From: Lingula anatina | Lineage: Eukaryota > Animalia > Brachiopoda | Length of the DNA stretch: 64,000 nucleotides | Assembly: GCA_051362555.1 (NCBI GenBank) | Contig: CM120646.1 | Location: 20,274,001 to 20,338,000 of the forward strand | Direction of reading: 5' to 3' | Shown: piece after piece, positions 1 through 64,000 of the stretch | Layout: each line of letters starts with the position of its first letter | Numbering within the stretch: position 1 is the stretch's first letter | Program-made: the position numbers and the translations under genes | Notes under the pieces: model-generated | Databases searched by the model: none | Seen by the model: the letters and a program-made list of their open reading frames with translations, nothing else | What the model was told of the DNA's origin: nothing

Positions 1-289
1 TTTAAATGATCTTTGACTGACAAGTAAAGAAGTCTCAAATAGCGGTATAAGCGCTCAAAAACATCTTATGGAAGACATTTATGAGTTCGTTGTGAGCAGA
101 CATGTAAGTTAGGTATATTTGAACACCACCAAACTATTTTAATGAGGAAAATCATGGAATTTTTCGTAAAAATCCGAGTACGTATGGGCCTTTAATGTCT
201 TTTTATGAAGTGTGTGTGCAAACATAGCTACAAGGTATCCACAAAAAGAAGCCGGATGTGAAATGCTCCGTGAAATGATAAGTACTTAC

Positions 290-3200
290 TGTTGATGCTC
301 TTTCCTTGAGAACGTTGAGCTTTGATGTTCCCAACCCATCTATGTAGTAACAAAAGTGTAGACAATGTGGCATGGAAATGTTGATAGGGGGTGACACCAA
401 TTCCGCAACTCCATTGGCAAACCCACAGGCGTCAGCGATCATGACTGATCCTAAACCGACAGATATTGATATCAGTGATTAAATCTACACAGCACTGCAA
501 ATATTAAGCGGATCTTACTTTAAATAATGTTTTGTGTTTGAATGCGGAAAATTTTACATTTTACAAAAACAGTTACCAGTAAATTTTTGCCATTGCAAAA
601 TAGCAAATAAATAAATAAATAATAATAATAATAATAATATACCTCTATAACTCACTTTGTGTGAAACTGCATTTTATACAATCAAACAAAAACACACATC
701 CAGATGCTTCCTTACCTGAACTCTTACACGTAAGATTAGGGTTCGTATGCAGGCTCGGTAGATGATTTTCTGTTCTTGTCCAAGTGAAGCCACTTCCTGC
801 TTTCCTTACTGAGTACCCACAGCTGTACGAATCCTCAAATCCACACCCCACAGAAAAATCTGAAAAACCAATTTACACATTTGATTGCATTTCATCAATA
901 ACATGAATGAATTTTATTAGTTTGAATGTTACAGATTCTTATTTAATGAAAAGATCGCCATTGTTATAAATCATTAATAATATTTTAAAATTGGAAATAC
1001 GATAAGGTAGGTCTGATTTCCTATTAAACACTAATCTATATATAGATTCGAAAATGATACGAACTACAAGGGGTTTCTTCGTCACTCCTGTCGCCACAGT
1101 TATCAACCCCATTGCATAATAAGTGACTGTCAACACACATGCCGTTTGTGCATTGAAATTGACCTTCAGTACAATCTGGAATAGAACAATAAAAAACCAT
1201 ACTGTGGGAAATGCACAGTATCAAAGCTAAGATAAAGTATTCAACGACGCATAAAATGTTCCCGTTTAAACAACAATGCAATTGTGAAGCGAGTAGTCAA
1301 GAGATACATTGTGTATTTTGTTTGGTTATACCATCGTCCTTTCTTTACAATCAATTTTTTTCTCGTTAAATGAGGATATTTTAGTTATCCAACAGGTGCA
1401 GTCCACACTTTGGCTTATTTACCAAAAACTTAGTAAAAAAAAAAAATAAATAAAAAAAATAAAAAATAAAAACACCTTGGCTGAAATCGACAATTCCAGA
1501 ACAAACTGTATCGTCAATGCATTACTATAGACATTCATTCAACCCGAAGATATTTTCAGTAAACCTGAATTCTTGTGAAAAAGGAGTACAGGAATCCATC
1601 ATACCGCAGAAAGGGACATCGCATCTCTCCCCTCTTGTGTCCATGTCGGATGTAAAACACCAAGGTCCATCTTTTCTCAGGTCAGGGTTGCGACAGAAAT
1701 TATTTGCCTGTATCAACGTACCGTCGGGGAAGACGGCAAACTCTCTCAGCTTCTTTAATTGCTGTACGACGCTGTCCGACCTCCACGGCATGCAGGCTTT
1801 CCCACTTTTCGTCCAAGAAACTGTCCCGCTGTATTCCGATCCCACACGTGTACGTATGCATCCATAAACTGCAATGACCCAAATTTTATACTAACTTGGA
1901 ATAAACCCAATATCGCATTAGAGGAGTGTGCACAATGGCGGGTTTAAGGGGGGTGTCAGGGGGGTCCTGACCCCCCCTTCGATTTCCAAAAAAAAAAAAA
2001 AAAAAAAAATCACCCAATGGTCTTGAAATTAGAATTTTGACTGGCTGAATCATAATTCTGAACCTGTCACTCCTAAAAACTTGAACCCCCTTCAAATAAT
2101 CCTACAATCGCCCCTGGTACATAAGGTACGACGACATCCATTATATTTTTATCATGGATCCTAAATTCTTTCAAGCTCACAATAAAGAAAAAATGTCTAT
2201 AAATGGTAGTAGCAAGCTACAGCAATATGAAATATGAATATGGAAAGGCAAACATGCTGTAAACATTTAAATATCTCCACGTTATGTTTCATTCTAGCAA
2301 GCATGAATGTAAATCCTAAAGAGAGGACGGCAATGGAATGTTTGATTTGAAGAAATCTGGGCTTACAACATTTCATCTAAAATATTTAACCAGTAGTTTG
2401 TTTGGATAAAATCGTTCAAAATAAGCTTCCCAAAGATGTTCCTAAAATGAAAATGAGAAAGGAATGAAAGACATTATATAAATTCTACCTATGATGTCAG
2501 TGAAGGTATCAGTATTTTGTAACTTCAAACTGCAATAATCTCTGTTATAGGGTTCTAAAGGTAATTAACAGTAAGTGACCATATAAAAATCATCGTGTAT
2601 CTCCGTACTGTAACTGATTAATTCTTACCCGACACGTCTTGTGCATTGAACTCCACCTGGTTTAAGCTAACATCATCGATGGCAATATCACCCTTTATGC
2701 CATCCCCACGTGTACCTCTGAACACAACACGTGAACGGTGGGCAGTTACACTTGGTATTGCTACTGCCGCTTTCACCCAATCAGGACCTTGATTCCCCTT
2801 GACCTCCACCAACCGCTGCACTAGGAAACCATCTGTCAGTAAGAAGACCTCCAGGGTTCCGATGTCACTGCCCTTCATGTGATGGTAAAATTCCAGGGAA
2901 TGATTAGTGTTACCTTGAAAATCGTAGAGAGGGGAAGACAAGGTCGTGGTACTCCCCTGTTCTCCTCTGTGGGATGTAGTATACATATAATAACCTGGAG
3001 TAGTAATATACTATCATACTGTCATGTAATAATAAACACTGGATTCAGATAAATGTAGTCAAACATCACGATCAATACACAAATGTCTAGAAACCATTTT
3101 TGTAAGACGATTTGAAGAAAAGAGAAATTTTATTTTATTTGTGTATTTATGAATGTTTATCTGTTGAGGGCGAAGTGTCGAAAACGAGCTCATAAATTTA

Positions 3201-6200
3201 AATTGTTTATGCTTACCGGGACAAAAATTCCTGCAGTAGTCCCAAGTGGCACCGTAGGCACCATAAGCACCATTCCAAGCATAGCACCACGGCCCAAAGT
3301 CACGTTCATCGTCAGCACGGCAGTAGTTCTTACTCAAGTGTATATGACGAGGGGAGGGCGACTCATACCAAGGCTTACATGCTGAACCAAACCAAGTGGT
3401 CGCCATCTGGCCTTTGTATTCTTGGTAATTTCCGTCGGCACACTCGCCGCTTTCATTTGCTGTAAAAGCAAACATAATATGTATTTAAGCCTGCAGATGG
3501 GCGGACATGTCAAACATTTGGTAAGAAATAAATTCTATACAACTGTTTGGCGAGAGTGTGTCAGCACCCTGTATCTTAGCTAAAATTGGCCAGGCGTCCA
3601 TTGCAAAATTTCAGCAAAATGGCATTGTAAACCGCACTAAAATGTGTGTAATGTAGTGCGGTATATAAAAATCGAATTTGCTTTAACTCTGCAGAAAGAG
3701 CAAGGTTGCACACTTAATGAATTGATAAGGTCAATGGGAAATGAAGATATATTTTACATATGGTTATAATAATCGATTGAGATGTCGCACCTGGTACCTG
3801 AGGCTGTGAATGGTCAGAATTCGGTCCCGTATTCTCCGTAAATGTTGGCCCATTGTTTCGTATCCATACGAACGACTCAGATGATGACGCAATGGTGTAG
3901 CCACATAAATAGCTGTTTTCAAATGTGCAGTTAACTGATTCCACTGGTAGAATTAAAATCAATTACATTGGTGACATTTACAAGCGTCAACGGTATGGAT
4001 GTCACTTTCTAAATAAATAGCTTGATATATGTTACCACGCACATACAAAATACTTTAATGTGGATAATCACATTCCGTGGATAACATTTGACTACAAGAA
4101 CTATTCACAATTCACCGGATCGAGAATTGCACGGGGATATAAAAGTTCGTTGAGTGATTTTCAATCTTTAGACAGTGTTAAATACGATATCGTACTACTG
4201 AACTTGTATGGCTACAATACGATATCTTGAATTTCACTTGTTTCACAGTTACATGTATGAGTTTCTTCTATATATTTATCGACTGACAATTTTCTCTATA
4301 TATAATTCATAAATTCACAAAGAAGACAATACAATTCCACATACATCACTTTTAGAAACATTAATTCTGACCAGAGTAAAAAAATCTGAGTGAAAGAAAA
4401 CGTTGTTTTAATTGGATAAGATAAATGCGTTAAGGTTTAAGACTGTAAGCATACTAGAATCAATTTCTGGCGACAGCACCCATCATCCTTAAACACGACT
4501 GGTAGCCGTACAATGGTATATTCTAAATATGTACGATATCGAAACTGCGTCTGAATGAATAAAACTATACACATGAAATACGTAACATATAATTCGAAGA
4601 TAAGAAATAAACCAAAAATATAATAGACATGTTTTGATAGGAATACATACCAAAGCTTCAAAATAATTGGAAAAGTGGACAATATATTTTTTATTTACAC
4701 TGAAAGCAAAGGGTCGTCATTTCAGCTGATCCGATTACCTTGTAGGGTATTCAACGCCTTATTTCGCTAAAGCCGTCACTGCGTAGCGTACAGTTGTAAC
4801 AGGAATGGAAGTCCTGGGAATGGAAGTCCGGGCTCCTATATGATTAGTACAGGCTAGGGTTAGTTGGTGTATTGGGGTTAGTGTATGGGACGAATGTTGC
4901 CTGTACAAAGTAATGGGAAGCGGACTACGGTTCCGATGGGCAACCATACGTTGGGCTTAAGTTGGCGCAACGCTGTTGGTTGGCTTTCCAACGTTGGGCC
5001 AATATTGGTCGTGCAACCAACCATGCGTTGGGCCAATGTTCTCTTGCCATGTGGGTTGTTCGGTGAAGCATCACACGACAGAAGGACGTCATTTTGTTGC
5101 AGTGTTTGTTTTGGTTCAGTTTTGGAAAATTACGCCAGTTTTTATAGAAACATTTGGTTTCAGACACTAAAATATTCATACTAAATCGTTTTTCAGCTTT
5201 CCTGTGCCATTGCAATTATTCAGCAATATTACTAAATATTTAGTGCAGCACTCTTATCTAAAACACATAAATTGCATGCAGGCCAATGGTAAACGAAAGT
5301 TGCAAGCAGTCCTGACCTCCACCAAAACAGTTTGAATGCATGAACCTAATTTGACACCCCAAGTAATCAAATGACTACCAAGGGTAATCATCAGGTTGGA
5401 TATGATGATCCTGCAAGGTCATCAAATACAGATTTTGACTACCTGGGCCCTCGTTTTAGGTAAACTCATTTAATGACCCTAAGGTAGTCAATTTTGATGA
5501 CCCTTTGTTATCAGTGTAAGGACTCAGCAAATATGATTTTAATATTTTTACCCCTTTTATTACCTCCAGCTGCATTTTTACTCACCAACTTCTGGACAAA
5601 GATCAAGTTCAAGCCTGACGTTATCGATGGCCATATTGCTAGTTATTCCATCGCCTCGCCGCGCTATGAACTGGACTTCAAATTCCCCAGGTGCAAGTGA
5701 AGCAGAGTGATTCAGCCAATCTAATCCATGGTGGCCCATCAGCATCACCAAGTTGACTTCTGTTTTGTTGGCAAACTTTTGAATCACCCTAAGCTTTCCC
5801 ATGTTGCGTCCGTTCATGTGGTAGCTAAAGTGCAGGCACGTTTCATTGTCTGTGTTGATAATTGGTGAGGAAAGGATACTTTCAGCGCCCACAGTGCCAT
5901 TCTTGCTATCAACGGCCATGAAGGTACCTTATAATTGAAGACGACACGGACTATAATTATGTTTCTATCACATTCGATTCTATTAGTGGAATTCACCGGA
6001 ATATGGTTGGTACCACCAAACTGAGGCTGGTCAACTGGACGTATGGTAATAATTAAGCAGCAGACTTGGAACAGGTATATGGTTTAACATGTGTTTTTGT
6101 ACGAGTAACTGGCTGACAACTGGATACGTTAACAATATTGTCTTGGGGGAATTGTTGTTTTGGGCTTTTGGATTTTTCACCATTTTAGTAATTCAAAATT

Positions 6201-9200
6201 GGGTATAAAACTAAAAATCTTACTTGATGTTGATGATCAGCAGAAGGAGTTTGAAAAAAAAAGACTCATACCAAAATGATTTGATATCCTGTATATGAAA
6301 TGATTGTGAATGGATTGAATTCAAATTGTACCTTGAGTTCCTTCCGACTTTGGCCCCGTACCGGCAAACCCAGAGGAGATGTCATGGGTGTATGTGTACC
6401 AAAAGTTGGCAGGTTTTTGCCAATCCAAAAGATATGGCGAAAATGTGTAGGCAGCCCAAGTAAACTGTGCAGTTCCGTGTCTAACTGTATATCCACATAG
6501 CTTTGGGGTTTCAAACTTGCATTCGCCTCCTTTTTCGTCTGGTGAGAAATGATTTACACTTTATTATATTTAGAAATGACCTTGCTGGTCTGTGAGTCAT
6601 TTACCTTCGAAACTTAAAATTATTTGCCTGCAAGTAAATTATATTAAGGCTAGTGCAAATTAAGAGGAACTTAAGATAACTTTTGACGGTTGGAAAAATC
6701 TTCTTACAGTTTTGTTTGCAAATTAATTCAATTCAGTGCAATGCAATGCAATGCAATGCAATAAAAAAACCAAGAATACTTAAATATTTGAATCAATCGA
6801 ATAATGCCAATTCCATTTAAGTACAATGTGCAGAAGTTTATGTACTCACAGCACTGCTGTCCCTCGTCACTCTCATCAAGACAGTTATTATCGTCGTCAC
6901 ATAGGAAAACTCTATTGATGCATAACCCGTTGTCGCAGCGATATTCGTACCATTTACAATCTATGAAATACAAGGTAAAACTATTGCTTTATAGTATACC
7001 GTCAAGATCTGGTCTACTTATATAACTAGGGGATGTAATCATACTAACAATTTTAAGTTAACCAGTTTTAATTTTGGTGCTACATCTTTTTTATAAAATA
7101 GGTGCAAATTAATTTGATTGGACTTAGGGGTACTTCTGATTTGTGTTGGGTATAGGTAAAAATGTTCGCGTATAAGTTAAAACAATATTTGCTGAGGGAA
7201 TTCTGTGAAACTGCAAGGTTTTTGCTACTGCCTGATCATGAGGCAGGTACTGCTGGTATCGCTTCATAGTTACTTGTTAAAATGGTGACATTAATAGATG
7301 CATCCGCTTGCTGTCATTGGTACTGGTACTGCGTCACAAATTATAATATATATTCAGAGCAATTTACAAACAACATATTAATTAGATATCCCCTTGGTCA
7401 CAACAAGTTTTTTTGTACAACTATGGCATTAATATTCACCAAATAATTAAACTTTACTTTATTATCCTACTTCAGATGGATAGTTTCACTTCTAACGATA
7501 AACAAGAAGCACGGTTCTACATATACTCAAATATGGGTTATTGGGTATTTTATGGATATATAAGGCTAAAGAAATATTTATAATGAACACATATGCACAA
7601 TCGCATTCACAAACTTTAACACCGGCATTCACACACACTAGTAAACGCAGCCATACTCACACACACATATTCACCCAAAGTACATACCTGGAACATCACA
7701 TTTGCCTTCACGAATTGAGATATCATCCAGTGCTTGGTCACCACGGAAACCATCACCACGTGATGCTTCAAACAGAATAACATAGGAAGGGGCTTCTTCA
7801 AATTCCACAGAAAAGGGAATCCATCGGTCTTCGGAAAATTCGGCGCGGGCATGAAATTTCTTCCATCTGCGCATTTCCCAAAGTTTGCGCTTCGGCCTTG
7901 ATTCCTCTTGGACGTAGATGGCCAGGTCGCCTAGGTTAGAGCCGTACGCGTGGTAACTGAAGCGGAGGCATGCTTTGGCATTACGGATTCCCCTCTTGGG
8001 AGAGGTGCGAAGGGTAGTTTTTTCACCAATCACTCCCTTCGAAGACTCTGTGTATATATAAGTGCCTGCAAGAGAAGAAAAGTCGAGTACAGTATCTAGT
8101 CGGGGACTTCATTGAGGAGAGCTATGGTTAATGATTCAATACTTGATCTACAACATTGATCAAAAAGGTTGTCCCACCCCCAGTTTCATGTGCTTTTATT
8201 TATAGATGATCACATCACAGGAGTTAATTGCTATGAATGGTGGTTTTCATTACAGATACCATAACTTACATGATTAATGGTACAGAAAATACAGACTAAC
8301 GGTTAATATCCATATTTGATATTATTTATTCACATTTATTACATGTACCCCCTCAAATCTGATGTTCCACTGTCATTTCAACGGAGGTAAAGAAAGCCCA
8401 TTAAATTAAATTGACACCACCAAATGTCACCAAATTTACACACATTTAACATTAGAGTATGCTCGTTAAAGGTCATGTGTCTATTAGCGTGTGTGTTTAC
8501 CACGTACTGTAATTATCTCCTGTAGACGGCGCCACTGACTTCAACAAGGGTAACAATTCTGTTTTGCGGGATATTGCCCCATGTTTCCAAAAAGCTTGGC
8601 AGAATTGGTTCGGTCTATTTAAAATTTGGTTCTCCTCCGGATTTCGCACTTCAATTCATGTCACGGGTGCTCAGTAGGCTTATTATCTGGATTTAAAGAT
8701 GGTTTCTCCAGCCTCAGAACATTGGCTTTCTGCAAGAAATCACTCACCACATGACAACTGTGTGCAAGTGTGATGTAATGATGAAGCCTGGATCACCCCC
8801 GAAGTCCCTTCTTGCAGATGGAGTGAGGTATCAGTTGAGAATGCTAGGTTCAGTGATCTCAGAACTACCAGAACTTGGTCAACCGTCACTAGGACCAAGC
8901 TGGTTTTGCTGAAGAATCAAGGTATTTCGTGTATGCCTTCGATGGTCAAATTAGGGCCCGTAGACATGTTGCAGAATGCTTTTTGGTAGGTTTGTGCAGG
9001 ATAATATCGCCTGAGGTGTCAGGTCAGTCCATGTTTGGAGAGGATTCCAAGCCCATTATTTCAGTGCATTGTTCTTTCCGGAAAAGATCGATACTTGGAC
9101 AATTCACTGAAATATTCTCAACAAATATCTCACTCCATTTATAAGAGGTGACTTCAGGAATACCGCAGGCGTTATGGTGGAAATGCACTTGCCCACAACT

Positions 9201-12200
9201 CTCGTCTGCTGAGTGATTTGTTGCAGAAACACAATGTTCAGAGGAAGGAGCAACCATCTTTAAGCCCTGTTATTAACCATACTGAACATCTGTGGTATGA
9301 ATTGAAGTGTGTAACGCAAAGGAAAACGTAACTCCTAATAATCTGGACGAACTCCCCCAGGCTCTTTCGGAAGAGTGGGACAATATCCCATAAAACAGAA
9401 TTGTTACCCTTGTTGAAGGCAGGCCGCGCCACCTACAGGAGGTAATTACAGGTACAGTACGTGGTAAACACAAACGCTATTAGACAAGGAGTCTTTAACG
9501 AGCACGTCCTAATGCTAAATTAGTGAAAATTTGGTGACACTTGGTGGTGTCATTTCAATTTAATGGACATTTCTTTGCCTCTGTGAAAGTCACAGTGAAG
9601 CGTCGGATTTGAGGGGGTACTCAGTACATGTAATAAATTAATTAATGGTATTAAATTTTGATATCTTCACTGCTAGTTTGTATTTTCTGTAACACTAATC
9701 ATGTTAGTTATGGTATCTGGAATGAAAATCACTATCTATAACAAAGTTTTCCTGTGATGTGATCGTTTATAAATAAAAGCACATGATAGTGAAGGAGGGA
9801 CAACCTTTTTGACCAATGTTGTATATACAGACATTGTATATAAATGCTCTTACAATCATTGGACAAAAGGAGAGGCCTACCCTCTGGAGATTGTTTGGTA
9901 GCATCAATAAACGGCCCGGTCTCTGAAGAAGGTGTCGAGCCTGAGTTGAGTTTCCAGGTATAATCATTCTCCCCAGGGGTGATATGGTAAGAACACGGCG
10001 TTCCATCCTCGAAATCACAGTTTTTGAATTCTGTGGAGAAACAGGTATAAAAGGCCATATTTATCTTACATAAGCAATTCCAAAGGAACAATTCCAATCC
10101 AGTAAACGAGTGATCCCATTCTTGACTCGGGTAAATTAATACGAACAATGGGTCCATTATAAGTTACATGTACGTTTTCTTTAGTTCTGTGAGGCTATAT
10201 TTGTTTGACAAAGAAATGATACCACAATCTTAAAACCCTACAATTTATGTTATCTATTTGATTGTGCACTAATTAACATTTCTGGAGCTGGTATTTTGAT
10301 CATTGTGCCCTCATGTCTCCTTAGACAAATTCTAGTCTTACCAGTGCACGTGGTGTACGTAGAAACAGTGCAAATACTTGGCACTTAATTCACTAGCTCT
10401 GGCAACAATACCTCATATCGATTAGTATAGTCATTCACATTTATGCCACAGTAGAAATGTGCAGATATCATATGTAAAAAAAAAAAAAAAAAGGTGTATC
10501 ATCAGTTTGAGCTTAATTAAAAGTATCAATTTTATTATACACATTTCATCCAAATATAAATGAAGGTTGTTTGAATCCATCGGGCTTCCCAACAGAAGGG
10601 CAGGTACAAGTATATTTGTACATGATATACAGACAGTCTTAGTGTAGGCTTATGTGGGGTACAGGACAGGTTTCCGTTTAATCTACAGTATCGAGAATGT
10701 CTGCAACGTTCTTTATTGAAATCAGATAGGGAAAATATTTTCCTTTGGACACCAAAACCACGTTTGATCACGCGTTATTTAGATTGTGCGTTGGCTAAAC
10801 GTGTATCTGTATTTTTGTTCAATATGAAATTTAAAGAGTAAAGATTCTCACCACATTGCTTCTCATCTTCTCCGTTTTTACAGTCCATTTTTCCGTCACA
10901 CATATCCATTTTGCTAATGCAGACATCACACTGGAACTCGTGGTCACGGCAAGCTAAAAGACAAATAAATGCACATTTATCATTTTGCTATATTTATGAC
11001 CACACTTACCACACTTTCTCAGGTAGCTTCCGCATGGTGAATGGAGCCGAGATTTATTAACTGTACCCCCGCAGGGACGACATGTGGGGAGGCGTGTGAG
11101 AGACGGAGAGACTATTAACAGATTAGGCGTTTTTTTCTTTTATGCACGCCCGCTATATTTAGATCCAGGATTTGTAAATCCTGGCTCAACTCGTTGTGAA
11201 TGCGATCTTATATGCTACTATAATTAATGTGTTGAAAAAAGAGTCAACCGAAAACCTGATGTTTGACTTGAATTGTGGAGTTTTCATTCTCAGTGCTGCC
11301 TATCTTGGAATCCACCGTCCATGTTGTGTGTTTAACATTGATCATAGCAATGTAGGCGTTCCCTATTAATACCCTTTGCAGCAATTTTTAAGCAAGTTAA
11401 ATTTTCAGTTCATAAGCAAAAATAACCCCATAAAACCGATGAGACGGAAGCGTTGTTACTGAAAACTATTGGCAGCCATTTGACTTTGTCATATCCAGAA
11501 ATGATCGATAATGATATATTTAAAAAAAAAAAAAAAACTTACGACATATCGGTACTTCACATGGTTCGCATACAGCATCCTTTTCTACAGTGAAGCACCA
11601 TGGACTTGTTGAATAACGACTCGGATTACGACAAAAGTTCGAAGCATCTTGAATCTTTTCGTCCGGAAACATGCTTGCGTCTCTCATATTATACTGACGG
11701 ACAGATGGTGAATCCCAACGCTGACACTTCTTTCCAGACCTGGTGAAGTCACGGTGACCTTGGTAGTAAGGCCCGGATGCTTTGACCTTGCAGTCCCGTT
11801 CTGTCATAAAAGAATGTATGGGAATTACAAGCCGTACATGTTTTTTAAAACCCTGAAAAAAAAGTGAACCAGTTGGTTTAGCAGCCACATAAAATAAATC
11901 ACGCCAGTAAGTTACAGTAGAAATAAGTTGGTCATTGGATGGCATGATGAGCAGATCATCGGGATGAATAGCTGATCAATGCTTGTATTTGTTTGATATA
12001 ATATAAATTTATAATTTATCTGATACTTAAGAATGATGTGAATTTTTCTTCAGTCAACAGCTAATATTGAGATAGGTTTTACCTCCAATATTTCTTCTCT
12101 GACTTATCTGATACTTAAATTGGAGAATTAAGTGTGGCCCCACCCGCCGCCCATATATTTACAAAACAAATGACAAAAAGTATATAATAATAATAATAAT

Positions 12201-15200
12201 AATAATAATTATAATAATAATAATGACTGATGACCTAGATCCGCCAGTGATAAGCAATTGCAATATTACATAGATAACTCACCAAGATTAGAACACACGT
12301 CAATATACACGTCATCTATTGCTATAGTGCTGCGCGGGCCTCTTCCTCCATGTCCCTCTATAATAACCTGTTGGTAGATTTAAAATGAAATAATTAATTT
12401 AATCAAATAGTGTATGCAATGTATACATTACATTTAATCCAAAGAAATAAATATAAATAAAATAAGATGGTTTATGTCAACTAGGTTTATCAAAGCCGTT
12501 GACCGTGTGACTTAAACATTTAGTGGTAAAATATTTTACTTGATGTTTTGTTAAGCATGATTTCTTGTTATAGAAGGTATATTCCGACCATTCACATAAT
12601 GTACACTGTACGTACCTCATAAAGTCCAGGCTGTATCTTTCCAAACGCCCTCTGCCATCCAAGACCCTGGTTGCGCTTTCTCCTCCATACCTCTTCCTTG
12701 GTGCCATCGGGAGACTGGGCGTATATTCTGAGATGCCCCACCTCTTCTCCGAACATATGATAAAACAGATGGATACAGCGCGGGTCTGTTGACTGGATCG
12801 TAGGCGAACGGAGACGTGCTATCCTATTCGGCTCGTTCAGGTACAGAAAATGGCCTGTAAGATCAACGAGTTTGAGTAGTCAAAAAGCAATTCTCTGCTA
12901 GACTACTGGAAGAAAAACAATTTCTGTATCAGTGCTGACATGTATATTAAAATACTTTGGAGATTGTGGTATTTGCCAGGTAAAGATACATGCACCAATT
13001 TTCCCTGCGATATAGGCGTACCTTTGCCAGAGGTGTGGTCAGCCAGTGGGCCAGTCCACATGTCCAGTGTGCTCCGACCTTGACCTCTCTCCCAACCCGC
13101 ATCGTCTTGCAGGAAATTGCACAGGTCCTTGTCAAAGTCACACTCCGTCGGCGTTTCATCTAAAGTAGAAAAAAAGTGGAAAACACACGGTGGATCAAAA
13201 ACCCATTTGGTAATTTCAGTCATTAGGGTAGTACATTTTAATTATTGACAATCCAAATTACTCAGATATCTTTGTTCTCGTAACGACTAGTTAAACGCAT
13301 CAGAAAAAAAATTGATCCATTTTGTTGAATGGCGTGTGTGAACGTGCTCACCGTCACAACGAATTCGATCATAGTAGTCCTCTTTCTGACTGAACACAAG
13401 ATCCACTCCTTCGGTTCTTTCGTTCAGAGAAGTTATCTTGCATTCTTTTAAGTCATTATCATAGACGAATGAGTTGCAATTCCACTCAGAAAATCGGAGG
13501 CAAGCTCGTTCGCAAACACAAGATGGCACACGTTTTATAATTTTATAATTGATGTCGTCGCCACGGCGCTTGAGTGTCCTGTCCGCCGTGATTTTGAAAC
13601 GGTCTCTACATCCGGGACCTGGGAAAGGAAGTCAGAAAAAGAAAACAAATTTGAATAAACCAAACACTTTTCGTGTCGCAAAAGACTGGTGTAATTGAAA
13701 GCTTTCCAAATAACTTAACTAGGTTTAATGCACATAATCTATCAGTTAGGACCTTCCTATATAAAAGGATTGCTTGCTTTTTTCACAGTTGAAAAAGAAA
13801 CTGCGTTAAGTACATAATTCAGCTTGTGTTGCAAAAAATGCAAATCGTGATACAATTTTTATATACAATAGACCGATATACGTAATACAATGACAATAAC
13901 AAAGAAAAAATATATTTGATATCAAAAATGTGTAAAATGACTGTAAATGACTCTCTCCGTCTATAAGATTATTCTATTTTTGACACTTCATTAATGACAT
14001 AAAGGAGCGGTTTCATTACATTAATAGTCTACCATGTACATCGAGTGATTTACCATGCACAATAATATACTTGTTGACATATTTACTGATGGACTCACTT
14101 TTGTAGTCGTCTTTCGTTTGCCAGAACTTTGTGTAGAAATCATGGATGCTGTCATACAGTCCCAAGTCAAATGTCGCCGTAGTTCTGATATTTAAAAAAA
14201 TGTAGAAAAGTATAAATAGAAACCATCGATGTCAAACATAACCCATGAGTAACGTCTATGCAGGTACGTTTGCGATGGTGCGTGCGTGCATAAACATAGT
14301 CAGTTCATGTATTTACGTACATGCGCAGGCACGTATTTGCAAATGTCAGTATATGCATATTCGTGCTTGTATTTGCTGAACCTTCAACATTGGGCTAGCG
14401 GTATATGCATTTCATTCAGTGTCACACTGCATATTGGGAAGTCGAGGACCAAAAAGAAATTCTTGAAAAATGGTGTACCTCAAGGGTCTGCACAAATACT
14501 TTTCCCCATCTACACCTCTGACTTACCTGAAACAGCTAGTGAACAGTACATCTATGTTGATGACATCGCCTTCATGACCTCTGGAACCTCAGTGTCTGGT
14601 CTCAATGATGTACTCAGTCAGGATCTCACAGACACCGATCAGTTCTTTAATGATTGGAGGCTAAAGATGAACAAGACCAAGGCAGTCAGCAGCCTATTCC
14701 ATCTGGTCAATAACTTAGTAACCAGGAATTTGAAGTGAGATGTGATGACACCGTCATACCTTTCGAAAAGTTTCCGAAGTACCTTGGCATGACATTGGAT
14801 CGGAGCCTACAAGGCTCACATCAACAAGGTCGCTGCAAAGGTTGGGGCGAAAAACACCATCTTGAAGAGGCTGGCAGGAACTACCTGGGGGGGGGGGGCA
14901 AACTTTCCCACCCTGAGAACTACCTCCCTTGCCCTGGCTTACTCCACTGCAGAATATTGCGCCCCTGTGTGGTGCAGGAGTAGCCATACAAATACAATTG
15001 ATACAGCCCTAAACAATTATCAGCATGAGGCTTATCACAGGATGTCTGAGATCAACACCAAAACCTTATCTCCCAGTACTACACGGCATACTTCCCCCAG
15101 ATATCAGACAGGATCAACGCTGTCTCCAACTGGCCAACAGAGCACATGAGCCAGGACATCTATTGTTCCAGCGACTCCGGCAAGATGAGGAATATACTAG

Positions 15201-17894
15201 GCTTTCCTCAAGTGCTCCACTGATTCCATACTTGCGAAAGTTAGAGGAGAACCAAAATGAAATGTCGACAGAGACATGGGAAATGGTGAAATGGCAGGAG
15301 GAATGGGCTGTCCTTCAAAATGGCAGACTGTATGACTTCATTCCTGAAGTGAGCACCCGACCACCTGGCCATGAGCTGGGTCGCCTATCATGGACTCGAC
15401 TGAACCGCATCAGAACAGGTCAAGGCCGTTTCCGTGCTAACATGTTTGAATGGGGGCTCTGTCAATATCCAGCATGCAAGTATAATCCTTTGACTTTTGA
15501 TTCATGAGTGTACATTACTTGGATGAAAATGAAAAGAGGCAAAATACCCACGCACATACATGTAGGATCAGTTAAAGAACTATTTATCAATTCACAAATC
15601 ATCTGGCAACCGATAACAAACAAATCAAATTGGTCATTTCATTACAGTGACAATCAATGATTAATATTCAACTCTTGATTCAAGTTAACTGAAAAAGAAG
15701 GCAATTACCGCAAATGTCCCTCACCTCAAATGATTCTGGTTGCATATTGTCACCGCGGGGAAGTCTAGGGACTCACTGTGTATCACTTCTACATTGACCA
15801 CCTTGGGGTTGGTCAAGAAGTAGGCAATTCTGAACCCGGCGACAGTGCAAAAGAATATCGTAGCGGAAAGCACAATAAATGTCCAGATTATTCTGAAAAT
15901 ATTTAATGAAGAGGACATGGTAAGGTTCCATCAGCATTTAAGTCAGAATTAAAATCTTAGTCGACTTTGACCAAAGAAAAATCAGTAGTCTAAATAAATT
16001 AAAGGAGGTTATAGGCGTAGGGCTGAGGTAGATTACGTTTCCATTTGATTGGGCGAGTACATGTACCTTCTTCTTTGTAAGAAGAATTATTCAAATAGAG
16101 TATGCTCTATTCCCTCACATACTCAATACTCACTGCAACGTCTTTAAAGGTACATGCGAACCGAACATCGGTGAAGTGTGGATTCCCAGTAAACCACTTA
16201 ATTCCATCTAAACCACTTCTACTAGTTTCTTATACCACTCAAATAAATTTGACATGCCAAGGGATAAACTGAATAGATCAATTGATCAGCCATAAAAGAG
16301 CTTTAGACTGCTCCTTTCTCTAGATTTTTGGTCGGAAATTGAGCCTACTTTAGTGACCTACTGTTCTGCCCCATTGACATACAGCATAGAATGCTAGCAG
16401 AAAAATCCGTTCAAACATCATTTTTGGGAAAAATTAAACAGTGCCGTTTGGTAATTCTCTTAGTTATACTATTTGAAACTATATGCTGGCATTTGGTCGG
16501 TTTTTGTGGCAAAATATTAGCTTTGTATGCATCTTTAACAGAAAGATGTATTTGGCTTATGCCCCGATACAGGGTCATGTCCGCGGTGATATTAGTAGTG
16601 TAAACATATTGCCATCCCTGTGACAACTGCATTAATCACTACAATGTCAAAGAAATAACATTTTTCCTGAAATCTATTTGATTGTAGCTAGTGATTTCGT
16701 TGCATATAAACTCTTTTGTAATTTTTTCTCCATTGTTAAGCTTTGTCTCGTCTTTATTTTCATGGCAACGCGTCAGCAACTGTACTTTATGTGTTTATTT
16801 GTATATGGTGATGGAGCGTGAAATTAAGAGACCATTTCCAGGGACTATTGTGCTAAGTTTGGATCGAACGAGGGGATTCTCGCTCAATTGCAATTAACTT
16901 GGGCGGCTTAGATGTCTGTCACGCCTGCTGAGGCTGATATGGGGTAATTAACTATCGTTTAGCAGCTTTAGTTGGCTTCCCAGACATCTTAGCCGCTTGT
17001 GCTGAAAGCAGTTTAGCGAGGGACCCCGTGGAGTTGGACCGATCCTGTTAGATCGATCTAGGGATGGGAACCCAATCTAGCTATACATCATCATATTTAT
17101 GTACTTACGGTTCGCTATAATATCATCAAATTGATTCTTTACAAATCGTGTGTGTAGCCTAAACGCTCTTAAATCTAATGACAATCATCGTGTGATGCAG
17201 ATAAAATTAATTCTCCCCCGTGACATTTGTCTATGCCAATATCCAGACAACAGAAAAGATTTGATGGCAAAACTGTCATCTTCTTACGAGTTCATCAATA
17301 AAATGTTGACACAATTAGACCGGCATTATCAGGTATTTAGGTACCCTGTAGTTAGGGTTACAGTGCCTACTCTCTTTAGATTTCCATTTTATCTATGTAC
17401 TTATATATTTGGTGTGTGTGTGTGTTTGTGTGATTCATGTACCTGACTGAAGTGATGTTGGTAAGTGAATTTAACAAAACGAACCGACCAGACTCCTTCT
17501 CTCATTCTCTCTCTCTCTCTCCTTGTGTATGTGGAATTCAAGGTATTGCACATAAAAGAAATTTCCCAGGTTATTTCAGCTGCTTTAATCAGCTGTGAGT
17601 AATTATCAACATATCGTTCAAGTGCACCGATACGTGAAATCCTCATTAAAACACACCCTTCATCTAACTCTACATTTATTTAGCCAGATATTTTTCCTGA
17701 AGAAAACTGTTAAACTAGGCACGTGCATGTACAAATTTAACGTAACAAACAAAGAGGTTCCACCCTATATCTAACTCTGTTTTATCCAAGCGGCCGATTT
17801 GGACAAGCTGGCTTTGTACATCATTATATTGGCAATACCAATGCCTTGTTACTTTGACAGCCGCCCATTATGACATGGTATGTGTTGCAATATT

Positions 17895-17958
<64 letters not shown>

Positions 17959-20900
17959 CAATTAAATTTTTTGTTTCAAAATGTTATGAAATGCTCTTTT
18001 TCATTCAATGTTTGTGAACACGGAATTGTTGGTAGATTTAGAAACGAAGGCGTTCACTGGCTAATGTCGTACGTGGAATCAGAGGTGTTACAATCATGCA
18101 TACCGAAAATTAGGAAGAACGATCTCTCCAAGAACGATCCCTTGCGAGTTTAAGGCAAGTTTCAATTTTCACTTTTAGCATATGCCAGATAATCCACCTA
18201 CAGGACACATGGCGACTCTCCCCCATGCATAGGCATCTCACAGAGGGAAGTTTGGAATAACCCCCACCCTCCCGATTTAGATTCAGTATAAGTAAGTACC
18301 CGATTGCTTGTACTCATAACGGCCTTAAAAATTCTTAGGATAGGTTCAACCAGTGTATAATGTACTAGTAATGGCCTGGAGGGTGGGTAGCCACTGTAGG
18401 ACGCTGGTGATGACGCCACTTCACACATGTACAGGTATTGCATTTATCAATAAAATACGTTCATCAAAATGGAATTCAAGGTATTGCACTTAAAACAAAT
18501 TTCCCAAGGGATGTGAGCTGCTTTAATCAGTTGTGAGTAATTATCAACATATCGTTCAAATGCACCGATACATGAAATCCGCATTAAAACACACCCTTCT
18601 TCTGACTCTACATTTATTTAGCCAAATATTTTTTCCTGACGAAAACTGTTAAACTAGGCACGTGCATGTACAAATTAAACGTAACTGGAAACAAAAAAAA
18701 CTCCACACTATATCTAACTCTGCTTTATCCAAGCGACCCATTTGGACAAGCTGACTTTGCACATCATTATCTTGGCAATACCAATGCCCTGTTACTTTGA
18801 CAGCCGCCCATTATGGCATGGTATGTGTTGCACAAAACAGGCGTGACATATCCTCTTCGTTTGTTGTAAGCCCACATTGCAGTCTTCGTTCATTAGCTTC
18901 ATTTACAAGCTAAGGTTCGTAGCATAGAACAATGTTCCATTGTATCCTTGTAGATACTGGGCCTGCTGTGATCATGAACTAGAGGAAGAAGGCAACTCAT
19001 CCTTCAAATCAACTCTTAATTGGAGGGAGGAGAGTATAGGTATGCCTCAGAAATCGTCTTTTCCTTGTACAGTATTAGAGGTTGAAATTCATGTTTGTTG
19101 TCAAAAGTTTGTTGCAGTCTTGTTAGTTAATAAACAATGTTCAAAGAGATTTTAGCAGATTTTTATTAGAATAACCAACAAAATGCCATGTTAGAGATTA
19201 GCCAATGAACGCCTTCGTTTCTAAGTCTACCCACAATTCCGTGTTCACGAACACTGAATGAAAAAAATATTGCATAAAAAATGAAACAGCATTAAATGCA
19301 AAAAAAAAAAAACAACAACTTATTGAATGAAAAAGTGACACGATATTGAATGAAAAAATATTACATGAAAAAACGAAACGTAGACAAAATTGAATGGAAA
19401 AAAAGTTATTGCATAAAAAATGAAACAACATTGATTGGAAAAGAGAATATTGCATAAAATTTTGATACATTAAAAAACAAAACTTTAAATTGATTGAAAT
19501 ATATATTTATTGCCATAGCCCAAAAAAAGTTAAACGAGCTTGTGAGTTTTGGTGAAAGAGATATAATATTTTACATCCATTTACTCCGATGTTTCTTATC
19601 GCATTTGACAACTATGAGGAGTGTTGTCTTAACAAAATAAACCATTAGCTGGAGCTGTGAAATCTACTCTGTTTAATACCAGACGTATACATTGGACGAC
19701 CATTCCCAGGAGATGGATTGCGGCCATTTTCACTTAGCCAAATCGGCACATGCATCGCACATTTCATCAATGCCCGTATAATTGTGGTGTTTAATATAAC
19801 AATACCTCTCCCTGTTATTGATTGTTAAAGGATGATAGAGCGTGTTCCCTGTTAATAGATGATTTAACACAGTCGGAGAAGTAATTGATCTGGTGGCAAG
19901 CTTACAATATCGGGTTATAGTTTGGCATGTATTTCCCAAATACACATTTTTTATTCGAATTTACTTCTACGCCATGTCTAGCTAACTTAGTTTATGATAC
20001 TTATATGCATTGCATCAAAATTTATTAGATTATCTTTTTATTAGTTAACTAATTACTTTTGTTTATTTAAGATTCTCTATCTATGCAAGGAATGTACGTC
20101 GCACGTATTTTTACTTAAAGGAATAATAACTCTTCGTTTCGGCCAAAAAATGAATTTTCCTGGAGTAAACAACAATTTCCACATACTTACCAATGGTTAA
20201 TGAATCCATTTTTACATTCAAAGTTAGTCCCTGTTTTTTTTCTAAAAAGTTTGGTTTTTTGTTAAAATCTCTTAAGAGATTTTAACAGAGTATAGCCATC
20301 AATGGAGGTCACGTGGTCTAAAGACAAGCTCAGTTATCAGAATAATAGCTATAACTACCGTTTTTGTGGTAAAACAGAATATATTATATTTCTATGAGTT
20401 ATTCACAATGTTTTTAATGTGAAATATAGATCTCATACGAAGAGTCATTATCCCTTTAACCAGTGCAATGGCAGAATGTAAAACATGATGTATTATAAAC
20501 GAAATTAATAATATAATATGGTTTAACCCCATAGAGCCCGTCACCGCATATGTGCAGTTCAATTATTCAATTATTTATTTATTTATTTATTATTTATTTA
20601 CTAAAAACCACCTTTAAAAGATGAGTAAAATAATAAATACATATATTTAATAACACAATATATAAGAACAGTAATTATCGCTTACGCCCCCCCCCCCCAA
20701 AAAAAAGAAGAAAAAAAAGTCAGCCACATTTTGCACGTCGAAATTTGTTTCCTTCCACAGCCTTGTTGAAACCATGTTCCCCCTTTTTTTACAACTGGGA
20801 AAAATGACCGCATTTTGCAACTGCAACGTATTTGCAACCAGGATTTTTTCTAAGTCCCTGAAACAGTTTGAAGTACGAAACAGGTAGAATTGGAATGGGG

Positions 20901-21546
20901 ACGGGTTTGCCTAACAAAATGTTTATTAACGTTTCTACTTCCTTACTCTAATGGTTTGGGAATTTACAATGTGAAATAAATTATATATTTTTGTCCGCTC
21001 TAGGGGAAGCCTGACCAGTTTCAGCGTACCTAGCCGAAGCAAACCCGCCCCACTCTAATGCATATCGTACTTCAAACTGTTTCAGGGACTTAGAAAAAAA
21101 ATCCTGGTTGCAAAATGCGTTGCAGTTGCAAAATGCATTTTCGCGATTTCCTTCGGTTGCAAATGCGTTGCAGTTGCAAAATACATTCTGTTGCAAAATG
21201 CGCCTCTACAGGCGGGTGTATAAAACAAACGTCGCTTACCTGCGCAGTGAATAACGGGTCCTGAGCGTGATATACCGAACACCATGGAAGGTCGTCTCCT
21301 GGGTGAAATCATACAGCAACCGTCTCCAACTTGGACCACCCTCCTCTCGTGCATCTGGGAAAAGGATAAAGATTCCAACCAATTGACTTGTTATACAACA
21401 ATAACCTTTAGCACCCCCTAACAAAACACTAGTGCATTAAATGTGCTCTTCGCGTTGTAGGTTAAACGAAAGATATATCTCAAGATGAGAATTTTTTCAA
21501 ACATTTCTGGTAATCTTTATACAATATACTCACTATCGTCTGACAT
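290..21546 (-). CDS. Copy A: tandem paralogue of the modular DEG/ENaC gene; first 22 exons visible, 3' part runs off the left edge
   Basis: Exons 21534-21546, 21240-21354, 15725-15892, 14099-14184, 13352-13618, 13022-13159, 12616-12854, 12283-12367, 11543-11800, 10852-10953, 9881-10030, 7688-8065, 6850-6960, 6332-6538, 5586-5927, 3791-3943, 3217-3459, 2629-2994, 1605-1868, 1065-1175, 716-859, 290-450. Each has the same length and phase as the matching copy B exon, and I found no in-frame stops. Confidence 0.85.
4698..5517. mobile_element. TA-flanked TIR element present in both paralogues (copy B ~45939-47142)
   Basis: CACTGAAAGCAAAGGGTCGTCA ... TGATGACCCTTTGTTATCAGTG inverted termini; interior rich in TTGG..CCAA palindromes. 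Confidence 0.6.
8151..9821. mobile_element. Non-autonomous TA-flanked DNA transposon (Tc1/mariner-type) with ~700-bp inverted arms, copy A intron 11
   Basis: Termini CAACATTG(A/G)TCAAAAAGGTTGTCCC are inverted, with TA on both sides. Copy B has the empty site (gatcTAtatacag, ~50078-50090). Internal segments also pair, e.g. 8501-8580 with 9381-9465 and 8701-8770 with 9181-9265. Confidence 0.88.
14410..15510 (+). mobile_element. Degenerate, 5'-truncated non-LTR retrotransposon (RT and C-terminal region; Ingi/Vingi-like) in copy A intron 3
   Basis: Frameshifted ORFs with [12 protein letters not shown] (degenerate YADD), [20 protein letters not shown] and [10 protein letters not shown]. Absent from the matching copy B intron. 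The clade call is tentative. Confidence 0.85.
15725..15892 (-). CDS. Copy A exon 3: TM1 and FPAVTICN motif
   Basis: [57 protein letters not shown]. Confidence 0.95.
16148..16534. mobile_element. TTAA-flanked MITE (Kolobok/piggyBac-type target site); second copy at ~31724-32104
   Basis: TTAA on both sides; empty TTAA site in copy B at ~58036; a long, clearly similar dispersed copy sits in copy B intron 37. Confidence 0.75.
16828..17078. mobile_element. ~250-bp MITE, possibly PIF/Harbinger-type; inverted copy at ~24744-25002 and a diverged relative at ~57634-57848
   Basis: Reverse-complement match along its length to 24744-25002; absent from the equivalent copy B position (~58285). Confidence 0.65.
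17530..18830 (+). repeat. ~360-bp direct duplication inside copy A intron 2 (17530-17890 and 18470-18830)
   Basis: Both begin ggaattcaaggtattgcac and end atggtatgtgttgca; copy B has one copy at ~58755-59070. Confidence 0.85.
17897..17955. repeat. (TA)n microsatellite
   Basis: About 29 perfect TA units. Confidence 0.95.
20119..20455. mobile_element. TTAA-flanked MITE of a second family; another copy at 62092-62402
   Basis: Terminal inverted repeats AGGAATAATAACTCTTCGT / ACGAAGAGTCATTATCCCT, TTAA duplication, empty site in copy B at ~60135. Confidence 0.78.
21240..21354 (-). CDS. Copy A exon 2: HG-motif exon
   Basis: [38 protein letters not shown], the same peptide as copy B. Confidence 0.92.
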
Positions 21547-22266
21547 TTCAACCAGTGAAATAATCCCTCTATATCATCCAACTGTTTGTCAAATTATTTT
21601 GATGGCGTATAAATTGCACCAGTGTCATTCATAATTGATGATCTAAAGGACAAACGCAGGTATTATCAATTTGCTGTCTCACACTAACTTATCCCCTGGG
21701 TCATCGCCTTCACAAAACATCATTTCACACCGAAAATAAAAGCCTTTTAAAATGGCTGTCGTTTTGATGCCACAATTGGAGCGGTACAGTATTTTTAGAG
21801 TTGTCTCTATCTCTCTAGTATCTGAATGTATTACGGACGCATTAAGCTTACGCCTACTTTACGTCTGATATCTGCATTGATAACGAGTTCTGAACATGTG
21901 TTTAAAAGTCATAAGATCTGTTGTTTAAATATATGCTTTAATCATTGTAGCGTATAAAAAGAATACACGAAGGAAACGTGACTGGTTATTTTGATTCATA
22001 ATTCTGAATGATATGCATCCAAATATGGTCAAAGAGTGAAAGTAGTCGACCGCGAGAAGGTTTTAAAACACTGATTGTCTAAATCTATTTATATGGAACT
22101 CACAAAGAATTGATACACGCAAAATTGTTTGAGGCTGTAGATATATTTCTTGACGTTTACATTAAAAGAAAAGTTTGGCGTAGTCAAACGACTTTTTATG
22201 GCGACAACAATCCCCAGAGCTGATTTACGCACATGTGCATTCTGCACATGTTCAATTCTCCCTAAA

Positions 22267-23435
22267 TACCCCCGTCACACTAGAGGCAGAATGAACAAGA
22301 ATGCCGTCGGAAAGACAATTCTTTGTGCATTCCTGGATATTCAAAGAGCATTCTAAAAATTCTGAGTGCATTTCAAATAGTTTTACCCATTCTTGTGGTC
22401 GGCCTGAATGTTAAAAACCTTCGAAGCGCATTCCAAGTGGAAAATTATCGAATGGCATTTGATAGTATTCTAACAGCACTGTGACTGCATTCTTAATATT
22501 CTGACGGCATTCCGACAACATTCAAAACATTCTGATCACATTCGAGGGATATTCGAACTGGTACGGCCCCCGTCGCACTTATTCGTAACCAGCAGGAATC
22601 AAGGTAGAACCAGCCAGAATGAATAAATTGAAAAATTCGTGCGAACGCGAACTCAAATGCAGTCAACTGCTTCCGGTATGGCTGCCAATGATGGTTTGAA
22701 ATATAAAGAATTCAAACATAATGCAGTTGAAATACCTAAATTACTTAATTAAAATTACTTTCTAACATGTTTAGAATGTAACACGATGCCCAGAATGTAT
22801 AAATAACGCCACAGGAATGGTAACTGATCATAATGTTTCGAATGCTGTCGGAATGCCGTGAGAATATTTAGAATGCAGTCATAGTGCAGTTAGAGTACTG
22901 TTCAAATGCCATGACAAAAACATTCGAGCCGGCCACAAGAATGGGTAAAAATATTTGGAATGCACTCAGAATTTTTAGAATTTTTTTAGAATGCTTTTCG
23001 ATTATCCTGGAATGCACAAAGAATTGTATTTCCAACGCCATTCTTTATCATTCCGCCTCTAGAGTGACGGGGATTTTATACTCCGACAGAAAGTTTCGAA
23101 TGTGCCTCGGATGAGCTGAAATAAGCAATCGAACTATACTACCTGTAGTGCGCCGTTCAAAGTATATTCTAAATATTCTTACTGCCTTCTTACAGCATTA
23201 TAAATATTCCTAGTTTTCCAACTATATTCGAACTGCTTTTGAGAGCTACACCGTCGAAAATGCACTCATCATTCCAGTCGAATTCAAGCGCATTCTGAGT
23301 ATTCCAACGGCACTCTTACAATAATTAAGGTCAATTTGAAAATTTTCCCCTGCATGTGGTTCGAATTTTAAAAATTCTTCATTCGGGCTCATTCTTCTTC
23401 ATTCCTGCTGATTCCGAATAAGTGTGACGGGGGTA
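22267..23435. mobile_element. MITE-like element with TACCCCCGTCACACT termini and two interleaved internal inverted-repeat pairs
   Basis: 22267-~22520 pairs with ~22835-23073, and ~22567-22650 pairs with ~23355-23435; rich in GAATG/CATTC words. Confidence 0.7.
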
Positions 23436-23946
23436 TAAGAGGGGTAGTCTCTATTGCGGCACATGTTGCTACTAGTACAAGTGGGTGTCATTGCCTGATC
23501 CCATTTTGCGCTCGATTCATTCTGTTAACGCGCACGACACGATTAAGCAAAAAAGTTATCACCAACCTTCAACTTCAATCTTCGGTTCAATAAATTCCAT
23601 CGCTTTTTTCTTCGATGAGAACTTTCCAGCAGTTCACTCCATCTGTTGAATCGCTATGTACAGCACGTTTAGAACATTTTACTAATGTACTTTACATTCT
23701 GTACGTACCGTACGTACAACTTCAAGCTGGGACCAACCGTACAACTGCTAACTGTTACTTGAAAGCGGTAAGTTATTTTCTCTACTGATTATAGCAGTTG
23801 CTGATGACAAAAATCCCTTCGTCCGTGATTTTCTTGTTTGCTGTGATAGTGGTCACGGCGACTGCACAAAAAAATGGTCCTTGCGTATTGTTACTACTTC
23901 GTGGCCGAGTGCCTTATGAAGGTACAAAGAACATTATACTCACTGG

Positions 23947-24186
23947 TGTTAGCATCAATAATGGAGTCCGGAAAGAGAGCGTGTCAGAGAAACCCCAAAG
24001 AAGAGACCAAAAGAGAATGTCTTGGAGCCAAAAGAGACCGATTTATTTAAAGTCACGCCTTATATACATGTTCAGATAGTAAACGTTGAGTTACCAATCA
24101 CAGGAGAGATTCAAACTTGCACACCGGACTAAACTTTACTTATAGAGACATCTACCGGTAGCAATATAAAACAATTTCAACTAACA
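23947..24186 (-). mobile_element. Possible solo LTR
   Basis: TGTTAG...CTAACA termini, with a minus-strand TATA-like motif followed by AATAAA. The target-site duplication is imperfect. Confidence 0.3.
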
Positions 24187-24422
24187 CACTACACCGTCAC
24201 ACTATAGAACCTCCAGTCACCTGATGACATAGGCGGACACAATGTCCCGAAATTCATTTGTATATAAATTGAGCTCCTGGTATGTCGCTTCAATTATCTA
24301 CTTTTAGTTTCAGACTTCTACACTGTACGATATTCCTTGTCAGTCTTTTCACTTTCAACCGGTCATATTGAGACGAGATTTAATTACTCTGCCCCTGCAA
24401 GGAAGACGCAGGGAAGACTGGA

Positions 24423-24433
24423 TGTGTGTGTTT

Positions 24434-24464
<31 letters not shown>

Positions 24465-24472
24465 GGGGGGGG
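24423..24472 (+). repeat. (TG)n followed by a poly-G run
   Basis: Direct reading of the sequence. Confidence 0.9.
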
Positions 24473-25111
24473 CTGATTCTCGGTGGTCTGCCATCCTCCA
24501 CACGCGCCGTCGCTGCAGGGGCCTAGAAATAAAACCTCGGAGCTTGGATTTCATCCGTTTAAAGGCGCTTGTGGAGGAACGGGGGACCGTCGGAGGTCGG
24601 CGGCGTCTATTTTGGGGTGTGGTCGGCCGTGTTTGGTTGGCAGATCGGTGGGTGCTCGGATTATCTGTTCTGAATGGGGCCTAATATTTTCGAGTCTCAA
24701 AATGCACACTAGCTCAGACACGCTTTTGAAATTATAACGTTTAAGACTGGGTTCCCATCCCTGAATCGATCTAACAGGATCGGTCTATCTCCACGGAGTC
24801 CCTAGCTTAATTGCTTTCAGCCCAAGCGGTTTAGACGTCTGGGACGCCCACTAAAGCTGCTAAACGAAAGTTAATTACCCCCTATCAGTCTCAGCAGGCG
24901 TGACAGACATCTAAGTCGCCCGAGTTAATTGCAATTAAGGGAGAATCCCCTCGAAGGTAGTTCGATCCAAAGTTAGTATGATAGTCTCTGGGAATGGTCT
25001 CTAAGAGCAGAGGTTGATAAGAAAGACCCCATTTATTATACCTACAATCTAATAATCATTTTGGGTATCGGTTATCCTAGAGCCAAAAAATACAGCTTGC
25101 CGTAAGAATTA

Positions 25112-25151
<40 letters not shown>

Positions 25152-28100
25152 CTTTATTGAACACAAAAATGTGTACAAGTTACATTTTACAGGCTCTCTA
25201 CTCTACTTTTAGTTTTACAACGGCTATATACAGACTTGACATTTAATATGGAATATTTTTTTCCAAGTAATTTTTTATCAGTTTTTTCCTATTTTGCTGA
25301 CTGATAAATGAAAATAAGGATTAAAACCGTGTTTTAATAACATTAAATTATCTCTTTGATGTCATGGTGACATCAGTTCATTGATTGGAATCGACAGTGA
25401 AGCAAAAAGAAATTCATTGCCTATTCTATGTCATACGACATCCATTAAAAGAGATATTTTGGATCTCCATATTTTCCTAATTATCGTCTGTAAAAGAGTT
25501 ATACGCTCCACAAAAGACCCTCATGTCAGTTTCTAGTCACAGTAATGGTCGTTGTTACGCCTGGCCTCTTCTGGCTGTTACCAGCGCTCTCAAGCGCTAA
25601 GGCATTCCTTGGCTTAGGTTTTTAGAGTTCGATCTGGTCAAAAATTGGCCAATTTGGTCCAGTTTTGTTGTAGGGCATGTAGGCAGTTGATTTGGCGAGT
25701 AATGGCCTACCCAAATATCGTCTATGTGGTTCAAATGTGGCGATTTTGATGACCAGGGTAACTGCTCATTCCCTTAGTTCTGTGAGTTATCTGCTATTAA
25801 ATGTGCTCTGTGTGAACCGACAACCTCACCGTGCAGCCTAAAATTGTTCCTAAGGTGCCCTTTATCAAATGATAGTCAAGTGGTTCCGAGATTTTTCCTT
25901 AATTTGATCTGGTTCAGGTTTTCGTCGATGACTACCATTGGTGGTTTGGCACCAATGTGGTATCCACTCCAAATACTGACGCTGTCAATGACCCTTGTCA
26001 CTTTAGACCCGGCACATGTTTCGTCGTAGGCCTCTTCTGGATGTCTGTAAACTCTGTTTTGACTAATTGGGCGGTACAGGTGAAATCTGACCTCAATAAA
26101 GAAATCCACGCGGTTTCAGTGTTCTACCCAGAAACGGTCATGGCCCCCAATTCATTAGAGAAACAGACGACGATGTTTTGCTGTTTACAGTGGGTGCCTC
26201 GGAGGTCGTTTGGTATTCTTACCTGCTAAAACCAGTTTGGTGTTCGCTAAGGGCCTTGAAAAACGTATTTTGGTGGCAATTTACCCCTCGTTCTGAACGG
26301 ACTAGGTGTTTTTTGTTTAGTTGCAGCAGCGTATCCCGAAAGACAGTGGGTCCTGTACCCCGTAGGTAAGATTTTGTTACACTGGGGGTGACCTCTGTGT
26401 GGGTACATCAGTCTGGGCATTACTCTGTAAAACTGTGGGGACCGTTCCGTTTGGCGCTATAATCTGTCTGGTAATGTCTGTTTTTCTCGACATTCTGCCA
26501 CAGATTAACAAATTTGTAATGCACTACTTAGCTCATTTTACGCACTGTAAGACTGACCGCTTGCATGCAAAATTTCAAATTCTTCTATGCAGTAGTTGTC
26601 GACATATGGATACTTTTTTGACAGAACTAAGCTTTGCCTAAGCCAAGCTTTGACCAGCCCAAAGGAACACTACCCAATTAAATCACTGCATATTACATAA
26701 TGTAGCAGCGCAACAGACATGAAAGTCAGTTAATTGATAGCGACACACCTGACTACACACTTCTCCATTCACAAATCTTATATGAGATCGGAGTTTTTTG
26801 AAAAAAGAACGCATTTTTACCTATTCATACCTTCGAAACTGAAATATTCCATATTAAATGTCAAGTCTGTATATATATACACACAAAATACATATGAAAT
26901 GATTACTGGGAAGTAACACAGGATAAAACGACTATTGCTAGTGATGAGTGTATTGTTTTTCAAACTTTAAGTTACAACACCGATAACACGATTATTGAAA
27001 TACCGTTTTACCCTTAAGCTTGAAACTTACAGAACTGATGAATATTCATTATACGCAGGTCACGTTAAAAAAAATTAGGCTGTTCGGGCATTTTTTTCAA
27101 AAGTTATGCCTTTTTTTCCTTTTTTCAGCATATATGCAACACTGATAACACATTTTATCTTGCATTGTGTAATAAACTGTCAAAAAAGGAAATAAACTCA
27201 TATCATTGCAGTTTGTCAGATTCAATCACTCACTATATTCAGAATCTCAGGATAGAGAAAATTGGACATTTAAAATTGTTCTTGTGTTATTTTTCCTATG
27301 TTCACAATTTTCTTAGTTGTTCATTTAAAAAATGACAGTAAATTGATAATTTTGTTTTATGCAAAAAAAGATGTTGAAGGTGGAAATAAACTCTTTTCCT
27401 CACAGTTAACTCCTGTTTACATTTTTGCATTTTCAATGTGTGACTATGAACTTCCATGGGCTTGAAGACTTTTGCCAGGCACATTTTCTGAATATCCATG
27501 GTTTTTATTTTATTATTAAAATTGATGTTTATTATGCTGTTAAGCATTTTGTAATATTACATCAAAATGAAGAAAACCCTATTTTGGGCACTGCCCCCAT
27601 AGTGACCATTAAAGGAAAACCATGTCACTTACTCTTCTCAAACTTACAGAAAGGTAATATAGGACTAAAATACATCTTCAAATGAAAAGCCTGCTTATCG
27701 GTTAACCTTTCTGGAAATTATATAGTTTTTTTGTTTAAGTGTTTTGAATTATATTTTCTGCTTTTTGTCTTTTCATTTGATAGCTTTGTTGCCTTGTTTT
27801 TCATACCGCATAAGTGTCATTTCATCTAATTTCCTCCCTGTTTGTTGGCATCCTTCTCGACATAGTTGGTTTATTCATATTTTCCTCTCCGCTACCACAT
27901 CGTGTCCTTTTCAGAAGGCAAAATATTTCAAAACATCAAAAATACATTTCAAAAACATCAAGGTTATATTTAACAAATATTGTTTCAGAGAATCAAGGTA
28001 AACTTTCACAAAGTATTTTAAAGCACCAAGTTGACATTTATAAGACGAAGAAAAATACTCAACAAAAGGGAACACAGGCTATGTGATATGAACGAAAGTT

Positions 28101-28771
28101 TACACGCACCTGTATCTTCCTGCATAAAACTGTGGAGAAGCAAAACTGATAGCAACACATGTAGCAGAAGAAAGCTGCTACATAAATGTACATGTTCTGC
28201 TACATCCTTATTACCATACAATTATAACATGCGTGCACACTGGCAGAAACACGGGATTTTATAGACAGTGGATGAGGGGGTCGGCAAGGATAAATATATG
28301 TACAATGCAGTTGACAAGATCCATTTTAAATCAAGGCGGGGGGGGGGGGGGGGGTTTAAATTGTTAATTTTGTAAGGACCTTATAATTTACAAGTTGTAC
28401 CTTTTTACTTAACACAATCATACCGTACAACGCCACTTTCTCTCGGCAAAGGACCATCCGATTAAATCAATAACAACCAATTACATGACAAATACACTAC
28501 GTTCCCTTACGATGAAATACCGGAACCTTGTGAACTCAATCTCGCAGGCGTAAGACCTTGACCCTGCTTGCAAGAAACATATTTTAACATACTTTTTTCC
28601 TTCCGTGCAACTCAAGTTATAATGGGTTCAATAAAAACAGTTTCAACAAGAACAAACAAACAAACAAAAAAAAATGAAAATTCTGACTGGATATATATAT
28701 ATCATAATCTGAATAATTTGCATACCCCTCCCCCGTTCTCTGACTGTGTTTTTCACTCAATGTAAGTCTGC

Positions 28772-28777
28772 TTTATT
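28772..28777 (-). promoter_or_regulatory. Candidate polyadenylation signal of copy B
   Basis: AATAAA on the minus strand about 80 nt after the stop codon. Confidence 0.35.
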
Positions 28778-28856
28778 TTTTTCATGCATCCCAGGCACTC
28801 GTGGTCCGTGTTCGTAGTAGGAACAGCCTTTGTGTTTGAGCTATCCAAAGGCGTCA

Positions 28857-29519
28857 TTAGGCAAACGGAGTTTCGAATGTATCTTTTGCAAAATTTTCTT
28901 TCATTTCAAACTCATCCGGGTGCTGGCTGTTTCTGCGATCCACTTTGGCTGTTCGTTTTAGGATAAAGTTATAGATAATCATATCCAAAAGTTCAAATAA
29001 TGTGATGACGCTTGCGCCCAAAAGAAGACCCATTAATCCACCAATTTCACCTAAAACAGATACAGTGACAATACAGAGACCCTGGGAGTGTTGGATTGGG
29101 TTAAAAAAGCTGAGTTAAGAGGTAAGATACGAATCGTAAGAAAGATATTCAAATACATCATTTAAAATTTTCAGCTGGCCTGCTTTCTATTAAATGAAAT
29201 TGCCTACATTCCGCGTGAGATTTTGATGAAAAATTTATGGTGCAGTGTGTGGAAAAAGAGAAGACAAAATAAAGATGGCGCGCAACTCAACAAAATAAAG
29301 GCCAAGGTTGTATTGCACTCGTATCTTTTGTTATTCGTGCCTTGTCTATTTTAAACGAGTATATATGGGATTCAGTCCTAGAGATACGGACTCAGCCGAC
29401 TATTTCCGAAACAAATCCGGAACTTACTAAGTAATGACCCTTCGTTTATGTCTCGCATTTGCTCGATTCTTTGGTAGCTCAGCTGGGCAAAATAGACGTC
29501 CAGGCTGAGGAAATTATTT
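28857..29519 (-). CDS. Copy B exons 39-40: beta11-beta12, TM2 with GAS selectivity filter, short C-terminal tail
   Basis: [20 protein letters not shown]...[25 protein letters not shown], compared with ASIC1 [23 protein letters not shown]; TAA stop at 28857-28859. Confidence 0.95.
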
Positions 29520-31433
29520 CTGAAATCAACAATAGTCTAGATTCCAATAATTTCAATGTAATCATCGACCCGGTACCTTGCGACATGCCATGAATATAAT
29601 GGCAATAGTAGTTTACATATACCTGTTCTCATCTAGGGCAAATTTATGTAAATATTAACTGCATGTATTTATATCTGATTGGTGATCAAAGGAATCAGAG
29701 TGATATGCGCACATTTTTTACCATTTAAACAAACACTCCGGTTCTGCATTTTAACACCAAAATGTGTGCCACTTAAATGAAGTTAAAAGAAAAGTGGTTC
29801 GTTTAATTCACAAACACGTCAACTACAAGTTGGATGTTTGGATAGATTGGATTAGGATTAGAGATTCAAAATATTCTAGACATTGCAATTGATAATACAC
29901 CAGACCTACTTACGCCACAAATGTTGCGTCCAGTGAATTCCCCTTTAAATACATTTGCAGTCGCGTCTGAAACTCAGTAAAATATTGCAATAAGAGGCCG
30001 CGCTGGTCGCTGAGATCGGCACCTAGTTGCTTGGACATAGTCCGAACTGGTTCTAAGTAAGCTTCAACGTGTTCCTGAAGATAGCTGTCTACATATATAA
30101 AATTTTCTGCTGGAGGGGCGCCTGACGTGTTGCTTTGACCAAACAGATTGATGTCCGGAACGTACCGCTTCCATATCTCCATTGCCCACAACTGTCCTAA
30201 ACACGATCCTTTTCTTCCGGCAGCAGAGAAAAACGTATCAAACTGCTGACATTTCTCAGCAATGTTTTTGTAGGATTGCGCTACTTTTTCTTGAAGATCA
30301 TTAAGTTCTTTCGATTTTCGCCCCTCCAGCCCCTTTGCAACGTCATAAATTTTGTTAATGCTCTCCTTTGCATATGCGATTTCATCAGGGGTGGACATTG
30401 CGGCTATTTCAGTTTTGGTAATCTCTCCCGTCAGGTAGTGTGCCAGCATCATGTCAGTATGTGACCTGGCATGTGAAACTATAAGAAGAGAGTCGATATA
30501 CTCGTCAATTATCAATTTCGCACCCGAATATGAACTGGGGTTTACTAATTCCAAAGAAGATAAAGCGCTTAGCGTGGAATTGTACAGATTAAGACAACGC
30601 CCGAACATTTCAATCTCACTGACAAGATTTTTATCGTCCAAAACAATGTTAATATTCGACTTGTTTGAATGTTCTAGTGCATATTTGCATTTTTCCTCAA
30701 CATATACCCTTGATTGCATGCACGGAATGTTGTCAGAGCCGAAGAAAAAGTCGGGCAAGTCTCTAGCGTTCTTCTCGGCACTGGGTTCAAGAAACACAGA
30801 CGGAATGGTGTCAGAACCGAAGAAAAAGTCGGGCAAGTCTATTGCGTTCTTCTCGGCACTGGGTTCCAGAAACACAGACATGCTTTCGTTGTAAAGATTG
30901 TAGAAATTCTGAACTTCCACTTTTGCGTTCGATCTTTTGTCGTTAGAGAAGGCGTCTGAACCACCCAATAATATAAATAAGTTACCTGGCAAGTGCCCCA
31001 GAGCTTCTGTTAACTTTAGGACATAGGGGTGAACCTCGACGACGTACCGAAATCGGTATGGCGATACAAATTCGGTAATCAATCGGGCGTCTTTTCTATA
31101 CATATCAGTGAGATACCTTTTTGAATTTTCGATCCTTTGGGTAACATACTTGTGGTCGATGGGTACTTCTAATATATCGTGAAGCACACTTAGGAATTTG
31201 GTATAACTTTTGTTCAGCTCGTGCAGCAATTCGTAAACTTCGGTGAACCGCTCGGGGTCAACCCGGTGTGCTCCCTCTCTGGCGTTTAAGAATGTTTCAT
31301 TGAGAACAGAAATATTTCCACGGAGTACACGGTCGACGTTGATGTCGGAAATTTTTCCATATGATATTACAGGTTCGTAGAACGTGGTGATGCAAGGCTG
31401 GATACACTGAGCCTGTTTGTGTGTACGTTGCTC

Positions 31434-31464
<31 letters not shown>

Positions 31465-34218
31465 TTTCATTGTCAATCTGACCTTGCTAGACAGAACAAT
31501 TGATTGCAATTATCCACTGGCTCAATAGCAACCATATCGAAGCATTTCCAATTAATTTTGAACGAACGGGAATCTGTTTTGTTAAAATATTTTGAACGAA
31601 CGGGAATCTGTTTTGTTAAAACATTTTGAACGAACGGTAATCTGTTTTGTTAAAACATTTTGAACGAACGGGAAGCTGCTTTGTTAAATTATTTTTAATT
31701 TGATATTTCGCTAAAGCACATAAAAGGTACATACATACGAACCGAGCATCAGTGGAGCGTGGATTCCCAGTAACACATGTAAACCACTTCTACTAGATTC
31801 TTATATGACTCAAATAAATTCGACATGCCAAGGGATAAACTGAATAGATCACTCAATCAGCCATTAAAAACCTTTAGACTGCTCCTTTCTTTAAATTTTT
31901 GGTTGTAAATTTAACCTACTTTCGTGACCTACTTTCCTGCCCCATTGACATACAGCTTAGAATGCCAGCAGAAAAATCCGTTCAAACATCATTTTCGGGT
32001 AAAATTAAACAATTCCTTTTGGTAATTCTCTTAGTTATACTACTTAAAACTATATGCTAGCATTTGGTTGGTTTTTGTGACAAAAATTGACTTTGTATGC
32101 ATCTTTAACGTATAATAAAAGACAGTACCCATGATACCAATAGTAAAATTACAGAAGCATCTATGTCTATATCAATACATAATTTAAGAGAAAAAGACGT
32201 TAACCGTGAAAGAAAATGGAACTTACTCAAACGTGGCAAAACACAATCAATATATTTGACAGTGTCACAAACAGGCGGGTCATCTGGAATAAAAAGGGCA
32301 TCTATTTTGTAATTAATTTGACCCGCAAAAAAAAAACCCACGTGCTCATGTCAAGAGTTAAACTGTACTATACACCATACATATATACAAATGCATAATA
32401 AATCGTTATATATTAAGTGCTTTTAAAAGGCATTATGTTGTATGGTTCAAGGTTCCAGTGCAATGGATATTGTTTTGTGGCTTCTTGAAAGCAAATCGTG
32501 GAGCGCAGTAAATGTTCATGAATGTCCTTATTACCATATTCATAAACAGTTTTAATAAAAAGCAAACTACACTTTATCCAATCGACACACACACACCTTC
32601 GCCTTTCCCTTTGCCTTCTCTTAGCATATAGGCATCTCGACAGCCGCAGGCTTGTACCAGTCGCTTGGTTTCATGTTCCAACAAACATCTTCCTGTCGTA
32701 TATTGTTGATAGTAATCAAGCGGCATGATTCCACAGGTGCCATGAGGTTTCTTAAGACTCTTAGTCTATTAAGAAGTAGCAAAGTTATGAATAAAATGTG
32801 CATGTCACTAAAGACGACATGACAAAATTGAAGTTTCATGACCCAAAAAAGATAATAAAACTACAATTTTATTATGTTCAAAAATTGGAATAATGTCGAG
32901 AGGGAGTCACATGATAATTTAAGAACAACAAGGGGGTGGGCTTACGGATGTCTTCTTCACGGCCACCAGCGCGTGCATTCCAGGAGCCACGGTGAACCCT
33001 AGTTCCCGGACCTGTGGGATCTCATCCTGAGGGTGCAGGAATACCTAGAGAAGGTAAGAAAATCAGAATATTGATAACGTTTTTAAGTGTAATTGTTTCT
33101 CGACGCGAGAACAGACGAAGAGTATCGAGTCATGTTTATCGTCAGGCAAACACATAAACAGACTGCTGTCGATTGGATAAAATAATGTGCATATGATACA
33201 TATTTTTTCACGGATGTGGTACGGGTATCAGTCATTGAACAGCTTGAATTAAACGACCACACTTTTATTCAACCTCGTTACTCCACTACATTATATATGG
33301 CGCATTGGGCCCACGTAAACAATTGAATAACACATGACCTATTCCAGTAAGGGAAAAGAATATAATTTAGGCTGAATACTGGTACATGCATGCACGAGAA
33401 ACGTTTACGCTTTATCATGAAGTATTTTCAATATACTGTAAGTATGGGATTTTGTTTTGGCCAGAATACAGACTAGAAGGTAATCAGTTGGGTAATTTGT
33501 TAGTTTTCAGTTTTGTTTCTGACTCGAGAATAGATCACCTAATGCCCATAAAAGTGATAAATTACGTATTTATTTCAAAATTTAAAAAATACTATAAATG
33601 TACTGTATGGCATTTCTGAAATACCCTAAAGTATTTCTGTTCTGTTATTTGAAATAAGTTCTAGGTATAAAGACGAAGGTCAATTCCTGCAAGTCTTATC
33701 ATTGATAAATGATTTGAAAATCTTAAAACAATGGGTTTCCCTTTAATCGGGAAAGATTTTAACTTTATTTGACTTGAATAAAAACATGTTTTCAAAGAAC
33801 CCATATATCATGTACCTTCACTCCAGCATCCTTATTAGGTCCTAGCATATATTCATACTGCTCTATGTTAAGTGTCAAACTCAAGCCGAATCTTGAACCT
33901 ACAAAGAGACGCAAAGTGCATGGAGTTGTGATTAAATTCAAAGCAGCCTTAAATTATCAATAAGTACACACATTTGCACTCATTGAATCAGACTTTTTGC
34001 GCACTTCCTTCATACATGTATTCATGTAATTATCTTTTATGTATAATGACGCACTTATTTCAAAATAAAAACACATTATTATACTCTCCAAGTGCTATTG
34101 ACTTTTTGCAAAACTGTTTTCGCAGGGGATTTGGCTTTTCTTGTAATACTTGACTATTTGTTCTCTGGGGCGGTTGAAAATGTTTTACCTTCCCATTCTA
34201 TTTGTTTCATTGTGCGCA

Positions 34219-34256
<38 letters not shown>

Positions 34257-37200
34257 TCACCTGCTCTTTCAGACACCTTTACTTTCTCATCAGCGGTGGC
34301 TCCATTAAAACTATAACACACTCCGTAATCAGTTAGGACCTGCTTGAAACTGCCTTTTTCACAAGGCTGTCCATCCCAAGAGCATCTAGAACAATGACGA
34401 TATAATCAACGACATATGCCGCTTATAAATGTTTTCGTCATTAGTATTGGGCAATGGCTTTTAATGTTCATACATTCGTCAATGGAAATAGACGAACAAA
34501 AGTTAAATAGCTTCACTGAGAGTTTAATTGCAGTTTAAATTGAACTTGTCGAATTACCAATGGGGTATTGAAAGTCGTGTGGTTGGTGTATCAGTTTGTA
34601 AAATTGTAAAGTTGTAAAATTCTTCTCTTATGGCAGTTTTCAACGGAGTTTTAAGTTAAACTACTAATTACCTGTGAATCAGGTCTTCTAATTGGTGTGC
34701 AGCTTTGAATAGGAACGGTGTTAATTCTACTCTTTTGTACCCTTGGATTAATAATATAATATAATATAATATAATATAATATAATATAATATAATATTTC
34801 TCTTATTGAGCAGCTGTATAATTGTCAATACCATGATATCTTGAATGAAGGGCAGCAATCTCTTTGTAGTGCTAATGCAAGCGTAGAGCTGAAGACATTT
34901 TATACATAATTTTAGTTGATTTATATACATTCTTGGTCAAAAAGGTTGTCCCACCTCCAGTTCCATTTTCTCTATATTTACAAATTATCACCTCACAGAA
35001 TCAAACCCCTAATAAGCTGGACTATTTCTGTCAAGTTCTTCAGGAAGCTGAGACAATATCCTACAAAACCAAATTGTAACCCTTTTTGGAGGCATGACGC
35101 GCCGCCTGCAGTAGACACACACGCTATATATAGGACTATTACTGAGCACATCCTGATACAAATTGTGTGTAAATTTGGCGACGTTTGGTTTATTTTTAAT
35201 TTTATGCACATTTCTTTACCTTTGTGGAATTCACTGTAGAACAGACGTTTTGAGGGCGCATGTTATACATTAAAATAATCCATGTGAGATGTAGTATCTG
35301 GAATAAAATTTATTGTTCAAAACAATTTGCAGCTGTGACGTAATTATTTGTAAACAAAAGCACGTGGAAATGGGGGTGGAGGTGTCGGTGGTATAACCGT
35401 TTTGACCAAGGGTGTAGATGCATATTTCACTAAATTTATCAAGTGCAGAATTGAAACTCTGTTGTAACAAGTGCCCTTCCACAGCAGAACAAAGTTACAT
35501 TAAATTTACCTATCCCAAGGTTTTCATAGGTAACGTTTATATCCCGGGAAGAACCACTGTCTGTCGCACGTGTTGGGTTCAAACTGTCCTTCCCATTTAC
35601 GTCGTTGCAGGTATTATTGAAAAAACGTCTGAGCTCTGGAAGCATGAGACTGAGACAAATGCATGGACTGGTTCATTTGAGATTAGTATATGTACACAAT
35701 CCATTGAGTATAGACAAGGCACACAAGAAATGTGCCAGGTGTGGTTCATATACTTTATGTCACAAATGAGTCGATTTTATTACGCATATCATAAACAAGC
35801 ACATTCAACCGCACACTGATATGCAAATTATGCACTTTTGCGACTGGACACAAACAAGCACATACACACACACACACACACATGTACACAGGCACACAGA
35901 TATATAGACACTCGCACAGATACATGAATAAACCAAAACAGAGAATCCTAACCGTCGCATCCCGCTTCATCTGATCCATCTCCGCAGTCATCAATCTCGT
36001 TGCATACTAAACTCTTGGCAATGCATAGGCCAATTGTGCATTGGAACACATCGGACCCGTTACAAACTGTGTCAGAAAAAGAGACGTATGTATAAAATAC
36101 AATTTTTGCCATGCGGTGACTGCACATCAATTGTACTGAGAAGCAAACGGATCAACTATAAACAATCTCAGGCGAACTCTAGCCTCATATTTGTGAGCGC
36201 GAACACTCAAATTAACTCAGGCCAAGCTTTATGGTACGAACGTAAAAAAGGAAGCCACGAGCACCGCGCTAGAAACCAAGAACCATTTATCCGCTTACCT
36301 ACCCGTCCGGTACGTTTCTATTTGCCGGATATTGTCGAAGGCGCACTACTCCCGCATTAATGCGACCTGTGGATAGTAGATTATTGAAGTACCTTAGTTT
36401 GATTTGTTTTGAGGCTTGTTATTTATTTTTCGTTAATTTTTTTTCGAGCTTTGGGTAACCATAGCAACAAACATCACCCTCCTCCCCAAATTATGTCGAA
36501 AAAAAGCCCGAATCTTTCTATTAGACGGTTTAGACGTCAAGAATTTGTCTCTTTTGTGGAAACAGGAGAAAATGTCACTTGAAAATATCATGCGTAAGTC
36601 TTCGAAAGCCTTAAAGTGCATTTTCGTGTACCTTTATTGCACCATGCTGAAAATAGATCGGGGTTGAGGAGAAGGACCCGTATGTATACAGCCTAAGGCC
36701 CGGTTGAAAGAGAGCACTGACAACAGATTATCCTCGGACCTACTGATACAAATATGGCGGTCTCTATACGAAAGCAGAACCGACTAATCCGTTTATGGTC
36801 TAAACGACTCCACACGTGCCGACCCTGCAAGGGTCTAGCAACTAAACCTCGGGGCCGTGCTTTAATCCGTTTAATGGCGCGTGCAGACCGTAAGTTCGTG
36901 CCATGAAATCGTGGTTCGAGTCGTCCATCTGGGCGTCTGTGCTCACAAATCTGAGGTTCTCGATCGCAAACGGCAATTATCGATTAAGTAGCCTGAGCCT
37001 ATCAGAGCCTTATAACCTGTGTGCAACTAGGAATATCTCTGTGTACATTAAAAAAAGTTTACAAACACGCTATCTGCAGTACATAAACTTGTCAAATGAA
37101 TCAGGATGATTAATCTCATTTCTTACCACATCCATTTAGCTCGTCTGTAAAATCCAAACAATCGTTATAACCGTCGCATTTTTTGTCCTCATCAATAACA

Positions 37201-37754
37201 TTACCATTATCACAGTTGAACAGGAGTGTGTCTGTCTTATAAATGTAGGCATTTTCGATTTTTCCCACATCGCAATATTCAGGGTTTACTTCAACGCTAT
37301 CAATAGCTGGACTTTTATTGTTCAATCCAGCAATACTTTCAAATACAAGACGGAATTCTTGTCCCTCATGTTTTATCATTGTATAAACCGTTTTCCACTC
37401 CTCCCCTGTATTGTTGAACGATTCCCATATCTGGCGGCGTTTGCCGGTCTTATACTGTGAATGTAGCTTTAAAACAACAGCGTCGAAATCTGAGATCTTG
37501 AACACAAATTTTACGCAGGCAAACTCAAAGATTGGAATCCGAACTGGGGGCGAAATGAGAGAAGTTCTCGATTTGTACCGTACGCCATTTTGGACGTCCA
37601 CACCCATGAATCGTTCATATTTATCTAAAAAAAATTACCGTGTGTTTATTTAATGTTTATATACACAAAACAGTATCGTCATTTTACATCACATGTAAAA
37701 AGAATTAATGGGTCAGTTAATTAAAATCAGGATAATCATATATATACATTATAT

Positions 37755-37807
<53 letters not shown>

Positions 37808-40800
37808 ATTTCACCTCACACCGTACGGCGGGCTTAGTACAAATTCTCCGATATAACAGAAAACACCACGAGTGCCAGGAATAATAGGGTTATTGGGGTC
37901 TAGGCATCAAAAAGTGATATCTTCGATCTGTGTGGTTAAATTTGATGAACAATTACTTCGGGACAGAAGAATGAAGAAAATTCAATAAAAGGGAGACACG
38001 GACTCCAGGAATCACTAAAAAGCATATTCAAGAAAAGGAAGAGCCTCGGCCATGGAACCCTACAGCACATTATGGCAAAGGGAAAAATGAACCGGCAGAT
38101 TGAGTATACAGTATACGTCACGCAACCGCCGTCACCCAAGTTGGTAAAAAATTGGTAAAAGGTTTGTTTGTGGCAAAAAGAGATAATATCTTATGAACCA
38201 CATCTATTCCCTATATAAAGCAGCGCGAAGACAGTAGCATTTTGAACAATGTTATTAGAATAACGAAACGACATAGAAAGAATACTAAAAGTACCAACCT
38301 GCTTCAGTATTATACTTAGGTACCCATTTATACAATGAGCGGCCAACAGGGGAAACCCGGTAACCACAGTTGTATTTGGTTAAGAAGTTACACGTGGCTG
38401 ACATTTGGTCTAAAAAAAGTTGCATATACATACATTTAGATATAACAGAATATTAACTATTGTGATGAAGGTACCTCGAGAACATTAAACTGCTTCATTG
38501 TATTATTTGTGTTTGATAGCGGCCTATGATTGTTTTCGTGGCCTTATGTCCCACACGGGACGAAGAGGAATGATGATGATGATGATTGTTTTCGCGTGTA
38601 GAATATTATCTTTTCAGTGCCCATGGAGGCAATCCTTGGTTGCAATTACATTGCCAAACAATTTTTTTTTGTTTTGTTTGATAATATAACCATTGCAATT
38701 GTTTAAAAATAGAATTTCCTGATAATTAAAAAGAATTTTAATTGCCACAATCTCCAAAATCGTTTGCAGAGTGATCATCCCTAAGCCCATTCTTAGTTCT
38801 TAGTTCATACCTGTGCATGGTTTAATTTCATCGCTTAAGTCACCGCAGTCATTTTCTCCATCACACAGAGTTTCTTCATGAACGCATACTCCATTGTCGC
38901 ATTCGAACTCAGTCGATGTACAAGCTGGGAAAGAGAGATAGCGTTTTTTGTGATATCCCGCACGCAAACGAAGTAGATACTCCAGCGCAGTAGACTACTG
39001 CAATTCTACTGCAAACATGCTTCAAATCTGCTTCGACTGGGGAGCTAATTAGCATATTTGAAACATGCTTCTATCAAGCTGCAAATCTACTGCATTAATG
39101 CTCCTCCTCTGTACGACCCTATGTAATTTTTGAAGTAGAATTGCAGTAGGCTATGCTGCATTTCTACTGCAAATATGCTCCACACCACTACTGCGTTAAT
39201 GCTTCTTTGCTACTTCGATACTGCTGCATTTTCGTGCGGGATACGCTACGTGCAGTGTAAGTACATGTATCCGCCCGTCTAGAGGCTATTTGGTAACAAA
39301 TCGTTTGGTGCAATATCATATTGACTGTTGCAGCGACCTTTATTAACTGGTGGTAAAATCAAAGCTATTTTAAACAATAACTTACATCGGGGGATATCGC
39401 AGTAATCGATATCCCATCTCTTAGAGGTAATGCACCATGGTCCTTTGGGATCCTGGTTCGGGTTTCTACAATAGTTTTTAGCATCTTCTATGCTCTTGTC
39501 GGGAAAATCCGTCACATCTAAACCAAACTTTATCATGTTGTCACGTCGCGCTATCTGCTGGGCCCAATTCATGCAAGGTTTCCCACTTTCTGTGATGTTC
39601 AATGTGCCGGTGTACGTAGCACCGGGTCCGATTAACGTTGATCCTGGCATTTCGAGCAAAGAAAAGGAAAAGAAATACAAAATGTAAAAATATTGTTAAT
39701 GAAGAAAAAGGAAAGATCATTTAGATCATTCTTATTCCCCCTGTAAATGAAATTCGATGAAATGTATAATCTTTAGTGTCTTTTATGTGAATATGACAAA
39801 GAATTTGACATTGAATTTACGGCAGGTAAGCCAACTTCGACATATCAGTCATGCGAGCAAGGGATTTTGAAGAAGGTAAAACACGTTCTTTAGAAAAGAG
39901 TTCCAGTAGCGTTTGAAGTTGATGATATGTGGAGCATTTCTCATATTTTGTAGGGTTAAAAATAAGTCACCTGTCGGACAGTTACTGTCGTGTTCATCAG
40001 ACCAGTCCCCACAGTTAGGGTCCCCGTCACATTTTACTTCCACTGAACGACACTGGCCACTTTTACATTGAAACTGTTCCCCGCACGCTGAAATATAGAA
40101 TGGAGATCTATCAAAGATTTCGAAGCATGGAGAAGATGGCATTCATATAGCGCCTGTCTTGAAAAGGCTGCTATTTACGGACTGTCTACAAATTATTTAG
40201 TTAGCTGGTAAAACTTTCATTTTAAAGCAAATTAATACATCAATACAGGGTACATTCTATGGTAAAACATGTAAATATCCGCCGACATTTTTCGAATGAC
40301 GATGAAACAACATTTATAGCATACAGTACCGGCACAGATGGGGATATCACACGGTTGCCATTCTATGGTTCTGTCAGTTGTATAGCACCATGGACCAGCT
40401 GGTTTCGCATCCGGGTTCCTACAGAAGTTTGAGGCTTCCGGTACCGAGGCATCTGGGAAATCACTCGGTCTCTGAAACTGGTGCTTGTGTGGAGACTGCA
40501 TGTCCCAGCGCTGACAATCATAACCGTCACGGGTCACATTCTTATGCCCTATGTAATTGGAGCCATGGCGGTCTTGGAGGCATTCTAATTGTGCTGCAAT
40601 GATGACAAACAGCCGAATGGTTAAGCTGGATCAGCAAAACTAGATAATTTACAAAATCCTAAAACAACGATTGAGTACTTTGAGTAGAAATCGTAGAAAT
40701 ACAGATATATAAGACAGTATGATTCTGACGCAAGTACTTAATTTGTTTGTTAAAGTTGGCATCTGAATTCTAACTTTCTCGAACTGATACTCAGATGCCC

Positions 40801-41889
40801 GGTAGTTCGGTACCGTCCAGTTTAACCTTTACTGCCTTGTTAGCTAAAATTTATACCTTTACACGCTATATAAATATCATGATCCATTTCATACTGAGGT
40901 GAGGCCAAATATTCTAATGTGAATTGTTAGGCTAAATTCTCATAATGCTTAACCTTGTTGCCTAACGTTTTTATAGGTACAAGGTAAGGTAATTGTAATG
41001 ATCCATTTCATTTGAGATTAGGCCAAATGTTCTGATGGGAGTTGTTAAGCTAGATTCTCACAATGCCCATATATGTCCATGAACCTACCTTCATCACTAC
41101 ACGGTGGGAGACCTGGACATATGATCTGATCTTTACATATTCCAGGCACAATTGCCACCTCATCCACTGCCAGTGTTCCGGGGCAACTCTTTAAGATTTT
41201 TGTATTTTGACTTATGCTATCTTTAAGAAGATGGGCTTGGAATATGACGTTGTACTGTCCCGCTGGTAACTGGACGACATCACTGAGCCACTGGTTTACC
41301 GGCTCCCCGGTGCTGAAGAACAAGTTTTTACGAATAACACCGTGCTTGTTCCCCGAAGTCTGCAAAGACAAAAGTTATTGCACTATATAATTTTCACGTT
41401 AAACTGATGCCGTATTAGAGACGATATATATTGAAACGCCAATACATCATGTCAGATGTAAAATACTAGTACATGCAAACAAATGGTAACTGCTCTTCCA
41501 ACGACAACAGCATTGGATTTTTAACCAATATTTTAGTGGACAATTTTTCTTAATGTCTTATTATGAAGTGTGTGTGTATGTGTGTGTGTGTGTGTGGCAG
41601 CAGCAGGGTATTCACAAAAAGAAGCCAGGTGTTAATTGCTCCAAGCAAAGATAAGTACTTACTGTTGATGCTCTTTCCTGGAGAACGTTGAGCTCTGAGG
41701 TCCCCAACCCATCTATGTAGTAACAAAAGTGTAGACAGTGTGGCATGGAAATGTTGATAGGGGGTGACACCAGTTCCGCAACTCCACTGGCAAACCCACA
41801 GGCGTCAGCAATCATGACAGATCCTAAACCGACAGATAATTTAAATTTACAAAAACAGTTACCAATAAATTTTTACCATTGCAAAATAA

Positions 41890-41920
<31 letters not shown>

Positions 41921-44900
41921 TAATAATACATTTATGAGTCAATGCTTTTCAAAGATATTAGTCTTTTTGAAGTGAGCATACTATAACTCATTTTCTGTGA
42001 AACTGCATTTTATACAAACAAACAAAAACACACAACCAGATACTGCCTTACCTGAAATCTTACACGTAAGATTAGGGTTTGTATTCAGGCTCGGTAGATG
42101 ATATTCTGTTCTTGTCCAAGTGAAGGCACTCCCTGCTTTCCTTACTGAGTACCCACAGCTGTACGCATCCTCAAATCCACAAGCCACAGAATGATCTGAA
42201 ATACCAATTAACTGCATGATTGCATTTCATCATAAACATGAAGGAGTTTTATTAATTTGAATGTTACAGATTTTAAGTGTGGGAAAAGATCTCCATTGTT
42301 ATTATTTATTAATAATATTTTTTAAATTGGAAATAAGAAAAGGTAAATTCCTATTACACATATTTAATCTACAGTATGTAAATACCAAAGTGATACGAAC
42401 TACAAGGGGTTTCTTCGTCACTCCTGTCACCACAGTTATCAATGCCGTTGCATAATAAATGACTGGCAACACACATGCCGTTTGTGCATTGAAATTGACC
42501 TTCAGTACAATCTGTAATAAAACAATTAAAAAAAAAAAACTGCGGAAAAAATACTGCCGAAAATGCACAGTACCAAAGCTAAGATTAAGTATTCAACGCC
42601 GCACAAAATGTGCCCGTTTAAACAGCAATGCCATTGTGAAGCGAGTAATCAAGAGATACATTGTGTATTTTGTTTGGTTATACAATCTTCCTTTCTTTAC
42701 AATCAATTTTTTTCTCGTTAAATGAGGATATTTTAATTAAGCAACAGGTGCGGTCCACACGTTTGCTTACTTGCCAAGATCTTTGCAAAAAATAAAATAA
42801 TAATAATTATATAATTGATCAATAAAATGAAAAACGCCTTGGCTGTAATCGATAATTCCAGAACAAAATATATCGTCAATGCACTACTAAGGACAATCAT
42901 TCAACGTGAAGATATTTTCAGTAGCATGGAGTTCTTGTGAAAAAGGAGAGCAGGAATCTATCATACCGCAGAAAGGGACATCGCATCTCTCCCCTTTTGT
43001 GTCCGTGTCGGATGTAAAACACCATGGTCCATCTTTTCTCAGGTCAGGGTTGCGGCAGAAATTATTTGCCTGTATCAACGTACTGTCGGGGAAGACGGCA
43101 AACTCTCCAAGCTTCTTTAATCGCTGAACGACGCTGTCCGACCTCCAAGGCATGCAGGCTTTCCCACTTTTCGTCAAAGAAATTGTTCCGCTGTATTCCG
43201 ATCCCACATGGGTGCTTATGCATTCATAAACTGCAATGACCCAAATTTTACACTAACTTGAAAATATATCCAATATCGCATTAGTAAGTGAGAGGAGTGT
43301 ACACAGTGGTGGATTAAGGGGGTGTCGAGGGGGGGGGGCTGTATGTAAATCGTAATGAGAGGAAGGCAATGGAATCTTTGATTTGAAGAAATCTGGGAGT
43401 ACAACATTTCTTCTAAAACATGTAACCAGTAGTTTGTTTAGATAAAATCGTTGAAAATAAGCTTCCCAAAGATGTTCCTAAAATGAAAATGCGAAAGGAA
43501 TGAAACACGTTATAAAAATTCTACCTATGATGTCAGTGAAGGTATCGATATTCCATTTTCTAAATTCAAACTGCAATATTCTCTGCTGTAGGTTTCCAAA
43601 GGTAATTAACAGTAAGTGACCATATAAAAATCATCGTCTATCTTCGTACTGTAACTGATAATTCTTACCCGGCACGTCTTGTGCATTGAACTCCACCTGG
43701 TTTAAGCTAACATCATCGATGGCAATATCGCCCTTTATGCCGTCCCCACGTGTACCTCTAAACACAACACGTGAACGGTGTGCAGTTACACTTGGTATTG
43801 CTACTGCAGCTTTCACCCAACCGGAACCATGGTTCCCCTTTATCTCAACCAAACGCTGTACTAGGAAATCATCTGTCAGTAAGAAGACCTCAAAGGTACC
43901 AATGTCAGTACCCTTCATGTGATGGTAGAATTCCAGGGAATGATTTGTGTTACCTTGAAAATCGTGGAGAGGGGAAGACAAGGTCGTGGTACTCCCCTGT
44001 TCTCCTCTGTGGGATGTGGTATACATATAATAACCTGGAGTAGGAGGATTTAAGAAAAACCTTTGATTTCGACAATAGTCATGTTTTGTATTATAGCAGA
44101 AAACTGAGAGAGAGAAGTTTTTGCACAAATAGATATAAATAGTAATAAACAGACATAAAAATACCTGTATGTTATACTGTCTTGTAATAATAAGCTGTGG
44201 ATTTAGAAAAATGTAGTCACATATCACGATCAGTACACAAATGTTCAAAAAGCGTTTTTGTAAGACGATTTGATGAAAAGTAAACTTTCATTTCATTCGT
44301 GTATTTATGAATGTTCATCTATTGAGGGCGAAGTGTTGAAAACGAGCTCACTTTATTTTTATGTATTGTTTATGCTCACCGGGGCAAAAATTCCTGCAGT
44401 AGTCCCAAGTGTCACCGTTGGCACCATAAGCACCATTCCAAGAAAAACACCACGGCCCAAAGTCAGCATCATCGTCAGCACGGCAGTAGTTTTCACTCAG
44501 GTGTTTATAAAGAGAGGAGGGCGACTCATACCAAGGCTTACATGCTGAACCAAACCAAGTGGTCGCCATCTGGCCTTTGTATTCTTGGTAATTTCCGTCG
44601 GCACACTCGCTGCTTTCATTTTCTGTAATAGTAAACATTGTGCATGTTTATGCCTGCAGATGAGCGGACATGTCAAACAATTGGTAACAAATAATTTGTA
44701 TACAACTATTTTGATTAACACTGCTGAATCCTCCCCAGGGAGGCGAGAAAGTGTCAATACCCTGTATCTTGGCTAAAATTGACCAGGCGTCCATTGTAAA
44801 ATTTCACCAAAATTGTTTTCTATGGTATTGCACCATAACTATATTGTTAACCGCGCTGAATGTATATGTTTCCCGGTATAAAAGAACCGAACTTTAACTC

Positions 44901-47900
44901 TGCTGAATAAATAATGCTGCACATCTAATAAATGGATATGGTCAATGGGAAATGAAGACAAAATATCGATACAGTTATAATAATCAATTTAAAAGACGCA
45001 CCTGGTACCTGAGACTGTGTATGGTCAGCATTCGGTCCCGTCTTCGCTGTAAATGTTGGTCCATTGTTTCTTATCCATACGAACGACTCAGATGATGACG
45101 CAATGATGTAGCCACATAAATAGCTGTCTTCAAATGTGCAGTTAACTGATTCCACTGGTAGAATTAAGATCAATTCCACTGGTGAAATTTACAAGCGTCA
45201 ACGGAATAGATGACACTTTCTTAATATATAGCTTGATATACATGTATATTGCCATGCACATACAAATTACTAAAATGTGGATAATCACATTCCGTGGATA
45301 ACATTTGACTACAAGCCCCATTCACAATTCACCAAATCAAGTATTGTACGGGGGTATAAAAATTCGTTAAGTGCTTTTCGATCTTTAGACAGTGTTCAAT
45401 ATGATATCGTATTACTGAACGTGCGTAGTTACAAAACAATATTTTGAATTTCACTTATATAACAATTACATGTATGAGTTTCTTCTAAATACATGTATTT
45501 ATCAACTGACAATTTTCTATATATATAATTCACAAATTGACAAAGAATACATTAAAATTCCACATACATCACTTTTAGAAACATATTAATTCTGGCCAGG
45601 GTAAAAAAATCTGAGTGAAAGAAAACGTTGTATTAATTGAATAAGATAAACGCGTTTAGATTTAAGACTGTAAGCATACTAAAATCGATTTCTGGCGACA
45701 GCACCCATCATCCTTAAACACGGCTGGTAGCCATACAATGGTATATTCTATATTCTATATCGTACATGTACGATATCGAAACTGCGTCTGAATGAATAAA
45801 ACTATACACATGAAATACGTAACGTATAAATTGAAGATAAGAAATAAATCAACAATTACAGACATAGCAGACATGTTTTGATAGGAATACATACCAAAGC
45901 TTCAAAATAATTGAAGAATTTTAATGGACAATATATTTACACTGAAAGCGAAGGGTCGTCATTTCAGCCGATCTAATTACCCTGGAGGGTATTCAACATG
46001 TTATATCGCCAAAGCCGTCACTGCGTAGCGTACCGGTACTGTGTGTATGACGACCGCGGGTGTTTAAGTGGCTGAGAGCGGCGAGTCTAAATATAGATCG
46101 CAGTCACTGAAGCTACTGGATTGCTTAGTGCTGTCACGTGCGCTGTTTTGGCGGAATTTTCGGTTTGGGCATTCCAAGATAGGAAAAAAAATGTGACCCA
46201 CCATAGTAATGCAACATAAATAATTACTGTGAGTAAAAAGTTAAATGTGTTTTTGAGGTCCAAATGGCTGTGTTTGATGTTGTGGGATTTATGTGCCTCT
46301 GCCTTGACCTAATTTAATAGAGCTGCATGCATGTGCACACCATATCTAGTGTCAATAAATGATGATAGTCACATCTACAGCTTTTTAGGCGTATACCCTC
46401 CCTCTTGCGCCCCTGGGTTAAAACGGTTTTCTCCTCCGTGTGTTCTAATGGACTCACCTCCGGCTTGGCTGAGTTCTCTCAGAAGACACTAATTTGCGTT
46501 GGCAGAACATCGGCAGCATGACCTCGGCCCAATGCCTATGGTTGGCATTGGGCCAACGTCTGTACAACGATGTGCCGATGAACAACCATACGTTGGGCTT
46601 AAATTGGCACAACGCTGTTGGTTGGCTTTTCAACGTTGGGACAATATTGATCGTACAGCCAATCATGCGTTGGGCCAATGCTCTCTTTCTATGTGGGTTG
46701 TTCGGTGAAGCATCGAACGGCATTTTGCAGCAATGCTTGTTGTGGTTCAGGTTTGGAAAATTACGCCATTTTTATAGATACATTTGGTTTCAGACACTTG
46801 GTTTTTCATACTAAATCCTGTTTCAGGCTTCCTGTGCCACTACAATTATTGAACAACATTATTAAATACTGTAGCACTCTTATCTAAAACACATCAATTA
46901 CATGCAGGCCAACGGTAAATGAAAGTTGCTAGCACTCCTGACTTCCACCAAAACCGCAAGAATGCATCAACCTAATTTGACACCCCAAGTAATCAAATGA
47001 CTACCAAGGGTAATCATCAGTTTGGATATGAAGACCTTGCAAGGTCATAAAATACAGATTTTGACTACCTGGGTCCTCGTTTTATGTATACTCATTTGAT
47101 GACCTTAAGGTAGTCAATTTTGATGACCCTTTGTTTTCAGTGTAAGGACTCAGCAAATATAATTTCAACATTTTACCCCTTTCATTATCCCCAGCTGCAT
47201 TTTTACTCACCAACTTCTGGACAAAGATCAAGTTCAAGCCTGACGTTATCGATGGCCATATTGCTAGTTATTCCATCGCCTCGCCGCGCTATGAACTGGA
47301 CTTCAAATTCCCCCGGTGCAAGAGAAGCAGAGTGATTCAGCCAATCTAATCCATGGTGGCCCATCAACGTCGCCAAGTTGACTTCTGTTTTGTTCGCAAA
47401 CTTTTGAACCACCCTAAGCGTTCCCATGTTGCGTCCGTTCATGTGGTAGCTAAAGTGCAGGCACGTTTCGTTGTCTGTATTGATAATTGGAGAGGAAAGG
47501 ATACTTTCAGCGCCCGCAGTGCCATTCTTGCTATCAACGGCCATGAAGGTACCTTATAATTGAAGTTGACACGGACTATAATTATGTTTCTATCACATTC
47601 GATTCAATTAGTGTGATTCACCGGCTGGTTAACTACCGGTACGTTTAGATATTCAATGGGCGTAAGTTAATAATTAAGCAGCAGGCATGGTATACATGTA
47701 TGGTTTAACAGTATGAGGAACTGGCTGACAACTGGTTATGTTCACAAGAATGTTTTGGGAGAATTGTTTAAAAGTATGAGGAGCTGGCTGACAACTGGAT
47801 ATGTTAACTATATTGTTTTGGGGGAATTGTTTTTGGATTTTGGATTTTGGATTTTTCACCTTCGAAATAACTCAAAATTCAGTTTTGAACTAAAACTTAT

Positions 47901-50900
47901 ACTCAAAGTCAATGATCAACAGTACGGATTTGAAATAAAAATTCACATCAAAAGGTTTGTCATATCAAATGACTGTGAATGGATTGAATTTAAAATTGCA
48001 CCTTGAGTTCCTGTCGACCTCGGCCCCGTCCCGGTAAACCCAGTTATGATGTCATCGGTGTATGTGTACCAAGAGTTAGCAGGTTTTTGCCAATCCGAAA
48101 GATATGGTGAAAATGTGTAGGCAGCCCATGTAAACTGTGCACCTCCTTGTGCAACTGTGTATCCACATAACTTTGAGGTTTCGAACTTGCATTCGTCTCC
48201 TTTTCCGTCTGGTAAGAAATAATAAACACATATATGTATATAATCAAGATATATAACATATTTTGGCAAATAAGGAAGTTCAAAACAATCTACATTATAT
48301 TTTTATCACAATAAAAACACTAAACTTGATTATATTTGAAAAATATCTTGACTTTCACGCCCTCCCCACCCCAAACCCTGGCCTTGCAGTGATCCTTGGA
48401 GAAATTGTAAAGACTGCTAGGCTCCATGTTTCACTATAAAAAATGACCTTATGCATGTTGGTCTGTGAGTCATTTACTATTCTCTTTCGAAACTAACTTA
48501 CTTGTTTACCTGCAAACAAAATGCATTAAAGCTACAGGGGTAAGTACGAATTAAGAGGAACTTAAGATAACTTTTGACGGTTCGGAAAATCTCTTATAGT
48601 TTTGTCTGCAAATTAATTCAATGCAATACGATAAAATAAAATAAGAAAAAACAAACAAGAAATAAGAATAAGACCAATTCCATCGAAGTGCAGAAGTTTA
48701 TGTACTCACAGCACTGTTGTCCCTCGTCACTCTCATCAAGACAGTTATTATCGTCGTTACAGAGGAAAGCTATATCAACGCATAGCCCGTTGTCGCAGCG
48801 ATATTCGTACCATTCACAATCTATGAGTTACAAGGTAAAACTATATAATAGTAGAACATTAATTTAAGTTAACCATTTCAATATAGGTGTTAATTATAAG
48901 CAACACCATTTTTATAAAATAGGTGCAAATAAATTTGACTGAATTTAAGGTTACTTCTGTTATATGTTGGGTATAAATACAAAAAGTGCGTGTATATGTT
49001 AAAACGAGTTTGTTAAGGGAATTTTGTGAAATTGGTTCCTGCTACTGCCTCAGACAGGTAATGCTGGTATCACGACATACACAGTTACTTGTTAAAATGA
49101 TGACATCAATGGTTGCATCCGCTCGCTGCCACTGGCAGCGGTACTACGTCAGAAATTATGAAATATCTTCAAACCAATTTACGCTTGACACATTTATTTG
49201 ATATTTCCTTAGTCACAACACGGCATTTAATACAACTATGGCATTTAAATTCCGCCAAGGAATTCACCATTATAAACTTCATTTCCTAGATGAATTCCTT
49301 CAAGTAGATATTTTACTTCTAACAGTAAACATGAAGCACAGTTCAACATAAGTCAAATATGGGTTAATGGGTATTTTATGGATATATAAGGCCAAACAAA
49401 TATTTACAATGAACACATACCCAGCAAACACATATCGTTATTATAACGTTACCATAACGTTAATTTTACCAAAAAACGTTATAGCCACGTTATATAGTAA
49501 AGTTATAAAACGTTCTGTGCTTGCTGGGAATGCGCAATCGCATTCACAAACGTTAACCACGGCACGCACACACACTAGTAAATTCAGTCAAACATACACA
49601 TATTTACCCAAAGTGTATACCTGGAATATCACATTTGCCTTCACGAATTGTGATATCATCCAGTGCTTGGTCACCACGGAAACCATCACCACGTGATGCT
49701 TCAAACAGAATAACATAGGAAGGGGCTTCTACAAATTCCACAGAAAAGGGAAACCAACGGCCTTCGTCAAGTTCGACGTAGGCATGAAATGTCCTCCATC
49801 TGCGCATTTCCCAAAGTTTGCGCTTTGGCCTTGATTCCTCTTGGACGTAGATGGCCAGGTCGCCTAGGTTTGAGCCGAACGCGTGGTAATTGAAGCGGAG
49901 GCATGCTTTGGCATCATGGGTTCCCCTCTTGGGAGAGGTGCGAAGGGTAGTTATTTCACCTTCCACTCCCTTCGAAGCCTCTGTGTATATAAAAGTGCCT
50001 GCAAGAGAAGCAAAGTCGAATACAGTGTCTTGTCAGGGACTTCATTGAGCAGAGCTATGATTAATGATCCAATACTTGATCTATATACAGACATAGTATA
50101 TAAAGGCTTTGTTGCTCTTACAATCATTGGACAAAAGGAGAGGCATTGCCTACCTTCTGGAGATTGTTTGGTAGCATCCATAAACGGCCCGGTCTCTGAA
50201 GAAGGTGTCGAGCCTGAGTTGAGTTTCCAGGTATAACCATTCTCCCCAGGGGTGATATGGTAAGAACACAGCGTTCCATCCTCGAAATCACAGTTCTTGA
50301 ATTCTGTGGAGAAACAGGTATTAAAAGGCCATATTTTTTTTACATAAACAATTTCAAAGGAACAATTCTAATCCGGTAAACAAGCGATCCCATTCTTCAC
50401 TTGGGTAAATTAATACGAGCAATGGGTTAATTAAGTCACGTTTTCTGTGAGGCTATATTTGTTTGACAAAGAAACGACCCCACAATCTTAAAACCCTAAA
50501 ATTTATCTAATAATAATAATTTATTCAGTTTTTCAAGGCCTCCGGCCCATAGTACACAATAGTAAAGTCCATTAGAAGTATTAAGGATTATTCATTATTG
50601 TCAGTGATCCAAAATTTCTTTTCTTAATATAAAAACATTACATATATAAGCAGCTAGACTAGAGATTAAATTTGTGTTTTTTTGCGGTCATTAATCTTTA
50701 AAAAATTATTTATTAAGGTTATTCACTTGCAGATATTTTTCTCTTTATTCTGTATATGCTACACATGTCATTAAAATGGTATTCGTCTTCAACATCATAA
50801 ATATTGTGTTTTTTTACAGATTAAACAGAGTCTATTGCATCTTTCTATACCTCTCCATCTACTGCTCTCAATATTTAGTTGGTGATTTGCGCATCTGAAT

Positions 50901-53900
50901 CTTGCTAGTGAGGTTCTGTGTTTTACATTTTTAACGCTTAATAAGTAACGCTCCAGTGTTAACGTACTCTTAAATAATGAATAAGTATCCAGTTTGCTGC
51001 TCCTACATATGTCACTGTGCCTTTTTTGGCCAGCATTATCTACCAATCTTTTTCTGAAAACTTTAATAAATAAAACAGAATTTCCCACACCCTGAGCCTC
51101 CCAGACATACCCAAAACCATATCTGTATAACAGCGTTTTAACATCTGTGGCCCAAGTGTGCCTTCCACTTGAATCTAATTTAGGTAGCATATCATATACA
51201 TGAGCAGGATAGTGATCTTTATTCATATGTACAAGCTTTAACCAATATTTAATGCTATTTACCATATAATTGGTATACAATGGATATCTTCCGCATTTGC
51301 CTAGTACAGCTTCCGTCACAGTATTTGAACTAACACCTAATAAATATCTACACAATTTTGCTTGGAAGATTTCAATACTTTGTACTGGTTTATAACCCCA
51401 TATCTCAGCACCATAGAAAAAAATGGGTGTTATCATTCTATCAAAAAGAAAGAAAGCTTCCTTAAAGGAAATACATGCTTGTTTCTTCAAATATAACTTA
51501 AAAACAAATAATGCTTTATTGGCTTGGTTGATTTGATGTTGGATAGTTTTACCCCAACCGAGGAAGGCACCAAAATATGTTCCTAAGTATTTATATGCAG
51601 GTACCACTTCTAATTTTCTGCCCTTGAAAACCACATTTCATTATTCTTTATTTTACCGCCTCTCCTAAATACTACTATTTTTGTCTTTTGGACATTTTCT
51701 AGCATACCATACTGGCTGCAATATTTTTCTAATTGATGAATTTGTTTCTGTAACCCCCCAACAGTGTCTAAAATGCATACGATGTCATCAGCATAAAGCA
51801 AAGACGTGAGATTTGGAAACACCTCATTTATGTAAACACCCTGACATCCAGCCTTGTTCAAACGATGATAAAATTCATTTATGAATAATGTAAATAGAAA
51901 GGACTTAATATGCATCCTTGTCGAGTGCCCATGGTACACTTAAAATACTCAGTAAGGCCTAAATTTGTTAGAACACATGATTGCAGTTGGGAATACATAG
52001 AGCGTAAAACTGTGACGACATGTCCATTTACACGGTTTTTTGCAAGTACATACCATAATAATTTGTGTTGAACACTATCGAAAGCGGCTGAGAAATCTAT
52101 AAAAATACAGTAGCATCTGCCTTTTCTTCGACTTAGGCCTAAGTATTTTTGTACGCAACCCTGCAATGTAAAAATGTGATCGACAGTGGAGTAACCAATT
52201 TTATAGGCGGCCTGAGCTTCAATCGTTGTATAATTTTCCACTGCCCAATTATTAAATCTGTTACTCAAAACGTTCATAAATATTTTCCCCGTGACATTCA
52301 AAAGCGCAATTCCTCTATAATTTGGTGCCACATTTACATTTTCTTTTTTGAGCAATGGGTACAGAATGGCATTGCATCAGCTAGAGGGAAATTTTCCACT
52401 TATTAATACAGTATTATAAAGATTCAATAACAATGGTGATAAATAGTTGAAGCCATATTTAAACATTTCAATCACTAATCCATCTGGACCTGGAGATTTT
52501 CCATTTTTCATGGTGCGTACAACATTTGATAGTTATCCATAGTGAATGGCTCATTTAGAGTATTGCAACTGTTTAAAGGCTGTAGGTGCTCAAACCATTC
52601 AGTATATTGTTCGATATATGTTATGAGGCTCTTTTCTATGTCATTTACATTTTCATTTAATAACTCGTAAAAATGATTTTGCCATGCTTGTGGGCTGATA
52701 TTCTTCTTCTTAATAGACTGAGCACTTTTCAGAGACTTTATATAATTCCACATTCCCTTGCAGTGTAAGAATTTATTACAATTTATCTTCTTTATTAACA
52801 TTTATGGAGCTGGTATTTTGATCATTGTGCCCTCATGTCTCTTTAGACAAATTCTGGTCCTACCAGTGCACGTGGTGTAGGTAGAAATAGTCGAGAAACA
52901 GTGCAAATAATTGGTACTAAATCCATTAACTCTGGCAAAAACACCTCATATCTGTCAGTTTAGTCATTCATATTTTTGCCATAGTAGTAATATGCAGATG
53001 TCATATGTACATGTTTCCTATGCCCCAAATGAAACGGATTGCTAAAAAAAGGGTATCATCATTTTGAGTTTAATTTTAATTTTATTATACACATTTCATC
53101 CAAATATAAATTAAGGTTATTTGAATCCATCGGGTTCCCTAACAGAAGGGCAGGTGTATATATTTGTACATATACAAGCGGTCTTAGTGTAGGCTTGTAG
53201 GGAACAGGACAGGTTACTTTCTCTTTATTCTACAGTGTCGAGGATGTCTTATTTATTGATATCAGACGGAATATATTGTCCTTTGCAAACCAAAACCACG
53301 TTTGATCACGCGTTATTTAGATTGCGCGTTGGCTAAACGTGTATCTGTATTTTTGTTCAATATGAAATTTAAAGAGTAAAGATTCTCACCGCACTGTTTC
53401 TCATCTTCTCCGTTTTTACAGTCCATTTTTCCATCACACACATCCATTTTGCTAATGCAGACATCACACTGGAACTCGTGGTCACGGCAAGCTAAAAGAC
53501 AAATAAATGCAAATTTATCACTGTGCTATATTTATGACCACACTAATATGCTACTTTAATTAGTGCGTTGAAAAAGAGGTAACCGAAAACTATGGAGTTC
53601 CATTCTCAGTGCCTATCTTGAAATCCACCGCCCATGTTGTGCGTTTAACACTGACATAACTGATTGTTAATTTCGAATCACAGCAATGTATGTGTTGAAC
53701 GCTCATTCTTCCCTATTTAAACCCTTTGCAACATTTTTTAAACAACTTAAATTTTCAGTTCATCAGCAAAAATATCCCCATAAAACCGTTGAAAGCTACT
53801 GACAGCCATTTGACTTTGTCTAATCCAAAAATGATCGATAATAATATATTAAAAAAACCTACGACAAATCTGCACTTCACACGGCTCGCATACAGAATCC

Positions 53901-56900
53901 TTTTCTACAGTGAAGCACCATGGACTTGTCGAAAAATTCCTCGGATTACGACAGAAGTTCGAAGCATCTTGAATCTTCTCGTCCGGAAAAATGCTTGCGT
54001 CTGTCATATTATACTGACGGACTGATGGGGAATCCCAACGTTGACACTTCTTTCCAGACCTGGTGACGTCACGGTGACCTTGATAGTAAGCCCCGGATGC
54101 TGTGACTTTGCAGTCCCGTTCTGTTATAAAGAATATATGGAAATATATGCCATGTTTTTGAAAACCCTGATATAACAGTGAACGAGTAGGTTTTGCATCC
54201 ACGTTTATTTAAATAACGCCAGTAAGCTACATTAGGATAATATTTTAAAAGTTGGTCATTGAATGATGCAATGTGCAGATCACCAGAAAGAGTAGCAAAT
54301 CAATGCTTGTATTTATTTGATATAATATAAATAGATAACTTATCTGATACTTAAATTGGAGAGATAAGTGTGGCCTCACCCACCGTCCATACATTTACAA
54401 AACAAATTGGCAAATAATAATAATAATAATAATAATAACTGATGACCTAGATTCGCCCGCGATAAACAATTACAACATAACATAGCTAACTCACCCACAT
54501 TAGAACACACGTCAATATACACGTCATCTATTGCAATAGTGCTGCGCGGGCCTCTTCCTCCATGTCCCTCTATAATAACCTGTTGGTAGATTTAAAATGA
54601 AATAATTAATTTAATCAAATAGTGTATGTAATGTATACATTACATTTATTCCAAAGAAATAAATATAAATAAAAGAAGAGGGTTTATGTCAACTAGGTTT
54701 ATCAAAGCCATTGACCGTGTGACTTAAACATTTAGTGGTAAAATATTTTACTTGATGTTTTGTTAAGCATGATTTCTTGTTATAGAAGGTATACATATAT
54801 TCCGATTACCAAAACTCGACGCTCTAGAGCTGAAGCAACAGCAAAACATGTGTGGCGCATAACTGTCCTTGTTTACAAAAAAGGTTTACATATATATATC
54901 CATGAAATACTTTGTGAAAACTTCACCTGCAGAAGCGTGCGAGAATGAGAAACGAGACTGATCATTTACAAAAGATATGTACCTCATAAAGTCCAGGCTG
55001 TATCTTTCCAAACGCCCTCTGCCATCCAAGACCCTGGTTGCGCTTTCTCCTCCACACCTCTTCCTTGGTGCCATCGGGAGACTGGGCGTATATTCTGAGA
55101 TACCCCACCTCTTCCCCGAACATATGATAAAACAGCTGGATACAGCGTGGGTCTGTAGACTGGATCGTAGGCGATCGGAGACGTGCTATCCTATTCGGCT
55201 CGTTCAGGTACAGAAAATGGCCTGTAAAATCAACGAGTTTGAGAAGTCAAAAAGCGATTCTCTGCTGGAAGAAAAACAGTTTCTGTATCAGTGCTGACAT
55301 GTATATTAAAACACTTTGGAGATTGTGGCACTTGCCAGGTAAAGATGCATGCACCAGTTTTCCTTGCGACATAGGCTTACCTTTGCCAGAGGTGTGGTCA
55401 GCCAGTGGACCAGTCCACATGCCCAGTGTGCTTCGACCTTGACCTCTCTCCCAACCCGCATCGTCTTGCAGGAAATTGCACAGGTCCTTGTCAAAATCAC
55501 ATTCCGTTGGCGTTTCATCTAAAGTAGAACAAAAGGTTGAAAACACACGGTGGTCCAAAAACCCATTTGGTACTTACTTTCAGTCATTAGTGTAGTAAAT
55601 GTTAGTTATTTACAATCCAAATTACTAAGATTTCTTTGTACTCGTAACGACCCCTAAAAGAAAGGATTGATCCATTTTTAGAAACAAGACCCACAGCTGG
55701 TGTTTGTGAACGCGCTCACCGTCACAACGAATTCGATCATAGTAGTCCTCTTGCTGACTGAACACAAGATCCACTCCTTCGGTTCTTTCGTTCAGAGCAG
55801 TTATCTTGCATTCTTTTAAGTCATTATCATAGACGAATGAGTTGCAATTCCACTCAGAAAATCGGAGGCAAGCTCGTTGGCAAACACGAGATGGCACACG
55901 TTTTATAATTCTATAATTGATGTCGTCGCCACGGCGCTTGAGTGTCCTGTCCGTCGTGATTTTGAAACGGTCTCTACATCCGGGACCTGGGAAAGGAAGT
56001 CAGAAAAAGAAAACAAAGTTGACTAAACCAAACTCTTTTCGTGCCGCAAAAGATCGATGCCTTAACTGAAAGCGTTTTAAGTAACTGAACTAGGTTTAAT
56101 GCACATAATAAATATGTGTGTGTGTGTGTGTGTGTGAAAATACAGAATGTGTCAAGTTGTATAATTTTCACCTCTGATAATGGGTGTATAACAGCACTTA
56201 CTAGTACATTTAAGTATATACACTAAGTATTATCCCATCTCAATATGGTACTAGTTACTATATGCCGTCAACAATCGTTTAGCGACCCTATCATTATACA
56301 CTCTCTCTATTGTATTTTCCACCGCATTAATCGCAGTGTAATCTTCAAATGGTCCACGGGGTAAATGTACACATTCTTAATCCAAGTACGGTATGACATT
56401 GTTTGGTCATAGCCTTTGTAAAATTGTGCTAGAACTAATAAAGATTATTATTATTATAATTTATGAGTGAGGACCTTTCTATATGCAAAGGATGACTTGA
56501 TTTTTTCACAATTGAAAAAGAAGGTGCGTAAAGTATGTAACTCAGCTTGTGTTGCCAAAAAATGTGTAAATCGTGATACAAATTGTATATGCAATAGACT
56601 GATATACATAAAACATTAACAATTAACAAAGAAAAATATATTCGATATCAAAAATTTGTAAAATGCCGGTAAATGACATTTTCCGCGATTGACTTATCAT
56701 CTATTCGTTTTTGGCACTTCACTAGTGATATAAAGGAGCGATTTTATTGCATAAATAGTCTACACGTGTACCACGTGCATCGAACAGTTTATCATGCGTT
56801 AGCACGATAATATATACTTGTTAGCATATTTACAGATGAACTTACTTTTGTAGTCATCTTCCGTTTGCCAGAACTTTGTGTAGAAATCATGGATGCTGTC

Positions 56901-58706
56901 ATACAGTCCCAAGTCAAATGTCGCCGTAGTCCTGATATTTCAAAAGATGTAAAAAATATAGATAAACCATCGGTATCAAACAAAACCCAGTAGGAAAGCG
57001 TATCTAGGTATGTTTGCGATTGCATGTGCGTGCATATAAGCATAGTCACTTCATGTTTATTCTTATACATGTATATGCACTCTATTTTTGCTAACAAAAA
57101 GTTCAAGAACTTGTTTGCACATATGTGAGTATATGCATATTCGTGCTTGTTTTTGCTGAAACTCCAAAATTCCACCCAGTATCACTTGATCTACTAATGT
57201 GCACTGAAAAGTGGCAAAATATCCACGTATATACATGTAAGACCAATTAGGACTATCAAGGTCTATTCATCAACTCACAAGTCATTTGGAAAACTAATAA
57301 CGAAAAAACAAATTGTCCATGTCTTCACAATGACAACCAATCATTTATATTCAACCCAAGTCGAGTCAACCAAAAAAGAAGAAAATTGCCGCAAACGTCC
57401 TTCACCTCAGGGGATTCTGGTTGCATATGGTCACGGCGGGGAAGTCTAGGGACTCACTGTATATCACTTCTACATTGACCACCTTGGGGTTGGTCATGAA
57501 GTAGGCAATTCTGAACCCGGCGATAGTGCAGAAGAATATCGTAGCGGAAAGCACAATAAATGTCCAGATTATTCTGAAAAGATTTAATGAAGAGAACATG
57601 GTTAGATTCCATTAGCATTTTAGTCGAATTTAACACCCCATTTCCAGAGATTAGATCGATCTACTTTAGATCGACCTAACTCCCTGGGGGTTCACGCTAA
57701 ATAGCTGTCAGCCGAGCGGACACGAAAGTTAATTACCCCCTTACAGGTTGAAGTAGGCGGGACGAACATTTAAGCCGGATTATCTGACAGTAATCTAGTG
57801 AGACTCCCCGCGGGGATAGATCGATCTAAAAGCTCTGGGAATACAGCCTAAGTCGACTTTGACCAAAGAAAAATCAGTAGTCTAAATAAATTAAAGAAGG
57901 CTATAGGCGTAGGGATGAGGTAGATTACGGTTCAATTTGATTGAGCGAATACCTTCTTCTTTGTAAGAAGAATTATTAATGTAGAATAGGCTGTACCCAC
58001 TCATATACTAGTATTCAATACTCACTGCAGTATTTTTAACTGAAAGATGTATTTTACTTATGCCCCGATACAGCATCATGTCTGCGGTGATATTAGTAGT
58101 GTAAACATATTGTCATCCCTGTGACAACTGCATTAATCACTACAATGTCAAAGAAATAACATTTTCCTTATTTGCTTGTAGCTGGCCCTGTCGTTGCATA
58201 TAAACACTTTTGTAACTTTGTCTCCATAGTTCAGCTTTGTTTCGTCTGTAATTTCATTTTGTATATGTTGATGGAGCTTGAAATTATAGCATCACATTTA
58301 TCTACAAAAAGTTGTCATCAAATTGATTCTTTACACATCATGTGTGTAGCAATCATCGCGTAATGCAGACAAAATAATTATCCTCCGTGGCATTTGTCCA
58401 TGCCAATATCCAGACAACAGAAAGAATAATTTTGATAGCTCAAAACTGTCATCTACTTACGTACGAGTTCATCAATAGAATGTTGACACATTTAGACGGC
58501 ATTATTAGGTATTTAGAGTTACAGTGCCTACTCTCACACATTTAGATTTCCATTTCCATTTCCATTTTATCTATACATTTATATATTTAGTGTGTGTGTG
58601 TGTGTGTTTGTGTTTCATGTACATGTTGGTACATGTAAGTGCATTTAACAATAGGATCGGCAATACAAAAAACTGGAAAGGAACAGACCAGACTCTCTAT
58701 CATTCT

Positions 58707-58753
<47 letters not shown>

Positions 58754-60288
58754 CAATTCAAGGTATTGCACTTAAAACAAATTTCCCAAGGGATTTGAGC
58801 TGCTTTAATCAGCTGTGTGTAATTATCAACATATCTTTCAAATGCAGCAATACATGAAATCCGCATTAAAACACACCCTTCTTCTAACTCTACATCCATT
58901 ATTCCTGAAGAAAACTGTTAAACTAGCACGTGCATGTACAAATTTAACGTAACTGGAAACTAACAAAAAAAGTTCCACCCTATATCTAACTCCGCTTTAT
59001 CCTCAAGCTGACTTTGTACATCGTTATACTGGCAATACCAATGACCTGTTACTTTGATAGCCGCCCACTGAAAAATTATATTCAACTGATTTTGCGAGCT
59101 TGTGAGATTTGGCGAAAGAAATATAATATTCTACAACTATTTTACAGTCATTTAGCCCGGCACTTCTTGTTGCGTTTGACAACTAAGAGGAGTGTTGTGT
59201 CTTAACAAAACAAAAAACAAAAAACATAAAAAAAATGCCTGTTTGATACCCTGACTATACATGTACATTGTACGACCCTTCCCAGGAGTTGGCTTGCGGC
59301 CATCTTCACTTAACCAAATTGACACATGCATCACACATTTCATCATTACCCGTATAATTGTGATGTTTATTATGACATTACCACTCCCTGTTATTGATTG
59401 TTAAAGGATAACAGAGCGAGTTCCATGTTAATAGATGATTTAACACAGTCGGAGAATTAACTGATATAAACTTATTTAAATGAGCTTGTTTTACACTACG
59501 TGCCATCAAGAAATCTCAGATCAGGTGATCAGCTTCTTCTTAAGGCTTATAAGGCAAGACTAGTATCATGCGGTGATAAAGCTTTTAAATTTGCAGCACC
59601 AAAAGAATGGAATATTTTACCCATCAGTCTTAGACAAATTGTGGACCCTGGACATTTTAAAAAGGAACTAAAAAAACACCTTTTTAAACAATATTATCTT
59701 TAAATTCTTGAAAAAACACGTCTTAAGAAAAACTGTTCTTAGTCATAGTTTTAGTTAATCCTTTTCCTTTTTTTCATCTTATAAGCATTAGCAATATTTT
59801 TCTTTTAATTTGAATTTTATAATTTTTGTAAAGTCTACTGAACACATGTTGGATTGTAGACTATAAATAAATATTATTATTATTATTATTATAACTGATC
59901 TGGTGGCACGCATAGCAAATCGGGTTATATTTTGGCATACATTTCCCAAATACAATTTTTTTTTATTCGAAATCACTGTCCGCTTTACGCCCTGCCTAGC
60001 TAACTCAGTTTGTGATATTAATATGCACTTAACAAATTTTATTAAATTATCTATTTATAAATTAATTAATTACCTTGTGTGTTTATTCAAAACTCTTTAT
60101 ATATGCAAGAAATGTGCGTTGCATGTACCTTTACTTAACCGGTACAATGGCAGAATGTAAAGCATGATGTGTAATAAATGAAATAAAAATGTGGTTTTAT
60201 CGCTGGGCATTATTTGTCTTTTTTAAAATTAAAATTAAATGGTACTCAAATACAGACAAGGTCAATAAATATAAAAAAATATGTACAC

Positions 60289-60325
<37 letters not shown>

Positions 60326-61093
60326 GAAGAAAAAAAAACGTCAGCCATATTTTTGCACGTCGAAATAGTCTATATTTTGTGTATTTTGCTCTGCAGGACA
60401 GAAATGTTTGTCGTACGCCGCGTTGACCCATGTCATGCTCTCTTTTTAGTTACAACTGCGACAATTTAGATAATATGAACAGAACAGTGTCTCTAAGTCA
60501 TATAAAGCTGATCATATTAGAAATCCACATTTATTTAACACCCGAAGGTCGCGTTTATTACCCTCTAATATTATAAGAGAATGTGGGAGTATGTTGGTTC
60601 GAAGTCCCAAGGAAATGCACGGCTAAAAATACATTCGTTGCATTGTTGCGTTACATTTGCACTGAACATAATGTAAACACTAAAACGTTTTCTTAAAAAT
60701 TTGTAGTGTTGTAAATGTAAAAATCTATAATGCCTGGACTATATTCTAATATCTTGGGCGGGTGTATAAAACAAACGTCGCTTACCTGCGGAGTGAATAG
60801 CGGGTCCTGAGCGTGATATACCGAACCCCATGGAAGGTCGTTTCCTGGGTGAAATCATACAGCAACCTTCTCCAACTTGGACCACCCTCCTCTCGTGCAT
60901 CTGGGAAAACGACAAAACTTTCCACTAATTGACCCGTTATACAACAACAACCTTTAACACCCCCTAACAAAACACTCCTGCATTAAATGCGCTTTACACT
61001 GTGGGCGTAAAACGAAAAATACATCTCAAGATGAGAATATTTTTCAAACATTTCTGGTAATCTTTATACGATATACTCACTATCGCCTGACAT
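28857..61093 (-). CDS. Copy B: complete 40-exon DEG/ENaC (ASIC-family) channel subunit with a PAN-MAM-kringle-LDLa insertion in the ectodomain, ~2793 aa
   Basis: Hand-spliced exons, all GT..AG and phase-compatible: 61081-61093, 60786-60900, 57406-57573, 56846-56931, 55720-55986, 55381-55518, 54983-55221, 54495-54579, 53863-54120, 53390-53491, 50154-50303, 49621-49998, 48710-48820, 48002-48208, 47211-47552, 45002-45154, 44380-44622, 43669-44034, 42967-43230, 42401-42511, 42052-42195, 41663-41823, 41089-41359, 40330-40593, 39971-40087, 39386-39643, 38811-38924, 38299-38409, 37127-37624, 35953-36066, 35510-35635, 34672-34741, 34261-34385, 33816-33898, 32946-33044, 32597-32765, 32227-32283, 29914-31432, 29428-29519, 28857-29050. 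The sum is 8382 nt, divisible by 3. It begins MSGDNAREEGG and ends ...TFETPFA*. Confidence 0.85.
29914..31432 (-). CDS. Copy B exon 38 (1519 nt): end of thumb ([14 protein letters not shown]) plus long helical knuckle-region insertion
   Basis: Extends the 439-aa ORF 29910..31229 upstream in frame to the acceptor tatag|; donor GC|gtaagt. Confidence 0.88.
31556..31688 (+). repeat. Minisatellite, ~33-34-bp unit x ~4
   Basis: ttttgaacgaacgggaatctgttttgttaaaa(t/c)a repeated head to tail without spacers. Confidence 0.9.
31724..32104. mobile_element. Second copy of the TTAA-type MITE at 16148-16534
   Basis: Shared blocks such as gacatgccaagggataaactgaatagatca and gcagaaaaatccgttcaaacatcattt. Confidence 0.7.
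32227..34741 (-). CDS. Copy B exons 32-37: DEG/ENaC palm, beta-ball and thumb
   Basis: [19 protein letters not shown]...[11 protein letters not shown]; [17 protein letters not shown]...[15 protein letters not shown]...GFTVAPG; PHGTC...[21 protein letters not shown]; [13 protein letters not shown]. Most of these small exons are absent from the ORF track or appear there in another frame. Confidence 0.92.
34928..35414. mobile_element. Shorter MITE related to the 8151-9821 element
   Basis: TA-CATTCTTGGTCAAAAAGGTTGTCCC ... TTTTGACCAAGGGTG-TA termini; internal similarity to the ~9370-9540 region. Confidence 0.65.
37763..37804. repeat. (TA)n microsatellite
   Basis: About 20 TA units. Confidence 0.95.
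38954..39243. mobile_element. Small MITE in copy B intron 26
   Basis: TATCCCGCACG..AAA / TTTTCGTGCGGGATA inverted termini; internal CTACTGC/GCAGTAG repeats. Confidence 0.6.
44380..44622 (-). CDS. Copy B exon 17: kringle 2, lying between the two halves of MAM4
   Basis: [12 protein letters not shown]...ACKPW...[16 protein letters not shown]...WDYCRNFC; phase 1-1 exon. Confidence 0.85.
49420..49528. mobile_element. ~110-bp MITE specific to copy B
   Basis: CCCAGCAAACAC ... GTGCTTGCTGGG termini; empty site in copy A at ~7592. Confidence 0.6.
50508..52795 (-). mobile_element. Degenerate non-LTR retrotransposon (LINE RT) in copy B intron 10
   Basis: Frameshifted ORFs with [35 protein letters not shown] and YKYLG. 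The 3' end has AATAAA plus a (TTA)n tail near 50510. Absent from copy A, whose flanks join directly near 10250-10280. Confidence 0.92.
55720..55986 (-). CDS. Copy B exon 5: PAN/apple domain
   Basis: CRDRFK...[27 protein letters not shown]...DYYDRIRC follows the PAN pattern C-x3-C...C-x-SF-x-Y...C. Confidence 0.85.
57406..57573 (-). CDS. Copy B exon 3: TM1 and FPAVTICN motif
   Basis: [57 protein letters not shown]. Confidence 0.95.
59466..59891 (+). mobile_element. 5'-truncated CR1/L2-type LINE 3' end with (ATT)n tail and 8-bp target-site duplication
   Basis: YVPSRNLRS...[17 protein letters not shown]...[10 protein letters not shown]; TAACTGAT repeated at 59458-59465 and 59892-59899; empty site in copy A near 19882. 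Confidence 0.85.
60786..60900 (-). CDS. Copy B exon 2: DEG/ENaC N-terminus with pre-TM1 HG motif
   Basis: [31 protein letters not shown] matches the family F..xT(T/S)xHG motif; bounded by cag| and |gtaag. Confidence 0.92.
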
Positions 61094-62091
61094 TTCAGCC
61101 AGTGAAATAATCCCTCTATATCATCCAGCTGGCTGTCAGATTATTTTTATTGCGCATTTACCTGTGTCATTCATAATTGATGATCTAGAGACAAACTCGG
61201 GACTTATGGTTTCAAATTGATGGAGAGCACTTGTCGCTAATGGACCGTACATTTAGCGAGTCACTGATGGAAATTAATATCAATTTACTGTCTCACACTA
61301 ACATGTCCCCTGAGAACCTGGTCCGAAAAATAAAAGTACCCGAGACGACTTCGCTATTTAAATTCGCCACTGTCTTTTTGGGACCTCAATTGGAGCGGTA
61401 GAGTTTTGTGTGTGTGAGTAGCGGGGGGCGGGGGCGAGGGGGGGGGGGAGCGGTCTCCTGTGGTCAAAAGCCGGTCGGGGCTGGGAGTGAGCTGCACAAC
61501 CCCTACCTATTAGGACAGGGACGTAGGCTTCCTCTACGTGCTGACAGCCCATTACAAGAGTTATCTCTCTCAGTGTTTGACGGGTGTTTACGGTCGCATT
61601 AAGCTTACGTCGACCTCATGTCTGATATCTGCATTGTTTTAACGATTCCTTAACAACTGTCTTAAAAGTTCCATTTTCCATTTCTTTTAAATATGTGTTT
61701 TAGTCACTGTAGCGCATACTGGTACAAAGAACGCACCTTGGTTAACTTAATTCCACATATAGTCAATGAGTGAAAGTAATCGATCCCGAAAACTTTTAAA
61801 AGCACTGCTTATCTAAAACTGTTTATATGGAACTCACAAGGAATATACGCAAAATTTATCTAACACCGTATATATATATTTATTGACGTTCACATTCAAA
61901 GGAGATTATTTTCTTGCGTCTCAAATAGGCTTATAAGTTGGTGTGTTTTAAATGGTGAAAAAAAACACAATGATATCCAACTTTCCATAAAAAATTGAGT
62001 AATTCGAATTCACTCAAACAACCATGAAACTTGCCAATGTACTAAAAAAAATAATCCCGTCGCACAGAAAATGGACAGAAAACAATCTTAA

Positions 62092-62402
62092 AAGGATAAC
62101 AACTGTTCATTTTGCCCATAAAATGAATTTCCTGGGGTAACGACAGTTTTCGCATACTTACCAGTGGTTAATGAATCCATTTCTACATTCAAAGTTAGTC
62201 CCTGTTTTTTGTCTAAAAAGTTTTTTTTGTTAAAATCTCTTAAGAGAGTATGGAGGTCACGTTGTCTGATGACAAGCACATATTTCAAAATAATTACTAT
62301 AACTGCTGTTTTTGTGGTAAAATATATATTTTATATTTCTATGAGTTGTTTACAATGTATTCATTGTGAAATATAGATCTCATACGAAGAGTTGTTATCC
62401 CT
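62092..62402. mobile_element. Second copy of the 20119-20455 MITE family
   Basis: Shared interior (tggttaatgaatccatt..tacattcaaagttagtccctg) and shared right end acgaagagttgttatccct-TTAA. Confidence 0.72.
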
Positions 62403-62921
62403 TTAAGTAAATGTCCACTGCAACCCTATGTTATATTCACAAAACTTTGTAATATCCCGACTTCACTGGCTGTTGAAAATAAATCTACATGTGACAGTGT
62501 AGGACTCTTAACATAATGTAAACACTAAAACGTGTTCTTAAAAATTTGTATTATATCTCCATTGGCACCTCAGTCCTATTCACGCCACCATTACCACTAG
62601 GAGTCACACTTTATATCACGTGGCTAAAAAAAGTAACTGTAACTTCAAAGTTCACCAACATCAACATTGCACATTGACAGGTGTTAAAACTGTCAGACAC
62701 CGGCACCTGCCAGAAGTCACATAGGCCTGCATGGCACTTTTTGGCTTAATTTTTTTTTACTGTGTGCCAAAATTAAAAAAGATTGAGTCATGAAACTTTC
62801 AGCATTCATTTACAACATCATTTTCCCTAGAAGCCTAAATTTCATTGCAATATCTTCATAACTGTTGAACTTTGAAATTAGTAGCATTTTTTGAGACACT
62901 CAATATAATTGTTTTTAAATT

Positions 62922-63754
62922 TTATCGTCGTTTACTCCGTGTCCGGGCGGGTGACAGAGAGGAATCTACTCTCAAAGATTTTCTGGGAGACGCGTGTCCC
63001 TGCACTGAGCCACGGGGGGAGGATTGCAAAGCCATTATCTCCTTAGTCAGTGTTTCAACCTCCATTTGCAGGCTGGCTGCTTCCTCCCTACTGGACTGAA
63101 GTTCTAGCAGAACTTCACTTTTGTCCATTTTAACGTTTTTCAGCTCGTCCTCCAGACACTGTATTTCGGCGGAATATCCCCGTGCTTGATTTTCCATTTT
63201 TACCCTCTCATATTCGGCGGCAGATTTGAAAGTTTCAAATTCCATTTGAAGTTTCTTTTTTTCACTGCGCAGTTCACGGATTTGTTCGTCGCGATCCGCT
63301 AAAAGTTCTTCAATTTTCTCCGACAATGGGAGTTTATTTCGGTTCTCGTTCGGAATCTCGAGGTTCATAATTCGGTAACAGTCGGCAACGCGCACCTCGT
63401 TTTTCTCCAGGAGATGTCGAACAGCCCGGATGTAAATTTCCAAAGCTTCCAAGTCGTCTGCGGAATCATTCACCCTGTTTCTTTGTTGTTCAGTATCCGA
63501 GTCTCCGAACCGTCCACACATTTCACGAACTTTGTTCTTCAGCTCTGGGAGTAGTGCCTCATTCTGCGTCTTAGTGACTCGGAAGAAAGACTCTTGTCGC
63601 TCTCGCAGCCTCTTTTCTTGGGCCAGTCTCTTGGTCAAGGCGTCCTCTATGCCGCTCTTGGCAAATTCGGGGATCCGTCTGTATCGGTCCTCTCGCCACA
63701 GCTTTGAGCAGAAGTCTATGACCTCCTGACGAATCTCTGGATCTACGTCCCTTA
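62922..63754 (-). CDS. Probable terminal exon of an upstream, unrelated coiled-coil protein gene
   Basis: Open frame of ~277 codons after the acceptor ttttcag| at 63755, E/K/R/L-rich with heptad character (KIEELLADRDEQIRELRSEKKKLQMEF...), ending in a TAA stop. Family not recognised. Confidence 0.7.
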
Positions 63755-64000
63755 CTGAAAATGATAGCAAGTTATTAATTATAATACGAGACATTGCTCC
63801 TTAGTTCAGAGAGAAAAATACAGATACTAAAGTACAATGTACTAGTAGAAAAATATCGCTGCATAGTAATAATGCATACATCAATTTCTTCTTTTTAAGA
63901 ACGTTTATATCTTAAATTACAGATTATATCAAATAAAGTAATATGAATAATAAGCCCTGACCAAAGGTCTTGTTTTGATAAACTCGGGAAACTAACCATT

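Follow-up and report, generated by a model that had tools for sequence, protein, structure and literature searches.

Two tandem paralogous genes, copies A and B, were found on the minus strand of a 64,000-nt stretch of the Lingula anatina genome (contig CM120646.1, positions 20,274,001 to 20,338,000; hereafter, the window). Each is predicted to encode a subunit of a DEG/ENaC sodium channel, and at the gene level this reading is almost certain. The best explanation as a whole is a pair of tandem paralogues in which the finger modules form an array that likely attaches to proteins or matrix outside the cell and would open the pore via the finger, and we consider it somewhat better than an even chance. 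A duplicate alone would be ordinary, and the modular architecture is the larger result; the presence of two copies supports the giant fused gene as real and selected rather than an annotation chimera. The features of the window are listed in Table 1.

Table 1. Features of the two channel genes and of copy-specific elements in the window
Feature	Position	Strand	Remarks
Copy A, exons 1-22	290..21546	-	1367 aa visible; runs on left of base 1
Copy A, exons 1-8	21546-21534, 21354-21240, 15892-15725, 14184-14099, 13618-13352, 13159-13022, 12854-12616, 12367-12283	-	
Copy A, exons 9-16	11800-11543, 10953-10852, 10030-9881, 8065-7688, 6960-6850, 6538-6332, 5927-5586, 3943-3791	-	
Copy A, exons 17-22	3459-3217, 2994-2629, 1868-1605, 1175-1065, 859-716, 450-290	-	
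Copy A, exons 1-2	21240..21546	-	ATG and intracellular N-terminus with HG motif (translation)
Copy A, exon 3	15725..15892	-	TM1 and strands beta1-3, FPAVTICN; 94.6% nt identity to B
Copy A, exons 4-5, fusion junction, phase 1	13352..14184	-	exon 4, finger helix alpha1; exon 5, PAN
Copy A, exon 12, C-terminal half of MAM2	7688..8065	-	divergence hotspot
Copy A, exons 16-18, MAM4 interrupted by nested kringle	2629..3943	-	N-half, kringle, C-half; assigned from B counterparts
Copy A, upstream region	21547..22168	-	homologous to B upstream 61094-61901
Copy B, complete	28857..61093	-	40 exons, one open frame, 2793 aa
Copy B, exons 5-30, finger-inserted array	35953..55986	-	aa 128-1949
Copy B, exons 32-37, DEG/ENaC core	32227..34741	-	alpha3, palm, beta-ball, thumb
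Copy B, exon 38	29914..31432	-	thumb end, beta10, helical insert of ~480 aa in the knuckle, separating alpha6 from alpha7
Copy B, exons 39-40	28857..29519	-	beta11-12, TM2 with GAS filter, C-tail, stop
A-only 1.67-kb element with terminal inverted repeats, intron 11	8151..9821	.	high copy number; very high DNA depth
A-only broken fragment, presumably LINE-like, intron 3	14392..15529	+	
B-only broken LINE, intron 10	50507..52793	-	RVT_1, E 1e-14

Gene structure and channel identity

Copy B matched the ASC family (PF00858) with 213 bits versus a gathering score of 23.6 (E 1e-62), and its predicted fold matched ASIC1 (Foldseek, ASIC1a; E 2e-18). Hydropathy peaks were present only near aa 43 and 2742, corresponding to one transmembrane helix on either side of a large ectodomain. 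The B counterpart of exon 3 of copy A matched Pfam ASC with E 6e-12. The HG motif before TM1 is present in both copies, and GG..GAS in B and in the RefSeq allele of A; HG and the G/GAS filter of TM2 are signature motifs of DEG/ENaC channels.

The finger of copy B contains about 19 modules (~1,820 aa), namely, PAN, six MAM, five kringle, and seven LDLa domains, in the order PAN-MAM-KR-LDLa-MAM-LDLa-MAM-MAM(KR)-KR-LDLa-MAM-KR-LDLa-KR-LDLa-MAM-LDLa-LDLa. Exon 5 gave a PAN_1 match (E 1e-5), and this PAN domain shows a weak alignment with the N domain of HGF. The array is inserted between finger helices alpha1 and alpha3, since alpha1 aligns to BASIC and the segment following the array to alpha3 of ASIC. 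Symmetric 1-1 phases were found in 23 of the 27 exons from 5 to 31 of copy B. The knuckle insert matched no Pfam family and gave no usable structure match in the Atlas (best TM 0.30 by query); exon 38 of B carries a 78-bp tandem duplication at 30722-30879. Plus-strand ORFs of the window comprised antisense frames and repeat fragments, with no further host gene.

Within the window, copy A is represented by exons 1-22, and the remainder is known from its RefSeq allele XP_013407589.2, the model of which lacks exon 16. In this allele, the channel core and TM2 follow the remaining modules without a stop, and neither the disabling mutations nor the missing C-terminal channel exons named in the preliminary description as grounds for rejecting a second intact copy were found.

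Divergence and selection

As previously claimed, all 22 visible exons of copy A match those of copy B; they align without gaps, agree in length and phase, are bounded by AG/GT, and are free of stop codons. The junction joining exon 4 to PAN exon 5 (phase 1, GT-AG) is present in the DNA of both copies. Coding identity was 94.0% for nucleotides and 90.8% for amino acids, and introns were 88% identical where aligned, with a JC distance of 0.13 equal to the dS of 0.13. The dN/dS ratio was 0.34 (Fisher P=2e-15). Aligned introns (7269 bp) contained 34 small indels and exons (4101 bp) none, with 19 expected (P=5e-9); 0 of 500 neutral simulations stayed free of stops. The proposal of a real duplication under purifying selection is thus upheld. 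The upstream alignment, described before as about 600 bp, extends over the region given in Table 1 and ends there, and it likely represents a duplicated promoter and 5' UTR.

All 22 copy-specific blocks of at least 100 bp are non-exonic, but not all of them are intronic, as had been stated: 20 lie in introns and two upstream. Among the few blocks tested as transposons, one had a reverse transcriptase (RT) match; the rest are best termed copy-specific blocks. The fragment in intron 3 of A was assigned to the LINE-like class on characteristic motifs.

Exon 12 has 23.5 nonsynonymous versus 3.5 synonymous differences, a skew distinct from that of other exons (P=1e-4 to 8e-4). Positive selection on this exon was considered and rejected: its dN/dS is 2.2, yet dN>dS alone was not significant (P=0.16-0.35). 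Since dS is heterogeneous across exons (P=0.007), gene conversion could contribute to the pattern. The A allele is identical to B at 213/227 positions of the core, 67/69 of the TM2 region, 374/446 of the knuckle insert, and 31/42 of the finger linker. A near-identical core and TM2 with a more divergent periphery would agree with co-assembly of subunits differing in ligand specificity.

Two loci, their expression, and integrity of the product

Marine invertebrates can be highly polymorphic, and the introns of A and B are collinear at 88% identity, so the two copies could have been uncollapsed haplotypes of one gene. This reading is largely refuted, and we regard it as extremely improbable. RefSeq models of L. 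anatina, which derive from a sequence non-identical to the window, contain both copies: XP_013407589.2 is the same as A at 1065/1067 residues and differs from B by 10.5%, XP_023929952.1 differs from B at 15/1662 residues and from A by 10%, and fragments XP_023929951-3 match B at 98-99%. Allelic distances in these models are therefore 0.2-2% versus 10% between paralogues. All four RefSeq models of A and B share one longest-contig entry, of 825,861 bp, and A/B homology ends about 620 bp upstream of the ATG. In DNA run X1, A-specific contigs had a depth of 92-102x and B-type contigs ~140-156x, contig depth being a crude measure and that of B known indirectly. A heterozygous bubble inside A (55 of 105) has another allele that is not B-type, and the A-specific depth equals the summed bubble depth. 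Two alleles of A together with B-type contigs indicate at least three versions in this one sample, which may be pooled. The refuting condition named previously, read depth pointing to uncollapsed haplotypes, was not borne out at the contig level. The terms "tandem array" and "gene family" were overstated, since two copies, that is, a pair, were found in the window, and the four of five members read in the RefSeq-model cluster all corresponded to A or B.

Exonic RNA reads of copy A were absent from all three runs searched (3 of 9 listed; 6%, 6%, and 25% of each; tissues unspecified), and no read in these runs crossed the junction of exons 4 and 5. Reads derived from B would also map to the most conserved exons of A (97-98% identical), and none did, so the lack of reads is not peculiar to A. 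The missing reads would suit a young silent copy A on its way to becoming a pseudogene, but a dN/dS of 0.34 and the absence of stops and indels despite a neutral divergence of 0.13 make this very unlikely. That all exons encode a single fused protein is quite probable. Alternatively, the module exons could be mostly skipped or belong to a separate nested gene, the working channel being a plain DEG/ENaC of the long type. The end of exon 4 and the starts of exons 31 and 32 are all in phase 1, so that exon 4 can be joined in frame to either; the 23 symmetric exons can be skipped in frame; the RefSeq models of both copies are interrupted between exons 5 and 6, with a further break in B following exon 29; and most long-type relatives have a finger of ~34 aa. 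On the contrary, introns 4-5 contained no signal-peptide start exon common to both copies (one candidate, in B only), the Capitella P0024 and P0131 models are uninterrupted from TM1 into the cassette, and the RefSeq model of A links the array to the channel. Skipping or a nested gene is therefore improbable.

Relatives and age of the fusion

Homologues of A and B are database gene predictions. Proteins ELU13130.1 and ELU13132.1 of Capitella teleta, A3Q56_01374 of Intoshia linei, and P0131 have a colinear alpha1-PAN-MAM-kringle-LDLa cassette in the finger and the knuckle insert; they differ in having shorter arrays with one kringle and, in Capitella, an added CUB domain. The shortest homologue, of the P0131 type, has 1369 aa. 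Colinearity of the cassette was recovered in 4/4 leave-one-out HMM tests (E 1e-37 to 1e-53). Annelid and orthonectid gene models carry this cassette at the site it occupies in Lingula, which speaks against reading the "chimeric channel" of the preliminary description as a local fusion, and the PAN-MAM-kringle-LDLa fusion is likely old. As in Lingula, there is a pair in Capitella, whose gene numbers are nearly adjacent on a contig of 353,511 bp and whose members are 80% identical in the region searched. Separate duplications gave rise to the Lingula and Capitella pairs, the members of each grouping as sisters with 98-100 support.

Trees of the channel core were built from the 132 of 163 sequences that passed coverage filters, 63 being used in the LG+G4 tree and 34 in the C20 tree. 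Without P0131, the modular proteins were grouped at 0.94 (FastTree) and 84/81 (LG+G4). The C20 mixture model gave no resolved grouping of them, and P0131 was unplaced, as under LG+G4. Long DEG/ENaCs of lophotrochozoans (830-1060 aa; Haliotis, Pecten, Lineus, Tubulanus, Ruditapes) have the same ~480-aa knuckle insert, but their ~34-aa finger is devoid of modules. A knuckle insert of this size occurs in 49/136 measurable relatives, while a large finger was found in only 3/117 measurable matches. One long relative is automatically named "del-10-like." No description of this modular DEG/ENaC architecture was found in the literature outside subscription papers, although supplementary phylogeny files may list such proteins unremarked, and no paper on the Capitella, Intoshia, or P0131 proteins was found in the literature searched. 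Since both Lingula copies are split or truncated in database models, family surveys likely miss them.

Proposed mechanism

The array would have entered the gene once, by phase-1 exon shuffling before the split of brachiopods and annelids, and then expanded in Lingula through repeated MAM-kringle-LDLa units. With all exons spliced into one mRNA, three subunits, each adding one array and one helical knuckle stalk to the top of the complex, could form a Na+ channel; trimers that conduct an amiloride-sensitive Na+ current are typical of the DEG/ENaC superfamily. A partner bound to the array, or a pull on it, would shift the finger, thumb, and pore, much as FMRFamide acts on FaNaC. After duplication, the pore would have remained fixed and the binding surfaces diverged, yielding two tunings and possibly mixed trimers. 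Gating by a tether or macromolecule acting on the array has about an even chance.

The protein could instead serve mainly as an adhesion or endocytic receptor or scaffold, with conduction vestigial or dependent on plain partner subunits. The array resembles MAM/LDLa receptor proteins, and RefSeq names the B fragment accordingly; in PMC10424705, C. elegans EGAS and DEL-10 homomers are reported to give no significant current in a pH screen. However, conservation between A and B is highest at HG, at the GG/GAS pore residues, and in the TM2 region, and GAS is kept in 5/6 of the modular or partial homologues shown, with GLS in Intoshia, so we consider this unlikely. Another reading, also rather unlikely, treats the array as an inhibitory pro-region comparable to the GRIP domain of ENaC, with the channel opening once proteolysis removes it. 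Furin sites flank the inhibitory tract in the ENaC finger. Both A and B preserve two R-x-K-R motifs (aa 320 and aa 597), but these lie within MAM domains rather than on either side of the array, and nineteen conserved binding modules seem excessive for a cleavable plug. The array does sit in the finger, which in ENaC contains protease sites (PMC11026163).

Beyond the tether-gated channel favored here, a broader interpretation is possible but doubtful: an undescribed spiralian receptor-channel class of Cambrian age, comprising DEG/ENaCs with their own tether or ligand array (up to 19 domains) in the finger, in which skippable exons and the independent duplications in Lingula and Capitella would provide combinatorial homo- or heterotrimers gated by extracellular proteins or force. 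If true, this would be a single-gene version of the tethered mechanosensor model, retained even in the reduced parasite Intoshia. Tethering of the finger to the matrix relies on separate proteins and is difficult to reconstitute. With the candidate tether built in, and with two natural versions whose pores are near-identical and whose surfaces differ, tether gating and subunit mixing could be tested directly by deleting or exchanging parts.

Comparison with known channels

Copies A and B share with the DEG/ENaC/ASIC superfamily the HG motif, TM1, FPAVTICN, a Cys-rich thumb, the GAS filter, and TM2, and the best solved-structure matches of the ASIC/BASIC-like core of B are ASIC2 and ASIC1. Copy B is about five times longer owing to the finger modules and knuckle helix. 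At the wrist, the residue that follows the conserved Pro is His in chicken ASIC1, presumably equivalent to H73 in residue numbering, and Lys in A and B; the position of the ASIC palm lysine K211 aligns to Arg. H73 is given as the wrist histidine of ASIC proton gating in PMC10507113. The EGAS-1 to -4 proteins of C. elegans (EGF and ASC domains) are described in PMC9478639 as putative mechanoreceptors differentially expressed in IL2 sensory neuron subtypes. They are also a small family and provide a precedent for joining adhesion-type modules to a DEG/ENaC domain. EGAS, as described, has EGF modules, whereas A and B have PAN, MAM, kringle, and LDLa; EGF families were absent from the Pfam matches obtained here. 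The finger is the gating corner of the DEG/ENaC family, and matrix tethering there has been proposed (PMC11026163). The ligand pocket of FaNaC and the protease sites of ENaC occupy the same structural corner as the array of A and B (PMC11026163), but the elaborations there are short and helical, in contrast to the 19-domain array of the Lingula proteins.

Tandem duplication of the channel gene

Self-comparison revealed a collinear direct repeat with 70%–91% identity in blocks. Copy B was modelled as 40 exons that join into a single open frame of 2793 aa. Its exons 1–22 map without gaps to copy A, where length, phase, and AG/GT ends are kept in 22/22 and the encoded 1367 aa are stop-free. Upstream homology extends for ~620 bp and no further, and all 22 copy-specific blocks of at least 100 bp avoid the exons. 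The preliminary description, which had reported 22 open exons matching in length and phase, ~600 bp of alignable upstream sequence, and insertions confined to introns, was right: the duplication is real, and the pair is the product of ordinary evolution.

Features of the two copies and of the surrounding DNA
Feature	Position	Strand	Remarks
Direct repeat	192-22168 / 41550-61901		
Copy A, exons 1-22	21546->290	-	
Copy B	61093->28857	-	40 exons
A exon 16	3791-3943	-	N-half of MAM4; left out in frame by RefSeq model (either alternative splicing or model error)
Possible gene conversion	12616-13618 / 54983-55986		
LINE-like fragment, A intron 3	14956-15482		~69x reads per direction in sequencing run X18, loose ends; transcribed from another locus
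A-only local duplication, intron 2	17532-17889 / 18470-18832		~360 bp, 91% identical
Inverted-repeat elements between copies	22270-23072; 25225-26875		Latter with perfect 34-bp terminal repeats
B exon 38, with the knuckle insert	29914-31432		
Tandem duplication in insert	30722-30879		78 bp (26 aa); also in B's RefSeq allele, missing from A's
Open frame upstream of B	62925-63800	-	292 aa, coiled-coil character; Pfam search gave nothing above family cut-off; possibly part of a mobile element

Channel and module architecture

Copy B exons 1–4 encode the HG motif, TM1, strands beta1–3, and finger helix alpha1. Exons 5–30 encode PAN, six MAM, five kringle, and seven LDLa domains, with one kringle interrupting MAM4 between its two exons, and are followed by alpha3, palm, thumb, a 505-aa exon, beta11–12, and TM2 with GAS. 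Exons of symmetric phase, a signature of exon shuffling, make up 23 of 27 among exons 5–31 (phase 1-1). Modelled with AlphaFold2, the last 897 aa of B (mean pLDDT 69.7; mostly 82–96 in the core, 35–95 in the insert) adopt an ASIC fold, with the insert forming long helices between the two knuckle helices. Pfam and structure comparison found no family for this insert. The position of the ASIC wrist histidine is occupied by Lys, making ASIC-type proton gating unlikely.

Paralogues or haplotypes

The part of copy A outside the window is supplied by XP_013407589.2 of Lingula anatina, the sole longer protein that B exon 38 retrieved among 6950 candidates. It is identical to copy A at 1065/1067 aligned residues (89.5% of 2464 with copy B) and continues through the remaining modules, channel core, knuckle insert, and TM2, so the C-terminal channel exons sought for copy A are present in its RefSeq allele. 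Three more models of the same cluster represent copy B in pieces, two matching it at 99.1% over 1662 aa and 98.2% over 882 aa, and the third having two differences in its first 148 aa; an 825,861-bp contig is listed for all four. Since the models differ from the window alleles, A and B both exist in a second, non-identical sequence. The allelic distance of 0.2%–2% is far below the paralogue distance of 10%.

The reads also answer the question of whether A and B are uncollapsed haplotypes. In DNA run X1, contigs of 370–881 bp match A with 0–1 differences at a depth of 92–102. A heterozygous bubble within A (55 of 105) has another allele that is not B-type, so that X1 holds two A alleles in addition to B-type contigs. 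The haplotype explanation was rejected. Contigs bearing B-type letters have a depth of about 140–156, which probably reflects merging of shared and specific words; a further copy would also be compatible. No third copy was found in the window or among four of the five RefSeq cluster members; A and B thus appear to be a pair, and the "small gene family" proposed earlier goes beyond the evidence.

Selection and expression

Synonymous divergence between the copies equals that of introns (both 0.130), while dN is 0.044 (dN/dS = 0.34, P = 2e-15). Small indels number 34 per 7269 aligned intron bp and 0 per 4101 exon bp versus 19 expected, and none of 500 neutral simulations remained without a stop. 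The earlier claim of purifying selection is thus borne out. Exon 12 (MAM2) carries 23.5 nonsynonymous and 3.5 synonymous differences, a skew relative to the remaining exons (P from 1e-4 to 8e-4) with no significant excess over neutrality (P 0.16–0.35). Synonymous rates are uneven among exons. Gene conversion between the copies is possible: synonymous differences are absent from exon 5, identity in intron 7 is 97.7%, and residue 303 is A-type in copy B's RefSeq allele.

In three of the nine listed RNA runs (6%–25% of each, tissue unspecified), no reads fell on copy A exons, only repeats of the region were covered, and no splice junctions were seen. This counts against a single fused product, as do the RefSeq models, which break both genes after the PAN exon, and the fact that exon 4 can be joined in frame to exon 31 or 32.

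Relatives and age of the fusion

Among the 150 top-ranked relatives of the C-terminal half, the ~480-aa insert occurs in 49 of 136 measurable ones, those with names being molluscs, nemerteans, and annelids. This helical insert is the mark of a DEG/ENaC group that is widespread in lophotrochozoans and has no Pfam model; a literature search for it returned no papers. A large finger is present in 3 of 117 measurable relatives: Capitella ELU13130.1, Intoshia A3Q56_01374, and protein P0131. Capitella has a second copy, ELU13132.1, listed on a contig of the same size; the gene was duplicated independently in Lingula and in Capitella.

A colinear alpha1-PAN-MAM-kringle-LDLa cassette is common to five sequences, these four and Lingula, and was recovered by leave-one-out profiles in 4/4 tests (E 1e-37 to 1e-53). 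In copy B the first cassette is the best profile match, internal repeats being weaker. A core-only tree (LG+G4) grouped Lingula, Capitella, Intoshia, and two partial Owenia models (84/81); under the C20 mixture the modular grouping was not resolved, so a single origin rests on the cassette rather than the tree. The modular design appears to be common to Lingula and annelids.

In a close Owenia relative (P0006/P0155), the model lacks TM1 and a LamG-like domain precedes the core, which may represent another kind of finger module set or a truncated one. Intoshia protein P0005 has the filter GLS in place of GAS, and no TM1 can be recognised in its model; an error in the gene model may be the cause.

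Proposed function and comparison with known channels

Gating in this family centres on the finger, the site of the FaNaC peptide pocket and ENaC protease sites, and matrix tethers of mechanosensitive members have been proposed there, according to section 14 of PMC11026163. The chances are about even that the array serves as a binding site for extracellular proteins or matrix, and that such binding, or tension, would move finger, thumb, and pore. A's allele is identical to B at 213/227 residues of the core and 67/69 of the TM2 region, versus 374/446 of the knuckle insert and 31/42 of the finger linker. This pattern fits a common pore with diverging surfaces and would allow mixed A/B trimers; the heterotrimers suggested earlier exceed the evidence.

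The A/B pair supports a modular DEG/ENaC design common to Lingula and annelids, of which searches of the open literature found no description. The nearest precedent is C. elegans EGAS, whose expression differs among sensory neuron subtypes, and which has EGF rather than PAN, MAM, kringle, and LDLa domains.
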